Virus record (IMG/VR): IMGVR_UViG_3300022074_005559
DNA length: 64,000 nt
Direction: 5' to 3' (one strand)
DNA from: a virus
Taxonomy: Duplodnaviria; Caudoviricetes
Made by a program: the position numbers and the translations under genes. The notes beneath the pieces are model-generated. The model did not search any database. It had not been told where the DNA came from and saw only the letters and a program-made list of their open reading frames with translations. Of this stretch, positions 1 to 64,000 are shown piece by piece. How positions within the stretch are numbered: the stretch's first letter is position 1; each line of letters opens with the position of its first letter.

Positions 1-2
1 TG

Positions 3-80
3 CGCAACATTCCAATGGTAGCAGACCAAGAGATTAACTTGGCGGCAACACTAGTAGAACTATGTCAGATATCCAACTAA
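3..80 (+). CDS. C-terminal fragment of clamp loader subunit (T4 gp44/RFC-like), truncated by window start
   Basis: Open frame from window start reads RNIPMVADQEINLAATLVELCQISN*; ADQEINL..L.EL resembles the gp44-like C-terminus; a sliding clamp and PolB occur later in the window. Confidence 0.55.
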   Translation, partial: RNIPMVADQEINLAATLVELCQISN

Positions 81-1030
81 AGGATGTACTAACATATGGG
101 CATAGTTTCTGCGTCCTTCCTTTCATACACAAGCACATAGACCTCAACAATAAGCAAAAACTTTGTTGTCATAGCAGCGACATCATCGACGATGATCGAC
201 TACAAGCAGTGCGCACAGCAATGCTAGACAATAAATCTGTTGGTGAATGCAGAAAATGTGTAGCGCAAGAACAAATAAAGACTTTTAGTGAACGGCAACT
301 TTACAACAAAGAATGGCTTAAATCCTTTCCAGATTTAGATTTCCATAATCCAGAAGAACTAAGTTATGACTTGCGATACAGTAATCTTTGTAACCTAAGA
401 TGTCAAACTTGCAATGCAGGCAGTAGCAGCGAATGGGCTAGATACTTAGGTCATGAAGATATTTACAAAACTGTAGAGCCCGATCTTGATATCAACCCTA
501 ATGCTAAACGCATTTATCTTGCAGGCGGTGAACCTTTTATGATAAAGAGTTTTAGCACTGTGCTCGATAGTTTAGAAAACGTTGACTGCGAAATAATAAT
601 CAATACAAATGCAACTATCTTGACAGACCATATGATGTCTGCACTTAAACGTTTTACTAACTTATGTTTTGTACTTAGTATAGATGGCACAGGAGAAACA
701 ATAGAACGCATTAGGACGCTGTGTAGTTGGGATATAATACAAAAAAATATACAAGCACTAAGACAAGCACTAGATCCCAAGTTTATGGTTAACACAGTTG
801 TACAACATGACAACATAGACAATATACCAGAACTTGCAACTTGGATTGACCAACAGAACATCAGTGTTTGGCACACACATATCTGCACTAATCCTGAGCA
901 GTTTCATTACAGCCATTACACAGGAAAGGTTGCGTGGGAAGAAGATCTTTGGCAAAGAACGTGTGTAACGAAAAATATACAAGCACAAAATAGTTTGAGG
1001 ATGATTTACAAGGATCTGGTTGACAAATAA
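62..1030 (+). CDS. Radical SAM protein with N-terminal Cys-rich (twitch/SPASM-like) segment
   Basis: CNLRCQTC (CxxxCxxC), YLAGGEPF, INTNAT, LSIDG; N-terminal CVLPF..CC..CRKC. Confidence 0.85.
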   Translation: MSDIQLKDVLTYGHSFCVLPFIHKHIDLNNKQKLCCHSSDIIDDDRLQAVRTAMLDNKSVGECRKCVAQEQIKTFSERQLYNKEWLKSFPDLDFHNPEELSYDLRYSNLCNLRCQTCNAGSSSEWARYLGHEDIYKTVEPDLDINPNAKRIYLAGGEPFMIKSFSTVLDSLENVDCEIIINTNATILTDHMMSALKRFTNLCFVLSIDGTGETIERIRTLCSWDIIQKNIQALRQALDPKFMVNTVVQHDNIDNIPELATWIDQQNISVWHTHICTNPEQFHYSHYTGKVAWEEDLWQRTCVTKNIQAQNSLRMIYKDLVDK

Positions 1031-1047
1031 TATAAAGGTGCTATTAT
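1020..1047 (+). promoter_or_regulatory. Sigma70-type early promoter
   Basis: TTGACA-16nt-TATTAT with extended -10 TG, upstream of 1083. Confidence 0.65.
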
Positions 1048-1082
1048 ATACATATTGTTAAACATTACCAAGGACCAAAGCA

Positions 1083-1751
1083 ATGAAAGATACTACTTTC
1101 GACCTCAAACTAGTAATGACCTACGCTGTTGCAGCATATAACCAAAATCAAGAAGAATACATAAACTATCCTGGTCCAGACACCGTGACCAACAAAACAC
1201 TTATCCTTTCACATTTAGGTGTTCTTAGTGAACAGCAAACTGCGTTTATAGACACAGTTACGCAAGACTGCGAAACTACTGCAGAAGATATCATCAAATA
1301 CTACAGAGGCTTGACATTTAAAGCCATGGGTGCCAAGATCAATGATTTTGAGCAAAAAGTTCTCAACCTTATCCAAACAGGTGTAGTTGATCGCAGAGAT
1401 ATTGGCGTAATAGCAAGTTTGCCTAAAGCATACAACCGTGCAGTCAAACGTGATGCTAAAGACATCGAAATGCGCAAACTTAGTACTGTTAGTGAATACA
1501 TTGGCAATCTAGGCGAGAAGATCAGCGGCGAAGTAGAAATCATTAACTGTAGTTTTATACAGAGACTGGCTTGCTACATTGTAAATGCTAAAATCGGCAC
1601 AGATATTGTTTGCTTCTTTACTAAACATTCTGCAGAACATTGGGGCGATGCTTGTACAGTAGAAGGCAAAGTCAAACGTCACCAGACCAGTAAGTTCCAC
1701 GGTGGCAAAGAAACTGTGCTTAACTATGTAAAAGTGGTTGACAAAACTTAA
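1083..1751 (+). CDS. Hypothetical phage protein, possible C-terminal OB-like fold
   Basis: 222 aa ORF behind a promoter with an AAGGA SD; beta-rich C-terminus (VEGKVKRH..ETVLNYVKV). Confidence 0.6.
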   Translation: MKDTTFDLKLVMTYAVAAYNQNQEEYINYPGPDTVTNKTLILSHLGVLSEQQTAFIDTVTQDCETTAEDIIKYYRGLTFKAMGAKINDFEQKVLNLIQTGVVDRRDIGVIASLPKAYNRAVKRDAKDIEMRKLSTVSEYIGNLGEKISGEVEIINCSFIQRLACYIVNAKIGTDIVCFFTKHSAEHWGDACTVEGKVKRHQTSKFHGGKETVLNYVKVVDKT

Positions 1752-1765
1752 AAGTTTGCTATACT
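1738..1765 (+). promoter_or_regulatory. Sigma70-type early promoter
   Basis: TTGACA-16nt-TATACT with TG extension. Confidence 0.65.
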
Positions 1766-1795
1766 AGTAAAGTAAGTTAAAGAGAAAGAGAAAAT

Positions 1796-2368
1796 ATGAA
1801 AAAGACTATTATTGTAGATTGTGATGGCGTCCTATGTAATTGGGAGTATGCCTTCCATATTTTTATGGAAGAATACGGATTCCAAAAGATAGAAGGTGCT
1901 GAGACGATCTACAACGTAGGCGAACAGTACGGTATTAGCAAAGAACAAGGCAAGAAGATGATACGCATCTTCAACGAAAGTGCTGCTATTGGTTACCTTC
2001 CTCCACTGCGTGATGCAGTCGAAGTTATCACTAAGATGGCTGACGAAGGATGGACATTTATTTGTGTTACTAGTTTGTCAACTAACAAGTATGCACAAAA
2101 GTTGCGGGAACGGAACTTAGCAAAACTGTTTGGCAAAGGCACTTTTGAAAGTGTTGTTTGCTTGGCTACTGGCGCCGACAAAGACGAGGCTTTACTTAAA
2201 TACAAAGACAGCGGTTGTTACTGGGTCGAGGACAAAGTAGAAAACGCACTCGCTGGTGAAAAAGTCGGTCTGAAGCCTATTGTAATCGAGCATGGCTTTA
2301 ACATGGATTGCAAGGATTTTCCACTTGCTAAGAGTTGGAAAGAGGTTTACGAGATCGTAACTGCATAA
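1796..2368 (+). CDS. HAD-family 5'(3')-nucleotidase-like phosphatase
   Basis: IIVDCDGVL (HAD motif I), VTS (motif II), WVEDK (motif IV). Confidence 0.8.
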   Translation: MKKTIIVDCDGVLCNWEYAFHIFMEEYGFQKIEGAETIYNVGEQYGISKEQGKKMIRIFNESAAIGYLPPLRDAVEVITKMADEGWTFICVTSLSTNKYAQKLRERNLAKLFGKGTFESVVCLATGADKDEALLKYKDSGCYWVEDKVENALAGEKVGLKPIVIEHGFNMDCKDFPLAKSWKEVYEIVTA

Positions 2369-2378
2369 AGAGGCAGAT

Positions 2379-2513
2379 ATGGACAGAGGTACTAGACTAG
2401 ATCGAAGTCAAGCGGCAAGATCAAAACGTCGCAAACTTAAAAATATTGTTATTGAGTGTATGCTGAGAAAGTATGCAAGGCTTAGAAAGTTTAGGCGTAA
2501 ACGCAACAAATAA
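2379..2513 (+). CDS. Small very basic protein (44 aa), not in ORF track
   Basis: GAGG SD, ATG..TAA; MDRGTRLDRSQAARSKRRKLKNIVIECMLRKYARLRKFRRKRNK, 19 of 44 residues K/R. Confidence 0.5.
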   Translation: MDRGTRLDRSQAARSKRRKLKNIVIECMLRKYARLRKFRRKRNK

Positions 2514-2514
2514 T

Positions 2515-2600
2515 GTAGGTGCGGTGAAGTTGGAGTGTCACACTAGTCTCCAAAACTAGAGCAGAGATGCTAGGGGGTTCGAATCCCTCCACCTATGCCA
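2515..2600 (+). tRNA. tRNA-Trp(CCA) with long variable arm, 86 nt, CCA encoded
   Basis: Acceptor GTAGGTG/CACCTAT, anticodon arm CTAGT-CTCCAAA-ACTAG, T-loop TTCGAAT, variable arm AGCA-GAGA-TGCT, G73-CCA. Confidence 0.85.
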
Positions 2601-2605
2601 AATAA

Positions 2606-2680
2606 GTCCCTATCGTCTAATGGTTAGGACACCGCCCTTTCACGGCGGCAATCTCGGTTCGAATCCGGGTAGGGATACCA
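2606..2680 (+). tRNA. tRNA-Glu(TTC)
   Basis: GTCCCTA/TAGGGAT acceptor, CCGCC-CTTTCAC-GGCGG anticodon arm, TTCGAAT T-loop, 3' ACCA. Confidence 0.95.
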
Positions 2681-2685
2681 AATCA

Positions 2686-2762
2686 GCGGCTGTAGCTCAA
2701 CTGGATAGAGCATCGGTCTACGAAACCGAAGGCTAGGAGTTCGAATCTCTTCAGCCGCGCCA
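2686..2762 (+). tRNA. tRNA-Arg(ACG)
   Basis: GCGGCTG/CAGCCGC acceptor, TCGGT-CTACGAA-ACCGA anticodon arm, TTCGAAT T-loop, 3' GCCA. Confidence 0.95.
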
Positions 2763-2768
2763 AGTCAC

Positions 2769-2805
2769 AAAAAAAGCGCCATATGGCGCTTTTCTTTTAT
2801 TTTTA
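2769..2805. terminator. Bidirectional intrinsic terminator
   Basis: A-tract GCGCC-ATAT-GGCGC T-tract between convergent tRNA array and minus-strand ORF. Confidence 0.85.
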
Positions 2806-2814
2806 TTATGCGAT

Positions 2815-3339
2815 CTATTTTAGTGGAAGGGTAACAGTTGTACCGTCTATACCATCACTTCCCCAAACAGGGATATGATTGAAAACTGTAACACCGCTCC
2901 AAAAATCACTTGGAATCTGGTCACCTGCTACTGCTGTAGGAAGTTCCTGCATATAACTGTCTGCTGTTGTCCAGTCTGATACAACTGTTGCTGGATTACT
3001 ACTTGGTGTTGTATATACTGCGCCGCTTTGTCCACTTACATTATTGGCTTTAGGATTGTACCCAATCATGTCAATCCAAATATTTCTATCTGTGTCAGTG
3101 TCTACATAGTACTCGTTCTTGAGCACTACCTTAATATCAATGTCCACACTACCGTCGCCAGCAGGATCTGCAAGTCCTGTAGTTTCCCACGTTACTAACT
3201 GTGGGCTATCTGCGCTAGTAGCAGTGATTGTTGTATTGTCTACAACTTTTGTACCATCAATGAATACGTCCATTCTTGCGTCTTCACTGCCTGCACTGTC
3301 TTGCCAGCATTGAATAGCAAATCTATAATCTGTTGCCAT
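2815..3339 (-). CDS. Carbohydrate-binding-module-like protein (CBM60-like beta sandwich)
   Basis: ARMDVFIDGTKV...IKVVLKNEY..DTDRNIWIDMI resembles the Ca-dependent CBM60 signature DRNL.VD; S/T/D rich. Confidence 0.5.
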   Translation of the reverse strand: MATDYRFAIQCWQDSAGSEDARMDVFIDGTKVVDNTTITATSADSPQLVTWETTGLADPAGDGSVDIDIKVVLKNEYYVDTDTDRNIWIDMIGYNPKANNVSGQSGAVYTTPSSNPATVVSDWTTADSYMQELPTAVAGDQIPSDFWSGVTVFNHIPVWGSDGIDGTTVTLPLK

Positions 3340-3381
3340 GTGTCTTGTTCTCCGAAGATAAATCTGTTTGTTATAACATGT

Positions 3382-4131
3382 TTATTTATCGCCATATATA
3401 TCTAAGACTTCGATGACTGCTGGATGTCTTTCAATGTCTTGATGTTCAAACTCAGCAATGCTAATGTACTCACTGTCGTTAAATCTCGCATATAGTCGTT
3501 TGAAATCAATCAATCCGTTTTCATATTCTTTACGATCTGTTTGTGCAATATCACCGGTTACTACCATACGACTGTTGTCTCCAATGCGTGTAAGTAACAT
3601 CTTCATTTGATTAGGTGTTGCGTTCTGCATTTCATCTGCAATAACCCAAGCGTTTTTAAAAGTTCGACCCCGCATGAATGCCAGTGGCGAAATCTCAATA
3701 ACACCTTCCTGGATCATGGTTTGTATTTGCTTGGCATTGTAGTAATCTCTCATTACATCAAATATTGGCTTTGTCCAAGGCGCCATCTTATCTTCTATAG
3801 TGCCTGGTAGGAAACCGTGTTGTTCATCATCTACACCTACTGCCGGTCGTGTAATGATAATACGTTCTGCATCTCCTTCTTTTAACGCTTTAACAGCTGC
3901 TAGTACAGCCAACATTGTTTTTCCCGTGCCTGCTGGTCCTGTTGCAAAAACAATAGTTTGCGTAGGATCTAGTAGTTTAAAAATGTAAGATTTTTGGTTA
4001 GGATTGCGTCCATGTAAATGAACTTCTTTTTGTTTGGTTGCTTGTGGTAGGTAGTGTACGTTTGATTCCATATACTCAGCATGTGTAAGGTGTTGACGCT
4101 GAGGTTTAGCTTTGCGTTGTTTTCTAGCCAT
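3382..4131 (-). CDS. phoH: PhoH-like ATPase
   Basis: GPAGTGKT Walker A, RPAV, GFLPG, LAFMRGRTF, ADEMQN, GDIAQTD, RHPAV; start placed at MARKQ (4131). Confidence 0.95.
   Translation of the reverse strand: MARKQRKAKPQRQHLTHAEYMESNVHYLPQATKQKEVHLHGRNPNQKSYIFKLLDPTQTIVFATGPAGTGKTMLAVLAAVKALKEGDAERIIITRPAVGVDDEQHGFLPGTIEDKMAPWTKPIFDVMRDYYNAKQIQTMIQEGVIEISPLAFMRGRTFKNAWVIADEMQNATPNQMKMLLTRIGDNSRMVVTGDIAQTDRKEYENGLIDFKRLYARFNDSEYISIAEFEHQDIERHPAVIEVLDIYGDK
3383..3390 (-). promoter_or_regulatory. T4-like late promoter (GATAAATA)
   Basis: TATTTATC on + strand, ~45 nt upstream of the 3339 start. Confidence 0.5.
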
Positions 4132-4271
4132 TATATATGCATTCTCCTGATTGCATAGAGAAGCATACAAGGTGTTATATTATAGAGCAAATATGCCTCC
4201 CTTGTTAATATTACTTACGTCGCTAGAGCGATAGTTAAGTATCCATATATTTGATTAAGTGCGCATATAAT

Positions 4272-4279
4272 GATAAATA
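4272..4279 (+). promoter_or_regulatory. T4-like late promoter (GATAAATA)
   Basis: Same octamer as upstream of 3339(-), 10530, 22382 and 29323. Confidence 0.45.
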
Positions 4280-4284
4280 TTTTT

Positions 4285-4839
4285 ATGCTCCCCCAATATA
4301 TATTTTACACAGGTGTGCCTGGCAGTCGCTGGAGTGGCATTGCACAGGAAATAAAATCCTCGGGTCAATACAACTGCACAGATCGTGCAGAACATCGCAT
4401 ATACAAACATGGCGACTTCAGTGGACACTGTGATGCTTATTATGGCACTGGTATGGAGTTTCCTGCAAACCCTGCTGAAGGCGGGTTGGATAAGCACAAC
4501 CTCAATGCACCCTATACACAGTGGGACCTTAGTTCTGGAAGCAAACTACTAATGAGTCACGAGTGGCCCTACTACTTTAATGAAATACAAGAACGCTATC
4601 CACTTGCATGGATACAACTAGTTTACAGACCAGACTGGGCAAGTTTTCTATGGTGGAAGAAGGCAGGTGGATTTGACATTACCTATCCAAACTATGACTG
4701 GTATGAAACAGACTACTTGATGACCAAACGTATTGAAGAACAGAATAAATTAATACTTGACTTTGGTCAAAAACATAGTGTACAATGGATACAACATCAC
4801 AAACACAGTGACATTTTTATAGGAACTTATAAACCGTGA
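4285..4839 (+). CDS. P-loop/sulfotransferase-like protein
   Basis: IFYTGVPGSRWSGIA N-terminal loop, LLMSH, LVYRP. Confidence 0.45.
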   Translation: MLPQYIFYTGVPGSRWSGIAQEIKSSGQYNCTDRAEHRIYKHGDFSGHCDAYYGTGMEFPANPAEGGLDKHNLNAPYTQWDLSSGSKLLMSHEWPYYFNEIQERYPLAWIQLVYRPDWASFLWWKKAGGFDITYPNYDWYETDYLMTKRIEEQNKLILDFGQKHSVQWIQHHKHSDIFIGTYKP

Positions 4840-5513
4840 ACCATAAAATCCTACACAAACTTGAACAAATGATCCATACTAGCCCGCAGTTGTTGCGTAA
4901 CTCACGCACATTGCAACAGGCTATTCAAGGTACATTCGACGTTGAAATTGATGTTGAATATACACACATTGGCGAACTTGTTGATCGCATTGACGATAAA
5001 GTGTTAGACAACTACTTTCGCAATGTATGGCAAGGCGAAATGAAAAAGTACAAGTACAGTGGACTTGCACTCATTGACGAGATCAACAGTTTAAAGCCAC
5101 GCAAGGTACTAGACATTGGTTGCGGATATCATGAGTTTAAAGGCAAGATAGATAATCTAGTTGGCATTGATCCTTATAATGATGCAGCAGATTTGCATGT
5201 AAAACTACTAGATCATCATCCAGATGAAAAGTATGATGCTACAATAGCACTTGGCAGTATCAACTTTGGCAGCACAGATAAAATTTATGCAGAACTGGAA
5301 CATGCTGTAAGTTTGTGTAATCCAGGTGCAGTAATGTTCTTTAGAGCAAATCCTGGACTACCACATGACAAAAGCGAGTCAAACTGGATTTACTTTTACC
5401 CATGGGACAGCAACTTTATTGTTAACTGTGCAGAACAACTTGGCGTAGAAATACTAGACATTAGAACCGACAGCCACAAAAATCGGTTATACTTCGTGTG
5501 GCGGACTAAATAA
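4836..5513 (+). CDS. Class I SAM-dependent methyltransferase
   Basis: KVLDIGCG motif I, VGIDP, KYDATIALGSINF, LCNPGA. Confidence 0.8.
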   Translation: MNHKILHKLEQMIHTSPQLLRNSRTLQQAIQGTFDVEIDVEYTHIGELVDRIDDKVLDNYFRNVWQGEMKKYKYSGLALIDEINSLKPRKVLDIGCGYHEFKGKIDNLVGIDPYNDAADLHVKLLDHHPDEKYDATIALGSINFGSTDKIYAELEHAVSLCNPGAVMFFRANPGLPHDKSESNWIYFYPWDSNFIVNCAEQLGVEILDIRTDSHKNRLYFVWRTK

Positions 5514-5521
5514 ACACATAG

Positions 5522-5613
5522 TACAACTAACGCTCTTTTGCGGAATGCAGTGAAGTTCAGTTGTATATCCCCCAATAAATTAAAAAGGCACAGTAGGTGT
5601 TAGCACCTCTGTG
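5522..5613 (+). promoter_or_regulatory. Structured intergenic leader (two hairpins) upstream of tctA
   Basis: TACAACT(5522-28)/AGTTGTA(5559-65) long hairpin; CACAG-T-AGGTG-TTAG-CACCT-CTGTG (5589-5613) hairpin. Confidence 0.45.
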
Positions 5614-5621
5614 ATTTCTCT

Positions 5622-7145
5622 ATGGAAACATACATCATTGTATTACTGCTAGGAGTCTTCTATGGATTCTTTGTAGGACTTATACCAGTAGCAGGTGCTA
5701 CCACTGGACTTATTGCAGTCTACAGTTTTGTAGGTTACTTTCATGATCCTTACATGCTGGTGGTGTTTACCACCGCAGTTGTTGTGACCAGCAGCATTGG
5801 CGACACGTTTTGTGGTGTAGTTATGAACGTACCTGGAGCAGGTGGAGCTGCAGCAACAATGGTTGATGGCTTTCCTATGAGCAGGCGCGGACAAGCAGCA
5901 AGAGCATTAAGTGCAGCAATCAGCACAAGTTGGGTTAACGGACTTATTTGGGGACTGTTGGTGTTTTTGTTCTTGCCGTACTATACCAAAATTGTACTGT
6001 ACTTTGGCACAGCAGAAATGTTTTCGTTCCTTATATTTGCAATGACATGTGTTATCTTTATCAGCAGTAAGTATTGGGTTCGTGGCGTCTTTGCTCTTGT
6101 AGCAGGTGTTGTACTAGGACTAGTAGGCATGGACCCAGACACAGCCGCATCACGTTGGATCACAGTAATTCCACAGTTTGATTTTAATACTTGGACCATT
6201 TGGTTTGCTGATTGGGATTATATTGAAGATGGTATTCAAATGATCCCAGTGATGGCAGGTGTACTAGCGTTCCCTGAACTAGTTAGTGCATACAGAATGC
6301 AAGCAACAAAAGTTAGTTTGACCAAAGGTGATATTGTTACACAGTTGATACAAGGTATCAAAGACACTTGGAAATACAAGTGGGATGGCTTGCGTGGTGG
6401 CTTTATTGGCGGCTTTGTGGGACTGGTGCCAGGCATCGGCGGCAATATTGCAGATTGGTTTGCATATAGCCAAACAGTTGCTTTATCACGCAAACCAGGT
6501 AAAGGTGCTGATGCCAATGGCGAAAAGTACCCAGTAGGACAAGGCAACGTACAAGGTGTAATTGGCTGCGAAGGCGCCAACAATGCACAAAAAGCCACCA
6601 GTTATGTTCCTACTATTTTGTTTGGTATTCCTGGTGCACCATTTGAAGTCATCGTAATGGGCTTGTTGATGTACGTTGGACTTGAACTAGGTAGTCCAGC
6701 AGTACTAGAAGACGGGGTGTTCTTTGATCACCTACTAAGCAGTTATATGTTAAGTTTGCTAATTATTTTACCAATCAGTTACGGATTTATTCGTTATGCG
6801 GTATACATTACAAACATTCCATTCAAGTTTTACTTCTGGCCCATTATGGCAAGTCTAATATGGACCACATCACAGTACACAGGATTCTTTGACGATTATC
6901 TTATGTTTGCTATGTGTTGTGCAGTTGGCTTGGGCATGAAGTATTTTAAATTCAGTCGCATAAGTTTCCTAATCGGATTTATATTATCGCATAGACTTGA
7001 AGCAAGTTGGGTACAGTTTAACACATTCGGGTACGGATGGGAAGAACTACTGCTTGCACCCTTCCCTGCCGCATTTATTGCACTAGCGATACTTGCAGCA
7101 ATTTGGGGAATATTCTTTAATAAAGCAAAAATTGATTTTGTATAA
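5622..7145 (+). CDS. tctA: Tripartite tricarboxylate transporter large permease TctA
   Basis: ~12 TM; NVPGAGGAAATMVDGFPMSRRGQAARAL, GLVPGIGG, EGANNA, LFGIPG. Confidence 0.9.
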   Translation: METYIIVLLLGVFYGFFVGLIPVAGATTGLIAVYSFVGYFHDPYMLVVFTTAVVVTSSIGDTFCGVVMNVPGAGGAAATMVDGFPMSRRGQAARALSAAISTSWVNGLIWGLLVFLFLPYYTKIVLYFGTAEMFSFLIFAMTCVIFISSKYWVRGVFALVAGVVLGLVGMDPDTAASRWITVIPQFDFNTWTIWFADWDYIEDGIQMIPVMAGVLAFPELVSAYRMQATKVSLTKGDIVTQLIQGIKDTWKYKWDGLRGGFIGGFVGLVPGIGGNIADWFAYSQTVALSRKPGKGADANGEKYPVGQGNVQGVIGCEGANNAQKATSYVPTILFGIPGAPFEVIVMGLLMYVGLELGSPAVLEDGVFFDHLLSSYMLSLLIILPISYGFIRYAVYITNIPFKFYFWPIMASLIWTTSQYTGFFDDYLMFAMCCAVGLGMKYFKFSRISFLIGFILSHRLEASWVQFNTFGYGWEELLLAPFPAAFIALAILAAIWGIFFNKAKIDFV

Positions 7146-7157
7146 CAGGAGTTAAAA

Positions 7158-8225
7158 ATGAAAATCAAAAATATACTAATCGGTGCTGTAGCAGCACTAT
7201 CAATGACAGCGACTGTTGCAACAGCAGACATCACTGTTGTTAACCCACAAAAGCCAGGCGGCGGAACCACAGTGTGGACTGAGATTATTATGAAAGAACT
7301 CAGCAAGCATCTTGGAGAGCGCATCAAATTGCGTAACATTCCAGGCGCACGTGATATCCCAGGAATCAACAAATGGCACAACGAACTACGTTTTAACGAA
7401 GATACAATTGTTGTCACACATGGTGGTAACGGTGTAAGTTTCTTGCAAGAAAATGTTGACTACAACTATGCAGATTATGAATCAATTGGTCTAATGAACT
7501 TGAACATCATCATGGGCAAAGTAAAAGGTGCAGACATGGACAAGCCAGTGTTTGCTGGTACATCAGGTGCTGTTCCAGAAGCATTTGCAATTGCAATGAT
7601 GATTTGTGGTCCAGATCAAACGCTTGACCAATACATTGCATGCTTTGGTGAGAATGTTAAATGGGTCAAAGGTATGTCAGGTGGCGAACGTCGTTTAGCA
7701 TTCAAGCGTGGAGATCTAACTGGTTCACGTGAAAATCCAGCAACATATGCAATTCACATTGCACCAGACGAAAATGCAGAACTTTGGTTCCATCATGGTC
7801 TACTTGACCCAACAACAGGCAAGCATGTAGATGATGCAAACTTCCCAGGCGCACAATTTGAAATACAATTCAAAGAGCGTTATGGCGTTGAACCATCAGG
7901 TGAGTTCTACGATGCGTATGTGCTGGTTAAATCATTCCGTGATGGCTTGCAAAAAGCAATCTGGGTTAACAAAGGCAATCCGAAACTGCGTGATCGTCTA
8001 GTATCAGCAATGAATAAAATGGCAAACGATCCAGAATCAATGGCAGCTATTGAAGCAAAGAACGGCAAGTATGAGTGGTTCATTGGCGAGCGTGGCGATC
8101 AAATGCGTGACACATTGATGACATTCATCACAGAAGATGCACTACGCACTTTGGTACGTTTCAACAAAGAAGCACTTGGTCTAAATAGTGTGCTAAAAGA
8201 AGAACTGTTTCCACAGAATCGTTAA
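7158..8225 (+). CDS. tctC: TTT periplasmic substrate-binding protein TctC/Bug-like
   Basis: Signal peptide MKIKNILIGAVAALSMTATVATA; ITVVNPQKPGGGT, NIPGA; follows tctA. Confidence 0.75.
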   Translation: MKIKNILIGAVAALSMTATVATADITVVNPQKPGGGTTVWTEIIMKELSKHLGERIKLRNIPGARDIPGINKWHNELRFNEDTIVVTHGGNGVSFLQENVDYNYADYESIGLMNLNIIMGKVKGADMDKPVFAGTSGAVPEAFAIAMMICGPDQTLDQYIACFGENVKWVKGMSGGERRLAFKRGDLTGSRENPATYAIHIAPDENAELWFHHGLLDPTTGKHVDDANFPGAQFEIQFKERYGVEPSGEFYDAYVLVKSFRDGLQKAIWVNKGNPKLRDRLVSAMNKMANDPESMAAIEAKNGKYEWFIGERGDQMRDTLMTFITEDALRTLVRFNKEALGLNSVLKEELFPQNR

Positions 8226-8234
8226 AAAACAATC

Positions 8235-8265
8235 AAGGGTTGCAGTGTTGTATTGCAACCCTTTT
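8235..8265 (+). terminator. Hairpin, probable terminator or processing stem
   Basis: AAGGGTTGCA-9nt-TGCAACCCTT followed by TT. Confidence 0.55.
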
Positions 8266-8283
8266 ACAAAACAGGAGATTGAG

Positions 8284-8955
8284 ATGAAAAGCAATTGGGA
8301 AAAGACTGCACCACGCAATAACTATCATTATGATTCGTTTCGTAATGATCCAGCATACGATGCCATGCGTTACATTGGAAAGTTTACAGGTGATTGGACA
8401 ACAGCACTAGAGCGCACAATTGAAAAAAGTAATGAAATAACATGGAGAACACGAAATCCAATTGACAACCCCAACGGCAGTGAAGACATTGAAGCAGAAG
8501 AATTAGATCTAATCAACACAGGCGCAAGTCCAGACCTTGTGCTAACAAATCTCGACTATGCAATTGAGCCAATCTTTCAACGCATGACAGATGCACTGCA
8601 TCTACTGCCTGGAGATGACAGAGATGTACAACGTCGAGTGCATGTGCAAATGCCCGGACAAGTGTGGAACTTGCATGTTGATAAGTTAGAAAAATGGAAC
8701 AAAGCAGAACCCACAAGTGTGTATCGTTTTATGGTCATGCTTAATGATTGGGAACCTGGACATTTTATTCAATACGGAAATTTTGTACACACACAATATC
8801 GTGCAGGTGAGATCTACAGTTTTGATTGGTTTAACAGTCCACATTGTACTGCAAATGCAGGGCGTGTTCCACGTAGTACGCTACTGGTTACAGGTGTAGC
8901 AACACCAGAAATGCACATGCTGTTCTCACATTACGACCTTCAAATACCAGTATGA
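8284..8955 (+). CDS. Fe(II)/2OG-type cupin oxygenase-like protein
   Basis: LHVD (HxD) and distal PHCTAN His; start placed at MKSNW. Confidence 0.6.
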   Translation: MKSNWEKTAPRNNYHYDSFRNDPAYDAMRYIGKFTGDWTTALERTIEKSNEITWRTRNPIDNPNGSEDIEAEELDLINTGASPDLVLTNLDYAIEPIFQRMTDALHLLPGDDRDVQRRVHVQMPGQVWNLHVDKLEKWNKAEPTSVYRFMVMLNDWEPGHFIQYGNFVHTQYRAGEIYSFDWFNSPHCTANAGRVPRSTLLVTGVATPEMHMLFSHYDLQIPV

Positions 8956-9584
8956 AAACCTTAATTATTGCTGCAGGTCCACAGGGCAGTGGCAATCACT
9001 TGTATGCTAAAATATTTGGCAGCAATCCAAGTGTGTTTGCTTGGGAAAATCTACAGCACAAATACTGGGAAGGTCATGACATGGAACCTTTTGCAGACTG
9101 CTGGGAGACACCAGAACTGCTACTGGAGTTTGACACCAGCACACACAACTACTACTATACCAGCATGGGCTGTCCTTATGTGTACGATGGCGAAACACGA
9201 ATACCTAAGTTTGAACAATTTCATACATACGCACTACAGAAGTTTGATAGTGTACGTTACATGATAATAGGTAGAGATCGCAACATACTAGAACATCAAC
9301 AACAGCGTGTTAGAGGCAGACACAGTACACCAGACTTTCTACAACAGTTGTCATTTTTTATGAACAAAAATCCAGTTTTTGTAAGCCAAGAATTGATCTA
9401 CTTGTACGGCTTGCCCTATATACACAACATAGAATCTCAGTTGGGTATACCTTGTAATACCTGTACTGATCAGATCAACTCTATACTTGAACAAGATAAA
9501 AACCGCAAATACATGCAATACGTTGAACACACAGAACTAGACGAATTGATAAAACTTGCCAGCAGTGCCAGAGGTGCCTTATAG
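8952..9584 (+). CDS. Sulfotransferase-like P-loop protein
   Basis: IIAAGPQGSGNHLYAKIF, IIGRD. Confidence 0.5.
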   Translation: MKTLIIAAGPQGSGNHLYAKIFGSNPSVFAWENLQHKYWEGHDMEPFADCWETPELLLEFDTSTHNYYYTSMGCPYVYDGETRIPKFEQFHTYALQKFDSVRYMIIGRDRNILEHQQQRVRGRHSTPDFLQQLSFFMNKNPVFVSQELIYLYGLPYIHNIESQLGIPCNTCTDQINSILEQDKNRKYMQYVEHTELDELIKLASSARGAL

Positions 9585-9802
9585 TGGTTAACTATATAAA
9601 GTATGCTAGTGCAGTGACTATCCTCATAGCGATGGTCCTGCATGTTGCTGGTTTAACTCCATGGAATAGTATTGTACAAATGCTGGGTGCAGCAGGCTGG
9701 ATCTATGTTGGATATCGTTGGAATGAAAAAGCAATCATATTGAACTTTCTTCCGCAGTTTGCAATAATAATACCAATGTTAATAGGATTATATCTAATAT
9801 GA
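9584..9802 (+). CDS. Small membrane protein (3 TM)
   Basis: 72 aa hydrophobic ORF translationally coupled to both neighbours. Confidence 0.6.
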   Translation: MVNYIKYASAVTILIAMVLHVAGLTPWNSIVQMLGAAGWIYVGYRWNEKAIILNFLPQFAIIIPMLIGLYLI

Positions 9803-10530
9803 CAGTGCTTATCAGCGGTGGAGATAGTTTCACTGCCGGCAATGAACTACCTAGTGCAGAACATGCTTGGTGTGCATTACTAGCAGAACGCCGAGGATGG
9901 AACCATTGCCCTACTGCACGAGGCGGAAATAGCAATAGTGCTATACGCCGCAACGTAATGAATGCAGTACACAAGTATAAGGATTTAGATTTATTTGTTG
10001 CAGTGATGTGGAGTTTTCCTAATCGCTACGAGTTCCGCTTTACTTACGACACAGGGCATAAAGATAGTCCATGGTATAGTATAAATCCTTGGACACACAA
10101 TGACCAAAACTTTGCTGATCATTTTCACAGTATGGATGAAGATATACTTCGTTTGCAAAAAGAAAATCGCGAAAACGCAGAACAGCGTGGCATGAGCGAG
10201 TTTGCAAGAATGTATGTAGACCAAGTAGCAGACAGCGAATATTGGGAACTATACACAAGTTGGTGTGAGATTGTTATGTTGCAAAACTATTTGCTAGAAC
10301 ATGATATTCCTTTCCGCTTTATGTATGTAGACAACAGCCTATTTGAATGCAACGTTGAAATGGACGCAAGTCTTAAAACACTAAGACAAAGCATACACAA
10401 CGCCTGGTTTATATACGATGAAGGCATGTACAACTGGGCAAAACGCACTGAGCAAGAGTTTTATACAACTCATCCTCGAGAGAGTGCGCACATAGAATGG
10501 ATAAATATGTTATACGATAGGATAGTATAA
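9799..10530 (+). CDS. SGNH/GDSL-like hydrolase-fold protein
   Basis: ISGGDSFTAG, GGNSN, VMWSFPNR, C-terminal THP..AH. Confidence 0.5.
   Translation: MTVLISGGDSFTAGNELPSAEHAWCALLAERRGWNHCPTARGGNSNSAIRRNVMNAVHKYKDLDLFVAVMWSFPNRYEFRFTYDTGHKDSPWYSINPWTHNDQNFADHFHSMDEDILRLQKENRENAEQRGMSEFARMYVDQVADSEYWELYTSWCEIVMLQNYLLEHDIPFRFMYVDNSLFECNVEMDASLKTLRQSIHNAWFIYDEGMYNWAKRTEQEFYTTHPRESAHIEWINMLYDRIV
10500..10507 (+). promoter_or_regulatory. T4-like late promoter (GATAAATA)
   Basis: Octamer 22 nt upstream of 10530, ahead of the lysis operon. Confidence 0.5.
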
Positions 10531-11054
10531 TGGATATTGTTGACATCATCAAAAATACAAAAACGATCTACATGAGCGAGAGCAGTCTCGAGACTATGAT
10601 GGACATTGAGCGTGTGCTTGATAGTTTGGACATATATGCATTTAAGAACTGGAAAAAAGGCGAACTAGTCGAAGGACCTATTCTTAAAAAGCACTGGGTT
10701 GAATCAACATTTATGTGGCCCAAAAAATCAATGCCTGATCCAGATGGTGCAAAACGTTTACTAGGATACAATGCAAAAGTTACTTTTACTGAAAGTAGTC
10801 TTAGTACTCCTGTTAAAGTAGAAGACTACAGTGACTTCCGTGCAGGCACTAAGAAACCAAAACTTCGTGAAGATCCTGTTTGGCTAGTCACAATTAAACT
10901 ACCGATTGAACTTGTCAAAGAGTTTAAAGAAGGTTATACAGAAGTTGAAGGCAGAGATATTGATCTGCAAGAACTAGATGATGCCTATGAAGAAGGGCTA
11001 GATCAAAGCGAACTAATGAACGTAGATAAAAAGGACAAGACAGATGGCGCTTGA
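10530..11054 (+). CDS. Conserved jumbo-phage hypothetical protein
   Basis: 174 aa; ERVLDSLDIYAFKNWKKGELVEGP, PDPDGAKRL recalled as typical of large aquatic phages. Confidence 0.6.
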   Translation: MDIVDIIKNTKTIYMSESSLETMMDIERVLDSLDIYAFKNWKKGELVEGPILKKHWVESTFMWPKKSMPDPDGAKRLLGYNAKVTFTESSLSTPVKVEDYSDFRAGTKKPKLREDPVWLVTIKLPIELVKEFKEGYTEVEGRDIDLQELDDAYEEGLDQSELMNVDKKDKTDGA

Positions 11055-11574
11055 TCCACAGGACCTAGAAGGTCGTATTGAAGACACTGTACACTTTGAC
11101 GAGTACAAACCTAAGATGGGCAAAGATGATGCTGTGATTGTTGCTACATTCAAAGTAATGGGCAAGCAACCTGCATATGACCTAGAAAACTTTATTGAAA
11201 AAGGCTATGATTGGGTTATTGATGCAGAAACAAGTGCAGGCGAAATCAGTGAAGGTCGTTATATAGTATTTGTAGAAGCAGAACGCAGAACCAGTTATCC
11301 ACGCAGGTTCATGGACATGATCAACGATATTAAAAACATCACAGATGTTGAAGATTGGAAAATGGTCTACTATGATCGTCCAGACACAAAACGCAACACA
11401 CAGCAACCACTTTCATTGGAAGCAATGACCAGCAGTATTCCACTTAGTCCAAAACGCTACAGAGATGGAAAACTAGCGGCATCTGCAATGGAAAGTATTC
11501 TTAATACAGCAAGAGTACCACGCTCACACACAGATTTACAAGAGTTCAAAACATATCAACAAAAGGAAAGATAA
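11044..11574 (+). CDS. Hypothetical phage protein
   Basis: 176 aa ORF overlapping the upstream gene; HFDEYKPKMG. Confidence 0.6.
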   Translation: MALDPQDLEGRIEDTVHFDEYKPKMGKDDAVIVATFKVMGKQPAYDLENFIEKGYDWVIDAETSAGEISEGRYIVFVEAERRTSYPRRFMDMINDIKNITDVEDWKMVYYDRPDTKRNTQQPLSLEAMTSSIPLSPKRYRDGKLAASAMESILNTARVPRSHTDLQEFKTYQQKER

Positions 11575-12087
11575 ATGGCTGCAGAAAATTATGTAACCTG
11601 TTTGGAAATGATTCTACATCATGAAGGTGGTTATGTTAACCATCCCAAAGACCCGGGCGGTGAAACTAATTTGGGTGTAACAAAACGTGTATACGAAGAT
11701 TTTGGTGGCACTAAAGACATGAAGGATCTAGTGCGCGAAGACGTTGAACCAATCTACAAACAAAACTACTGGGATCGCATGCGTTGCGATAGTGTACCAG
11801 CAGGTTTGGATTTGTGTTTGTTTGATTTTGGCGTTAACGCTGGCACAGGTCGCAGTGCAAAATATTTACAAACAATGATTGGTACTACCGCAGACGGTGG
11901 TATTGGCCCTAACACTTTAAAGTGTTTGGATGAGTATATCGAGGAAAATGGATTAGAAGCAACAATAACAGAGTTTCAAAATCGTAGACAAGGCTACTAT
12001 GAGAGCCTAAGTACTTTTGAAACATTTGGCAGAGGTTGGACACGCCGTGTTGACGAAACAACTGAAGCCGCCCTTGATATGATTTAG
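11575..12087 (+). CDS. Endolysin, glycoside hydrolase family 108 with peptidoglycan-binding domain
   Basis: HEGGYVNHPKDPGGETNLGVT, LFDFGVNAG, DGGIGPNT, FGRGWTRR. Confidence 0.92.
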   Translation: MAAENYVTCLEMILHHEGGYVNHPKDPGGETNLGVTKRVYEDFGGTKDMKDLVREDVEPIYKQNYWDRMRCDSVPAGLDLCLFDFGVNAGTGRSAKYLQTMIGTTADGGIGPNTLKCLDEYIEENGLEATITEFQNRRQGYYESLSTFETFGRGWTRRVDETTEAALDMI

Positions 12088-12096
12088 GAGAGAAAC

Positions 12097-12345
12097 ATGG
12101 GTTTTGCATTTGATACACCTAACAACCCGTATAGTTCGGCTATGTCAGAAGCAGATATTGATACATGGTGGTCTGCACATGTTCCTACTAGAGAAACATG
12201 GTGGGATGACGCACACGGCTACATAATGCGTGATATTGGAAGCCGTATACCAGTAGGACATACAATAGAACATGGTGTTAATGAAGCAGGCACAAGTTAC
12301 TATCTTACTATAAGCGGGCCAGCCATTAACAAAAGCTGGACATGA
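12097..12345 (+). CDS. Hypothetical protein
   Basis: 82 aa, AGGAG SD. Confidence 0.55.
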   Translation: MGFAFDTPNNPYSSAMSEADIDTWWSAHVPTRETWWDDAHGYIMRDIGSRIPVGHTIEHGVNEAGTSYYLTISGPAINKSWT

Positions 12346-12536
12346 TTGCCTGTCAAAACTGTGGGCATCCGGCCCATTGCGATGGCCCATTGTGGATACA
12401 AAGTAATGCACTTCAAGACGGTGGCGACTATCACTACAAAGCATGCGAATGTTGCCGTTGTGACAACTGTACACCTGCAGTAGAAGTAAAAGAAGAGAAA
12501 AAAGATATACCAACAAGTTTTCTCAACGGACTATAG
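12342..12536 (+). CDS. Small Cys/His-rich (zinc-binding-like) protein
   Basis: CQNCGHPAHC...CECCRCDNC. Confidence 0.55.
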   Translation: MIACQNCGHPAHCDGPLWIQSNALQDGGDYHYKACECCRCDNCTPAVEVKEEKKDIPTSFLNGL

Positions 12537-12545
12537 GAGAAATCA

Positions 12546-12710
12546 ATGATTAAAAAATGGATTGATTCACGTATGAAAGAACGCACAACCTGGGACGGTG
12601 CGGCACTTATTATTCTAGGACTATTGACACTGTTTTTTGCAGGGCTAGCAAAGATTGTTGCAGGCATTGCTATTGCATACGGTGCATGGACTATTTGGAA
12701 AAGTGAATGA
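12546..12710 (+). CDS. Small 2-TM protein, holin candidate (54 aa, not in ORF track)
   Basis: AGGAG SD; MIKKWIDSRMKERTTWDGAALIILGLLTLFFAGLAKIVAGIAIAYGAWTIWKSE; lies between endolysin and spanins. Confidence 0.6.
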   Translation: MIKKWIDSRMKERTTWDGAALIILGLLTLFFAGLAKIVAGIAIAYGAWTIWKSE

Positions 12711-13201
12711 TAAAAGTTTATGCATTGGTAATAGTGTTAGGTGTTCTTGGCATCGCAGGATATGGTGCCAAGTATTACTATGATACTACCCAAGCAACTA
12801 TTGCAACACTGCGTGACAACAACGCTAAACTAGAAGTTGCAATAGAAACCAGCGAAGCAAGCATTGCTACACTACAACAAGAAGCAGTTAAAAATGCAGA
12901 GCTTACAAAACAACTACAAGGCAAACTACAAGTAGCAGAAGCGTATGGAGATAACTTACGCAAAAGACTAAGACAGTTAGACTTAGTTGCAGATGCTATT
13001 AATGATGCAGAAGATTTAGAAGGTAGAATGAACCGTGCTACAGCAAAACTATGGCGCGACATTGAAACTGATACTGGCGGGTCTGGCGATGCTCCTCTTC
13101 CTAAGTGGGTGCAGCCGATTCCAACCGGAGCCGGAAGTGAAAGTGGTAACACAAGTAACCAAAGTGACAGTTCCAATAGTAGCCCGACCAAAACCGATTG
13201 A
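12707..13201 (+). CDS. Inner-membrane spanin (Rz-like)
   Basis: Single N-terminal TM followed by a long coiled coil; overlaps a downstream lipoprotein gene in another frame. Confidence 0.75.
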   Translation: MIKVYALVIVLGVLGIAGYGAKYYYDTTQATIATLRDNNAKLEVAIETSEASIATLQQEAVKNAELTKQLQGKLQVAEAYGDNLRKRLRQLDLVADAINDAEDLEGRMNRATAKLWRDIETDTGGSGDAPLPKWVQPIPTGAGSESGNTSNQSDSSNSSPTKTD

Positions 13202-13448
13202 CCTTTACGACGTACAAGTAAGAGTAGTAAACAAAGAAACTTTGGATGAGTTTATCCAAGAGTTTACTGCTGAAAACGGTGAACTTGCAATAGTTGCACT
13301 GAGCATGCGTGACTATGAAAACCTAGCTCTAAACATCAGCGAACTGCGCCGATATCTCAATCAACAAACAGAGATTATTATCTATTACGAAGAAGCTCAA
13401 AAACCAGATGCGGCATCAGACAACAAAGAAAACTCTAAAACAAACTAA
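13035..13448 (+). CDS. Outer-membrane spanin (Rz1-like lipoprotein)
   Basis: Lipobox LLFLSGC, Pro-rich stretch, overlapped architecture with Rz; exact start uncertain. Confidence 0.75.
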   Translation: MLQQNYGATLKLILAGLAMLLFLSGCSRFQPEPEVKVVTQVTKVTVPIVARPKPIDLYDVQVRVVNKETLDEFIQEFTAENGELAIVALSMRDYENLALNISELRRYLNQQTEIIIYYEEAQKPDAASDNKENSKTN

Positions 13449-14220
13449 CACTCGTTACGGTAACATGCTATATATAGAAGACGATCCTAGTATAGGACGT
13501 AGTCTTGAACTGTATGGCGAATACTGTCATTTAGAAGTTGAAGCAATAAAAAGTCTGTGTACACAGGATAGTTGGGTTGTAGATGTAGGCGCAAATATTG
13601 GTGTACACACAGTAGGTATTGCTCCATATGTCAATCGTGTTATAGCATTAGAGCCCGACGGAGATAACTTCGACGTGCTTGTCAAAAACTGTAGTATGTG
13701 TGCTTGTAACAATGTAACCACAACTAGACTTGCTCTCAGCGATCAAATGGGCGATACAGGCACTGCATTTGATTATGGTAAAACTACACTAACAAGTGGC
13801 ACAGATGTAAAAACTGCCCCGCTGGATATGCTAGGATTGCCTCGAGTAGACTTTGTTAAAATAGACGTAGAAGGTATGGAACTACAAGTACTGTATGGTA
13901 TGCGTGGCACACTTGCAGATAAAAAACCCCACTTATTGATTGAAATGCAAGATCCTACAAAATATAGTAGGATATATGACTACTTAAAGAGTTTTAACTA
14001 CTACATGTATTGGATGCCTGTAAGTACATACAACGCAAACAATAATAAAAACAATCAAGTAAATGTATTTGGCAATCAACACGGAGTTATAAACTGGCTT
14101 TGCAGCGTAACTCAGTTAAATACAACACTACAAGCAGTTGTTGAAAGAGATGACACTGTTGAAAGAATGGTTTGGAGGAGAAGCCAAAATGTGGGAAATG
14201 ATCGAAAGGATGGCAGCTGA
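13408..14220 (+). CDS. FkbM-family methyltransferase
   Basis: VVDVGANIGVHT, ALEP, VDFVKIDVEGMELQVLYG. Confidence 0.88.
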   Translation: MRHQTTKKTLKQTNTRYGNMLYIEDDPSIGRSLELYGEYCHLEVEAIKSLCTQDSWVVDVGANIGVHTVGIAPYVNRVIALEPDGDNFDVLVKNCSMCACNNVTTTRLALSDQMGDTGTAFDYGKTTLTSGTDVKTAPLDMLGLPRVDFVKIDVEGMELQVLYGMRGTLADKKPHLLIEMQDPTKYSRIYDYLKSFNYYMYWMPVSTYNANNNKNNQVNVFGNQHGVINWLCSVTQLNTTLQAVVERDDTVERMVWRRSQNVGNDRKDGS

Positions 14221-14470
14221 CCGTCTCTGGATTTACACAGCAATAGCAGGTTCATTGTTTGGAGCGGCATTTTTATTCTGGTTTAAAGATACACGAATGG
14301 CAATCTGGGCAGTTAGCAAGTTTGACCATACACTAGAGTATTTGGTAACTCGCTGGGGCTGGACTTGGTTGCAAAACGATCCCAATGCTTGGCGTGTAAA
14401 ATATCCAAAAATAACAAGCAAGATTGATGAGCTTGAAGCAAGAATCAAAGACCTTGAGGAGAGAAAATAA
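14189..14470 (+). CDS. Membrane protein with C-terminal coiled coil
   Basis: GGAGG SD before MWEMIER; one TM segment. Confidence 0.6.
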   Translation: MWEMIERMAADRLWIYTAIAGSLFGAAFLFWFKDTRMAIWAVSKFDHTLEYLVTRWGWTWLQNDPNAWRVKYPKITSKIDELEARIKDLEERK

Positions 14471-14802
14471 TGGCTGAGGAAGAAATCAAAGCCGCAGGAT
14501 ATCACCCTGCAGATACTAACGGTGATGGTAAAGTCACTAATGAAGAACATGCACTGTACATGGAGTTTAAACGTAAAGAACTAGAAGATGCAGATGCTCG
14601 TAGAGATGCAATGCGTACAATGACTTGGTTTGCACTAGGTGGTATGTTGCTTTATCCTGCATTAATACTTTTAACAAGTTTACTGGGACAAGAGAAAGCA
14701 GCAAGTATTATCGGAGATATTGCTCCTACTTACTTTGTTGCAATCGCTGGTTTAGTTGCCGCATATTTTGGCGCAAACGCTTACGCAGACAAAAAGAAAT
14801 AA
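14470..14802 (+). CDS. 2-TM membrane protein with EF-hand-like loop, holin candidate
   Basis: DTNGDGKVTNEE loop, two hydrophobic helices, basic C-terminus. Confidence 0.55.
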   Translation: MAEEEIKAAGYHPADTNGDGKVTNEEHALYMEFKRKELEDADARRDAMRTMTWFALGGMLLYPALILLTSLLGQEKAASIIGDIAPTYFVAIAGLVAAYFGANAYADKKK

Positions 14803-14803
14803 C

Positions 14804-14832
14804 TTTACAACCTAGTCCTAGTCATATATAAT
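14804..14832 (+). promoter_or_regulatory. Sigma70-type promoter
   Basis: TTTACA-17nt-TATAAT; the ATG at 14839 follows almost directly, so possibly a leaderless mRNA. Confidence 0.6.
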
Positions 14833-14838
14833 ACTATA

Positions 14839-15666
14839 ATGAACTACTATGATATACTAGGACTAGAACCTACCTGCAGTCCGCAAGAAATAACAAAAGC
14901 ATACAGGCGCCTTGCAATGGATTATCATCCTGACAGAGGCGGCGATGAACAACGCTTTCATGAAATAAGTGAAGCATATGATGTGCTTAAAGATCCGCAT
15001 AAACGTGCGGCATTTGACCATCGCAGAACTCGTATACATGTAAACACTGGCAACATGGACAGTGTGTTTGATGATATGTTTACAGTGTTTGGTGGTGCAG
15101 GGTTTCATCCTAGTAAGCGTGAATACCATCGTAAAAAGCAAAATAAAAATCTTGGAATAACAGTTGATCTCACACTAGAAGAAATATTGCATGAGCAATA
15201 TAAAACTGTAAGTATCAAACACACAGACGGTAGCAGACATTTAGTAGAGCTAAAAATACCTGCTAGTGTTAACACAGGCACAAAGATTAAGTATAGTGGG
15301 CTAGGAGACAAAGCAAGAACAGATATACCTCCGGGGGATCTTACTGTTACTGTTAATGTACTTGACCATGACGTGTTTTACAGAGAAGAATACAACTTAA
15401 AACAACACTTGACAATCAGTGTGTGGGATGCTATAATAGGTACAGTAGTTCAAGTTAAGACACTAGAACAAAAACTAATAAATCTCACCATACCCGCTGG
15501 CACACAATATGGTGCCACACTACGAATACCACATCACGGACTTTACACTAAACAAGCAGCACGAGGCGATTTGCTTGTGCAGTTGTTAGTAAAAATACCT
15601 GAAAACCTGTCTGAACAACAGTTAAATATATGTACAAAACTAAGGGACGATAATGAGAACCGCTAA
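14839..15666 (+). CDS. DnaJ/CbpA-type co-chaperone (no Zn finger)
   Basis: NYYDILG..YHPD J-domain; C-terminal DnaJ domain (PGDLTV, ISVWDAIIG, IPAGTQ, RGDLLV). Confidence 0.9.
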   Translation: MNYYDILGLEPTCSPQEITKAYRRLAMDYHPDRGGDEQRFHEISEAYDVLKDPHKRAAFDHRRTRIHVNTGNMDSVFDDMFTVFGGAGFHPSKREYHRKKQNKNLGITVDLTLEEILHEQYKTVSIKHTDGSRHLVELKIPASVNTGTKIKYSGLGDKARTDIPPGDLTVTVNVLDHDVFYREEYNLKQHLTISVWDAIIGTVVQVKTLEQKLINLTIPAGTQYGATLRIPHHGLYTKQAARGDLLVQLLVKIPENLSEQQLNICTKLRDDNENR

Positions 15667-17920
15667 AGAAGTTGATAAGTGTTTAGAAACTGCAACTAAT
15701 ATTGCAAACAAATACGGACACAGGTACATCAGTACTGAACATATGCTATTGGCTATACTAATAAATGCCGACTTTGCTGTTATGTTAAGAGACTTTGGTG
15801 TACAACTAGACGAACTAGTAGATGATTTAGAAAGCCATATTGTTGATAGTTACGCAAAAGTAAAGCAAAGCCTACCACAAACAAAAACACAAAGTTTAGA
15901 GCGTGTGTTTAATCGTGCGCTGACTAGTGTGCTTTTTAGTGGCAGAGAAACCGTAACATTGTTAGACGTATTCATTAGTATAATGAGTGAAAACAATAGT
16001 CACAGTAGTTATTTCCTAATGAAGTACAGTGTCAACAAGGATGACTTTGTAAACTTTATTAAGAGCAACAACAAACATGCAGCGGTTGCAAATCAAAAAG
16101 AACAATACTACGAAGGTGTTATCAACGAATATTGTGAAGATTTAACAGAGCAAGCCGAAGCAGGAAAACTAGATCCTGTGATTGGCAGAGACGATATTAT
16201 AGATGAGATTACTCAAACATTTGCTAGACGTAACAAAAGTAATGTGCTTATGGTAGGTGATCCCGGCGTTGGTAAAACAGCAGTTGCAGAAGGACTTGCT
16301 GTAAAGATAGTAAACAAACAAGTACCCGCATATTTACAAGACCATACTGTTTTCAATCTAGATGTAGGGACTATGCTTGCAGGCACACAGTATCGTGGAC
16401 AGTTCGAAGAACGTGTGAAAGAAGTACTGGATGCACTGATTGCAAAACAAAAGTGCATACTTTTTATTGACGAAGCACACACTCTTAAAGGAGCAGGCGG
16501 CGGTGCTAATGGCGGCACAGACTTTGCTAACATGCTAAAGCCTTACTTGGGCAGAGGCAAACTCAAGGTTATTGCAAGCACTACCTGGGAAGAATACAAC
16601 AGTAGTTTTGAAAAAGACCGTGCGCTGATGCGCCGTTTCTATCATGTAACCGTCACAGAACCTACACCACAACTAGCAAAAGAAATACTTGAGAACAGCA
16701 AGAAATATTATGAAGCACATCATGCTTGCACTATTGGCACTGACGCTGTACACAGTGCAGTAGACCTTAGTGTTAGATATCTAACAGACAAGAGACTGCC
16801 TGACAAAGCATTTGATATGATTGACAGTGCGGCTGCTAAACAACGCAGAATGGGAGTAACAGGTGCGCACATTAGCAAACAAAATATTCTAGAGGAAGTC
16901 AGCAAGTACGCAAAGATTCCTGTAAGTCAACTAGACAACGATAAAGAACATAAAATCGTTCCTCAACAAGTGGAAGACCGCATTAAGAGCAAAGTGTACG
17001 GTCAAGATACCGCAGTTGATGCAGTGCTTGATAAAGTTTGGGTTGCCAAAGCGGGACTTAATCTCAGCGACAAGACACTGGGTGTATTTGTGTTTACAGG
17101 CCCAACTGGTACAGGTAAAACAGAACTTGCAAAACAACTAGCAGATGCAAACAGCATGAAACTGTTGCGCTATGATATGAGCGAGTATCAAGAACGACAT
17201 ACAGTAGCACGTTTTATCGGTGCACCTCCAGGCTATGTAGGGTACGAGGATAACAATCTAAGTGGCGGCATGCTGATCAGAGATATTGAACGCAATCCAC
17301 ATGCAGTAATACTATTTGATGAGATTGAAAAAGCACACCCAGATGTAGCCAATGTACTGTTGCAGTTAATGGATGAAGGCTTTGTAACAGGATCAAATGG
17401 CAAACGTGCAGATGCTAGGAACTGTTTTGTTATTCTTACAACTAATCTAGGTGCAGCAGATGCAGAAAAGCGTGTGATTGGATTTGGTAATCAAGAACAC
17501 CACGATGAGGCTATAGACGATGCTTTCAAAAAGTTCTTTGCTCCAGAGTTTCGCAATCGTATTGACACAGTTTGTAAGTTTAGTGCATTAGATGAGATTG
17601 CTAAACGTAAAGTCTGTATGAAGTTTATCAAAGACCTGCAAAAGCAACTCAATGAAAAAGGTGTTCTCGTCAACGTTGACGAGCCTAGCATTGACTTATT
17701 GCTTGCTGAAGGCTACGATGAACGCATGGGTGCCAGACCAATGGCAAGAACAGTTGACAAACTGTTGCGTATGCCTATTGCTAAAAAACTGGTTGACAAG
17801 AACGCTAATGGCTGTAAAATAAAAGTAAGAAATGTAGATAACAATATATTAATAAAGTTTAGGTATTTAGATGGAAGCACTGACGAAGTTAGCAGAGAAG
17901 TACAACCTGCAACTGCATGA
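15653..17920 (+). CDS. clpA: ClpA-type ATP-dependent Clp protease ATPase subunit
   Basis: LDPVIGR, GDPGVGKT, FIDEAH, RYLTDKRLPDKAFD, GPTGTGKT, FDEIEKAHPD, IGFG ClpP-docking loop; no ClpB middle domain. Confidence 0.9.
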   Translation: MRTAKEVDKCLETATNIANKYGHRYISTEHMLLAILINADFAVMLRDFGVQLDELVDDLESHIVDSYAKVKQSLPQTKTQSLERVFNRALTSVLFSGRETVTLLDVFISIMSENNSHSSYFLMKYSVNKDDFVNFIKSNNKHAAVANQKEQYYEGVINEYCEDLTEQAEAGKLDPVIGRDDIIDEITQTFARRNKSNVLMVGDPGVGKTAVAEGLAVKIVNKQVPAYLQDHTVFNLDVGTMLAGTQYRGQFEERVKEVLDALIAKQKCILFIDEAHTLKGAGGGANGGTDFANMLKPYLGRGKLKVIASTTWEEYNSSFEKDRALMRRFYHVTVTEPTPQLAKEILENSKKYYEAHHACTIGTDAVHSAVDLSVRYLTDKRLPDKAFDMIDSAAAKQRRMGVTGAHISKQNILEEVSKYAKIPVSQLDNDKEHKIVPQQVEDRIKSKVYGQDTAVDAVLDKVWVAKAGLNLSDKTLGVFVFTGPTGTGKTELAKQLADANSMKLLRYDMSEYQERHTVARFIGAPPGYVGYEDNNLSGGMLIRDIERNPHAVILFDEIEKAHPDVANVLLQLMDEGFVTGSNGKRADARNCFVILTTNLGAADAEKRVIGFGNQEHHDEAIDDAFKKFFAPEFRNRIDTVCKFSALDEIAKRKVCMKFIKDLQKQLNEKGVLVNVDEPSIDLLLAEGYDERMGARPMARTVDKLLRMPIAKKLVDKNANGCKIKVRNVDNNILIKFRYLDGSTDEVSREVQPATA

Positions 17921-18554
17921 AAATGATCGTTTGTTTCATAACAAATATCTATATCGTTTTGAAGTATATGTATACAAATATGCCTTTCCAGAAATACTCC
18001 GTGTACCTACAGTAGACACTTGGGGTTACAAAGTTGACAGTGACAATGCTATAAGTTTTGTTGGCAGTATCCGTAATTTTGCAAAGTCACAGGGTGACAG
18101 GACACGCAGAGAGCAGTGTAGTTTATACTATTATACAAACGAACCAAAAAATCTAGAAAAAGTTATCAAATTTGCTAGCGGGTTCAATGACCTTTGTGAG
18201 AAACATGACCAAGCATTACAACTAGTAGGCATATGGTATTGTACAGCAGATTTTGAAAAGGATGTGCGCTACAGAAAAAAGCGACTTCCGCATGGCAAAT
18301 ACCGTTACCAGCTGCTAGGCGAATGGATGAGCGGTGAAGAATATTCCGACTGGGTAACTTGGGCAAAGCAATATGAAGGTCGTATTCGTTTGCCAGATAA
18401 CACATGGCTGAAAAAATGGGGACCGTGGAACGGTCAAGCTATTGGATATGTTGAAGATGATAAAATGCTACAACTTGTCCGTTTTAAACTTGGGTCAAAA
18501 ATGAAGAAAACAATCGAATATAAAATCAAGGAAGATAAAAAAAATGATGACTGA
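17871..18554 (+). CDS. Hypothetical protein
   Basis: 227 aa ORF, Trp/Tyr rich, coupled to neighbours. Confidence 0.6.
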   Translation: MEALTKLAEKYNLQLHENDRLFHNKYLYRFEVYVYKYAFPEILRVPTVDTWGYKVDSDNAISFVGSIRNFAKSQGDRTRREQCSLYYYTNEPKNLEKVIKFASGFNDLCEKHDQALQLVGIWYCTADFEKDVRYRKKRLPHGKYRYQLLGEWMSGEEYSDWVTWAKQYEGRIRLPDNTWLKKWGPWNGQAIGYVEDDKMLQLVRFKLGSKMKKTIEYKIKEDKKNDD

Positions 18555-18819
18555 AGCACTACTTAAGACGCTGGTAGAACGTAATCTAGTAAATGAAAAT
18601 ACTGTGGTCTATGCTAATGTAAAAACAGTAGGACTAGGTGGAACACCTACAGTGATTAAAAAGGATGTATATTACAGTGCAGACATGCCAGCAGCAGCTA
18701 TTGTTGACATTGAAGGAATGGAACCTGTGCGTTTTGCAAAAGCATACAACATTAAACCAGACGGGTCTTACAAGGAACAAAAGAAACGTGGACGTAAGTC
18801 TAAAGCAGAGTTGGCATAA
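18544..18819 (+). CDS. Hypothetical protein, basic C-terminus
   Basis: 91 aa; ends KKRGRKSKAELA. Confidence 0.6.
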   Translation: MMTEALLKTLVERNLVNENTVVYANVKTVGLGGTPTVIKKDVYYSADMPAAAIVDIEGMEPVRFAKAYNIKPDGSYKEQKKRGRKSKAELA

Positions 18820-18822
18820 ATA
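18815..18822 (+). promoter_or_regulatory. T4-like late promoter (CATAAATA)
   Basis: TAAATA core 28 nt upstream of 18851. Confidence 0.5.
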
Positions 18823-18850
18823 TACTATATATTATTTAGGAGACTAACAA

Positions 18851-19225
18851 ATGGCAGTCGTAACAAGAGTTAATCCAACAGTAGGAACTGGTTTAGAGTT
18901 TTTTATTGGCAAACCTTGCACATTTTTAGAAGTAGATTTTGGTGCCGCAGTCAATGCTAAGACAGGGCCAGAGTCTACAATCGCTAAAGTGATTGAGCAG
19001 ATCGCAGACAGTTGCGAGATCCTTGTAAAAGGTGATCTTGTACAAACAAATCAAGTGATGATGTTTATGGTTGCACACGGCAACGAATCAGACACATATG
19101 ATGGCACAAACAGTGAAACACTAGCACAGCACATTGAAGATAAGATTCAAGGCTTAGGTACCGTTGACAGTATTAACCTTGCAAGTGCAGCTTGTATTGT
19201 TAAAGCATCAATGAACTTTGCATAA
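18851..19225 (+). CDS. Probable virion structural protein
   Basis: AGGAG SD, late promoter, small Ala/Thr/Gly-rich protein. Confidence 0.55.
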   Translation: MAVVTRVNPTVGTGLEFFIGKPCTFLEVDFGAAVNAKTGPESTIAKVIEQIADSCEILVKGDLVQTNQVMMFMVAHGNESDTYDGTNSETLAQHIEDKIQGLGTVDSINLASAACIVKASMNFA

Positions 19226-19234
19226 GGAATAAAA

Positions 19235-19399
19235 ATGGCTAAACTCAATGAACAAATGTTAGTTATTAAAGTAAGTGAATTACTTAAAGACAATCAAGAA
19301 GCAAATCCTCCTCTTGATCCAGAAGTTCTTGCACAGTTAGAAGCAGTTATTGGCGAACTAGCAGGACCAGGTAAAGTAGTAGAACTTATTCAGGAATAA
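19235..19399 (+). CDS. Small hypothetical protein (54 aa, not in ORF track)
   Basis: AAGGA SD; MAKLNEQMLVIKVSELLKDNQEANPPLDPEVLAQLEAVIGELAGPGKVVELIQE. Confidence 0.6.
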   Translation: MAKLNEQMLVIKVSELLKDNQEANPPLDPEVLAQLEAVIGELAGPGKVVELIQE

Positions 19400-19401
19400 C
19401 T

Positions 19402-19776
19402 ATGCCAGCAACAACCAGCACCACATTACTAGTAACAACAGCCTTTGGCACAAGCGCAGGCAACTATGATGGCAGTAGTCTAGCATTTAACGGTGACAAA
19501 GTAAAAGGTGATGGTTACTATGGCTTTAGTGACGGAGTACACACAGTACAAACTCGTGTAACCTCACTTATTGGCACAGTAAAAATACAAGGCACACTTG
19601 CAAAAGATCCTGCTAACACAGACTGGGTTGACATTGCAAGTGTAGTAACCAGCGACGGCAGTACAGCAATCACCAACAGTTACTTGAATAACTTTACAGG
19701 TAACTTTGTTTGGATTCGCATTGCAGTAGAAGATTTTACTGCCGGTAGTATAAACAACATCTTTATGGCGCACTAA
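19402..19776 (+). CDS. Probable virion structural beta-sandwich protein
   Basis: KVKGDGYYGFSDGVHTVQ..FTGNFVWIR; Thr/Ser/Gly rich. Confidence 0.55.
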   Translation: MPATTSTTLLVTTAFGTSAGNYDGSSLAFNGDKVKGDGYYGFSDGVHTVQTRVTSLIGTVKIQGTLAKDPANTDWVDIASVVTSDGSTAITNSYLNNFTGNFVWIRIAVEDFTAGSINNIFMAH

Positions 19777-20030
19777 TGAGTTATATTCGTTTCACAGCAC
19801 CAAGTCTAAGTGAACAGCAAATGGAAACTATTGCTGCCGCTGTGGATATGTTCTGTGAAACTGTGTGCATGGAAGATGACGATAACGATGCCACATACTA
19901 TCAAACTGAACTTGGCGAAAGCATTGAGTTTAGTGTAGTAGAAGATTTAGATGAGCGTGTTGTAGAAGCAATAATAGACAGTGTTGCTCAGCACGTTGAA
20001 GATTTTGAAGTAGAAGCAACCGGTCAATAA
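19776..20030 (+). CDS. Small acidic hypothetical protein
   Basis: 84 aa, very D/E rich. Confidence 0.55.
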   Translation: MSYIRFTAPSLSEQQMETIAAAVDMFCETVCMEDDDNDATYYQTELGESIEFSVVEDLDERVVEAIIDSVAQHVEDFEVEATGQ

Positions 20031-20042
20031 GGACCAGTATCA

Positions 20043-21248
20043 ATGATAATATGGCTGTTCGACAGGAAGAACCAGCATGGTTTTCTTCCTAATCTAGTTA
20101 AAGACGAAACACTAGAACCAAACACAAAGGCTTGGTGGGATTTATGCATCGAGCCTCCGTATAGTTACGAGTTTCGTTTCCTAAAATATTGTAAACTAGA
20201 CAAGGTCGCACAGAACTGCACACTGGTAAACGATTATATAACAGGCACAGCCAGTGCATATTACCCCGTTAACATAAACTTTTTTGATCCAGAGATTGAT
20301 TACATTCAACTCATGGATGTGCATAGTTTAGCGAGATTGAAGCAAGGTGATTTTAAACTATTGTTCTATTACAGCGAAGGCGACAGAGCAGAAGAAATCA
20401 CTACAAGTTTAGAACGTATGTGTAGACAGCACAATATTAACATGAATAATATAAAGTTTGTTACAGCAAACTACAAACTAAACAAAGTTGCACCTTTCGT
20501 ATACTTTCCAGACGATGAACTATACTATAGATATTTGCATATTTTAGAGAACAAGTTTGTTAAAAAACAAAACATGCAAAATAGAAATAAAAAGTTTACA
20601 TGTTTGATTCGTGCAGATAAACTATGGCGTAGAATCTACGCAAGTTTTTTATTCCAACTAGATATGGTTAAACAAGGATATTTTAGCTATACAGGTTACA
20701 AATATGAAACAAGCCATAAAGGTCTGAATGATTTGTCTTTATGGGATGACTATGATGACACTCTTGTGTCGGATACACTAGCATTTGAAATGCACATGCC
20801 TTTTCGTTGCGATGCACTATCCGATAACGAGCACAATGATCATAAACTAATAAATCAAGATTACTTTCAAGATGCATATTGGAACTTTGTGGTAGAGACA
20901 CACTTTGACAACGAAACAATCTTCTTGACAGAAAAGACATTTAAGCCTATACTTAACTTACAACCATTTGTACTAATAGGCAATCCTGGAAGTTTAGGAC
21001 TGTTGCACAAACTAGGCTATAAAACATTCAGTGAAGTTATTAAAGAAGACTACGATAAAGAACAAGATCATAGAGAGCGCATGAGTACATTGCTTAAAAT
21101 AAGTTTTGACATTACTGCGCTCACAGACAAACACCATAAACGCATACAGCAAATAATCAGCGATGCACTGCACCACAATCAGCAACATTTTCTTGCACCT
21201 AAAGTGAATCGCATTAATGGATTGCTGAGACAACTGGAGTACACATGA
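20043..21248 (+). CDS. Putative glycosyltransferase-fold protein
   Basis: WNFVVET..FLTEKTFKPI..QPFVLIG..LGYKTF, a GT-B-like C-terminus recurrent in aquatic phages. Confidence 0.45.
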   Translation: MIIWLFDRKNQHGFLPNLVKDETLEPNTKAWWDLCIEPPYSYEFRFLKYCKLDKVAQNCTLVNDYITGTASAYYPVNINFFDPEIDYIQLMDVHSLARLKQGDFKLLFYYSEGDRAEEITTSLERMCRQHNINMNNIKFVTANYKLNKVAPFVYFPDDELYYRYLHILENKFVKKQNMQNRNKKFTCLIRADKLWRRIYASFLFQLDMVKQGYFSYTGYKYETSHKGLNDLSLWDDYDDTLVSDTLAFEMHMPFRCDALSDNEHNDHKLINQDYFQDAYWNFVVETHFDNETIFLTEKTFKPILNLQPFVLIGNPGSLGLLHKLGYKTFSEVIKEDYDKEQDHRERMSTLLKISFDITALTDKHHKRIQQIISDALHHNQQHFLAPKVNRINGLLRQLEYT

Positions 21249-21910
21249 CCAAAATACATTTTATGACGCCTTGTTATGGCGGACAAATCACAGAGGTATG
21301 TTTTAGCAGTTATTTGCAATGGACAATACTTGCAATGCAAAACGGTTTGGACTTTCAACTTGATACACTGAGCAATGAAAGCAACGTTAACAGAGCCCGC
21401 AACAGTTGTGCGGCAAAGTTTCTAGCAGGTGATGCTACACATCTTATGTTTGTGGATGCTGACATACAGTTTAGAGCAGAGGACATTAACAAACTCGTGT
21501 CGCACGACAAAGAAATAGTAGGTGGCATCTATCCTCAAAAAACACTGCCGCCTAAAATGGTTGTGAACACACTAGACAATGGTAAACGTGAAGGTGATCT
21601 AGTAGAAGTAGGCACACTGGGTACTGGTTTTATGCTAATAAAACGTGTTGTGTTTCAAGCAATGATTGAAGAAGGCGCACAAAAGTACACAGACGCTATT
21701 GGTTTAAGCAGTGTTGAAAACGATAACCAATATGACTTCTTTAACTGCACAATAGACAGCAACGGCAGATACTTAACAGAAGACTGGAGTTTTTGTAGAC
21801 GCTGGAGACAAATTGGTGGACAGATATGGGCTGATATAACTATACCTTTAGTGCATGTTGGATATCACAGATTTTATCCAGACATGGAGCAAATAAATGG
21901 AAGCAGTTAA
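21245..21910 (+). CDS. GT-A fold glycosyltransferase
   Basis: TPCYGG, RARN, HLMFVDADI (DxD), LTEDWSFC. Confidence 0.75.
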   Translation: MTKIHFMTPCYGGQITEVCFSSYLQWTILAMQNGLDFQLDTLSNESNVNRARNSCAAKFLAGDATHLMFVDADIQFRAEDINKLVSHDKEIVGGIYPQKTLPPKMVVNTLDNGKREGDLVEVGTLGTGFMLIKRVVFQAMIEEGAQKYTDAIGLSSVENDNQYDFFNCTIDSNGRYLTEDWSFCRRWRQIGGQIWADITIPLVHVGYHRFYPDMEQINGSS

Positions 21911-22349
21911 AATACGCATAGACTTAGGCGTCACTACACATGATGCAGTAAAAGAACATCCTTTTGTTAACATCAGCATCAATGGCTTTCCGCAGTTTGG
22001 AGAAATCATCAGCGAAGATACAACTGTTGAGATTGATATGAAAATCGAAAATGACACAGATAACTTCCTAACTGTAGAGTATCACAACAAAGATCCTGAG
22101 CATGATGTAGTACTAGCAGAAGATGGTACTCCTGAACTTGACAAACGTGTAGAAATCAGAGGCATTAGTTTTGATGATATTGCATTGGACTTTTGGGCAT
22201 TCGACGAGGAGAGTACATTGAGCTATGAAAGTTTCGATCCGCAAGGAGAAAATGCGGAAGGATTCCATGCCAGCAAGCTCAGTTGGAATGGACGTACTAC
22301 ATTAAAGTTCTCAACCCCCGTTTATATTTGGCTATTGGAAAATCTTTAA
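21897..22349 (+). CDS. Hypothetical acidic beta-rich protein
   Basis: 150 aa ORF. Confidence 0.55.
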   Translation: MEAVKIRIDLGVTTHDAVKEHPFVNISINGFPQFGEIISEDTTVEIDMKIENDTDNFLTVEYHNKDPEHDVVLAEDGTPELDKRVEIRGISFDDIALDFWAFDEESTLSYESFDPQGENAEGFHASKLSWNGRTTLKFSTPVYIWLLENL

Positions 22350-22351
22350 TC

Positions 22352-22359
22352 GATAAATA
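22352..22359 (+). promoter_or_regulatory. T4-like late promoter (GATAAATA)
   Basis: Octamer 22 nt upstream of 22382. Confidence 0.55.
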
Positions 22360-22381
22360 CACTGTGTTTAGGGATTAAAGA

Positions 22382-24271
22382 ATGAAAACAGTAGTAATCT
22401 ATCCGGGGCGTTTTCACCCGTTCCATAAAGGTCATGCAAGTGTATACAACACTCTTGTCAATAAGTTTGGCAAGGATAGTGTTTATATTGCTACCAGTAA
22501 CAAAATAGATCCCCCTAAATCACCATTCAGTTTTACTGAAAAGCGAGACATGATGGCACTGACCGGTGTTGATCCAAGACGTGTTGTCCAGGTTGTCATG
22601 CCTTACATTGCCAAAGAAATCACTGACAGTTACGACCCCGATAACACAATCTTACTGTTTGCTGTGAGTGATAAGGACATGGCAGAAGATCCTCGCTTTC
22701 AATTTAAGCCTAAGAAAGACGGCTCGCCAAGTTACTATCAGCCAGCACAAAAGAATATGCGTCCGTTTAAGGAGCATGGTTACATCATTACTGTGCCTAC
22801 ACTACAGTTTAACGTACTAGGAAAGCCAATGCAAAGTGCAAGTGAGTTCCGTGCAAACTTTGCTGGTGCAGATAGCGAAACACAAAAAGCCATGATGACT
22901 GACTTATTTGGCAAATATGATAAACGCATACATGACATAATGTCAGCAAAAATCAGCGAACAGTTGATTCGTGCAGACAGTATACTGGAACAACTGATAG
23001 AACTAGGAGCAGACGACAAGTACATAGTAGAGGCTTGTCAGAGAATGGATATGTTAAAAAACAAAGTATTAAAAGAAGGTAGACGTCAAAGTTTATACCA
23101 AGCAATCATGGAAGGTGGACATAGTTTGCCTGTCAACGAAGCAGAACTTGCTTGCCCAGTTGCAGCAGGAGACTTGGCAGTAAACACTGAGAACAGAGAC
23201 AGAACCATAAAGCAGTTTAACTATGGTCCTCTAAATGTTGATGTACCAGGTGATTACTGGGAAAAAATTGCAGACTATTGGGACACGACAGAACAAGCGG
23301 CAAAGGCTAGTAACTGCGGTAACTGTGTAGCGTTTGATATTAGTGAGCGTATGAAAGATTGTTTGCCCGGTGATACATTTGATGATGATGGTGAACTAGG
23401 CTATTGTTGGATGCATCACTTCAAGTGTCACAGTGCAAGAAGTTGTCATACTTGGGCTAAAGGTGGTCCTATTAAAACTGAAAAAGAAAGTGCAGAGTGG
23501 CAAGGCAAAGCATTTGGCGTTAAAGAAGAAATCACAGACTTTAACAAAGAAGATCCAATGAACAGTGTTGTTGCTATTCGTGGCATTGGCACCATGCGCA
23601 TTGACCAAGCACTGGATAAGATTGCAGACATGCTTACTAAAATGGCAGAGATTGCAAGAAATAAAGATGCTCGTGGCGTGCAAACAAACATGGATTACTA
23701 TATGGAACTACTGAACACTTATATTCCAAGTGTACAGGAAGCATATCGTGAACTTGCTAAACAACGCAAGCGTGGCGGCACAGCAAGCCGCGGTATTGAC
23801 AAAGACATAGAAGAAGATAGTGATCGCTGGGACAGATATTTTAGTAGAGGCAAGTATGCAGATCCTGTCACTAGATATCTAGGTAGGGACAAAGATGATG
23901 ATTATGTTATCAAACAAATATCTCCAAGTACAGGCGGTAAGAAAAAAGGAAGCAGACCTCCTTTAGACTTTGACTATTTTGGTGATGTTACCGAGCATTG
24001 CGGTGATCCAATGGCGCCTGAACATGAGAAAGGTCGTGTGCTGCTAATGAAACTTTATACAAAAGAAATGGAGTGCAATCCAGGTAGCCCAGAGCACGTT
24101 GAACTACTGGGTATGATCAACGGTGTGCGGAAGAACATTGGACTAGACGAAAATATGTTTACTGACTTTGCTAAGAGTGTAGGCAGTGCAATAGCAAAGC
24201 CTGTAAAAGCAGTTGTAAATAAAACTGTAAAAGATTTTAAGAATCGTCCAAAACAATTTGGTAAAAAATAA
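22382..24271 (+). CDS. Multidomain protein: HxGH cytidylyltransferase-like nucleotidyltransferase plus Cys/His-rich module
   Basis: YPGRFHPFHKGH, SASEFR; NCGNCVAFD..GYCWMHHFKCHSARSCHTW. Confidence 0.7.
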   Translation: MKTVVIYPGRFHPFHKGHASVYNTLVNKFGKDSVYIATSNKIDPPKSPFSFTEKRDMMALTGVDPRRVVQVVMPYIAKEITDSYDPDNTILLFAVSDKDMAEDPRFQFKPKKDGSPSYYQPAQKNMRPFKEHGYIITVPTLQFNVLGKPMQSASEFRANFAGADSETQKAMMTDLFGKYDKRIHDIMSAKISEQLIRADSILEQLIELGADDKYIVEACQRMDMLKNKVLKEGRRQSLYQAIMEGGHSLPVNEAELACPVAAGDLAVNTENRDRTIKQFNYGPLNVDVPGDYWEKIADYWDTTEQAAKASNCGNCVAFDISERMKDCLPGDTFDDDGELGYCWMHHFKCHSARSCHTWAKGGPIKTEKESAEWQGKAFGVKEEITDFNKEDPMNSVVAIRGIGTMRIDQALDKIADMLTKMAEIARNKDARGVQTNMDYYMELLNTYIPSVQEAYRELAKQRKRGGTASRGIDKDIEEDSDRWDRYFSRGKYADPVTRYLGRDKDDDYVIKQISPSTGGKKKGSRPPLDFDYFGDVTEHCGDPMAPEHEKGRVLLMKLYTKEMECNPGSPEHVELLGMINGVRKNIGLDENMFTDFAKSVGSAIAKPVKAVVNKTVKDFKNRPKQFGKK

Positions 24272-24885
24272 TGCTTCTTCATAGTATACAAAAAAATAGT
24301 GTGTTCACTGAACAAGAAATACACAGCCTAGAATCTAGTATTGTAGATGTTTGCACTACTAGTGAGTACGTTGCAGATGGCAAAGTCTACAACAAAAAAT
24401 ATGGCTGGGATTACTATGATGATTCTAACAAATGCATAAGAGATATACTAGATCCACATTTGCCACAAGGCACAAAGATTACACAAAGTCATATACTGGA
24501 AAGTTTTTATCCATTTGAACTACACACTGATGTAAATCACACAGGTGACAAAACCGCTAGTCAGTATACAGTCATTATTCCATTGGATGATTACAACAGT
24601 CAAACATTTGTATTCAACGAATATAGCACAGGCACCAATGAGTTTGAAGACTTTAAAGCACAGTACACAGGAGAACTTAAACTTAGAATCCCACGTGAAC
24701 TAGTGCTAACACTAACACATTTACATCCAAAAGACTTGATGTATCTAAGTTTGAAAGAAACATTTAACTGGGACAAAGGCAGTATGTTTGCATTTGATAG
24801 AAAGTACTATCATTGCAGTGACAACTATATTAGAGCAGGTGAAACCAGTAAACGTGCAATACTATTATGGACAGTTGAACAATGA
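24271..24885 (+). CDS. Fe(II)/2OG oxygenase-like protein
   Basis: LHTD (HxD), YTVIIPLD, FDRKYYHCS. Confidence 0.55.
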   Translation: MLLHSIQKNSVFTEQEIHSLESSIVDVCTTSEYVADGKVYNKKYGWDYYDDSNKCIRDILDPHLPQGTKITQSHILESFYPFELHTDVNHTGDKTASQYTVIIPLDDYNSQTFVFNEYSTGTNEFEDFKAQYTGELKLRIPRELVLTLTHLHPKDLMYLSLKETFNWDKGSMFAFDRKYYHCSDNYIRAGETSKRAILLWTVEQ

Positions 24886-27800
24886 AGTTAGATGAGTTCG
24901 GTGTAGGAAAAATAACTGCACAAAATACTACCCAAGACGTAAAGCCTGGGCAAACTGAAAAGGAAGCCAAGAAGTTCTTTGGCGGCAATGGCAAGCCAAA
25001 ACTGTTACACAAAACAGCCGCAAAGAACAGTGATCCAAACACACTAATGAACTTAGGCATTGGCGAAAGTGTAGAAACACTGCCACTGCTAGAAAGAAGC
25101 ATGCTGGATAAAGTACTGCAATCTATTGCTCCTAAAATGAAACCACAGCAATACGAAAAAGCTGCACAAGTACTGCATGATGTACTAGTACGCAAAAGCA
25201 GAGAAGGAAGCCTAAGACACTCACTTGGATACTATGCTCAACGTGTAGGCAGATCATTTGCCGGCATTGACTACAGAGCACTTGCTGATTACTATGCAGA
25301 GACATATGGCACAGAAGGCATAACTGAAGCAGAAGAAGTTATTCCTATGCTTTATCACGCAACATACAAACCCTTCTTAGATAGTATTATGAAAAACGGA
25401 CTGGGTGGTAAAGGCGCACAAACACAGTGGGAAGATAGTAAGCCTGGTTATGTATACCTTGCTAAAGATCCAGAAGTTGCTGTCAGTCATGCAGAAGCAA
25501 ACGAAGAAGTGTCAGATGAATACATTGACAACATTGTTGTGTTGAGTATTGATGCTAGTCAACTAGACCAGGACAACCTAGAAGATGATCCAAATGTAAT
25601 GGATGACGATAGTACACTGGCATACAAAGGCATTATTCCTACAAGTGCTTTCAGTATTATGGAAGCAAATACTCCAAGAATGGCGCCTGGAGCAACGCTT
25701 GTAAGTCGTCCTCATATGACTGGACTAGAAGATCCAAATGCTCCTGCTCCTAAAGGTGAATTAAAAATAGTTACCAAAGCATACAGAGATATGTATAACA
25801 AAGCATTAGATAAACAAAACAGAGCGGACCAAATCGGTGGCGCTGGTGCTAGTACTATTACAAAAATGAAACCAAAAACATTTAGCAAAGATCTATTACC
25901 AAGCGGATTACCAAACAAAAAACCTAGACCAGTTACAGAACTACGCATTGAAAAGCCAGATCCCAAAGACACACTGGGCGTAAAGCGTAAAGAAATGCCA
26001 CAGATTAAAACTGCCGACTATCCAGAGTTTATTGAATACTTGGAAAACAATGGCGCACGTTTTAGAAGTGAAACTATTCCTGCCGCTGACCTAAAAGCAA
26101 TGCAAAAAGAGTTCAGCGATGCAGGTATACTCAAGCAACTGGAAAAGAATCTACGTGATGGACCAAACACTAAAGCAGTTATTGCCAGCAGTGATGACTA
26201 CATCCTAGACGGGCATCATCGTTGGCTTGTGGCATTGAATACAGGCTCAGACTTGAATGTATATCGTGTTAATATGCCAGCATGGAAACTATACGATTTA
26301 GTTAATGATTTTGAAAAGACTTACTACAAAGACATATACGATGAAGGTGCTCCTAGTATTGGCGTACCAATGGCAAGCGGACTAGTTGTAAGTATATTTC
26401 CACATCGTCCACTTAAGATTAAAAAGTCTACACCAGGTAAACTTAACTACGATGAATCTGCTGTGCAGGATGAACCTAGCCCAGAAGAAAAAAGATCTCA
26501 AGAACTAAGATATAATAGATGGAAACTTGAACAACTAAAGCGTGACATACAACAGATGAAAGATGAGTACAAGCGCAAATATCCAAAAATGAATCAAGAT
26601 CCTCCAGGCGGCATCTGGATGGACAGAGAAGAATATGAAAAGCGCAAACAGCGTTTTAGAAAAAGCGTAGATGATCCCGATGCACCGTTTGCACTTACAA
26701 TGCGTGAAGACCTTACTCAAGCAGACATAAACCAACTAGAAGTTTTTGCAGACAAACTGTTTGCTAAAGTTGGTATTGACGTAGAGTTTACACGCCACTT
26801 TCTAGATAGAGTCAACGATGAAAGAAACAAGAAACCGATTACTATGGCTGAACTTACTAGACTGTTTAAACAAGAGTTTAAGCGTTACGGTAAGCCTATT
26901 GCACAAATGGGTCCTGGGCAAGAAGCAGTAATGAAAGACTTGCAAACAGATATTAACTTGCCGTTTGCACTACAGTATGATAGAGCTAACAACGAGCTAG
27001 ACTTGATTGCTAAAACTGTTATGCGTAAAAAAGATTTTAAAACGCCAGACAGAGAGTTTCCTGTAGAAGGCTGGAGTGCAAAATACAAGAGTAGTATAAA
27101 CTGCAGCGACCCAAAAGGCTTTTCACAAAAGGCTCACTGCGCAGGCAAAAAGAAAAATGAAGATGACAGTTTGGGCAGTCAAATCAACTTTCCTGGATTT
27201 GACAAAAAGCCTAAAGAAAAAGATAAAAAGCCTAAGTATCCTAAAGTTAAAGGCAAAGACAAAAGCATACTAGACAAAATAAAAGGCTGGTTTACTACAG
27301 AAGAACTAGACGAGGATTTGCGTGATTGGTTTAAACAGAAGTGGGTAAACATCGGCAAAAAAGGCAAAGATGGCAAGCATCCTCCTTGTGGTACTAGTGG
27401 CAAGAAAAAAGGTTATGCAAAGTGTGTACCAGCCGCAAAGGCTAAGAAAATGTCTAAGAAAGAAAAGGCAAGTGCAACACGCCGCAAACGTGCTGCTCAG
27501 AACAAAGCGGGCAGAGGCGGCAAGAATAAACCAGGATCAGGAAAAAAGCCAATCCGTGTAAGCACTAAGGCTCGTAAGAAGAAAAGCGAAAGTGTTAACG
27601 AGGCATACTTGTTACAGTTAGAGAATACTCCTGACCAACTTGTGCTGCACATTAAAGATACTAAAACAGGCGAGCGTACAGAAGTGCGTGGCAAGCCTAG
27701 ATATGAAACAGATTATGATAGCGATGACAAACTACATCAGTTACTGGATGTTATTGGCAAAGCAAGCAACATCAGCGAACTAATGAACGGTGAGGTTGTA

Positions 27801-28601
27801 AATGTTAATCCTAAACATCCAGACGGTCCAAAGAGTTATGCAAAACTTGATGATGTAATGGATGAAGATGTTGATCTACAAGAAGGTGTAAACGATCCAC
27901 ACATCTTTAAAGCAGTGTTCCTAGCAGGTGGACCAGGCAGTGGCAAATCATTTGTTGCTAATAACCTATTAGGCGGCACAGGTTTGCGCACAGTGAACAG
28001 TGACGATGTATATGAATACATGATGCAAAAGCAGGGTCTAGATCTCGATCCTGACACTATAGCATCACCCCAGGGCCAAGAGATCCGCAACAATGCAAAA
28101 ACACTTACAGACAACCGTTTGCACACTTACCTTAAAGGTAGAATAGGACTAGTGATTGACGGTACTGGTAAAGACGTTGCTAAGTACCAAAAGCAGTTTG
28201 AAAAACTAGGAGCATTAGGCTACGACAGTATGATGATTTTTGTTAACACAAGCGAAGATGTTGCGCAACAGCGTAACAGTGAAAGAAAAAGAAGTATACC
28301 AGCCAATATGGTAACTAAAATGTGGAACACAGTACAAAACAACTTGATGAAGTTTCAGCAAGTGTTTGGCGCAAGTCGTTTCCACATCATCGACAACAGT
28401 GGAGGATTAGAAGACCTAGATAGAAAAGATAACTTTGATAAAGTTTATAATGAAACGCAAAGATTTTTGAACACTCCGCCTAACAGACGTTCAGCCCAAA
28501 GGTGGATTCAGCAACAACAAAAGGCGCGGACAGATGCAACACAACGTCAACAACAACAACAAACAACATCTTCTAATGGAGCAACTGAGAACAATAACTG
28601 A
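24882..28601 (+). CDS. 1239 aa modular polyprotein (ART-like, ParB/Srx-like, RelE/BECR-like, basic Cys modules, P-loop kinase); probable virion-internal protein
   Basis: LYHAT..GL..YVYLA; YILDGHHRW; VEFTRHFLDRVND; DLRDWFKQKWV..HPPCG; AVFLAGGPGSGKS..VNSD. Confidence 0.7.
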   Translation: MKLDEFGVGKITAQNTTQDVKPGQTEKEAKKFFGGNGKPKLLHKTAAKNSDPNTLMNLGIGESVETLPLLERSMLDKVLQSIAPKMKPQQYEKAAQVLHDVLVRKSREGSLRHSLGYYAQRVGRSFAGIDYRALADYYAETYGTEGITEAEEVIPMLYHATYKPFLDSIMKNGLGGKGAQTQWEDSKPGYVYLAKDPEVAVSHAEANEEVSDEYIDNIVVLSIDASQLDQDNLEDDPNVMDDDSTLAYKGIIPTSAFSIMEANTPRMAPGATLVSRPHMTGLEDPNAPAPKGELKIVTKAYRDMYNKALDKQNRADQIGGAGASTITKMKPKTFSKDLLPSGLPNKKPRPVTELRIEKPDPKDTLGVKRKEMPQIKTADYPEFIEYLENNGARFRSETIPAADLKAMQKEFSDAGILKQLEKNLRDGPNTKAVIASSDDYILDGHHRWLVALNTGSDLNVYRVNMPAWKLYDLVNDFEKTYYKDIYDEGAPSIGVPMASGLVVSIFPHRPLKIKKSTPGKLNYDESAVQDEPSPEEKRSQELRYNRWKLEQLKRDIQQMKDEYKRKYPKMNQDPPGGIWMDREEYEKRKQRFRKSVDDPDAPFALTMREDLTQADINQLEVFADKLFAKVGIDVEFTRHFLDRVNDERNKKPITMAELTRLFKQEFKRYGKPIAQMGPGQEAVMKDLQTDINLPFALQYDRANNELDLIAKTVMRKKDFKTPDREFPVEGWSAKYKSSINCSDPKGFSQKAHCAGKKKNEDDSLGSQINFPGFDKKPKEKDKKPKYPKVKGKDKSILDKIKGWFTTEELDEDLRDWFKQKWVNIGKKGKDGKHPPCGTSGKKKGYAKCVPAAKAKKMSKKEKASATRRKRAAQNKAGRGGKNKPGSGKKPIRVSTKARKKKSESVNEAYLLQLENTPDQLVLHIKDTKTGERTEVRGKPRYETDYDSDDKLHQLLDVIGKASNISELMNGEVVNVNPKHPDGPKSYAKLDDVMDEDVDLQEGVNDPHIFKAVFLAGGPGSGKSFVANNLLGGTGLRTVNSDDVYEYMMQKQGLDLDPDTIASPQGQEIRNNAKTLTDNRLHTYLKGRIGLVIDGTGKDVAKYQKQFEKLGALGYDSMMIFVNTSEDVAQQRNSERKRSIPANMVTKMWNTVQNNLMKFQQVFGASRFHIIDNSGGLEDLDRKDNFDKVYNETQRFLNTPPNRRSAQRWIQQQQKARTDATQRQQQQQTTSSNGATENNN

Positions 28602-28824
28602 GGACTTTACTCAGCCAGCAAAACCAGGTAGCCGACCAGGGAGTTTAAAGCGTAAAGCAGCACAGTATTTAGGCAAGGGCGCCGGCGATAAACTTAGCAA
28701 AACAGACCTAAAACGTCTCCGTGCTAAGGCAAACAAAATGAAAAAAAGCACCAACAAAGCAGAACGTGCAAGAGGTAACCAACTGTACAAGCAAGTAATG
28801 TTTGTGTACAATATGGATGATTAA
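28576..28824 (+). CDS. Small basic protein
   Basis: MEQLRTITED then K/R-rich PGSRPGSLKRK; start placed at 28576. Confidence 0.55.
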   Translation: MEQLRTITEDFTQPAKPGSRPGSLKRKAAQYLGKGAGDKLSKTDLKRLRAKANKMKKSTNKAERARGNQLYKQVMFVYNMDD

Positions 28825-29092
28825 TATGTGGATACGAACTAAAATAAAAAGTGAAAAACCTAACACGCCTTATAGAGTGTACATCAATGACGAGCTGATT
28901 ACAGAACGTTTTTATGCATGCCCAAAGAACTGGTCAGCAAATGACAGGATTCAAAAAACATGGAACACACTAGGTTTAGAAATAGTAGACGCAGATGATT
29001 ACAAAGTTCGTATTGAAAACGTACCGGGATATCCAAAATCAAAAGTTTGGATAGATAAAGTTGAATGGCAGGAGCAACCCTATGAAGATTAA
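28802..29092 (+). CDS. Hypothetical protein
   Basis: YRVYINDELITER; true start may be 28826. Confidence 0.5.
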   Translation: MCTIWMINMWIRTKIKSEKPNTPYRVYINDELITERFYACPKNWSANDRIQKTWNTLGLEIVDADDYKVRIENVPGYPKSKVWIDKVEWQEQPYED

Positions 29093-29288
29093 TGAAATAG
29101 TAACAGAGGACGCTAGTGGAGGTGCAACAGCAAGTGGTAACTTTGCTCCTGTTAGTATGCCTATGACACCGGGCACTACAAAGAAGCAACAAAAGCAAGC
29201 AGTAGATCCGTTTGGATATACAGTAAACAAAAAGAAGAATAAGAAATCCAAAGATCCAGTATACAACGTGCCTGTGTTAAAACGATAA
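29082..29288 (+). CDS. Small probable capsid-internal protein
   Basis: MKINEIVTED-ASGGATASG then Lys-rich tail. Confidence 0.6.
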   Translation: MKINEIVTEDASGGATASGNFAPVSMPMTPGTTKKQQKQAVDPFGYTVNKKKNKKSKDPVYNVPVLKR

Positions 29289-29291
29289 ATA
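29284..29291 (+). promoter_or_regulatory. T4-like late promoter (GATAAATA)
   Basis: Octamer 31 nt upstream of 29323. Confidence 0.55.
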
Positions 29292-29322
29292 TATAACACA
29301 GCAACTAAACAGGAACAAAACA

Positions 29323-30789
29323 ATGCGTGATATTATTAGCAAACTAGAAGAACTAAACGTTGAGAAAGAACAACTTAACGAAGGCTTAGGCGACATGGCA
29401 CATGAAGCTGAAATGGATCATGAAGTACAAATGGCGCGAAGCGACCTATACAAGACTGCAAAGTATGCAGTAGCAATCCATAAAATGATGAAAGATGTCT
29501 CTGAAATGGAAGGCGTTGATGGTTGGGTAGCAGCAAAGATTACTAAAGCTGCTGATTACCTAAGTGCAGTCAAGCATCACATGGAAGGCGAAATGATGGC
29601 AGACGTAGAACTAGCAGTTGTTCCTGTTGCTGGTGATATGACAGACGCTATGACAATGCCACAAGAAAGTTTAGAAGAAGGTCGTTTAGGCTTTAAAGAC
29701 ATTGCAAAGTTTGGTAGTGAAATGGCAAGTAGAATTGACCAAGAAGCAAGACGTAGAGGCAGTGCTGATATGGAGCCAGGCGATGCTGATGAACTACGTT
29801 ATAGAATTGCCAAAGAGATGGGTTTAGTAGAAGGTGTAGAAGTTGTTGAAGCAGAAGAGCGTACATATATAGTAGTTCATGCAAAACACGGCAAGGAAGA
29901 AATTAAAGCATCTTCAAGTTACGGCGCTGCTAAAAAATATGCTGAAATGAAAAAATTGAAAAGCACAGCAGGCGTAGATGCACACCTAGCAGACGAAGAA
30001 AAGACTGCTACGGAAAGCATTGAAGAAGCTGATTATAATCCTGATCTGTCAATGATGGCTAATAGCGATAAAAAAGTAGAGCGTACATACGGAGCGATCA
30101 TGCAAGGCGTTCGTGGTCGTGGACCTGCTGAAGAATCAGAAGTAGGTGATTATATTCCAAGTGGCATGACAAGTGCAGAGATTATGCAGTTGATTGACAT
30201 GCTTGAGCCTCAAGGCTATGACAAAGACTTTCTAATGAAAGATCTAGCACCTATGATGAAAGAGGACGCACTAGAAGAACTAACACAAGCACAACAGGAT
30301 CGTATAAATGCTGCTCCTGGTAGAACTATTGATGATATGAAGCCAGCAGAACGTGCAAGCCTAAAAAAGTTTGTGAAAAATACACCGCAAAACACTAGTA
30401 AGCCTGCACAAGATTTTTATAAGAAGATGGGCTACAATAAGTTAGCAAAAGAAGATACAGATGTTATTGGTGATATTATTGGCAAACTAGCACAAGGTAA
30501 AGCAGGTCAACGCGGCGGTAAAGATGTTATCGGTGATATCATTGCTAAACTTCCAAAAGATGATAAGTCCGTTGCTCCACAAGCAGATAAAGCAGCTACT
30601 AGCAAGCCGGAAATGCCTAAAAATGAACCAAACGTTAGTGCGCAACAAAAGCAGAAGATGGTAAACAAGGCTGTGACTGCACCTAAAACACTACCTAAGG
30701 CGCCGCCACAGCGTCCTAAACGTATTCGCAGTTTTGCACAAGACACAACTGCACCACTAAGCATGATGCAGAACTGGAGTAAAAAATAA
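29323..30789 (+). CDS. Modular Glu-rich probable prohead core/internal protein
   Basis: HEVQMARSDLY..WVAAKITKAADYL module; many xxE-[GAD] junctions; internal duplicate DVIGDII[GA]KL. Confidence 0.6.
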   Translation: MRDIISKLEELNVEKEQLNEGLGDMAHEAEMDHEVQMARSDLYKTAKYAVAIHKMMKDVSEMEGVDGWVAAKITKAADYLSAVKHHMEGEMMADVELAVVPVAGDMTDAMTMPQESLEEGRLGFKDIAKFGSEMASRIDQEARRRGSADMEPGDADELRYRIAKEMGLVEGVEVVEAEERTYIVVHAKHGKEEIKASSSYGAAKKYAEMKKLKSTAGVDAHLADEEKTATESIEEADYNPDLSMMANSDKKVERTYGAIMQGVRGRGPAEESEVGDYIPSGMTSAEIMQLIDMLEPQGYDKDFLMKDLAPMMKEDALEELTQAQQDRINAAPGRTIDDMKPAERASLKKFVKNTPQNTSKPAQDFYKKMGYNKLAKEDTDVIGDIIGKLAQGKAGQRGGKDVIGDIIAKLPKDDKSVAPQADKAATSKPEMPKNEPNVSAQQKQKMVNKAVTAPKTLPKAPPQRPKRIRSFAQDTTAPLSMMQNWSKK

Positions 30790-31316
30790 TGTCTGACTTT
30801 TCCCAAATGGTACAAAAACTAAATGCTATTGAAGCAAACGAAACTGTGGATATTACTCCAAGTGAAGAAACCGCAACAAAGCGAAAGAATGTTACAGAAA
30901 CAGCATCTTTACTCTCAAAGTTCAATGCTATCCAAGAATCAAATCCTTACAAGTCTGTAGTCACTGAAGCAGACGACACAGAAGTTGAAGGAACAATGCA
31001 GGATCGTTTTGCTAAGTTCCTAAAAGCAGAACGTGCAACCGGTGCTGAAGTAGCAGATATGCGTGTTGCTATTGAAGAAGGCACAGCAGAATACGAATAC
31101 TGTGATCGTGCTTTTTCTAAAATGGCTGAAACAATCAACACACTTGAGAAGATGGTGCGTGAAGGCGGTATGCTTGAGAGTAAGATCGCACAAGCAGGTG
31201 GCGATCCATCAGCACTAAATGACATGCGTGAAGCACTAAGCCAAGCATACGAAGCGTATGAAACTTGCCATATGGATGCATTGGGTTCAACACCAGAACA
31301 AATGCCTGAGGAGTAA
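30789..31316 (+). CDS. Acidic helical probable internal head protein
   Basis: 175 aa, E/A rich, TAATG coupling. Confidence 0.55.
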   Translation: MSDFSQMVQKLNAIEANETVDITPSEETATKRKNVTETASLLSKFNAIQESNPYKSVVTEADDTEVEGTMQDRFAKFLKAERATGAEVADMRVAIEEGTAEYEYCDRAFSKMAETINTLEKMVREGGMLESKIAQAGGDPSALNDMREALSQAYEAYETCHMDALGSTPEQMPEE

Positions 31317-31319
31317 ACA

Positions 31320-31901
31320 ATGCGTTACGATCACTTTTCAGAAAATGGTAATGATGCACTAGAAAAAACTATTGCTATTATTGATAAAACGTTTTCTCCA
31401 GAACGTAGAGCAATCAGTGATGCTGTATTGCAAGTTGCTCGTGAAGTTGAAATGGGCAAAGGTGATGTAGTAGAACTTGCCGCTCAGATCAAAGAACTTA
31501 CAAAGAATGAGCTGGCTGCAAAGCAAGCAGATCCAGATATTAGTATTAGTGTAGATCAAAACATTAGAGTGCTAAAAGCAAGTTTTGATAAACTTATGGA
31601 TCAAAATACCAACGAAGGCGAAGAAGAGCCTCTTGTTATTAAAAGTAAAAAATCAATCGCAAGATTAAGAAACGACCAAGCACTAAGACCTATTCAAGTT
31701 CCAAAACTTACAAAAGAACAAGAAGAACTCGTAGAACAAATCAGTACACTTGTAGAAAAGAATGTACCTACGAATCCTAGCAAGTGGAGTTACTATAAAT
31801 CACAGGCTAAGAAAAAGTTTGAAGTATACCCAAGTGCATATGCCAATGCATGGGCTGCAAAAAAATACAAAGCTGCCGGTGGCGGCTGGAGAAAAGGATA
31901 G
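31320..31901 (+). CDS. Modular protein with C-terminal basic module
   Basis: Ends NVPTNPSKWSYYKSQAKKKFEVYPSAYANAWAAKKYKAAGGGWRKG, a module recalled from T4-like cyanophages. Confidence 0.6.
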   Translation: MRYDHFSENGNDALEKTIAIIDKTFSPERRAISDAVLQVAREVEMGKGDVVELAAQIKELTKNELAAKQADPDISISVDQNIRVLKASFDKLMDQNTNEGEEEPLVIKSKKSIARLRNDQALRPIQVPKLTKEQEELVEQISTLVEKNVPTNPSKWSYYKSQAKKKFEVYPSAYANAWAAKKYKAAGGGWRKG

Positions 31902-31902
31902 T

Positions 31903-32421
31903 ATGGCTACACTGCTAGAATACATTGAGCTTTGCGAAGGCGAAAAAGAAATGGCAACCATTGTTAAGACAATGCGTAGCCTAGGAAAAGACGTAGACGA
32001 AATCGGTCAGTATTTGGAAAAAAGCACAGGCAAAAAGCTGAAAGATATTTCAGATAAAGAACTTGCATTTATGGCAGGACAAGGTGCAAAAGCAGGACAA
32101 TCAGTCGCTCCACAAGCAGATGCTGATCCCGAGTTACAAAAAGATTTCAAAGATGCACAAACAGCAATGGATATTCCATTTGTTGGCCCAAAGATGGTTG
32201 CAAAGCGTGTAAGAGACAAAATGCCAAGTGGAACCTATAGCATGTATACTCCATCAGGAGATACTGTAGACATTGATGTAGACATTAGCGGCAGTGATCT
32301 AAAAGCAATCAAAAAGGCAGCAGAACGTGCTGGCAAAACTTTTCCACAAGCACTATCAGACTTACAAAGCGGCAACTTCAGCAGTGCATTAGGGCGTGTA
32401 ATAGACAGGACAGTAAAATGA
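31903..32421 (+). CDS. Hypothetical probable internal protein
   Basis: MATLLEYIELCEG; start placed after the stop at 31901. Confidence 0.55.
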   Translation: MATLLEYIELCEGEKEMATIVKTMRSLGKDVDEIGQYLEKSTGKKLKDISDKELAFMAGQGAKAGQSVAPQADADPELQKDFKDAQTAMDIPFVGPKMVAKRVRDKMPSGTYSMYTPSGDTVDIDVDISGSDLKAIKKAAERAGKTFPQALSDLQSGNFSSALGRVIDRTVK

Positions 32422-33275
32422 GATTGAAAGAGCTTAAAAGTAAAGTAGAATACGATCCAAAGAACAGAATGGACGATATTACTGCTCAGAGGATAGCAAA
32501 GTTTGGTGATATGATTGATAGTGACCGTGAAAGAGACCCAGATGCAGCTTCTATCTCTTTGGGAGACACTAACAAACTTATTGCACAAGCAAGAGCTCAA
32601 CTAAAGCATGACCGCATAAGTGACACTAAAGCTCATGCCCACAGTAAAGACGGTGTACACAAACAAGGATTTAAGCCCGTTAAGTTTCCCCCAGTTAGAT
32701 GGGATCCAGATGCTCGCACTAAAGTAGATTTTCTTGATGGCGGCAGAAAAGACGTAGGCGAAATCAAAGAGGCTGTCAAAGATGAATATGGTATTGTGCG
32801 TTATCCAGATACAAGTATTTCATATGTAAAGAAAGTTGGTGACAACTGGATACACATTTACGATGCAAGTTATGGATACAAAGGACCATTGGATAAAGCG
32901 GATATGAAGTATTTGTCACTTATAGATGCAGACAAAGTTCCTGGTCGTCTCAAAGAAGAGATTACTTTAGAAGATACACAAGACTTTCACGAAGAGTTTG
33001 GCATGCTAGGCTACGCCGAAGAAGAAGGTGTATTCGAAGCAGAGTATCAAGGTCGTAAAGTTAAACTTAACAAGCCGATGCGTGGCGATGTAAAAAAGTT
33101 TAAAGTATATGTTAAGAATGCCAAAGGCAACGTTGTAAAAGTTAACTTCGGTGATCCAAATATGCGTATTAAGAAATCTAATCCAAAGAGACGTAAAAGT
33201 TTCCGTGCAAGACACAACTGCGATAATCCAGGTCCTAAGTGGAAGGCACGTTATTGGTCATGTCGCAAGTGGTAA
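32418..33275 (+). CDS. Modular protein with C-terminal basic module
   Basis: MRLKEL N-terminus; EAEYQGRKVKLNKP..KVNFGDPNM..RKSFRARHNC..ARYWSCRKW. Confidence 0.65.
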   Translation: MRLKELKSKVEYDPKNRMDDITAQRIAKFGDMIDSDRERDPDAASISLGDTNKLIAQARAQLKHDRISDTKAHAHSKDGVHKQGFKPVKFPPVRWDPDARTKVDFLDGGRKDVGEIKEAVKDEYGIVRYPDTSISYVKKVGDNWIHIYDASYGYKGPLDKADMKYLSLIDADKVPGRLKEEITLEDTQDFHEEFGMLGYAEEEGVFEAEYQGRKVKLNKPMRGDVKKFKVYVKNAKGNVVKVNFGDPNMRIKKSNPKRRKSFRARHNCDNPGPKWKARYWSCRKW

Positions 33276-33279
33276 AAAC

Positions 33280-33308
33280 TTGCAAAAAATGCTAATGTAT
33301 GCTATAGT
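33280..33308 (+). promoter_or_regulatory. Sigma70-type promoter
   Basis: TTGCAA-17nt-TATAGT with TG extension, immediately before the ATG at 33314. Confidence 0.55.
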
Positions 33309-33313
33309 ACATA

Positions 33314-34381
33314 ATGACATTTACCGTTTATCAACACTGGGATCCACTTGAAGTTTGCGTCGTAGGTCAAGCATATCCACCAGAATTTTATTCGTGGATA
33401 AAAGATACTAATACTCGCGCAAAGTTCCAACAAGTAGCACAAGAAACAGAACAAGATTTTCAAACTCTAATAGCATTATTAGAACAGTTTGACGTACAAG
33501 TCATGCGTCCTAGTATTCCAAATACGTTTGAAGATTGCATGGTTGATGAAGTATGGGTACCACCTCCAGTTACACCTCGCGACTACTTTATACAAATACA
33601 TGATAAGATGTGGGTGCCTATAGTACCAAATGCAAATCATGCTCAAAATGCATTTAAGAAACAAACTGAAAAGACTTGGATAGAATTCCAAGCACATGAT
33701 CAAGCAAAGCACAATAGAAAACTAAAATTTTATTCTGATATCCTTGCACAATGCAATACACAAGAAACAACAAACACCTATATTAGTGGATGTTTTGTAA
33801 GCCGTATAGGCAATGATTTATTCTTTGCTACACAGACTATTTTTGATGATTGGGATGCTATACGCACAGAAGTAAATGCACTGTTTCCGCACACTAACAA
33901 TCATATAGTAGATGCACAGGGACACGGTGATGCAGTGTATTGTCCTGTATCACCTGGTCTTATTATAAGCATAGCAGATGAAAGTTATAAAGATAGTTTT
34001 CCTAACTGGGAGGTTGTGCATTTGCCTGAAAGTCATTATGCTGCACACAAAATGTTCCAAGCAAGCATGAAACTTAACAGTGGTAAATGGTATATTCCAG
34101 GATTTGATAGTAATCCACTTATCACCGAGACAGTTGATACATACATGGAAGATTGGATTGGTGAAGTAAGTGAAACTGTGTTTGGTGTGAATATATTGAT
34201 TATAAATCCTACTAATGTTGTGCTTGCAGAATATAACAAACAAGCAGTAGACGCACTGGAACGTTGGGGCATTACTGCACACATTGTGCCATTTAGACAC
34301 AAGTATTTTTGGGATGCAGGTATACACTGTATAACAAATGACATTAGCAGGAGAGGCGAGTGCCAACAATACCGTTTCTAG
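33314..34381 (+). CDS. Amidinotransferase (glycine/inosamine-phosphate amidinotransferase family)
   Basis: HWDPLEVCVVG, TPRD, HGD, C-terminal DAGIHCIT catalytic Cys. Confidence 0.8.
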   Translation: MTFTVYQHWDPLEVCVVGQAYPPEFYSWIKDTNTRAKFQQVAQETEQDFQTLIALLEQFDVQVMRPSIPNTFEDCMVDEVWVPPPVTPRDYFIQIHDKMWVPIVPNANHAQNAFKKQTEKTWIEFQAHDQAKHNRKLKFYSDILAQCNTQETTNTYISGCFVSRIGNDLFFATQTIFDDWDAIRTEVNALFPHTNNHIVDAQGHGDAVYCPVSPGLIISIADESYKDSFPNWEVVHLPESHYAAHKMFQASMKLNSGKWYIPGFDSNPLITETVDTYMEDWIGEVSETVFGVNILIINPTNVVLAEYNKQAVDALERWGITAHIVPFRHKYFWDAGIHCITNDISRRGECQQYRF

Positions 34382-35214
34382 AAATGCAAGTCAATCAAGC
34401 ATGTAACCTAAGTTGCAAAGGTTGTAGTACATTCAGTGATTTAAAATGGAATGGATACCATACATGGGAAGAAGGGCGCGGTTGGTTAGAGCCTTGGATT
34501 GGTAAACTAGACATTCTTGCTATAGGATTCATGGGCGGCGAGCCTTTACTTAACCCAACTATTAAACAGTGGATACAAGGTGTGCATGAACTGTTACCTA
34601 ATGCACAACAACGATTTGTCACAAACGGTACACTTATACAAAAGCATTGGGATGTATTTCATTTGCTTAGAGATATAGGCAACAGTGTTTTTAAAATAAC
34701 ATATCATGTTGGCACTCCAGCACTAGACGAAGCAATAGAAAGAATCTTTGCACAATTCGATTGGGAACAAGTAGAAGAGTTTGGTATAGTGCGTTGGCGT
34801 GAGCGTGGCACAGATTTTCGTTTTCAAATAAACAAGCCAGACACATTTGTACAAGTATTCCGCAACGACTACGAAAACATGGCTCCGTTTAACAGCAACC
34901 CAGTAGAAGCATTTGATGCTTGTTGCCAACAACGTTGTCCGTTACTATACAAAGGTAAAATATATAAGTGCGGGCACTTAGCATATCTTCCTGAGTTGTT
35001 AGATAGATTTGATAGACCAAACTATGATCTTTGGGAACCAGCACTAGGACACGGACACAGTGCAGGAGACGACATGCAAGCGTTTGCAAATAACTTTGGA
35101 AGACCACACAGTGTTTGTACAATATGTCCTACAGCAAAAAACACAGAACAGTTTATAGATCACTATAAACATATTGACATAAAGTCCAAACTACCATATA
35201 CTATACAAACTTAA
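34360..35214 (+). CDS. Radical SAM protein
   Basis: CNLSCKGC, MGGEPLL, VTNGT; C-terminal CCQQRC..KC..CTIC. Confidence 0.85.
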   Translation: MPTIPFLEMQVNQACNLSCKGCSTFSDLKWNGYHTWEEGRGWLEPWIGKLDILAIGFMGGEPLLNPTIKQWIQGVHELLPNAQQRFVTNGTLIQKHWDVFHLLRDIGNSVFKITYHVGTPALDEAIERIFAQFDWEQVEEFGIVRWRERGTDFRFQINKPDTFVQVFRNDYENMAPFNSNPVEAFDACCQQRCPLLYKGKIYKCGHLAYLPELLDRFDRPNYDLWEPALGHGHSAGDDMQAFANNFGRPHSVCTICPTAKNTEQFIDHYKHIDIKSKLPYTIQT

Positions 35215-35230
35215 ACATAAGGAGTGATAC

Positions 35231-35497
35231 ATGAGTGATACTGGCGATCGAGTCTTTAATCCAGAAGAGAAGGCAAAACTCACACAACTTGTCAACGAAG
35301 GCTTGACAGTTATGCAGGAAGTCGACGATCTAAACGCAGGTCTAAACGACACAATCAAAGCAGTAGCGGAAGAAATGCAAATCAAACCCACAGTGCTTAA
35401 AAAAGCAGTGCGCACAGCATACAAAGCAGAGTTTGATAAAGTTACTGACGAATACAGCGAACTGGAAAATATCCTAGCAACAGTTGGCAAGATTTAA
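35231..35497 (+). CDS. GapR/DUF2312- or T4 DsbA-like dsDNA-binding protein
   Basis: Helical 88 aa; DLNAGLNDTIKAVAEEMQIKPTVLKKAVR pattern; AAGGAG SD. Confidence 0.6.
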   Translation: MSDTGDRVFNPEEKAKLTQLVNEGLTVMQEVDDLNAGLNDTIKAVAEEMQIKPTVLKKAVRTAYKAEFDKVTDEYSELENILATVGKI

Positions 35498-35706
35498 TGA
35501 CAGGACAAAGACGATGGCTTAAAGTTTGGAGTAGAACTGTGGGCATGCCTATGGGACTTACCGACGACGATAAACCAGAGTTTTTGCCTATCAAACAATC
35601 AGATGTAAGCAAAGCACTTGCATTTAGAACATTTTGGATAGTATTGCATATTGCAACCTGTGCAATGATTATTGCAGGCAACGGAAGAGGTTTAGGATTT
35701 TGGTAA
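35497..35706 (+). CDS. Small membrane protein
   Basis: 69 aa, one C-terminal TM. Confidence 0.5.
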   Translation: MTGQRRWLKVWSRTVGMPMGLTDDDKPEFLPIKQSDVSKALAFRTFWIVLHIATCAMIIAGNGRGLGFW

Positions 35707-35981
35707 AAGTAAGAAAGTTTTTCTACAATAGTTACAAACTTAGTCCACTTGCATTTTACTGTGAAATGATAGAAGCACTATTTCTTATCAGTGCAAGTGC
35801 TATACTCAGTGTGACTATATTAGATCCTGACGGATGGACATTTGTGCCACTGTATCTTATAGGTAGCATACTAGGTATCGTTAGTGCTATAATAAGAAAA
35901 GCAGCATTTGTCATTGTATTATGTAGTTGGTTCACAGCAATGAACTTGTTTGCACTTGTACAACTAATAGGGGCACTTTAA
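35634..35981 (+). CDS. Small multi-TM membrane protein (start uncertain)
   Basis: Three hydrophobic segments; TAATG overlap with polymerase. Confidence 0.5.
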   Translation: MDSIAYCNLCNDYCRQRKRFRILVKVRKFFYNSYKLSPLAFYCEMIEALFLISASAILSVTILDPDGWTFVPLYLIGSILGIVSAIIRKAAFVIVLCSWFTAMNLFALVQLIGAL

Positions 35982-38641
35982 TGAGTTATGTAGACGCATG
36001 GTTCGATAGAGAACGTGACAGGATACATGTAGTCGAACGTGTAAATGGAAAGCGAGAGTATCGCGAGTATCCTGCCAACTATGTGTTTTACTATGATGAT
36101 CCACGTGGTAAACATCGTACTATCTATGATAAACCTGTGAGTAGATTTGCTACACGCAATCGCAAAGAGTTTCAACGTGAACTTAAAATACACGGCGGCA
36201 AGGGTGTATGGGAAAGCGACATCAATCCTGTGTTCCGTTGTTTAGCGGACAACTATCTCGGAGCAGATGCTCCTAAACTACAAACTGCTTTTTTCGATAT
36301 TGAGGTAGACTTCCACAAAGAAAAAGGCTATAGTAGTCCTGAGGATCCTTTTAATCCTATTACAGCAATCTCAATCTACTTAGACTGGACAGACACACTT
36401 GTTACATTGGCTATCCCGCCTGGTGGTATGACAATGGAAACTGCTAAGGATCTAACAAAACGTTTTGATAACACATATCTGTTTACCAGTGAAGCAGAGA
36501 TGCTACAAGTGTTTTTAGACTTGTTAGAAGATGCAGACATTGTAAGTGGATGGAACAGTGAAGGTTATGATATTCCTTACACAGTAAACCGTATTACTCG
36601 TGTGCTTAGTAAAGATGATAACCGAAAGTGGTGCTTGTTCGGTCAACAGCCTAAGAAACGCACATTTGAACGCTTTGGTAAAGAAAGTCAAACATTTGAC
36701 CTAGTAGGGCGTGTACACTTGGATTACATGCAACTGTATCGCAAGTATACATACGAAGAGCGTCACAGTTATACACTGGATGCTATCGGTGAACATGAAC
36801 TAGATGAACGCAAGGTTGCATATGAAGGTACACTGGATCAGTTATACAACCAAGACTTTGAAAAGTTCATTGACTATAACAGACAAGATACTGCACTGCT
36901 AAACAAACTGGACAAGAAACTGCGATTTATTGACCTAAGTAATGTGTTGGCACATGAAAACACTGTGCTACTAATGACCACAATGGGTGCGGTTGCTGTG
37001 ACAGAGCAGGCTATCATTAATGACGCACATGCTCGCGGTATGGTTGTTCCCAATCGTAAAAACAGAGACGGTGAAAGCACTACAGCGGCAGGTGCATATG
37101 TAGCATATCCTAAAAAAGGATTGCATGACTGGATTGGTGCTATTGACATCAACAGTTTGTATCCTAGTGTGATTCGTGCGCTTAACATGGGTCCAGAGAC
37201 TGTGGTAGGACAACTGCGTCAAACAATGACTGACCATGCAGTGCGCACAAAGATGGCAGACAAAAAGAGTTTTGCTGATGCGTGGGAAGGCGAGTTTGGT
37301 AGCAAAGAGTATCAAGCAGTTATGAACATGGAGCGTGGCACTGAGATTACCATTGACTGGGAGAACGGTGACGAGGATACGCTTAGTGCATATGATGTAT
37401 GGCGTCTTATGTTTGACAGTAATCAACCTTGGACGCTGAGTGCTAACGGAACCATCTTTACATATGAGCGTAAGGGCATTATCCCTGCATTGCTTGAACG
37501 TTGGTACAGCGAACGCAAAGACATGCAAAAAGAATTAAAGAAGGCAAAGGATGAACAAGGCGATGTTGAATATTGGGATAAGCGACAGTTGGTTAAGAAG
37601 ATTAATCTCAATAGTTTATATGGTGCTATTCTTAATCCTGGGTGTCGTTTTTTTGACCATCGTATTGGGCAATCAACAACTCTTACTGGAAGGTGCATCT
37701 CCAAGCGTATGGCTGAAACAGTTAATGGTCTCCTTACAGGAAAAGAAGATCATGTAGGCGATGCCATTGTATATGGCGATACAGACAGTGTGTACTTTAG
37801 TGCATGGCCCATGATGCAAGAAGAAGTAGAAGCAGGTCGGCAAGAGTGGACCAAAGAGATCGTTACACAACTCTATGATGGCATTGCGGATCAAGTCAAT
37901 GAGGAGTTTCCTGTGTTTATGGAACGTGCTTTTCATTGTCCGCGTGAGAATGGTGAGATTATCCGAGGCGGCAGAGAGATTGTTGCTACTAAAGGACTGT
38001 ACATTACTAAGAAGCGTTACGCGGCATTGATATATGACTTGGAAGGTTTCCGTTTGGACACAGATGGCAAGCCAGGTAAAGTAAAAGCAATGGGCTTGGA
38101 TCTCAAGCGCAGTGACACACCTAAAGTAATGCAGGACTTCATGAGCGAACTACTGCTGGATGTACTAACTGGTAGCCAGCGTGAAGAGATCATTGAAAAG
38201 ATCAAAGAGTTTAAGAATACGTTTCATGAGCGTCCAGGTTGGGAAAAAGGCACACCCAAGCGTGTGAACAACTTGACCAAGTACAGTGCAGAAGAAAAGC
38301 GACTGGGCAAAGCAAACATGCCTGGACACGTTAGAGCGGCAATGAACTGGAACAACATGCGTAAGATGAATGGTGACAAGTACAGTTCAGAGATCATGGA
38401 TGGTGCTAAAACTATCGTGTGTAAACTTAAAAGCAATCCACTTGGCTGGACTAGCATTGGCTATCCCACAGATGAAACACAACTTCCGCAATGGTTTAAA
38501 GAACTACCATTTGATGACAGTTTGATGGAAGCAACTATTGTTGATCAAAAGATTGACAACCTGCTCAGTGTTCTTAAGTGGGATCTCAAAGGTGCAACAC
38601 AAACTGCTAACACATTTGACGATTTATTCTCCTTTGAGTAA
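35981..38641 (+). CDS. polB: Family B DNA polymerase with 3'-5' exonuclease
   Basis: FFDIEVD (ExoI), GWNSEGYDIPY (ExoII), DYNRQD (ExoIII), DINSLYPS, KINLNSLYG, YGDTDS, KKRYAA; start at MSYVDAW. Confidence 0.97.
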   Translation: MSYVDAWFDRERDRIHVVERVNGKREYREYPANYVFYYDDPRGKHRTIYDKPVSRFATRNRKEFQRELKIHGGKGVWESDINPVFRCLADNYLGADAPKLQTAFFDIEVDFHKEKGYSSPEDPFNPITAISIYLDWTDTLVTLAIPPGGMTMETAKDLTKRFDNTYLFTSEAEMLQVFLDLLEDADIVSGWNSEGYDIPYTVNRITRVLSKDDNRKWCLFGQQPKKRTFERFGKESQTFDLVGRVHLDYMQLYRKYTYEERHSYTLDAIGEHELDERKVAYEGTLDQLYNQDFEKFIDYNRQDTALLNKLDKKLRFIDLSNVLAHENTVLLMTTMGAVAVTEQAIINDAHARGMVVPNRKNRDGESTTAAGAYVAYPKKGLHDWIGAIDINSLYPSVIRALNMGPETVVGQLRQTMTDHAVRTKMADKKSFADAWEGEFGSKEYQAVMNMERGTEITIDWENGDEDTLSAYDVWRLMFDSNQPWTLSANGTIFTYERKGIIPALLERWYSERKDMQKELKKAKDEQGDVEYWDKRQLVKKINLNSLYGAILNPGCRFFDHRIGQSTTLTGRCISKRMAETVNGLLTGKEDHVGDAIVYGDTDSVYFSAWPMMQEEVEAGRQEWTKEIVTQLYDGIADQVNEEFPVFMERAFHCPRENGEIIRGGREIVATKGLYITKKRYAALIYDLEGFRLDTDGKPGKVKAMGLDLKRSDTPKVMQDFMSELLLDVLTGSQREEIIEKIKEFKNTFHERPGWEKGTPKRVNNLTKYSAEEKRLGKANMPGHVRAAMNWNNMRKMNGDKYSSEIMDGAKTIVCKLKSNPLGWTSIGYPTDETQLPQWFKELPFDDSLMEATIVDQKIDNLLSVLKWDLKGATQTANTFDDLFSFE

Positions 38642-38649
38642 TATACGCA

Positions 38650-38657
38650 TATAAATA
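38650..38657 (+). promoter_or_regulatory. T4 late promoter consensus TATAAATA
   Basis: Exact TATAAATA 18 nt upstream of 38676. Confidence 0.55.
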
Positions 38658-38675
38658 CAAAGCGGAGGATGTTCG

Positions 38676-39656
38676 ATGAAACTTGTAGATAAACTTATAC
38701 TGCTCACACGTTTTCTTAGAGATAACAAGCAGTATGAACTTGACATCGAAGTAACTTTGCAACAGCATCAAAGTTACTGGCAGGATCAGCAACGGTATTA
38801 TAAAGATAAGCGCCGGCATGATAGACTAGACGGCATTTTGCAACAGATGCGAGATTTGCGAGTAGAATACACTAATGCTCTTGCTGATCTAAATCAACAT
38901 ACCGGCAACATGCTTCGCGAAGAAACAGTTGATATACTGCGTAGAGATTATCAAAAGTTCGATACTATTAAGCCAGATTTAGCACTTATGAATGATCGTG
39001 TAGAAGCACTAGATCCAGAGTTTACAAAAAAAGTAAGCAGAGATATTGGATACTACAGCGACTGGCGTTGGGCAGGAGTTGAACTAAATCCAAGTAACGG
39101 GTTACTAACCAGACAGTTTTTATCCTGTGATCCTTTGTATTTGTATACAGATCAGGTTGTTGATAAAGATATTGTAAGAAACAAGTTTAATAAATTTTTT
39201 GCTGAAAAACGTATGATGTTTGTAGACAAGATACATCACATTCCGCAAGGGCACCTAGGGCTTGCAGTTACAGTAAACTTGTTTGAGTTTTGGCCCATGG
39301 ATCCTATCAAAACACATGTAAAACAGGTATATGATTTACTACTTCCCGGCGGACACTTTATTTTTAGTTACAATGATTGTGAACATATAGCCGCACTTGA
39401 TTTGTGCGCAAATGACTATAGAAGTTACAATAGCAAAGAACTAATGAGTAGAATGGTAGAAATGTTTGGATTTGACATAGTGAAAACTGCTGAAGTATGC
39501 AATGGTGCTCATAGTTGGATGGTTGTAAAAAAACCAGGCGAACTTACAAGTCAAAAGCTCACTAGTCCACTTGTCAAGATTGAAACTCCTGAACGCTACA
39601 CCAAAGGTTGCGCTCCAGGCAACCCAAACTATCAACCCGAAAATCATAAAAAATAA
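38676..39656 (+). CDS. Coiled-coil plus degenerate methyltransferase-like domain protein
   Basis: YDLLLPGGHFIFSYNDC resembles MTase motif; no clear GxGxG. Confidence 0.45.
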   Translation: MKLVDKLILLTRFLRDNKQYELDIEVTLQQHQSYWQDQQRYYKDKRRHDRLDGILQQMRDLRVEYTNALADLNQHTGNMLREETVDILRRDYQKFDTIKPDLALMNDRVEALDPEFTKKVSRDIGYYSDWRWAGVELNPSNGLLTRQFLSCDPLYLYTDQVVDKDIVRNKFNKFFAEKRMMFVDKIHHIPQGHLGLAVTVNLFEFWPMDPIKTHVKQVYDLLLPGGHFIFSYNDCEHIAALDLCANDYRSYNSKELMSRMVEMFGFDIVKTAEVCNGAHSWMVVKKPGELTSQKLTSPLVKIETPERYTKGCAPGNPNYQPENHKK

Positions 39657-39657
39657 C

Positions 39658-39686
39658 TTGACTTTCCACCCAAACTTAACTATAAT
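39658..39686 (+). promoter_or_regulatory. Sigma70-type promoter
   Basis: TTGACT-17nt-TATAAT. Confidence 0.7.
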
Positions 39687-39716
39687 AGATACATATTAAA
39701 CATAAAGGACAACTCG

Positions 39717-40448
39717 ATGAAAGATTATCTACTCGACATTGTCAAGCATACACATTCGCTTGGCTTCATTAGTCTTGTAAAAGTTACAGGCACAGACAAA
39801 ACCACAACAATAGAAGGACTTGCAGAAGACCGAAGTGTTATTTTGCAAGCAACTACAAAGACTCCAGTAGCAGACTTTATTGGCACATTTGGTATGCCTA
39901 ATCTGGACAAACTTGGCGTCATCCTGCGTATCCCAGAATACAACGAAGATGCTAAGATCAGTATCAACACACAAGAGCGCAACGGTGAAGATGTACCAGT
40001 TGGCATTCATTTTGAAAATGCCGGCGGAGACTTTAAGAACGATTATCGCTTTATGGCAAGCGAGATCATTAATGAAAAGCTCAAGAGCGTGAAGATGCGA
40101 GCAGTTAACTGGGGCATTGAGTTTGAACCTAGTGTTGCAAGCATTCAACGTTTCAAGTTTATGATTAGTGCTAATAGCGAAGAAACAACATTCCTTGCTA
40201 AGACAGAAGGCACAGACCTTAAGTTCTTCTTTGGCGACCACAGTACACACGCAGGTAACTTTGTGTTCCAACATGATGTAGGTGGTGCTATTACACGTGG
40301 ATGGGCATGGCCCGTTGAACAAGTCAGCAAGATTCTCAGCCTCGGCGGTGATACAACATTTAAGTTCAGTGATGACGGTGTTGCTGAGATTGTTGTAGAC
40401 AGTGGACTTGCAGAGTATCGCTACTTGCTTCCTGCACAAAGCAAGTAA
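39717..40448 (+). CDS. DNA polymerase sliding clamp (gp45/PCNA-like)
   Basis: 243 aa two-domain beta-rich protein near PolB; FGMPNLDKL..YRFM..YRYLLPA pattern. Confidence 0.65.
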   Translation: MKDYLLDIVKHTHSLGFISLVKVTGTDKTTTIEGLAEDRSVILQATTKTPVADFIGTFGMPNLDKLGVILRIPEYNEDAKISINTQERNGEDVPVGIHFENAGGDFKNDYRFMASEIINEKLKSVKMRAVNWGIEFEPSVASIQRFKFMISANSEETTFLAKTEGTDLKFFFGDHSTHAGNFVFQHDVGGAITRGWAWPVEQVSKILSLGGDTTFKFSDDGVAEIVVDSGLAEYRYLLPAQSK

Positions 40449-41065
40449 TGGCAGACTTCTTTCGTCCTCGTTCTTATGCTATGAAAGTTGATCCAACGCT
40501 GAAATATGCGTGGATCAACATTCCTAAAAACGGAAGTAGTTTCATACAAAAAGTACTAGACGACAATGCTTGGAATGATGTACCTGATGACTTAATTAAC
40601 AGCATTGCAGAATCTCCTAGCATAAAGAAACTTGTTGTGTTACGCGATCCTGTAGAACGCTGGATCAGTGGCTTTGCACAATGTATGAGTGATCAACACA
40701 TTGACATATTGGGTTTGCTAGACAATGATAGATTTAAAAGCACTGTTATGCTGAATCCAGTATATGATGATCATACAGAATATCAACATAGATTTATAGG
40801 TAATGCACAAAACTTAGTGTATATCTATATGGCAAAAAAAAGACCTAACGAATTTTATAGACTACTTAGTGCTTGGATTAGAAAAACTGGCGGTGTTGCT
40901 GATTTTGATAACTGGCGAGATCCTGTAAACCCTGCAAAAAATAACGCTAATAAACTTGCAATCTGCAATAAACTTCGTGAACAGTTTTACAAAGACAGAA
41001 CATTAAAAGACTTACACAAGAAAGACTACGAACTGCTTAACAAATATGACAAATTTACCAACTAA
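40448..41065 (+). CDS. Sulfotransferase (Sulfotransfer_2-like)
   Basis: WINIPKNGSSFI (5'-PAPS loop), VLRDPVERWISGF (3'-PAPS motif), HKKDYEL. Confidence 0.7.
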   Translation: MADFFRPRSYAMKVDPTLKYAWINIPKNGSSFIQKVLDDNAWNDVPDDLINSIAESPSIKKLVVLRDPVERWISGFAQCMSDQHIDILGLLDNDRFKSTVMLNPVYDDHTEYQHRFIGNAQNLVYIYMAKKRPNEFYRLLSAWIRKTGGVADFDNWRDPVNPAKNNANKLAICNKLREQFYKDRTLKDLHKKDYELLNKYDKFTN

Positions 41066-42548
41066 CTTAACAGCAAATCAAAACGACTACGCTGTATTTT
41101 TGCCAGCACTCAGTACATTCTATGCACTGTTTGTAGGCAGACAACGCAGAGGTCTACTGCCTTATGATGAAAATCTAAAAGCAAGTGGCACACCTTACAT
41201 TGATTCTGCACGTCTCCCACAGGGGCTGCCGCATGGTGTAGAAGGTCTGAACTGGCTTGCACCCGAAGGACTATGGAAGTACAAGTGGAGCCTACACAGT
41301 GCTGGACATGCTAGTTTGGATCTTGAAAAAGACCTGTATCGCGAAGATATGTATCGTGTACGCAATAGAGAAACCAGTTGGCTGCTAGGCGACTCAGGTG
41401 GCTTTCAGATTGGTAAAGGCAAGTGGGAAGGTGATTGGAGAGCTGGCAGTGGTTGTCCACAAGCACAAAAGAAGCGTGAAGGTGTGCTGCGTTGGATGGA
41501 CAAGTTCATGGACTATGGCATGATTTTGGATATTCCTGCCTGGGTAGACAGATCGCCAGAAGGCAGTGCTGCTAGTAAGATCAGCAGTTATCAAGAAGCC
41601 GCAGATGGCACAAAGTACAACAACGAATACTTTATTAAACACAGAGACGGTAGTTGTAAGTTTCTAAATGTGCTACAAGGCGAAAACTTTGCTCAAGCAG
41701 ATGACTGGTATGAGCAAATGAAACACTTTAGTGACCCTAAACAATATCCAGATGCACACTTTAATGGCTGGGCAATGGGCGGGCAAAACATGTGTGATCT
41801 GCATCTTGCACTACGCCGTGTTGTTATCCTTGGACATGATGGATTACTAGAAAAGGGCAAGCAAGACCTCATGCACTTCTTGGGCACCAGTAAACTAGAA
41901 TGGGCAATGGTACTTACTGCTATACAACGCGGTATTCGCAAGCAGTTCAATGAGAACTTTACTGTAACATTTGACTGTGCAAGTCCTTTCCTTGCTACAA
42001 GCAATGGCACACAGTACACAGGCTACAGACTTGACCACGAGGACAAGTGGAGTTACATTATGGAAAAGTCTCCAGATGATAAAGCACTACATGCAGACAC
42101 TACTCCATATGACGATTATTGTAGTAAACTCTATGACAACTGGATGCCTAGTCCACTCTCATCAATGATGAAACTAAATGACATTACTGTTTATAGTCCT
42201 ACATGTGTAAACCGTATGGGCGAACAAACAAACACTAGTTGGGATAGTTTCAGTTATATGCTGATGATGAATCATAATGTTTACACACATTTACGCAGTG
42301 TGCAAGAAGCAAATCGAGTATATGATGAGGGCAAGTATCCGTATATGTTAGTGAATGACACATTCGATAAACAAGAAGTAAAAGAGGTTATTGCTAGAAT
42401 CTTTGAAATAGATGATCGAGATAAACAACTACAAATGATTGATGATCATCAACGTCTTTGGATGCGTGTAGTAGGTACACGAGGACATGTTGGTAAAAAG
42501 AGTGTGAACAGTAGCGCACAGTTCTTTAGTTTGTTTGAGGAAGCGTAA
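41046..42548 (+). CDS. dpdA: TGT-family 7-deazaguanine DNA transglycosylase (DpdA-like)
   Basis: LGDSGGFQ, MILDIP, NVLQG, GWAMGG, MHFLG, VTFDCASP, MMNHN; no CxCxxC Zn motif. Confidence 0.75.
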   Translation: MTNLPTNLTANQNDYAVFLPALSTFYALFVGRQRRGLLPYDENLKASGTPYIDSARLPQGLPHGVEGLNWLAPEGLWKYKWSLHSAGHASLDLEKDLYREDMYRVRNRETSWLLGDSGGFQIGKGKWEGDWRAGSGCPQAQKKREGVLRWMDKFMDYGMILDIPAWVDRSPEGSAASKISSYQEAADGTKYNNEYFIKHRDGSCKFLNVLQGENFAQADDWYEQMKHFSDPKQYPDAHFNGWAMGGQNMCDLHLALRRVVILGHDGLLEKGKQDLMHFLGTSKLEWAMVLTAIQRGIRKQFNENFTVTFDCASPFLATSNGTQYTGYRLDHEDKWSYIMEKSPDDKALHADTTPYDDYCSKLYDNWMPSPLSSMMKLNDITVYSPTCVNRMGEQTNTSWDSFSYMLMMNHNVYTHLRSVQEANRVYDEGKYPYMLVNDTFDKQEVKEVIARIFEIDDRDKQLQMIDDHQRLWMRVVGTRGHVGKKSVNSSAQFFSLFEEA

Positions 42549-43423
42549 TGAAGGCACTTATTGTTGGCTTAGGGATTGGCGAACTTTATCGTAGTATCTA
42601 CGAAAGCAAGTTGTGGGAAGTTACTACAGTTGACACACACAAGCCTGCAGACTATTGGGACATAGAGCAAGTACAAGGTGAGTTTGATGTTGCACACATT
42701 TGTACTCCAAACTTTACACATGAAAGTATTGCTCGTACTATTGCTCCAATGTGTAAGATTGTATTTGTAGAAAAGCCAGGCTTATGCACAGCAGAAGATT
42801 GGGAAAGCCTGGTTCATACATTTCCACAAACACGTTTTGCAATGGTGAAAAACAATCAGCATCGCAATAACCTAGCAGACATTTATGTGCATGCTCGTAG
42901 CAGTGATGAGATTATTATCAACTGGCACAACTATAATCGTGTTCCAAGTCCAGGCAGTTGGTTTACAGAACGTGACAAAGCATGGGGTGGCGTAAGCAGA
43001 GACTTAATGCCTCATTGTTTAAGTTGGGTACAGATATTTGAGCCAGAGTTTAGTGAGCTAGCGTTTTTCAGTGCTAACACACATCAGCACTATGACTTAG
43101 ATACAGTTGGAAGTACAGACTATGGAACAATAGATCCATACGGAATCTACGACGTAGATGATCAAGCAGACATTGTTTTTAGTAACAAGTGGCACAAGTA
43201 CACTTGCACTACAAGTTGGAAGAATCCTGTTGGCGATAAGATTTGCTTAGAGTTTTATAAACAAGGTAACCTTACATATACAGAGCCACTAGGACTGTGT
43301 CCAGAAGATGCATATGAAAAAATGATTGACACAGCAGTAAACAACTTGTATAATGATACATACTGGAGCAGTGAGCTTCACAGAGATATTTGGATTCATC
43401 AACAACTAGAGTTGTTAAAATAA
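42548..43423 (+). CDS. Gfo/Idh/MocA family oxidoreductase
   Basis: IVGLGIG, HICTPNFTH, VFVEKPG, WGGVSRDLMPH. Confidence 0.85.
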   Translation: MKALIVGLGIGELYRSIYESKLWEVTTVDTHKPADYWDIEQVQGEFDVAHICTPNFTHESIARTIAPMCKIVFVEKPGLCTAEDWESLVHTFPQTRFAMVKNNQHRNNLADIYVHARSSDEIIINWHNYNRVPSPGSWFTERDKAWGGVSRDLMPHCLSWVQIFEPEFSELAFFSANTHQHYDLDTVGSTDYGTIDPYGIYDVDDQADIVFSNKWHKYTCTTSWKNPVGDKICLEFYKQGNLTYTEPLGLCPEDAYEKMIDTAVNNLYNDTYWSSELHRDIWIHQQLELLK

Positions 43424-44343
43424 TGACTAGACTATTATACACCACAGGCGATGGTGTATTTAAAGAAACTGAATACGTTATTGCTCCGTTACAAGACAAT
43501 GAGATTCGTGTTCGAGCTGTGATGACAGGAGTTTGTCGCAGTGATGTTGCCATGATGAATGGCGACTTTGGCCCACTTCCGTTAGGCATGCAAGGACATG
43601 AAGGACTTGCACAGGTTATGGAGTTGGGCAGTGGTGTAAGAGATGTACAGATCGGCGACTTTGTAGCGACTAGAGGCGAGCCGGCATATGCTGATGAGTA
43701 TAATGTACGATCTTTTGAATATGTTGTCGTTCCAGGTAAAGATCCTAAATGGATACTGGAACCTATTGCATGTGGAATCAACTGTGTGTTACAATCGCAG
43801 ACTGCAATAGATTCGCTCTGTGCGAATACAACAACACCACTGCCCCGTGCGGTGATAATCGGCAGTGGATTTCTTGCAAAGATTGTGTTGCGCACATTCT
43901 CTATTCTTTATCCTAACATAAGTGTAGACGTAGTTGGTTCTAGTAATGAAGAATATTTCAGCGAGAATGGTAGTCCACTGTTGGTTGATTTCGACGGCAC
44001 TTACGATATTGTAGTAGACCTTAAAGAAGACGACCGTGTATTCAACACAGACTGTGTAAATGAAAACGGGCTTGTTATTATGGCAACTGAAAAGCCAAAT
44101 GGTGTGGACACAACCTTTAGTCACTTCTTATGGAAGGCTATCACAATGGTGTTCCCAAGTCCAAGAGCTCCAACATTTTATGATGCAATGCTATTGGCTA
44201 GAGATTGGCAAATGGATGACTATTTAGATGTTGAGGACTTTTGGACAAAAGGCTACAATAGAGACACAGAATGGCAGCAAGCATTTGAAGATGCAAACAA
44301 TCGTACAGGCAACTATGGTAGAGGTTATATTCAATGGGACTAG
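43423..44343 (+). CDS. Zn-dependent (MDR) dehydrogenase
   Basis: GVCRSD, GHEG, GDFV, EPIAC, VIIGSGFL. Confidence 0.85.
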   Translation: MTRLLYTTGDGVFKETEYVIAPLQDNEIRVRAVMTGVCRSDVAMMNGDFGPLPLGMQGHEGLAQVMELGSGVRDVQIGDFVATRGEPAYADEYNVRSFEYVVVPGKDPKWILEPIACGINCVLQSQTAIDSLCANTTTPLPRAVIIGSGFLAKIVLRTFSILYPNISVDVVGSSNEEYFSENGSPLLVDFDGTYDIVVDLKEDDRVFNTDCVNENGLVIMATEKPNGVDTTFSHFLWKAITMVFPSPRAPTFYDAMLLARDWQMDDYLDVEDFWTKGYNRDTEWQQAFEDANNRTGNYGRGYIQWD

Positions 44344-44846
44344 ATACTAACAAGCGACAGGAAGTTGTATACTTCACAGGCACAGAAGTAGAACACACAG
44401 CAATGTATGGTGAGCAAACACTGTTTGTTGTTGGGGTACAACCTTGTAATGAAATACAACAACGAGCAGATGCACATGGTATCAAACATTTGTACTTTGG
44501 TACAAGTCAAAGTTTTGCACCTGAGAGCGAAGCAGATTGGACTGCTTGGGAAAACATGATCAAAGCATTGCTTAGTGCAGGCTATTGGTGTACACTAGAC
44601 TATGATGTATTCTATGTTAAAGAAGTATTAGAACTTGGATTTGATGAACACAATAACTTCATTAACATGATTTCAGTTAAACTACCATATATTAAGCAGT
44701 TCAACTACAATGCTACACTGAAGTTAGATGACAACACTTGGGGAGATACTAACTCGGGTGTTTGGTGCCATAGCATACACAGTTTAATGGATCGCCGTGT
44801 GTACACTGATTGGAAAGATTATACAGGAGATCAATCCGTTGACTAG
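44334..44846 (+). CDS. Conserved hypothetical protein in deazaguanine cluster
   Basis: 170 aa; TLFVVG, HLYFG, TNSGVWCH. Confidence 0.6.
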   Translation: MGLDTNKRQEVVYFTGTEVEHTAMYGEQTLFVVGVQPCNEIQQRADAHGIKHLYFGTSQSFAPESEADWTAWENMIKALLSAGYWCTLDYDVFYVKEVLELGFDEHNNFINMISVKLPYIKQFNYNATLKLDDNTWGDTNSGVWCHSIHSLMDRRVYTDWKDYTGDQSVD

Positions 44847-45438
44847 ACTGTTTGCATGTGGAGATAGTTTTACATACGGACATGAACTAAGTGATTGTCC
44901 TAGTAACAACCATCCAACACACAGTATGCTGACTTACAGTGCTTTGACTGCAAAACATTTGGGTACCGAATATGTTTGTTTAGCAGAAGGTATGGCGGCA
45001 AATAATAGTATACTAAAACAGATTGAAAGTGCTGATATCACTGCAAATGATACTGTATTAGTTATGTGGACTTTTGCACAACGTTATGCACTTATGTTAG
45101 ATCAAGGATACTACACATTAGGACTAGACGAACATAAGTGGTGGTGGACAAATGTAGACCAAAGTTCAGAGCAGTGTTTGAATAGGACTACGGATTTTAT
45201 ACTTGCAGGACATCAGATCCTAAATAAAATAGGATGCAACTACATTTTTTTGTGTAATAATATTGAACTACAAAACAAAATACAGTATAATACAAGTTAT
45301 ATAGATACAGAAAGATGGATGTTTCTAGATAAACATGACGAAATGATTAATCACGATTCACCACATACATTACACCCCGGAGACAGTGTACACAATAGTC
45401 TCTATAAACAACTAGTAAAGGCAAAACTAAATGGCTGA
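44797..45438 (+). CDS. SGNH/GDSL-like hydrolase-fold protein
   Basis: FACGDSFTYG, AANN, VMWTFAQR, LHPG..H. Confidence 0.5.
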   Translation: MCTLIGKIIQEINPLTRLFACGDSFTYGHELSDCPSNNHPTHSMLTYSALTAKHLGTEYVCLAEGMAANNSILKQIESADITANDTVLVMWTFAQRYALMLDQGYYTLGLDEHKWWWTNVDQSSEQCLNRTTDFILAGHQILNKIGCNYIFLCNNIELQNKIQYNTSYIDTERWMFLDKHDEMINHDSPHTLHPGDSVHNSLYKQLVKAKLNG

Positions 45439-45913
45439 AATAGATAACATGATGCTTAACGCAATGCGCGAAGATGCAATGAAAACACAGTTAACAAAAA
45501 GCAAAAGAAGTATTTGGGTAACATTCCAAAAGGAAGGTGTACACAAGTATCCTGCTGCTTTAGAAGATCCTAAACTAGCAACAGGAGATTGGGATGATGT
45601 ATCGTTTCTTGGGTATCCTCATCGTCATATGTTTCATTTCCGGGTGTCAATCGAAGTGTACCACGATGATAGAGAAATCGAGTTCATCCAGTTCAGCAGA
45701 TGGTTGCAAAGACTGTACGATATGGGAACAGGTGAAGGAGTCGACGGTGCCGTGGATAAAGTGCTCGATCTTGACTACAAGTCGTGTGAAATGATTGCAG
45801 ATGATTTATTCTTAGAGATCCGTAAAAAGTACGGAGATCAAAGAGAAGTAACTATTGAAGTAAGCGAAGATGGTGAGAATGGTTGCACTGTCTTTTTTCC
45901 TAGAGCCAGATAA
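45431..45913 (+). CDS. dpdL: QueD-like T-fold protein (DpdL-like, putative CDG decarboxylase)
   Basis: LGYPHRHMF matches LxxxHRHxF; DREIEF, SCEMIA, VSEDGENG. Confidence 0.65.
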   Translation: MAEIDNMMLNAMREDAMKTQLTKSKRSIWVTFQKEGVHKYPAALEDPKLATGDWDDVSFLGYPHRHMFHFRVSIEVYHDDREIEFIQFSRWLQRLYDMGTGEGVDGAVDKVLDLDYKSCEMIADDLFLEIRKKYGDQREVTIEVSEDGENGCTVFFPRAR

Positions 45914-45924
45914 GGAGATATACC

Positions 45925-46185
45925 GTGGCTGTAAAATATAATAAAGAAGCATACGACAAGGTCTGGGCTGACCTTGATGATTTTAAACGCTTTTGTAAAG
46001 AGTTTGGATGGGCATATGACGAAGCCGATTTGTATCGTGCTGAAGCACCTGCTTATGCAGAGTATACTCGCTTTAAGCAAGGTACTCGTATTCCTAAAAA
46101 CTGGATGCGGGATGCCAAGTTCCGTTTGAACCAGTATCGCGATAATAATCAAAAGGGTGGTCGCTACAACAGCGGTCGTAGGTAA
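45925..46185 (+). CDS. Hypothetical protein
   Basis: 86 aa, AAGGAG SD, GTG start. Confidence 0.6.
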   Translation: MAVKYNKEAYDKVWADLDDFKRFCKEFGWAYDEADLYRAEAPAYAEYTRFKQGTRIPKNWMRDAKFRLNQYRDNNQKGGRYNSGRR

Positions 46186-46187
46186 CA

Positions 46188-47276
46188 ATGGGTACTGTTT
46201 ATATTGTGGACATCGAAGCGGTTGACACTCGCTACACAAAGCAATGGAAGGAACATCTTCCTGATCAGCTTCAACGTGCTCTAATACAGGATACCGCTAT
46301 TCTTGCAGAAGTTGAAGTGATTAGCGGCGGAGATGTTCCACAAGCAACTACACCTGGTGCTTTCCTAAACTTTGGAGGCACAAATGTATACAAGAGCAAT
46401 CAACTACAACAGATTGCTACACTGTTCTGTGAGGGCAAAGTTCGTAACGGAGATTACTTCTTGTATACGGATGCTTGGAACCCTACTGTTATCCAGTTAC
46501 GCTACATGGCTGAACTCCTTGGAGTTGACATACGCATTGGCGGCTTGTGGCATGCTGGTAGTTATGATCCACAGGACTTCCTAGGTAGATTAATAGGCAA
46601 TAAACCTTGGGTACGTTTTGCTGAACAAAGTATGTTTGAATGTTATGATGATAACTTCTTTGCTAGTCAGTTTCATATTGATATGTTCAGCAAAACCTTT
46701 AGTCTACAAAACAGAATCGTATCTGTACAGGATAAAATCAAACGTGTTGGTTGGCCCATGGAATATCTTAATACAGGGCTTGAACAATATAAAGGTATGG
46801 AAAAGCGTGATCTTATTCTTTTCCCACATCGTATTGCTCCAGAGAAACAACCTGAAATCTTCCGTGATCTTGCAGACAGTATGCCAGAGTATGAGTTTGT
46901 TGTGTGCCAAGAGAAAGAGCTTAGTAAAGTAGAATATCATAATCTACTAGGCGAAGCAAAGATGGTGTTCAGTGCAAACTTACAAGAAACACTGGGTATT
47001 AGTTGGTATGAAGGTGCTGTTGTAGGCGCACTGCCTATGGTTCCTAATAGACTAAGTTATAGTGAAATGGCGGACAGTGATTTCTTATATCCTAGTGAAT
47101 GGACTGAAAGTTATGATAAATACTTACAGCATAAACAAGACCTTATGCGTTTTATCAAAGACTATATGGAAAACTACACAAAGTTTCTCCCAGCACTCCA
47201 TACACAGGTTAAAAAACTAGAAACTGAATTCTTCAGTGGCAAAGCACTTTATAACAATATCCGAGAAAGTATCTAA
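46188..47276 (+). CDS. GT4/GT-B glycosyltransferase resembling DUF3524/GTDC1 (QTMAN) family
   Basis: ILFPHRIAPEKQPEIF; QETLGISWYEG..GALPMVPNRLSYSEM..FLYP. Confidence 0.7.
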   Translation: MGTVYIVDIEAVDTRYTKQWKEHLPDQLQRALIQDTAILAEVEVISGGDVPQATTPGAFLNFGGTNVYKSNQLQQIATLFCEGKVRNGDYFLYTDAWNPTVIQLRYMAELLGVDIRIGGLWHAGSYDPQDFLGRLIGNKPWVRFAEQSMFECYDDNFFASQFHIDMFSKTFSLQNRIVSVQDKIKRVGWPMEYLNTGLEQYKGMEKRDLILFPHRIAPEKQPEIFRDLADSMPEYEFVVCQEKELSKVEYHNLLGEAKMVFSANLQETLGISWYEGAVVGALPMVPNRLSYSEMADSDFLYPSEWTESYDKYLQHKQDLMRFIKDYMENYTKFLPALHTQVKKLETEFFSGKALYNNIRESI

Positions 47277-48505
47277 TGAATATAGCATTTATAGGCACAG
47301 GCAAACTAGGCATGCCTTGTGCTGAAGAAATAGCAAAAGCAGGTCATAGTGTAACAGGATATGATGTTGCTAAAGTAAAAAGTGAACTAGTTGAAGTCAA
47401 AGATACTATTGCAGAAGCAGTTAAGTTTGCAAAGATAGTTTTTGTAGCAGTTCCTACTCCGCATGATCCGGCATATGATGGTCGTGCTCCTACTGCACAT
47501 TTAGAACCAAAAGACTTTAGTTACGACATCGTTAAAGATGTACTGCGTGAGTGTGATAGAGTAATGAATCCTGCGCAGATGATTGTGCTTATTAGCACAG
47601 TACTACCTGGCACAGTTCGCAGAGAACTAGAACCTATTGTTACTAACACACGCTTTGTATACAATCCATATCTTATTGCTATGGGCAGTGTTGCTTGGGA
47701 CTTTGTAAATCCTGAAATGGTTATGATCGGTACAGAAGATGGTGACGAAACTGGAGATGCAAAAGAGCTAGTAAACTTTTATAAAACTGTTATTGAGAAT
47801 GATCCTAGATATGTAGTTGGTACTTGGGATGAATGCGAATGTATCAAAGTTTTTTATAACACATTTATCAGTACAAAACTTGGACTAGCAAATATGATAC
47901 AGGATGTTGCAATGAAGCAAGGCAATATCAATGTCGATGTAGTTACTGATGCACTTGCGAAAAGTACCAAACGCATTATGGGACCGCAGTATATGACTGC
48001 TGGCATGGGCGATGGCGGTGCTTGTCACCCACGTGATAACATTGCACTACGTTGGATGGCACAGGAACTTGGCTTAGGGTATGATATTTTTGATGCTATT
48101 ATGAATGCTCGTGAGATTCAAGCAAAGAATCTAGCAGAGTTTTTAGTAGCGCAAGCAAAGGAACACGATCTACCTGTGCTCATACACGGTGAAGCATACA
48201 AGCCAGATGTACCGTATAAAGACGGTAGTTACAGTATACTGGTAGAACATTATTGTAGAGAACTTGGTTATCATCCTATTATGGTAGATCCTCATACAAG
48301 TCCTCAGCGTGGTCCTTTCAAAGCAGTTGTACTACTTGGTCACAGTAATCAAGTAACCTACAAATACACAGAAAAAGAAACTACACAAACTTTCTATTGT
48401 CTGTTCGAAGAAGGCAGCGTAATCGTTGACCCATGGAGACTATATCGTAATGAAGAAAACAAGTATAAAATCATCCATTACGGAAACACACGACAGGTGG
48501 CATAA
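47276..48505 (+). CDS. UDP-glucose/GDP-mannose dehydrogenase family protein
   Basis: IGTGKLG, VAVPTP, STVLPGT, IKVFYN, GGACHPRD, YKPDV. Confidence 0.88.
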   Translation: MNIAFIGTGKLGMPCAEEIAKAGHSVTGYDVAKVKSELVEVKDTIAEAVKFAKIVFVAVPTPHDPAYDGRAPTAHLEPKDFSYDIVKDVLRECDRVMNPAQMIVLISTVLPGTVRRELEPIVTNTRFVYNPYLIAMGSVAWDFVNPEMVMIGTEDGDETGDAKELVNFYKTVIENDPRYVVGTWDECECIKVFYNTFISTKLGLANMIQDVAMKQGNINVDVVTDALAKSTKRIMGPQYMTAGMGDGGACHPRDNIALRWMAQELGLGYDIFDAIMNAREIQAKNLAEFLVAQAKEHDLPVLIHGEAYKPDVPYKDGSYSILVEHYCRELGYHPIMVDPHTSPQRGPFKAVVLLGHSNQVTYKYTEKETTQTFYCLFEEGSVIVDPWRLYRNEENKYKIIHYGNTRQVA

Positions 48506-49010
48506 AGGGCATATAGAACCTTTTTGGACCGCTAAAAGTTACAAAAAACTAAACTATCAGTTGTTTCCTTTTCCCAACGAAAAAGATCTAGTGATTTGGA
48601 GACGGCAAGGCTATGTACATCCTAGCACTCATTATAGCGGCATGCTTTGCGATATGAGAGAAACTCAAGCAGAATGGAACGACGATATTATCCAGTGGTT
48701 TGCAGATACATACAGTGCTAAAGACGTAGGTACAAGTTACTATCGTATGGGCACAGATGTTATATTGCCTACGCATCAAGATACATATTTTAGATACAGA
48801 GACCTATATAACACTGCATTAGAAGATTGTTTTCGTGTCATTATTTTTTTAGCAGACTGGAGTAGTGGGCACATGTTTGAAATAGACAATGCACCTGTTA
48901 CAAACTGGAAAGCAGGCGATTATGTTTATTGGGAAAGCGATGTGCCTCATATGGCGGCAAACATGGGTCTTGTAAAAAGATATACCCTGCAACTTACAGG
49001 TCACAAATGA
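48426..49010 (+). CDS. Fe(II)/2OG-type oxygenase-like protein
   Basis: PTHQD, PHMAAN, RYTLQLTG; similar to 8284 protein. Confidence 0.6.
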   Translation: MTHGDYIVMKKTSIKSSITETHDRWHKGHIEPFWTAKSYKKLNYQLFPFPNEKDLVIWRRQGYVHPSTHYSGMLCDMRETQAEWNDDIIQWFADTYSAKDVGTSYYRMGTDVILPTHQDTYFRYRDLYNTALEDCFRVIIFLADWSSGHMFEIDNAPVTNWKAGDYVYWESDVPHMAANMGLVKRYTLQLTGHK

Positions 49011-49612
49011 CATTAACTTATGATACACTAAAGCAGTTTGAAAGTGTACTAAGTGATTATACAGGCGCACCTTATGTTGTGCTAACTGACTGCTGCACAC
49101 ATGCATTAGAACTTTGTTTTAGATACAAAAATCCAGGTCCTGTAACATGCAATGCGCACACATATCTCAGTGTTCCTATGATGTTACACAAGTTAAATAT
49201 TCCTTTCTTTTGGGATCATGAACCGTGGGAATATGAATACAGGTTAGCACCAAGCAACATCTGGGATAGTGCAAGAGGACTAAAACAAGGAATGTATCGT
49301 GCAGGAGCATTACAATGCCTTAGTTTTGGAAACAGTAAAAGATTAGAACTACAAGCCGGCGGTGCTATTCTTACAAGTAACAAACAGGATTATATTGCCT
49401 TAAAGCGTATGGCATATGATGGCAGAGATTTAGATATCACGCCGTGGCAATCACAAGAATCATTTAGCGTAGGATATCATTATGGCATGAGATTAGAAAC
49501 TGCCAAAAGAGGTATTGAAATGCTAACAAATGGTAACCTTAAAGACTTACAAACACAAGCAGTAACTTATCCTGATTGCAGTCTAATAAAGATTGACACA
49601 TTACCTAAATAA
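49007..49612 (+). CDS. Short DegT/DnrJ/EryC1/StrS-family PLP aminotransferase
   Basis: DCCTHALEL, WDSA, CLSFGNSK (PLP Lys), GGAILT, GYHY; only 201 aa. Confidence 0.75.
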   Translation: MTLTYDTLKQFESVLSDYTGAPYVVLTDCCTHALELCFRYKNPGPVTCNAHTYLSVPMMLHKLNIPFFWDHEPWEYEYRLAPSNIWDSARGLKQGMYRAGALQCLSFGNSKRLELQAGGAILTSNKQDYIALKRMAYDGRDLDITPWQSQESFSVGYHYGMRLETAKRGIEMLTNGNLKDLQTQAVTYPDCSLIKIDTLPK

Positions 49613-49621
49613 TCATATAAT
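49593..49621 (+). promoter_or_regulatory. Perfect sigma70 consensus promoter
   Basis: TTGACA-17nt-TATAAT upstream of folE. Confidence 0.8.
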
Positions 49622-49660
49622 ATAACACAGTGACACACCACTATAACTCGGAGAAAAAAT

Positions 49661-50347
49661 ATGACAACAAGTAACGTAATAACACAACGCCTACGCAATG
49701 CAGGTGCTAGGTATTGGGCAAGTGACAACATTGCCTCTTATCTATATGAAGGTGAAAAAGAACAGCTCATAGACGAACTTACTACTAAGTTTGAAGATGT
49801 ACTGGATAGCCTTATTATTGATCGTGCAAACGATCCTAACAGCAATGACACAGGCAGACGCCTTGCAAAGATGTACATCAACGAATTAATGAGCGGTCGT
49901 TATGATCCTATGCCCAACGCAACTGCATTTCCTAATCATGTCGAAGAAGGCTACAAAGGCATGCTGGTGGTGCGCAGTGAACTTAAGAGTGTGTGTTCGC
50001 ATCATCACCAGCCTGTGAGTGGCGTGGCATACATTGGTATTATTGCTGCAGAAAAACTTATTGGACTAAGCAAGTATACACGCATTGCACAATGGTGTGC
50101 TAGACGCGGTACACTACAAGAAGAACTTTGCAACGATATTGCTCGTGAGATTATGGATGCAACCGGCAGTGAAAATGTAGGTGTTTACATCCAAGCAACA
50201 CACGGTTGTTGTGAGAATAGAGGCATTATGGCACATAGCAGTCTAACACAAACTACTGTGCTAGAAGGTGCATTTACTGAAGATGCAGGTACAAAGAAAG
50301 AGTTTTTCGATAACATTAAACTCCAACAAGAGTTTGCACCTAGATAA
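49661..50347 (+). CDS. folE: GTP cyclohydrolase I
   Basis: TGRRLAKM, SVCSHHHQP, GLSKYTRI, LQEEL, HGCCENRG. Confidence 0.95.
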   Translation: MTTSNVITQRLRNAGARYWASDNIASYLYEGEKEQLIDELTTKFEDVLDSLIIDRANDPNSNDTGRRLAKMYINELMSGRYDPMPNATAFPNHVEEGYKGMLVVRSELKSVCSHHHQPVSGVAYIGIIAAEKLIGLSKYTRIAQWCARRGTLQEELCNDIAREIMDATGSENVGVYIQATHGCCENRGIMAHSSLTQTTVLEGAFTEDAGTKKEFFDNIKLQQEFAPR

Positions 50348-51375
50348 TGTATACAGATCTAAGTAACTACTTGTGCGGAAAAACACAACTACCTGTTCTA
50401 CCAAGTTCGATAGATATTGACTTGACTAACGTGTGTAATCAGGATTGTTTTTATTGCAATAGTGCAGACTTTAGAGCAAACTTCTTAACTACGCCAAACA
50501 AAGAAAGATTTATCGAACTTATAGATAGACTTGCAGATTGGCGTAGTCATACACCTTTGAGTGTAGGCACTGTGCGTAGCATTAACTTTACTGGCGGTGG
50601 GGAGCCTACTGTACACCCTCACTATCACGAAATCGTAGAGTACGCTATCGACAAAGGTTTTCTTGTAACTATGATTACTAATGCAAGTAAACTTGATAGA
50701 TTAGCAAAACACTTACCAAGAGAAAAAGCACAGCGTATCATTTGGATTGGTGTTGATGTAGACAGTGCAGTTGATACCACTTACGAACGTGTTAGACGTA
50801 GTATGACAACTTTTGATATGCTACCTAGAGTCAAAGAAAATATTAAACTTGCAGTAGATGCAGGTATTAATGTTGATATCAAAGCTCTGCTTATGAAAAA
50901 TAACACAAGCGATGCAGAACTACAAGCATTGTTTGATATGGTTAAAGACACAGGTGCAAGACAGTTACACATAAGACCTTTGTTTGATTTAGAAACACAA
51001 AAAATATTCGAAGTTACAGAAAGTCTAAAGCAAAAGATTAAAGCAATATCTACACTAACTAACGTAGAGTACAACTTGCCCGAAAACAGGAAAGAAACTA
51101 GAACCTATAGTAAATGCCATCAAATGTTTTTGTATACAATCTTTGCCGCTAATGGAGATGTAAATGTTTGTTGCGAAAGCAGAGGTGATCGTAGTTTTAC
51201 TATTGGCAACTGGCTAGAGCAAGATCCAAGAGATTTTTGGATGGGCGAACGGCATATGCAAGTATACAATAAAACTAACACTATGCTTTGCCCGCCTTGT
51301 AAACCTAACAAGATTAATAACATCATCCAGAAAGACATAGACAACGACGCTTTGCTTGAAAGGCAAATAATGTGA
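50347..51375 (+). CDS. Radical SAM protein with C-terminal SPASM/twitch domain
   Basis: CNQDCFYC, FTGGGEPT, ITNA; KC..NVCC..CPPC. Confidence 0.85.
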   Translation: MYTDLSNYLCGKTQLPVLPSSIDIDLTNVCNQDCFYCNSADFRANFLTTPNKERFIELIDRLADWRSHTPLSVGTVRSINFTGGGEPTVHPHYHEIVEYAIDKGFLVTMITNASKLDRLAKHLPREKAQRIIWIGVDVDSAVDTTYERVRRSMTTFDMLPRVKENIKLAVDAGINVDIKALLMKNNTSDAELQALFDMVKDTGARQLHIRPLFDLETQKIFEVTESLKQKIKAISTLTNVEYNLPENRKETRTYSKCHQMFLYTIFAANGDVNVCCESRGDRSFTIGNWLEQDPRDFWMGERHMQVYNKTNTMLCPPCKPNKINNIIQKDIDNDALLERQIM

Positions 51376-52298
51376 TTGTTGCTCGTAGTCCTTTGCGTGT
51401 TAGTTTTGCCGGCGGAGGTAGTGACCTTTCGCCGTTTGTAGATACCTATGGCGGTAGTAATCTTAATGCTACAATAGATAGATATGCATACTGTACAATA
51501 GAACCAGCAGACACTTATTCAACAAACGTACCTGAAATAGTGGACCATTGTGTGGACTATGTTTGCCCTCAAAGACCTCGCAGTAAAATCATACTACACA
51601 GCGACACAGAACAAGGCAGTGGACTTGGAAGCAGTAGTGCATTGGTTGTTGCATGCATGAAAGCACTAGGATATCAAGGCACACAAAAAGAGCTTGCTGA
51701 AGATGCAATCTATGTAGAACGTAAGTTGTGCGGATTTCCTGGTGGTAAACAAGATCAGTTTGCTACAGTATACGGCGGATTTAACTATATAGAGTTTGAC
51801 AAAGACGGCACTAATACTATCAGTCAGATTCATCTAAGCGACGAAGCCAAACGTAAACTTAACTATAGCCTAATATTATACAACATTGGTGTTAGCAGAA
51901 CAAACAACACAGTGCTAGATCGTAATATAGAAGGTCTTAAAAATAACACTGCAATGATTGAAAGCACAAAAGAGCTTGTGCAAAACTGTAGCGAAACACT
52001 TCAGTATTTGGTAACCGGAAACCTAAAGAAACTTGCATACAGTTTTGAAAAGAACTGGGAGATCAAAGCAGATTTGCATAGTGGTATTACTAGTAATCCG
52101 TTCGTCGAAGTCAAAGATACAGGAATCAAAAATGGTGCGTTAGGTAGTAAAATATGCGGTGCCGGAGGTGGTGGTCATATGATATTTGTAGTAGATCCGT
52201 TAGAACGACACAGCCTACTTAAAGCATTACAACCTTTGCCTGGACACGTTGAACATTTTTCGTTTACAAATACAGGATGTGAAAGTTGGGAACAATAG
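51372..52298 (+). CDS. GHMP sugar kinase (HddA heptose-7-phosphate kinase-like)
   Basis: SPLRVSFAGGGSD, GSGLGSSSA, GGKQDQ, KICGAGGGG. Confidence 0.85.
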   Translation: MIVARSPLRVSFAGGGSDLSPFVDTYGGSNLNATIDRYAYCTIEPADTYSTNVPEIVDHCVDYVCPQRPRSKIILHSDTEQGSGLGSSSALVVACMKALGYQGTQKELAEDAIYVERKLCGFPGGKQDQFATVYGGFNYIEFDKDGTNTISQIHLSDEAKRKLNYSLILYNIGVSRTNNTVLDRNIEGLKNNTAMIESTKELVQNCSETLQYLVTGNLKKLAYSFEKNWEIKADLHSGITSNPFVEVKDTGIKNGALGSKICGAGGGGHMIFVVDPLERHSLLKALQPLPGHVEHFSFTNTGCESWEQ

Positions 52299-52636
52299 AA
52301 GAACATCCTAAGGGCTGGGGCAGAGAACTTTGGATTGTAAACACCAATGGATATTGCGGAAAGATATTAGAGTTTGATGTAGGTAAACGTTGTAGTTTTC
52401 ACTATCACTTGCTAAAAGATGAGACATTTTATCTTCAAGAAGGCAGCATAGAACTACATACTAGTTGGGAAGATGACTTATCCAATGCAGAAAAAACCGT
52501 GTTAAAGCCAGGTGATAAGTATCATATACCACAAGGACTTAGACATCAAATGGTTGCACTAGAATCAAGTAAACTGTTTGAGTTTAGCACTACACATTAT
52601 GAATCAGATAGCTATCGAGTAGTCAAAGGCGACTAA
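52286..52636 (+). CDS. Cupin, sugar isomerase-like
   Basis: KGWGRELW, SFHYH..KDETF, GLRH. Confidence 0.75.
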   Translation: MGTIEEHPKGWGRELWIVNTNGYCGKILEFDVGKRCSFHYHLLKDETFYLQEGSIELHTSWEDDLSNAEKTVLKPGDKYHIPQGLRHQMVALESSKLFEFSTTHYESDSYRVVKGD

Positions 52637-53511
52637 TGAAAATCTCTACACATAACGAATGGGCACCTCTTAAAGAGGTAGTAGTTGGAATGGCAGCAGG
52701 TGCTAACAAGCCTGATGGTTGTCATTTTGAAAAGCCAGGTGCATACCCCGGACATGTTACTGCACAAGCAGACATGGACTTGGATCGCTTTGCTCGCACA
52801 CTAGAACAAGAAGGTGTAAAAGTACACAGACCCAAGTACAATAACTTTGCACAAACTGCTGGCATGTACAACTACTGCCCACGAGATAGACTGTTAGTAG
52901 TTGGTAATACTGTTGTTGATTGTAATATGCAATATCCATGCAGAGAACAAGAGAGCAGATACTATGATTTTGTTCTCAAAAGTGCAAAAAATGTGCTTAC
53001 AGTGCCTCGCAACAGTAGAGTATTTTTTGATGCAGCTAATGTTCTTAGGCTTAACAAAACATTACTTTATCTAGTAAGCCCAAGTGGCAACCGCCAGGGT
53101 GCAAAATGGTTGCAAAAACATTTTAAAGAGTATACAATAGAAATAACTGAAACATACAGTGGTATTCATATTGACAGTACATTTGCTCCTGTAGCAGATG
53201 GACTTGTTGTAGTAAACAAGGATCGTGTTACAAAGCGAACTTTACCACAATGTTTTAAAGATTGGGAGGTGATTTGGCTTGGTGCTGAAGATCTTCCGAA
53301 TAAGAGTTTTGCAGGGCAGGCTTTTGCCAGCAACTATATACTGCTTAACTTTTTTATGATCCGTCCTAACTTGGCGGTGATAGATGATGCGCCAAAACTT
53401 AAACAGGCGTTATCAGCAAATGGTGTTGACAGTTATACAATACCATTTACACACAGTCGTACACTTGGTGGTGGTCACCATTGTTGTACTTTAGATCTAC
53501 ATAGGAGATAA
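52636..53511 (+). CDS. Amidinotransferase (StrB1/glycine amidinotransferase family)
   Basis: NEWAPLKEVVVG, YCPRD, FDAAN, HIDST, GGGHHCCT. Confidence 0.85.
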   Translation: MKISTHNEWAPLKEVVVGMAAGANKPDGCHFEKPGAYPGHVTAQADMDLDRFARTLEQEGVKVHRPKYNNFAQTAGMYNYCPRDRLLVVGNTVVDCNMQYPCREQESRYYDFVLKSAKNVLTVPRNSRVFFDAANVLRLNKTLLYLVSPSGNRQGAKWLQKHFKEYTIEITETYSGIHIDSTFAPVADGLVVVNKDRVTKRTLPQCFKDWEVIWLGAEDLPNKSFAGQAFASNYILLNFFMIRPNLAVIDDAPKLKQALSANGVDSYTIPFTHSRTLGGGHHCCTLDLHRR

Positions 53512-53514
53512 AAT

Positions 53515-54804
53515 ATGTTAGAAAAAATGTTTGGACTTGCCAAAGCAGGAACCTCAGTTAAAACTGAAGTGATGGCTGGCATTGCAACATTCCTGACAAT
53601 GGCTTACATTACAGTAGTCAACCCTGCTATTCTTTCAACTGAAGGAACTGGTATGGCGTTTGGTGCTGTGTTTACTGCAACTATTATTGCGGCAGTAGTG
53701 GGCACATTGATTATGGGACTATGGGCAAACTGGCCCATTGCACTTGCACCTGGTATGGGACTTAATGCGTTCTTTGCTTTTGGTGTAGTGTTTGGTATGG
53801 GTTACACATATCAACAAGCACTTGCCGCTGTATTTGTAGCAGGTATTGTGTTTATTGCACTCAGTGTTACGCCGGCACGAAAGTACATTATTAATAGTAT
53901 TCCCAAGAGTATGAAACTGGGTATCGGTGCAGGCATTGGCTTGTTCCTTGCTATTATTGGACTCAAGAACGCTGGCGTTGTTGTAGATAATCCTGCGACA
54001 TTAGTTGGTCTAGGTGACGTTGCTAGTGTACCAGTATTGCTTGCAGGCTTAGGCTTTGCGATCATGGCAATCCTAGACAAGCGCGGAGTACCAGGAAGTA
54101 TTATCATTGGCATCCTTGCTACAAGTATTATTGCTTGGGTATTTGGTGTTTCTGATCTTGCTGGTGTAGTTGGTGCTATTCCTAGCCCAGAGCATGCATT
54201 TAGCATGGACTTTAGTTTGCTGTTCACAGCAGGCTTTATTGGAACTGCTTTTGCATTCTTGTTTGTTGACTTTATGGATACAGCAGGCACACTTACCAGT
54301 GTTGCTAACTTGACAGGAAAAGTGAACAAAGATGGCGAAGTAGAAGGCATTGATCGTGCATTGCTTGCTGACTCAGTTGCTACCTCAGTGGGTGCATTGG
54401 CAGGAACAAGTAACACTACTTCATACATTGAAAGTGGTGCAGGTGTCAAAGAAGGCGGACGTACAGGACTAACAGCAGTTGTTGTTGCTGGTTTATTCTT
54501 GTTGTGTTTGGTGTTTGCACCTCTAGCACAGAGCATTCCTGCATTTGCAACAGCACCTGCATTGGTGTTTATTGCAACATATTTCCTACGCAATATTGCA
54601 GATATTGCATGGGACGATGTAACAGAGTATGCACCTGCGGTTTTAGCAGCTATTATCATGCCACTAACATTTAGTATCGCATATGGTATTGCTATTGGTT
54701 TTATTGCTTATGTTGTTATTAAAGCACTAAGTGGTAACACCACAGACATTAACAAAGGCAGTGTTGCACTTGCCGCTGTTAGTGTACTCTACTTCTTGGT
54801 GTAA
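53515..54804 (+). CDS. NCS2/AzgA-family purine permease
   Basis: EVMAGIATFLTMAYI, APGMGLNAFF, DFMDTAGT, YIESGAG..GGRTGLT. Confidence 0.93.
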   Translation: MLEKMFGLAKAGTSVKTEVMAGIATFLTMAYITVVNPAILSTEGTGMAFGAVFTATIIAAVVGTLIMGLWANWPIALAPGMGLNAFFAFGVVFGMGYTYQQALAAVFVAGIVFIALSVTPARKYIINSIPKSMKLGIGAGIGLFLAIIGLKNAGVVVDNPATLVGLGDVASVPVLLAGLGFAIMAILDKRGVPGSIIIGILATSIIAWVFGVSDLAGVVGAIPSPEHAFSMDFSLLFTAGFIGTAFAFLFVDFMDTAGTLTSVANLTGKVNKDGEVEGIDRALLADSVATSVGALAGTSNTTSYIESGAGVKEGGRTGLTAVVVAGLFLLCLVFAPLAQSIPAFATAPALVFIATYFLRNIADIAWDDVTEYAPAVLAAIIMPLTFSIAYGIAIGFIAYVVIKALSGNTTDINKGSVALAAVSVLYFLV

Positions 54805-55103
54805 TGACTGAGAAGCTCATACCAGGGGAGGCTCTTATATACGAGAGTTATAATGGCGTAGTTTACGCTAGGTATAGAGATCCTCCCCATAATGAAAAAC
54901 CTCGGTGGGTTGTCGGTGGCGATCCTCGAGGTTTTATTAATGGCACAAGTATACCCAGAGATAGAGTAGGATTAAGTGATTTCGACAACGTTATCCCGGA
55001 TTGGAAAATGTTGCAAGAATACCCTGCACTACAAAGAAAATATGTAGAATATTTACAACTACAAGAAAAGTATAAGACATGGGAGACTCTCAGTGGGAAA
55101 TGA
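54804..55103 (+). CDS. Hypothetical protein
   Basis: 99 aa, coupled to neighbours. Confidence 0.55.
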   Translation: MTEKLIPGEALIYESYNGVVYARYRDPPHNEKPRWVVGGDPRGFINGTSIPRDRVGLSDFDNVIPDWKMLQEYPALQRKYVEYLQLQEKYKTWETLSGK

Positions 55104-55353
55104 TGATTTTAGTTTAACATCAGCCGAAATCGAAAAGATTACACTGGATCTTGAAGAATGGGACAAAATGGCTTGTGCAGATGATTATATCAACGTAAGT
55201 ATTATCGATCCTATCTACCAAAGTGTACAAGAAACAGAACGTGAACTTAAAGAAAAACACCTCAGAGAGCAACACATAGACTTACAAAACGCATACAATG
55301 AGTACATAAAACTGTTAGCAAAGTACGACTTCTGGGAAACACTAAACAAATAG
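55093..55353 (+). CDS. Hypothetical protein
   Basis: 86 aa; C-terminus resembles that of the preceding ORF (Y.EY..L..KY..WETL). Confidence 0.5.
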   Translation: MGNDDFSLTSAEIEKITLDLEEWDKMACADDYINVSIIDPIYQSVQETERELKEKHLREQHIDLQNAYNEYIKLLAKYDFWETLNK

Positions 55354-55354
55354 G

Positions 55355-55382
55355 TTGACAAATCTTGCATTTTCGCTATACT
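55355..55382 (+). promoter_or_regulatory. Sigma70-type promoter
   Basis: TTGACA-16nt-(GC)TATACT. Confidence 0.65.
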
Positions 55383-55409
55383 TGTATAGTAATAAGAGTG
55401 TAGGAGAGT

Positions 55410-58400
55410 TTGATGAAGATATTATCCAATACAGTTTTACTTGCTAGTTTCAGTGCTCTTGCCGCTTGTGGCGGTGGAGGCGGCGGCGGAGGCGGTGATA
55501 ACTATACTCCAATCTCTGTGTCCAGTTTAGGTAGTTTGAATACTACAAGTATTTCTAGTGGATTTGCTAGCGTAGTGCAACAAGTAAGTGAAGATGGACT
55601 TGTCACTGCACAGGAAACTGTTGAAATATTTAAGTGGGTGGATGCTAATCAAAATATCAACACTACTGAACTTGCGAAGTACACAGTAGATGTAAATGGC
55701 ACTACATACACACTGCAAGAAGCATGGCATATGCTCAAAGGCTACAAAGCTCTTTACTACGATGGCAAAGAAGACTTTTGGCAGGACATGATGAACACTG
55801 GCGAGTTTGATGATGCTAGCAATGATTATGTAGAACTAAAAGCTCTAGCACAACACGATGATCCTAACTATGCTAAGAAGATTGGCGAAGGTGCAAAAAG
55901 TGTTGATGATTTCAAACAAGACAAAAACGTTGTTACTCTAAGTAGCACTAACACAGACACTATTAACATCACAGGTGATGCAGTAGTTGGCGAACCTACA
56001 GTGACTACAACATACACAGATGCAACAGTAGATACAGTACTCGATGATGGACGCACACAACACGATGTAGTTCGTACATACACACATACCAGCAAAACTC
56101 CTAGCACAGTGCGTACTACAACTGTTACACAAAAGACCTACACATTCAGTGACGGTACTACAAAAGTTGAAAAACTTGCCGAAACACACAGCGATGCAAC
56201 TACATACACTACAACAATCAGCACAGAACAAAAAACTATTTCAACTACATATACTGCGGCGGCAAGCGAGCCAGACTCAGAAGATCCTGCAGAAGAAGAT
56301 ACAACAGAAGAAACTGTAGAAGTTACTGTTGTAAGCACAGATGTTAGTTATGGTGGTAAGACTTGGTTGCGGGTAGACAAGACCTACAGTGATCCTGTTG
56401 TGACTACACAAGACGTTGTAACATATGAAGGTAGTTATAAAGTTACAACTCGTGTTACAACAACTACAAAACAGCAGTGGCACGAACACTTTGACACACA
56501 GGTAAAAACTACACTAACAACCTACAGTGACGGCACTACTAAAACTGAGACCGAAACTGCGATTACTAGCCGCGGCAAAGTACAAAAGCCAGACATTGTT
56601 ACAACCAGCAGTGTTGAGATTGCTCGTGTTAACACTGACGATTATGTAGAAGAAAGTGACCATGCAGACATGGGCACACGCACTCCTGGTTATGTTGCAG
56701 ATGCAAGTCACTATCGTACAGATGAGTTTGCTTATATTAGCAATAAACAACTCAGCGTAAGTAACTTTGATGTTGCATACAGCCGAGGATGGACTGGTAA
56801 AGGTAGTACTATCGTTATTGCCGACACAGGTGCAAACACTGCACACACCGACTTGGATGGTAACATCAAGCATACAAAAGACTTTACTAACACAGGCGTA
56901 GCAACCAATGCAGACCACGGCACACACGTTGCAGGTATTGCGGGTGCAGAACGTAATGGTAGTGGTATGCATGGTGCGGCATTTGATGCAGACATTGCTA
57001 TTGCTAAAGTTGCTGGTGGATACTCTTACAGTTTTGCGAATGCAATCAAAGCGGCGGCTTGGGGTAACACTATAGACAGTGTTGCTATCAATGTTAGTGC
57101 AGAAGTACGTTATGACAGTGCTTTTCGCAACAGCATTGTAAAAACTGCGCCTGGCGAGTATCATAGCACACATTGGTACTATGGTGAAAATGGTTACAAC
57201 GGTGCTGTTATTGAAGCAGGCAAATGGAAAGCCGCACTTGGCGACGAGCAGGTACTTGTTAAGGCAGCAGGCAATGCAGGTTGGGATTACAGTGCTGGCA
57301 TGAACCAGATGGCTACTGCTACAGACGGCAATGGTAACCTAATACTTGATGGACAAATGATCATTGTTGGCAACTATGACGAAAACAACAAGAAGATCAA
57401 CGGTTCAAGCAACAAAGCAGGCACAGTTTGTACAACAATGAAAAATGGTGTGTGTATTGATGCTGCAAAGATCAAAGACTACTACATCATGGCAAATGGT
57501 ACTGCGATAACCAGTACTGCCGCTAACGGCGGCTATGTAACAATGAGTGGTACAAGTATGGCGGCTCCTGTTGTAACAGGTAGTATTGCTATACTGCATC
57601 AAATGTGGCCCTTTATGAAAGGCAAGCACTTGGTACAGTTGGTTTTGGTAACCGGCAATAAAGACATTGCAGGCTATAATGAAAATGTACATGGTCAAGG
57701 CTTGCTAGACATGGACGCCGCTACACGCCCTGTGGGTGCTACAGGCATTCCTACTACAGGACGTACAGATGGCGGCGTAAGCAATGTTGTAGGCGGTGCT
57801 AGCGTTGCAGGTGTAAGTGCAAGCAACTTGCAAGCACTGACTGGCGTAATGGTATTGGACAGTTTCGAACGTGACTTTTACATTGACCTAGGTGATATGG
57901 CACAGGATGTGGATACTCGTACTGCTAGTGTTGCACAGCAAATGGGTGCAGTAAACTACTTTGCAGGATACATGAATCCTAACCAACACATTGCAGTGCC
58001 TTATACACTAACCGAAAACAGCAATGTTACACTAGGTGTTGGTAAGAGTGATGAACATTACTTAGGCAACAGTTTTAGCGGCACACTTGGTACTACAGTA
58101 GATAGTAACACAGTGTATGCTAACTACAACTATCGCAACGGCGGCTTTTACGCACAAGCAGGACTTGGCGTAACAAATGTAAATATGGATAAGACAAACA
58201 GCATGCTTGTTGACGCAGGCACAGTGTTAAGTAGCACAGCAACAGTGGGCTACGAAGTTGTACCAACAGATGGACACACACTAGGGTTTGCTGTAAGTCA
58301 GCCTGTTACTGTTGAACGTGCAGAAATGCAGTACAAGATTCCTACTGGTCGTACTTTGGATGGGCGTGTAGAACACGAACTGCGTACAGTAGATTTCCGT

Positions 58401-58589
58401 AATACAGAACGTGAGATTGATTTAGGAACTTATTACAGTTTTGATATCACACGTACTGGCATCAAGCAAGTAGACCATGTTACTAACATGTTAGGCTTGC
58501 AAGGTGACGTCAGCACATTTGCAGAACTTCGCGGTCTGCAAAAAGAGATTGAAAAACGTGCTGGCGTGAATGTAAACTTAAAGTTCTAA
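55410..58589 (+). CDS. Lipoprotein S8 subtilase with C-terminal beta-barrel-like (autotransporter-like) domain
   Basis: Lipobox LAAC plus poly-Gly; Thr-rich stalk; IADTG (Asp), HGTHVAG (His), AAGN, GTSMAAP (Ser), GQGLLD; ends in Phe. Confidence 0.85.
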   Translation: MMKILSNTVLLASFSALAACGGGGGGGGGDNYTPISVSSLGSLNTTSISSGFASVVQQVSEDGLVTAQETVEIFKWVDANQNINTTELAKYTVDVNGTTYTLQEAWHMLKGYKALYYDGKEDFWQDMMNTGEFDDASNDYVELKALAQHDDPNYAKKIGEGAKSVDDFKQDKNVVTLSSTNTDTINITGDAVVGEPTVTTTYTDATVDTVLDDGRTQHDVVRTYTHTSKTPSTVRTTTVTQKTYTFSDGTTKVEKLAETHSDATTYTTTISTEQKTISTTYTAAASEPDSEDPAEEDTTEETVEVTVVSTDVSYGGKTWLRVDKTYSDPVVTTQDVVTYEGSYKVTTRVTTTTKQQWHEHFDTQVKTTLTTYSDGTTKTETETAITSRGKVQKPDIVTTSSVEIARVNTDDYVEESDHADMGTRTPGYVADASHYRTDEFAYISNKQLSVSNFDVAYSRGWTGKGSTIVIADTGANTAHTDLDGNIKHTKDFTNTGVATNADHGTHVAGIAGAERNGSGMHGAAFDADIAIAKVAGGYSYSFANAIKAAAWGNTIDSVAINVSAEVRYDSAFRNSIVKTAPGEYHSTHWYYGENGYNGAVIEAGKWKAALGDEQVLVKAAGNAGWDYSAGMNQMATATDGNGNLILDGQMIIVGNYDENNKKINGSSNKAGTVCTTMKNGVCIDAAKIKDYYIMANGTAITSTAANGGYVTMSGTSMAAPVVTGSIAILHQMWPFMKGKHLVQLVLVTGNKDIAGYNENVHGQGLLDMDAATRPVGATGIPTTGRTDGGVSNVVGGASVAGVSASNLQALTGVMVLDSFERDFYIDLGDMAQDVDTRTASVAQQMGAVNYFAGYMNPNQHIAVPYTLTENSNVTLGVGKSDEHYLGNSFSGTLGTTVDSNTVYANYNYRNGGFYAQAGLGVTNVNMDKTNSMLVDAGTVLSSTATVGYEVVPTDGHTLGFAVSQPVTVERAEMQYKIPTGRTLDGRVEHELRTVDFRNTEREIDLGTYYSFDITRTGIKQVDHVTNMLGLQGDVSTFAELRGLQKEIEKRAGVNVNLKF

Positions 58590-58590
58590 A

Positions 58591-58767
58591 ATGATAAGCA
58601 AACCAGCAATAGTATTCGCACTAGAAAGCGAAATAAAACACGCAGAGTCATGCCTGCAACCGCATGACACAGGACACATAAACACAGCCATTGGTTGGAT
58701 GCAACATCGTGTCCGCGAACTTAAACAGGAACTAAAGGAACAACATGAAAAAGACATACATCAGTGA
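58591..58767 (+). CDS. Small hypothetical protein (58 aa, not in ORF track)
   Basis: MISKPAIVFALESEIKHAESCLQPHDTGHINTAIGWMQHRVRELKQELKEQHEKDIHQ. Confidence 0.5.
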   Translation: MISKPAIVFALESEIKHAESCLQPHDTGHINTAIGWMQHRVRELKQELKEQHEKDIHQ

Positions 58768-59221
58768 ACAGCAAATCAAAAGTGGTGTACTAGACATCAT
58801 TAGACAAATGTTGCAGGATGACTGGCGTCCTGATTACATTGTAGGCATTACACGAGGCGGACTTATTCCTGCTGTATTGATGAGCCATTATACAGGCATC
58901 AAAATGCATACACTGGATGTCAGACTGCGTGATGGTGGAGAAGATGGTCCTGAATCTAATACATGGCTAGCTGAATATGCAAGCCAAGGTAAAAAAATTC
59001 TTGTGTTAGATGACATCAACGACACAGGAGAAACATTTAAGTGGATTGTGCAGGACTGGCAAGCCAGTGTTATTGACCATATTGATTGGGGCAACACAGT
59101 ACGTTTTGCGGCAATCATCGACAACGTTCCAAGTGAAATGGATGTAGAATACTCTAGCATGGAGATTAACAAGTTGGAAGATCCAAGTTGGATTGTATTT
59201 CCATTTGAGGAGTGGTGGTAA
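58745..59221 (+). CDS. Type I phosphoribosyltransferase (xanthine-guanine PRT-like)
   Basis: VGITRGGLIPA, ILVLDDINDTGET, WIVFPFE. Confidence 0.88.
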   Translation: MKKTYISEQQIKSGVLDIIRQMLQDDWRPDYIVGITRGGLIPAVLMSHYTGIKMHTLDVRLRDGGEDGPESNTWLAEYASQGKKILVLDDINDTGETFKWIVQDWQASVIDHIDWGNTVRFAAIIDNVPSEMDVEYSSMEINKLEDPSWIVFPFEEWW

Positions 59222-59793
59222 TGCTTATACAAGAACATCCAAACTTTGCTACGAAAGATGACCTAGCCGCTATTTGGGCAATCTGTGTTTGCAACGGGCC
59301 ATGGAGATTTGGACAAAAAAGTAATCCAGACACTTTGTATCCGATGTGGCATCAAGGATACTATGACAATAAAACTGAAGAATATCCAGAAGGTATACCT
59401 GACAATGTGATAGAGCTAGGTAAACGTTTTCTCGAACTATGTGGAGAAGATTACATACTAGTTCGTAACATGATGGCTGGTAATACTTTCGGACAAGATG
59501 GTGATATTCACAAGGACTGGTTGCATCCAGGAGAAAGTCTTACTGGTGTGATTTACCTAAATAGAAGATGGGAAGATAACTGGGGAGGCGAAACACTGGT
59601 ATACAGTGAAAATGGTTCTGCGGAGATAAGTAAATTCGAAGCAGGTAAACTCGCAATGTTTGATGGTTACTATGATCATATAGGTAAAGGTCCTCAACGT
59701 GCTTGTGGAGAACTACGTTGCATACTTGCTATACAGGCAGTCAAACGTGACGCATGGGAAAAACATCTTGACAACATGCGCAAAATATCATAA
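59212..59793 (+). CDS. 2OG-Fe(II) oxygenase (prolyl-hydroxylase-like)
   Basis: IHKD, VIYLN..W..NWGGET, DH.G.GP, R. Confidence 0.8.
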   Translation: MVVMLIQEHPNFATKDDLAAIWAICVCNGPWRFGQKSNPDTLYPMWHQGYYDNKTEEYPEGIPDNVIELGKRFLELCGEDYILVRNMMAGNTFGQDGDIHKDWLHPGESLTGVIYLNRRWEDNWGGETLVYSENGSAEISKFEAGKLAMFDGYYDHIGKGPQRACGELRCILAIQAVKRDAWEKHLDNMRKIS

Positions 59794-59796
59794 ACT
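59768..59796 (+). promoter_or_regulatory. Sigma70-type promoter for queD-queE
   Basis: TTGACA-17nt-TAAACT. Confidence 0.65.
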
Positions 59797-59805
59797 ATAC
59801 ACAAT

Positions 59806-59840
59806 AGACGTCACAGGATCGTCCGTCTTAAAACATTCCG
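59806..59840 (+). ncRNA. Candidate preQ1-I-like riboswitch/leader hairpin
   Basis: 5-bp stem AGACG/CGTCT, 13-nt loop TCACAGGATCGTC, A-rich tail TAAAACATTCCG, in the 5' UTR of queD. Confidence 0.3.
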
Positions 59841-59862
59841 ACCATAACAGAAGGAGTGGGTA

Positions 59863-60342
59863 ATGCCCTATACAAGTACAAAAACATACGGACACAACAT
59901 TGGACTCAGTGCAGTGTTTCGTCAACCACATGCAGATCACAGTCATTGTAGATTCTTGCATGGCTACAGTCTAGCATTTAAGTTTACATTTGCATGCAGT
60001 GATTTAGATCACAGAAACTGGGTACAGGACTTTGGTGGACTAAAAGAACTGAAGAAATGGCTTGAAGAACAGTTTGATCACAAAGTTGTTATTGACAGTC
60101 AAGATCCTCACATGGAAGACTTTTATCATCTAGAGAAACTTGGACTTGCAGAGATTACAGTAATGGATGGTGTAGGCGCAGAGAAGTTCGCAGAACATGC
60201 TTGGCGCTTTGCAGATGAACTTGTACGCAATCAAACAGCAGGTCGTGTAAGTTGTGAAAGCGCAGAGTGCAGTGAGCATGGCGCAAACAGTGCAATCTAT
60301 ACACCATGGCAGGTGCGTAAAGAAACATTCACTGATGTATGA
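59863..60342 (+). CDS. queD: 6-carboxy-5,6,7,8-tetrahydropterin synthase
   Basis: HSHCRFLHGY, VQDFGGLK, FDHK, EHGANSA. Confidence 0.9.
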   Translation: MPYTSTKTYGHNIGLSAVFRQPHADHSHCRFLHGYSLAFKFTFACSDLDHRNWVQDFGGLKELKKWLEEQFDHKVVIDSQDPHMEDFYHLEKLGLAEITVMDGVGAEKFAEHAWRFADELVRNQTAGRVSCESAECSEHGANSAIYTPWQVRKETFTDV

Positions 60343-61297
60343 AAGTCCAGTATTTGAAAAAGGTTATCCCTCACATGAAGCAGTTAATAGGAAGCCAGCA
60401 ATGAAACTTAGATACAGTGAAGCGTTTTACAGCGTACAAGGTGAAGGCAAGTTTGTAGGAGTACCCAGTGTGTTCCTACGCACATTTGGTTGTAACTTTC
60501 GTTGTATGAACTTTGGACTAGGCAGAAATGAGCCTAGTAGAGAAGAGAAGCACAATGCAGGACAGCGTTACAACGAAGAAGTAAAATCTTTGATTGACGC
60601 CGGAGTAGATAAAACAACAGAAAAGTTTGAAGACTTGCCTATCATTCACACAGGCTGTGATACATATGCAAGTATCTATCCAGAGTTTAAACATTTTAAC
60701 AAGCAAGCAACAGTTGATGAAGTAGTAGAACATCTGCTATCTCTTACACCTAACGGAAAATGGGTACAGGATAACGGACAAGATGTGCATCTTATCATTA
60801 CCGGCGGTGAGCCATTGTTAGCATGGCAAAGACTTTATGTAGACTTATTCGAACATCCAAAGATGAAGGACTTAAGAAATGTTACTTTTGAAACAAATAC
60901 AACACAAATGCTCTACCCTGAGCTCGCAGACTATTTCAACAATCAGGACAGGATTACAGTCACTTGGTCTTGCTCCCCAAAGTTATCAGTTAGCGGAGAG
61001 TCTTGGACAGACGCTATTAAGCCTGATGTGGCTGTTAGTTATAGCAATGTACGCGGCAGTGACATTTATCTTAAATTTGTCGTGGCTGATAGGGTTGATT
61101 TTGAAGAAGTCACTAAGGCTGTTGAAGAGTATCGTGGCGCCGGGATCGAGTGTCCAGTTTATCTTATGCCGCTTGGCGGACGTTCGGAAGAGTATAGCCT
61201 CAATGTTAAAGATGTCGCCGAAGCATGTATGGAGCGAGGTTGGCGCTTCACACCAAGGCTCCACATCAGTCTCTTCGGAAACGCTTGGGGAACCTAG
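60335..61297 (+). CDS. queE: 7-carboxy-7-deazaguanine synthase (radical SAM); start 60335 or 60401
   Basis: FYSVQGEG, VFLRTFGCNFRC..GCDT, ITGGEPL, ETNT, CSPKL, LKFVV, WRFTPRLH. Confidence 0.9.
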   Translation: MYESPVFEKGYPSHEAVNRKPAMKLRYSEAFYSVQGEGKFVGVPSVFLRTFGCNFRCMNFGLGRNEPSREEKHNAGQRYNEEVKSLIDAGVDKTTEKFEDLPIIHTGCDTYASIYPEFKHFNKQATVDEVVEHLLSLTPNGKWVQDNGQDVHLIITGGEPLLAWQRLYVDLFEHPKMKDLRNVTFETNTTQMLYPELADYFNNQDRITVTWSCSPKLSVSGESWTDAIKPDVAVSYSNVRGSDIYLKFVVADRVDFEEVTKAVEEYRGAGIECPVYLMPLGGRSEEYSLNVKDVAEACMERGWRFTPRLHISLFGNAWGT

Positions 61298-61372
61298 TCC
61301 TGTACAGGATAAAAACAAAAAAGCAATGGCTGAGCCATTGGATGTAGATAAAATAAGAAAGGCAGGATATTA

Positions 61373-61537
61373 ATGAAAATATTTGTTAAACCAGCACTAA
61401 CATCAGCAAGTGCTTTCTGTTTAATGCTTGTAGCATTTAAATGGGGAGAAGGAATGATGATGTTAGCAGGATTGCTAATGCTAGCACATGCTGTCTGGGA
61501 TATTGCAGAAACAGTTAAGGATCGTCAAGATGTTTGA
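61373..61537 (+). CDS. Small 2-TM protein (54 aa, not in ORF track)
   Basis: AGGA SD; MKIFVKPALTSASAFCLMLVAFKWGEGMMMLAGLLMLAHAVWDIAETVKDRQDV. Confidence 0.5.
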   Translation: MKIFVKPALTSASAFCLMLVAFKWGEGMMMLAGLLMLAHAVWDIAETVKDRQDV

Positions 61538-61877
61538 TAAACTTTTTGGTAAGAAAAAAGAAGAACCTAAAAAGACAGTTGCTAAGAAAAAGAAAAGCGA
61601 GAAAGAACTCGCAACTGAACAAGGCGAACCTTGGGTAAGTGTACTAGGCATGGAACTGCATGAAGACAGTCTAGAACAAGGTGCATTTGAACTTGATTGG
61701 AATGACCTATTTGTTGCTAAACTTGTTCGTGCAGGCTATCCAGGTAAAACAGACGCAGACATTGTAGATAACTGGTTCCAGGATGTATGTCGTAACATTG
61801 TTATGGAAAGTTACGAAAAGGAACAAGCAATGAACAATGTAGAAAACATAGACGAGCACAGAAACGCTTATAAATGA
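61530..61877 (+). CDS. Conserved hypothetical phage protein
   Basis: MFDKLFGKKK..GEPWVSV..GAFELDWND..IVDNWF. Confidence 0.6.
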   Translation: MFDKLFGKKKEEPKKTVAKKKKSEKELATEQGEPWVSVLGMELHEDSLEQGAFELDWNDLFVAKLVRAGYPGKTDADIVDNWFQDVCRNIVMESYEKEQAMNNVENIDEHRNAYK

Positions 61878-62578
61878 TTTACATAAATGGTGATAGCCAT
61901 AGTGCCGGAGCAGAACTAGTAAAAGACTACTGTTTTGCAGAAGATGATCCTAGATATGGTGCGTGGGGCAGACGCCCACATCCCGAGTCGACTCCTTTAA
62001 CTTTTGGTTATAAACTAGCCCAGACCTTAAACCAGCCTTTTCATACAGACGCCGAAAGTGCAAGCAGTAATGCAAGAATACTAAGAACAGCAACAAAGTT
62101 TGTAGAAGAAACAAATAACAAACGAGATTTATTTGTTCTAATAGGATGGACTACATGGGAGCGTGAAGAATGGAAATACGGAGAAGATTACTTGCAAGTC
62201 ACAGCAAGTGGTACAGATTCTGTGCCAGAAAATATGGTAGAAGAATACAAAAAGTGGGTAATAAAGCAAACACCACAAGAGCTAGAACGTAAAAAGTTAT
62301 ATTGGCAAAATCTTATAATGGAGTTCAGTAGCAACCTAGACGATCTAGGAATAAAGCATTTATTCTTTACTACAGATGAATATACACAATACCTTAAAGA
62401 ACATGGTTACCAAACTGTAAACAACGGGTATCATTTCGGAGTTGATGGTCATGTTGCTTGGTACAAAAAACTTTTACCTGAGATACAAAGTCAATACACA
62501 ATCAAAACAGGCTTGACAAATACACCAAAACGTAGTATAGTAACTAAAGCTAAACAACAGTTTAAAGGTTTTAACTAA
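61874..62578 (+). CDS. SGNH/GDSL-like hydrolase-fold protein
   Basis: YINGDSHSAG, ASSN, IGWTTWER, YHFGVDGH. Confidence 0.5.
   Translation: MIYINGDSHSAGAELVKDYCFAEDDPRYGAWGRRPHPESTPLTFGYKLAQTLNQPFHTDAESASSNARILRTATKFVEETNNKRDLFVLIGWTTWEREEWKYGEDYLQVTASGTDSVPENMVEEYKKWVIKQTPQELERKKLYWQNLIMEFSSNLDDLGIKHLFFTTDEYTQYLKEHGYQTVNNGYHFGVDGHVAWYKKLLPEIQSQYTIKTGLTNTPKRSIVTKAKQQFKGFN
62513..62541 (+). promoter_or_regulatory. Sigma70-type promoter
   Basis: TTGACA-17nt-TATAGT embedded in the 3' end of the previous ORF. Confidence 0.65.
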
Positions 62579-63585
62579 TGGCAACTTATCTACTAGTTGA
62601 TACTATGAATACATTCTTTCGTGCTAGACATGTAGTGCGAGGAGATGCTGAGACAAAGATTGGCATGGCTATTCATATCACACTAAACGCCGTCAATAAA
62701 TGTTATCGCAAGTTCAATGCAGATCATGTTGTATTTGCCCTAGAAGGACGCAGTTGGCGCAAAGACTTCTATACTCCATACAAAAAGAATAGAAGCGACA
62801 AGCGGGCGGCACAGAGCCCTACAGAGCAAGAAGAGGACGCATTGTTCTTTGAGGCGTATGATGACTTCTTAAAGTTTATTGATGAACGCACAAACTGTAG
62901 TGCTATGCGCTGTGAGATTGCTGAAGCAGATGATATCATTGCACGTTTCATCGCACTACATCCTAATGATACACACGTTATTGTAAGCAGTGACACAGAC
63001 TTTGTACAGTTGATTACACCTACAGTGCATCAGTACAACGGTATCACAAACGAGTTGATCAAGATTGATGGCGTAGTAGACGATGAAGGCAAGCCTGTGT
63101 TGGATAAAAAAACAGGGGAACAAAAAGTTCCTGCTGATCCTCAGTATCAACTGTTTAAGAAATGCATGCGTGGTGATCCTACAGACAATGTGTTTAGTGC
63201 GTATCCTGGTGTGCGTGAGAAAGGCAGTAGCAAAAAAGTTGGACTAGTAGAAGCATATGCAGACAAAAACAGCAAAGGCTTTGCTTGGAACAATCTTATG
63301 CTACAGCGTTGGACAGATCACAATGGCGAAGAGCATCGTGTACTTGACGACTATGAGCGCAATGTAGTGCTTGTGGATTTGACTGCACAGCCCGCAGAGA
63401 TTCGTGATTATGTTGATGACATTATCCGTGAAGGTGCTAGTGCAAAAAACAAGCCTATGGTAGGGGCACACTTTTTAAAGTTCTGTGGTAAGTGGGATAT
63501 GCAACGCATTGCAGATAACGCACAACAGTTTGCAGAACTGTTAAATGCAAACTATGTGGAGGATAAAGATGCAGTTCGTGGCTAA
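62578..63585 (+). CDS. rnh: 5'-3' exonuclease / T4 RNase H-like (FEN/PIN fold)
   Basis: LLVDTMN, ALEG.SWRK..Y..YK.NR, EADDII, VSSDTDF.QL, RGD.TDNV. Confidence 0.9.
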   Translation: MATYLLVDTMNTFFRARHVVRGDAETKIGMAIHITLNAVNKCYRKFNADHVVFALEGRSWRKDFYTPYKKNRSDKRAAQSPTEQEEDALFFEAYDDFLKFIDERTNCSAMRCEIAEADDIIARFIALHPNDTHVIVSSDTDFVQLITPTVHQYNGITNELIKIDGVVDDEGKPVLDKKTGEQKVPADPQYQLFKKCMRGDPTDNVFSAYPGVREKGSSKKVGLVEAYADKNSKGFAWNNLMLQRWTDHNGEEHRVLDDYERNVVLVDLTAQPAEIRDYVDDIIREGASAKNKPMVGAHFLKFCGKWDMQRIADNAQQFAELLNANYVEDKDAVRG

Positions 63586-64000
63586 GCCTGTTCTAGAAAA
63601 TAAGTTCTGGATTGTAGAAAACGATGGTCAAAAAGTTGGCACTATTCGCAGTAGTGATCAAGGTATTGTATTGCAAGTAGGAGATGTAAACAAAACATTC
63701 AGTTGCATCAAAGACCTTGTCAATGTAACATTTGAAGGCAAGAATGCAGAAAAGACTGAGAAGCAAGAGCACGAAGTACACGGGTATCCTTGCAAAACAA
63801 CACCATACAATCCAATCTATGACCTCAAACGCAAACTTCCTATCTACACAAAAACACAAAACAGCCAAAGTTTTTTCTGTGCTGGTTACTATGTAGTGCA
63901 TTGGGAAGATGGAAGTCATAGCCCAAGTTACTGTCCTAAGTTGATTACACTGAGTAGATATGATTTTGATGGACCTTTCAAAACAAAACTTGAAATGCAA
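63569..64000 (+). CDS. Hypothetical phage protein, truncated by window end
   Basis: Open frame MQFVAKPVLENKFWIVE..FCAGYYVV..CPKLITL to end of window. Confidence 0.6.
   Translation, partial: MQFVAKPVLENKFWIVENDGQKVGTIRSSDQGIVLQVGDVNKTFSCIKDLVNVTFEGKNAEKTEKQEHEVHGYPCKTTPYNPIYDLKRKLPIYTKTQNSQSFFCAGYYVVHWEDGSHSPSYCPKLITLSRYDFDGPFKTKLEMQ

Follow-up and report, generated by a model that had tools for sequence, protein, structure and literature searches.

A glycosyltransferase with a QTMAN-like C-terminal half in a predicted 7-deazaguanine DNA-modification module of a marine jumbo phage

The gene at positions 46188-47276 (+ strand) of the DNA analysed here (the window, a stretch of 64,000 nucleotides from a marine jumbo phage) appears to encode a dedicated glycosyltransferase (GT) of a 7-deazaguanine DNA-modification module that lacks QueC, and we lean slightly towards the reading that this enzyme glycosylates the deazaguanine that a DpdA-like transglycosylase places in the phage DNA. 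The gene context suggests that deazaguanine in the DNA bears a sugar, and a literature search found no description of such a base. The wider proposition is that these phages and nuclease-flanked alphaproteobacterial islands carry glycosylated 7-deazaguanine in their DNA by means of a transferase that is related to QTMAN but has an acceptor domain of a new kind, the sugar being tailored in this phage to a uronic, amino or guanidino form; we regard the case for it as evenly balanced.

Fold, family and kinship with QTMAN

The ORF has a stop-free translation of 362 amino acids, in which all the motifs quoted in the preliminary description are found: ILFPHRIAPEKQPEIF (residues I210-F225), QETLGISWYEG (Q266-G276), GALPMVPNRLSYSEM (G280-M294) and FLYP (F299-P302). 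The EX7E motif corresponds to E267 and E275, and the basic residues R215 and K220, which we take to bind the donor phosphate as in GT4 enzymes generally, lie in the segment FPHR..PEK. Among 40 family members of 28-50% identity, E275 is invariant and E267 nearly so, R215 and K220 are nearly invariant, and about 35 further positions are invariant or almost so. The AlphaFold (AF2) model is confident along the entire chain (pLDDT 95), has both Rossmann-like domains in GT-B topology and aligns over its whole length with many GT4 structures (VIA-align Z 22-26). The best matches, over 300-320 residues, are sucrose-phosphate synthase (Z 26.3), BshA (25.6) and MshA (24.7), and other near structures include LmbT, SenB and tetrahydrobiopterin glucosyltransferase (Z 21.4); the acceptors of the best-matching enzymes are small molecules, and the α- and β-glucosyltransferases of T4 (AGT and BGT) fall outside the best 50 matches. 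Model and motifs together indicate an intact GT4-type GT-B glycosyltransferase, probably an active, nucleotide-sugar-dependent enzyme of the retaining type.

The structural likeness to BshA and MshA (Z 24.7-25.6, rmsd about 3 Å, 304-315 residues aligned) goes with 10-12% identity, and the acceptors of these two enzymes, malate and inositol phosphate, have no nucleic-acid link. A further parallel is that BshB-like or CE4 deacetylases are paired with the GT in related loci, as BshB is with BshA; in one of them (L092) a CE4 polysaccharide deacetylase directly follows DpdA.

By sequence, the window GT had no match in Pfam, NCBIfam or PHROG, Pfam PF00534 being absent even at E 10, and phmmer found no match among PDB sequences. 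PF00534 is weakly matched by 32 of 40 relatives (best E 6.5e-7), and the homologue of phage BUDD reaches 45.7 bits with this family, for which the cut-off is 26.4. The PDB entry that the GT-family profile matched best, 8xsg, is seemingly a conventional GT4 glucosyltransferase from Actinobacillus and was set aside. The family itself has 1248 representatives at 50% identity (E <= 1e-3), a size far beyond chance, and more than 8000 clusters at 90% identity in marine viromes; a Megablast search with 40-55 kb of the window gave no match among 50,697 phage records. With a median pI of 5.7 the GT family is acidic, but since this is also true of the DpdA family, pI and net charge are uninformative as to DNA binding by the GT.

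QTMAN (GTDC1) mannosylates queuosine already inside tRNA, with GDP-mannose as donor. Like the GT it is a GT4-type GT-B enzyme, and the two have in common FPHR..(E/D)K.PE and, around the EX7E motif, P-x-R-L-[SA]-Y-x-E; the motif likeness to DUF3524/GTDC1 given in the preliminary description was upheld by reciprocal HMM searches with controls. The GT-family HMM matched 14 of 14 bacterial QTMAN_N proteins (40-76 bits), as against at most 7.7 bits for the ORFs of 30 generic PF00534 (GT4) loci, and the QTMAN HMM matched all 40 members of the GT family (16-50 bits; generic GT4 controls at most 10.4). Alignment of the two families by hhalign gave a probability of 98% (E 1.9e-13) over query columns 151-330, and two QTMAN_N clusters are among the Atlas structure neighbours of the GT (TM 0.75-0.77).

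The likeness is limited to the C-terminal, donor-binding half, which judging by these comparisons resembles QTMAN more than it does the rest of the GT4 enzymes. This much of the preliminary assignment as a QTMAN/GTDC1-like enzyme stands, whereas membership of DUF3524/QTMAN does not. The Pfam make-up of QTMAN combines QTMAN_N (PF12038) with Glycos_transf_1, whereas the GT is without QTMAN_N: PF12038 gave no match to the window GT at E <= 10, the 25 families with the most matches among 40 GT relatives (E <= 1) do not include it, and the N-terminal halves of GT and QTMAN align with an hhalign probability of 0.2%. The N-terminal, acceptor half of the GT has no detectable relative, and therefore nothing links the acceptor domain directly to DNA. 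Both enzymes are tied to a 7-deazaguanine that a TGT-family enzyme places in nucleic acid, but the acceptor of QTMAN is the cyclopentenediol hydroxyl of queuosine-34 of tRNA, whereas the GT modules have no QueC and appear to be aimed at DNA. The genomic setting differs as well, since bacterial QTMAN_N genes stand alone, ten neighbourhoods showing neither que nor dpd genes nor any recurring neighbour, whereas the GT sits among dpd genes.

The gene run and its conservation

The genes between 39717 and 49612 all lie on the + strand, overlapping or a few bases apart, with consensus-like promoters at 39658, 43326 and 49593 and no convincing terminator seen between these. The neighbours first reported for the GT, namely a sliding clamp, dpdA, a DpdL-like gene and a nucleotide-sugar dehydrogenase, were all confirmed and are co-directional. 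At the head of the run stands the sliding-clamp homologue (39717..40448). The DpdA-like guanine transglycosylase (41046..42548) is a 500-aa protein with the TGT fold and DSGGFQ at residues 116-121; the best 50 Foldseek PDB matches of its model (pLDDT 78) are all tRNA-guanine transglycosylases (best E 1e-7), and its sequence matched no Pfam family and no PDB sequence, whether by phmmer or with the DpdA profile. Between DpdA and DpdL lies g170 (44334..44846), a conserved core protein present in 75 of 83 loci, which has no similarity to DpdL in profile comparison, and g170, g86 and g129 are likewise all without profile similarity to QueE; an assignment of g170 as a glycosyl hydrolase by a language model (score 0.87, below the reliable range) was rejected. 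The DpdL-type T-fold protein (45431..45913, 160 aa) contains LGYPHRHMF, in agreement with LxxxHRHxF, the DpdL signature in a QueD-like protein (Cui et al. 2023, PMC10516641), and is 29% identical to the DpdL of phage phiST (E 8e-8). The small ORF g86 (45925..46185; 46 of 83 loci) lies immediately upstream of the GT.

Further genes of the pathway, also on the + strand, are FolE, a GTP cyclohydrolase I (49661..50347; E 2.4e-38), a type I phosphoribosyltransferase that belongs to the core (58745..59221; 73 of 83 loci), QueD of the PTPS family (59863..60342), and the radical SAM CDG synthase QueE (60254..61297), for which the listed GTG probably lies some 50 codons ahead of the true start. QueC is absent from the window ORFs scanned and from five GT-bearing genomes or contigs, and modules without it therefore make no preQ1 or queuosine. 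From its genes, the window is predicted to carry a QueC-free FolE/QueD/QueE/DpdL/DpdA-like 7-deazaguanine DNA-modification module.

The DpdL/DpdA system of phiST (Cui, Hutinet et al. 2023, PMC10516641) likewise has FolE, QueD, QueE, a T-fold protein with the DpdL signature and a TGT-family transglycosylase, and lacks QueC. It differs in having MazG-like and kinase-like genes instead of a GT, whereas the core of the window adds the GT, g170 and the phosphoribosyltransferase. The DpdA3 of phiST has 259 aa as compared with 500 in the window protein, and the DpdA-like profile shows no significant similarity to it (probability 2%).

In 80 IMG/VR loci the shared gene order is polB-clamp-DpdA-g170-DpdL-(g86)-GT-PRT-FolE-QueE, and among cultured phages the link between GT and DpdA is found in six lineages (PA5oct group, ACP17, Phosso, BUDD/X1, BCSR5). 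DpdA, DpdL, FolE and QueE stand beside the GT in Phosso, the PA5oct group, ACP17, BUDD and BCSR5 at 26-47% identity, metagenomic relatives at 29-30% identity keep the same gene company, and DpdL is present in 17 of 17 phage records with a full-length GT. PAC2 is another cultured phage that bears the GT. A DpdA homologue also adjoins the GT in alphaproteobacterial isolates (L101-L110, L112-L114, L116-L117, L120 and L123). Nucleases lie alongside in the two bacterial islands examined, which suggests an undescribed restriction-modification-like system. Islands of this kind occur in Pelagibacterium and Magnetospirillum, the adjacent nucleases being OLD-family and CoiA-like. The GT-DpdA link is strong: in the neighbourhood survey that had been called for, GT homologues were linked to dpdA/dpdL in every lineage examined, and the lack of linkage that was to speak against a role in deazaguanine modification was therefore not what was found. 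A more distant, partial GT paralogue occurs in the PhiXhv-12 group with GlmS and a BshB-like deacetylase, away from deazaguanine genes.

Acceptor, order of events and alternatives

In the pathway that we favour, FolE, QueD and QueE would produce 7-carboxy-7-deazaguanine (CDG), and the DpdL-type protein would convert CDG to 7-deazaguanine, in line with the unproven proposal that DpdL is a CDG decarboxylase (PMC10516641). The TGT-fold DpdA-like enzyme would then swap guanine in phage DNA for 7-deazaguanine, the GT would put a sugar on the deazapurine already in DNA, and the phosphoribosyltransferase (58745..59221) may salvage the guanine released by DpdA. We infer the deazaguanine acceptor from the C-terminal half of the GT, because this half resembles QTMAN most, and the substrate of QTMAN is a 7-deazaguanine nucleoside within a nucleic acid; we infer transfer after insertion from the parallel with QTMAN, acting on queuosine in tRNA, and with the glucosylation by T4 of hmC that is part of the DNA by then.

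The chemistry of the base counts against this reading, as 7-deazaguanine has neither a hydroxyl nor an amine at C7 and CDG has a carboxylate only; we know of no precedent for GT4 acceptor chemistry on such a base. The sugar is not obligatory for the pathway, since the DNA of Cellulophaga phage phiST, which has DpdL and in which no GT homologue was found, contains plain dDG (PMC10516641). In favour of the reading, the DNA of PA5oct, in which the GT is present, contains a modified G of unidentified nature and resists G-site restriction enzymes (PMC12191111).

It is also conceivable, albeit unlikely, that the GT acts on a free deazapurine, pterin or CDG intermediate and that DpdA inserts the sugar-bearing base. 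The nearest structures, GT4 enzymes with small-molecule acceptors (BshA, MshA, LmbT, SenB and tetrahydrobiopterin glucosyltransferase), would suit this order of events, and eukaryotic TGT accepts the bulky base queuine; however, a hexose at C7 is far larger than known TGT substrates, QTMAN and the T4 enzymes work on polymer, and the CE4 deacetylase after DpdA in L092 is of a type that usually acts on polymer-bound sugar. In E. coli, ACP17 dpdL and dpdA without the intervening GT yielded no dDG (PMC10516641), as expected if the sugar came first, but this failure says little because the phiST pair, naturally without a GT, failed in the same experiment (PMC10516641).

We consider it less probable again that the GT is only an island neighbour of the deazaguanine genes and modifies something else, be it a protein, a soluble glycoside, a glycan on the host surface or a hydroxymethyl-pyrimidine in DNA. 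The PhiXhv-12 paralogue, which keeps company with GlmS and the deacetylase and not with deazaguanine genes, would agree with this, as would the many sugar-metabolism genes in the window, but the latter are not kept alongside the GT, and adjacency to DpdA persists down to 26-30% identity in phages and bacteria. Hydroxymethyl pyrimidines, the acceptors of the T4 glucosyltransferases, need ThyA-family genes, and this hydroxymethylase family is missing from three of five GT-bearing genomes, for which reason such acceptors were rejected.

That the GT glycosylates not DNA but tRNA of the host or the phage, at queuosine or some other 7-deazaguanosine, seems highly improbable. The C-terminal half is specifically QTMAN-related and the window phage encodes tRNAs, but the GT is missing the QTMAN_N domain and strictly co-occurs with DpdA and DpdL in QueC-free modules, in which neither preQ1 nor queuosine could be made; bacterial copies lie beside nucleases in the two loci examined, as in restriction-modification-like systems, and in PA5oct it is the DNA itself that is G-modified (PMC12191111). 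That the GT has become degenerate, or is a non-catalytic structural partner of DpdA, might be read into the missing Pfam match, but we give this hardly any credence in view of the near-invariance of the EX7E glutamates, R215, K220 and some 35 other positions across 40 sequences (28-50% identity) and of a model that is confident throughout.

To our knowledge, all eight described 7-deazaguanine DNA bases have small C7 substituents, and the known phage DNA glycosylations are on hydroxymethyl pyrimidines. Plain dDG is the base in vibriophage VP1 DNA as well as in that of phiST. If the GT does glycosylate deazaguanine in DNA, the combination of deazapurine and sugar would be a new chemical class of DNA base, equivalent among purines to glucosyl-hmC, and would probably counter defences that detect deazaguanine without a sugar. 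The α- and β-glucosyltransferases of T4 are, like the GT, phage GT-B enzymes encoded with a base-modification pathway, and by analogy the GT may add a second layer of modification that counters defences dependent on the first. Deazaguanine-targeting defences have been reported for END nucleases and Dag glycosylases, and a sugar on the base would bear on phage escape from both. It could also account for the G modification of PA5oct, a therapy-candidate jumbo phage, and is possibly why dpdL and dpdA of ACP17 yielded no dDG in E. coli. Phage DNA modification would, in addition, be tied by evolution to the glycosylation of queuosine in eukaryotes.

Accessory genes of the window lineage

The nucleotide-sugar 6-dehydrogenase (47276..48505, + strand, 409 aa), whose start overlaps the GT stop, retains its catalytic Cys. 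Of about 110 loci that hold a full-length GT homologue, only four others have it next to the GT, and the proposal of a uronic-acid sugar, which was built on this adjacency, is thereby left unsupported. The "oxygenase" at 48426, formerly suggested to make the acceptor hydroxyl, also lost ground: this protein, g194 (48426..49010, + strand), is a possible cupin or oxygenase by its HxD...H pattern, had no match in a family search and has homologues in only about five of the roughly 110 loci, and therefore cannot be a general source of the acceptor hydroxyl. The 6-dehydrogenase and the putative oxygenase are lineage-specific extras outside the conserved core.

Other accessory genes on the + strand encode a sulfotransferase-like protein between clamp and DpdA (40448..41065; one other locus), a Gfo/Idh/MocA oxidoreductase (42548-43423) and a Zn-dependent MDR dehydrogenase (43390-44343), which occur as a pair in 6 of 83 loci, and a short DegT/DnrJ-like aminotransferase-fold protein (48929..49612, likely ATG start at 49008). 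A lineage-specific cassette (50347..54804, + strand) comprises a radical SAM/SPASM protein, an HddA-like GHMP kinase, a cupin, an amidinotransferase-fold protein and an NCS2 purine permease. The permease may, together with the phosphoribosyltransferase, serve purine recycling or import, and the 6-dehydrogenase, the oxidoreductases, the aminotransferase-, amidinotransferase- and sulfotransferase-like proteins and the GHMP kinase probably act in tailoring the donor or the sugar once it is attached.

Linkage of the glycosyltransferase to DpdA and DpdL

The glycosyltransferase (GT) encoded at 46188-47276 (+) shows a conserved linkage to deazaguanine DNA genes, which is the main result of this analysis; the tie proposed in the preliminary description is kept across viral contigs, cultured phages, distant relatives and bacteria. 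In 80 IMG/VR loci (66-76% GT identity) the gene order is polB, clamp, DpdA, g170, DpdL, (g86), GT, phosphoribosyltransferase, FolE, QueE, g129 and flap endonuclease, where g170, g86 and g129 are genes of the module. When three cultured-phage loci are included, DpdL is found in 82/83 and DpdA in 76/83, most exceptions being truncated contigs. A GT homologue also adjoins DpdA-like, DpdL, FolE and QueE genes in Sinorhizobium phage Phosso (47% identity), eleven PA5oct-group Pseudomonas phages (44%), Acidovorax phage ACP17 (37%; GT between dpdL and dpdA), Xanthomonas phages BUDD and X1 (24-26%) and Burkholderia phage BCSR5 (26%), and the trio GT, DpdL and DpdA is kept in metagenomic relatives of 29-30% identity. 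Each of the 17 phage records that have a full-length GT has DpdL as well; DpdL without GT occurs in 11 phage records, the phiST group included. One more distant, partial GT paralogue, in the PhiXhv-12 group, adjoins GlmS and a BshB-like deacetylase instead.

The window encodes a DpdA-like protein of 500 aa (41046-42548, +) with DSGGFQ at residues 116-121, which shares 33% identity with the protein encoded upstream of the GT in the PA5oct group; the 50 best PDB matches of its model (pLDDT 78) are all tRNA-guanine transglycosylases. The DpdL-type protein (45431-45913, +; 160 aa) contains LGYPHRHMF, in agreement with the LxxxHRHxF signature set by Cui, Hutinet et al., for whom DpdL is a proposed, unproven decarboxylase of 7-carboxy-7-deazaguanine (CDG) (PMC10516641). 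FolE (49661), QueD (59863) and QueE (60254) are all present on the + strand. QueC was found neither among about 50 window ORFs scanned nor in Phosso, PAC2, ACP17 and a 256-kb marine contig; BUDD has a sub-threshold match only, elsewhere in its genome. The clamp gene (39717, +) heads a run of co-directional, overlapping or nearly abutting genes reaching 49612, with consensus-like promoters at 39658, 43326 and 49593 and no convincing terminator between them.

The core module genes g170 (44334-44846) and g129 (61488-61877) are conserved and have no family match, and g170 shows no profile similarity to QueE or DpdL. The PhiXhv-12 paralogue (L086:5651-8885) is 27% identical over 61% of the length and lies away from that phage's FolE. 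Vibrio phage Bakedbeans has no GT homologue; its gp176 (L088:6227-7378, 383 aa) is a fusion of a DpdL-like C-terminal part (44%) with an N-terminal part of about 260 aa without family match.

Enzyme class and relation to QTMAN

The GT ORF is stop-free, with 362 residues, and all motifs reported in the preliminary description are present: ILFPHRIAPEKQPEIF at 210-225, QETLGISWYEG at 266-276, GALPMVPNRLSYSEM at 280-294 and FLYP at 299-302. Pfam (searched up to E 10), NCBIfam and PHROGs contain no match to it, nor does phmmer find one among PDB sequences. Its family is large: when 1.84 billion representatives were searched exhaustively with HMMER, 1248 proteins passed E <= 1e-3, of which 264 reached E <= 1e-30, and a profile search gave at least 8000 clusters at 90% identity, chiefly from marine metagenomes. 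An AlphaFold2 model built on 40 relatives (mean pLDDT 95, pTM 0.92) falls among GT4-type GT-B glycosyltransferases by both Foldseek and VIA-align, the latter giving Z scores of 26.3 for sucrose-phosphate synthase, 25.6 for BshA, 24.7 for MshA and 23.8 for LmbT, all with some 300-330 residues aligned at about 3 A; the 50 best structural matches include neither the alpha- nor the beta-glucosyltransferase of T4. The EX7E motif, a hallmark of GT4-type GT-B glycosyltransferases, is E267-x7-E275; among 40 sequences of 28-50% identity E275 is invariant, and E267 and R215 and K220 of FPHR..PEK are nearly so. PF00534 matches 32 of the 40 relatives weakly and the BUDD homologue at 45.7 bits. Judged by sequence and model, the GT is read as an intact enzyme with a nucleotide sugar as donor.

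The protein had been likened to the tRNA-queuosine mannosyltransferase QTMAN (DUF3524, QTMAN_N). Drosophila QTMAN ranks only 22nd for the GT model in AlphaFold DB/Swiss-Prot, indistinguishable from matches to MshA and glycogen synthases, and the claim was therefore checked by sequence with controls. The phage-family HMM matched all 14 bacterial proteins with Pfam QTMAN_N (PF12038), drawn from 401 genomes, at 40-76 bits (E 1.6e-12 to 2.7e-23), against a top score of 7.7 bits for generic PF00534 proteins at 30 loci of five alphaproteobacterial genomes. In the reverse search the QTMAN HMM found 40/40 GT family members at 16-50 bits, generic GT4 proteins scoring at most 10.4 bits. The motifs FPHR..(E/D)K.PE and P-x-R-L-[S/A]-Y-x-E, cited in the preliminary description, are common to the two groups, and their hhalign comparison reaches 98% probability (E 1.9e-13) across query columns 151-330. 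The likeness is limited to the C-terminal, donor-binding half; the N-terminal halves align at a probability of 0.2%, and PF12038 has no match in the window GT and does not rank with the 25 families that the 40 relatives match most often. Among ESM Atlas neighbours two QTMAN_N clusters (TM 0.75-0.77) lie amid generic GT4 clusters (0.72-0.81). The GT is thus a relative of QTMAN in its donor half, not a member of DUF3524, and since the likeness stops there it combines a QTMAN-like donor domain with a new acceptor domain.

Acceptor and timing of sugar transfer

The analysis establishes the gene linkage and the enzyme class; acceptor, timing and sugar we infer. FolE, QueD and QueE would supply CDG, DpdL would convert this to 7-deazaguanine, its proposed product, and the DpdA-like transglycosylase would exchange guanine in DNA for the deazaguanine, the guanine set free being salvaged by the phosphoribosyltransferase. 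The GT would then add a sugar onto the base already in DNA. This order of events is the best-supported reading and somewhat better than an even chance. Its main difficulty is chemical: 7-deazaguanine has no C7 hydroxyl and CDG offers a carboxylate only, so that either the bond is unusual (C-glycoside or acyl glycoside) or the product of DpdL is other than proposed. Transfer ahead of insertion, onto the free base or onto an intermediate, gains slight support from the small-molecule GT4 enzymes among the structural neighbours, and is an appreciable but minor possibility. It is rather improbable that the GT serves an unrelated acceptor; a hydroxymethyl-pyrimidine is unlikely because ThyA-family genes are absent in 3/5 GT-bearing genomes. 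A tRNA target, such as QTMAN has, is doubtful in the extreme, and a non-catalytic role is hardly credible.

None of the eight deazaguanine DNA bases listed by Cui et al. 2023 is glycosylated (PMC10516641), and no description of a glycosylated one was found in the literature searched, the coverage of which was incomplete. In the same study E. coli expressing dpdL and dpdA of ACP17, but not the GT that lies between them, made no dDG; the pair from phiST, a phage lacking the GT, failed likewise, so the outcome is little informative. The module would combine two known kinds of system, deazaguanine DNA modification and DNA glycosylation. According to a 2025 preprint giving no base mass (PMC12191111), PA5oct DNA is resistant to several G-site restriction enzymes and a target of END nucleases sensing G modification. 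In vibriophage VP1, according to another preprint, guanine is fully replaced by plain 7-deazaguanine, and many glycosylases target that base, which gives a selective ground for adding a sugar. The reading is directly testable in phages already in culture.

Accessory genes and bacterial islands

The GT is followed directly by a nucleotide-sugar 6-dehydrogenase (47276, +), its catalytic Cys kept, with UDP-glucose dehydrogenase (7e-20) and GDP-mannose dehydrogenase (7e-15) as best PDB matches; this arrangement recurs at only four other loci (L004, L040, L055, L093). The HxD...H protein (48426), proposed as an oxygenase in the preliminary description, has no family match and homologues in about 5 loci, which rules it out as the general source of an acceptor group. 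The preliminary observation is confirmed and its interpretation partly supported: the class of the GT, its deazaguanine linkage and, for the donor half, the likeness to QTMAN stand, and the oxygenase as general source of an acceptor does not. A Gfo/Idh/MocA and MDR dehydrogenase pair occurs in 6/83 loci. A cassette at 50347-54804, between FolE and the remaining que genes, is largely particular to the window's lineage. It encodes a radical SAM/SPASM protein (MoaA-/viperin-like scores), a GHMP heptose kinase resembling HddA (E 2e-51), a small cupin, a protein of amidinotransferase fold and a purine permease of the NCS2 family; in close relatives QueE directly follows FolE. The accessory sugar genes cannot be a general supply of the acceptor and fit better as variable sugar tailoring. 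Comparable variation is seen in the PhiXhv-12 group with its deacetylase and at a locus of 30% GT identity (L092:9017-11891), where DpdA, a CE4 polysaccharide deacetylase and a methyltransferase come after the GT, an order that hints at an N-acetylhexosamine deacetylated after transfer.

A scan of 185,579 species genomes for full-length homologues found bacterial GTs (40-54%) in isolates of Pelagibacterium, Ochrobactrum, Devosia, Methylobacterium, Aurantimonas, Shimia, Sulfitobacter and Magnetospirillum, every one adjoining a DpdA homologue and often DpdL too. The Pelagibacterium chromosome (L101:6083-11485) has DpdA, a Vut_1/YhhQ-like transporter, GT and an OLD-family ATPase-TOPRIM nuclease; in Magnetospirillum (L114:6330-11088) a CoiA-nuclease-like protein precedes GT-DpdL-DpdA. 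These islands look like the restriction-modification type, and the alphaproteobacterial GT-DpdA(-DpdL) modules may form a restriction-modification-like system, not described before, that relies on the same modification. A HEPN protein accompanies the CoiA-nuclease-like protein beside such modules.

Several further genes were observed. Between polB and clamp, seven related marine loci (L013, L034, L056, L059, L064, L077 and L078) have another nucleotide-sugar dehydrogenase-like gene, only distantly similar (24-27%) to that of the window. In the window, a sulfotransferase-like ORF (40448-41065; PF03567, 25 bits) lies between clamp and DpdA, with a homologue in 1/83 loci, and a 2OG-Fe(II) oxygenase (59212-59793; PF13640, 29 bits; 2/83 loci) directly upstream of QueD. 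The DegT/DnrJ-like protein at 48929-49612, about 200 aa against a 360-position profile, matches the first 100 positions only and for these reasons may not be a working aminotransferase. Other cargo includes tRNA-Trp, tRNA-Glu and tRNA-Arg (2515-2762), PhoH (3382-4170, -), a TctA-family transporter (5622-7145), a ClpB-like double AAA+ ATPase (15653-17920), a 629-aa protein with a cytidylyltransferase-like domain (22382-24271), a protein of 1239 aa containing a zeta-toxin-like kinase domain (24882-28601) and an S8 subtilase of 1059 aa (55410-58589).
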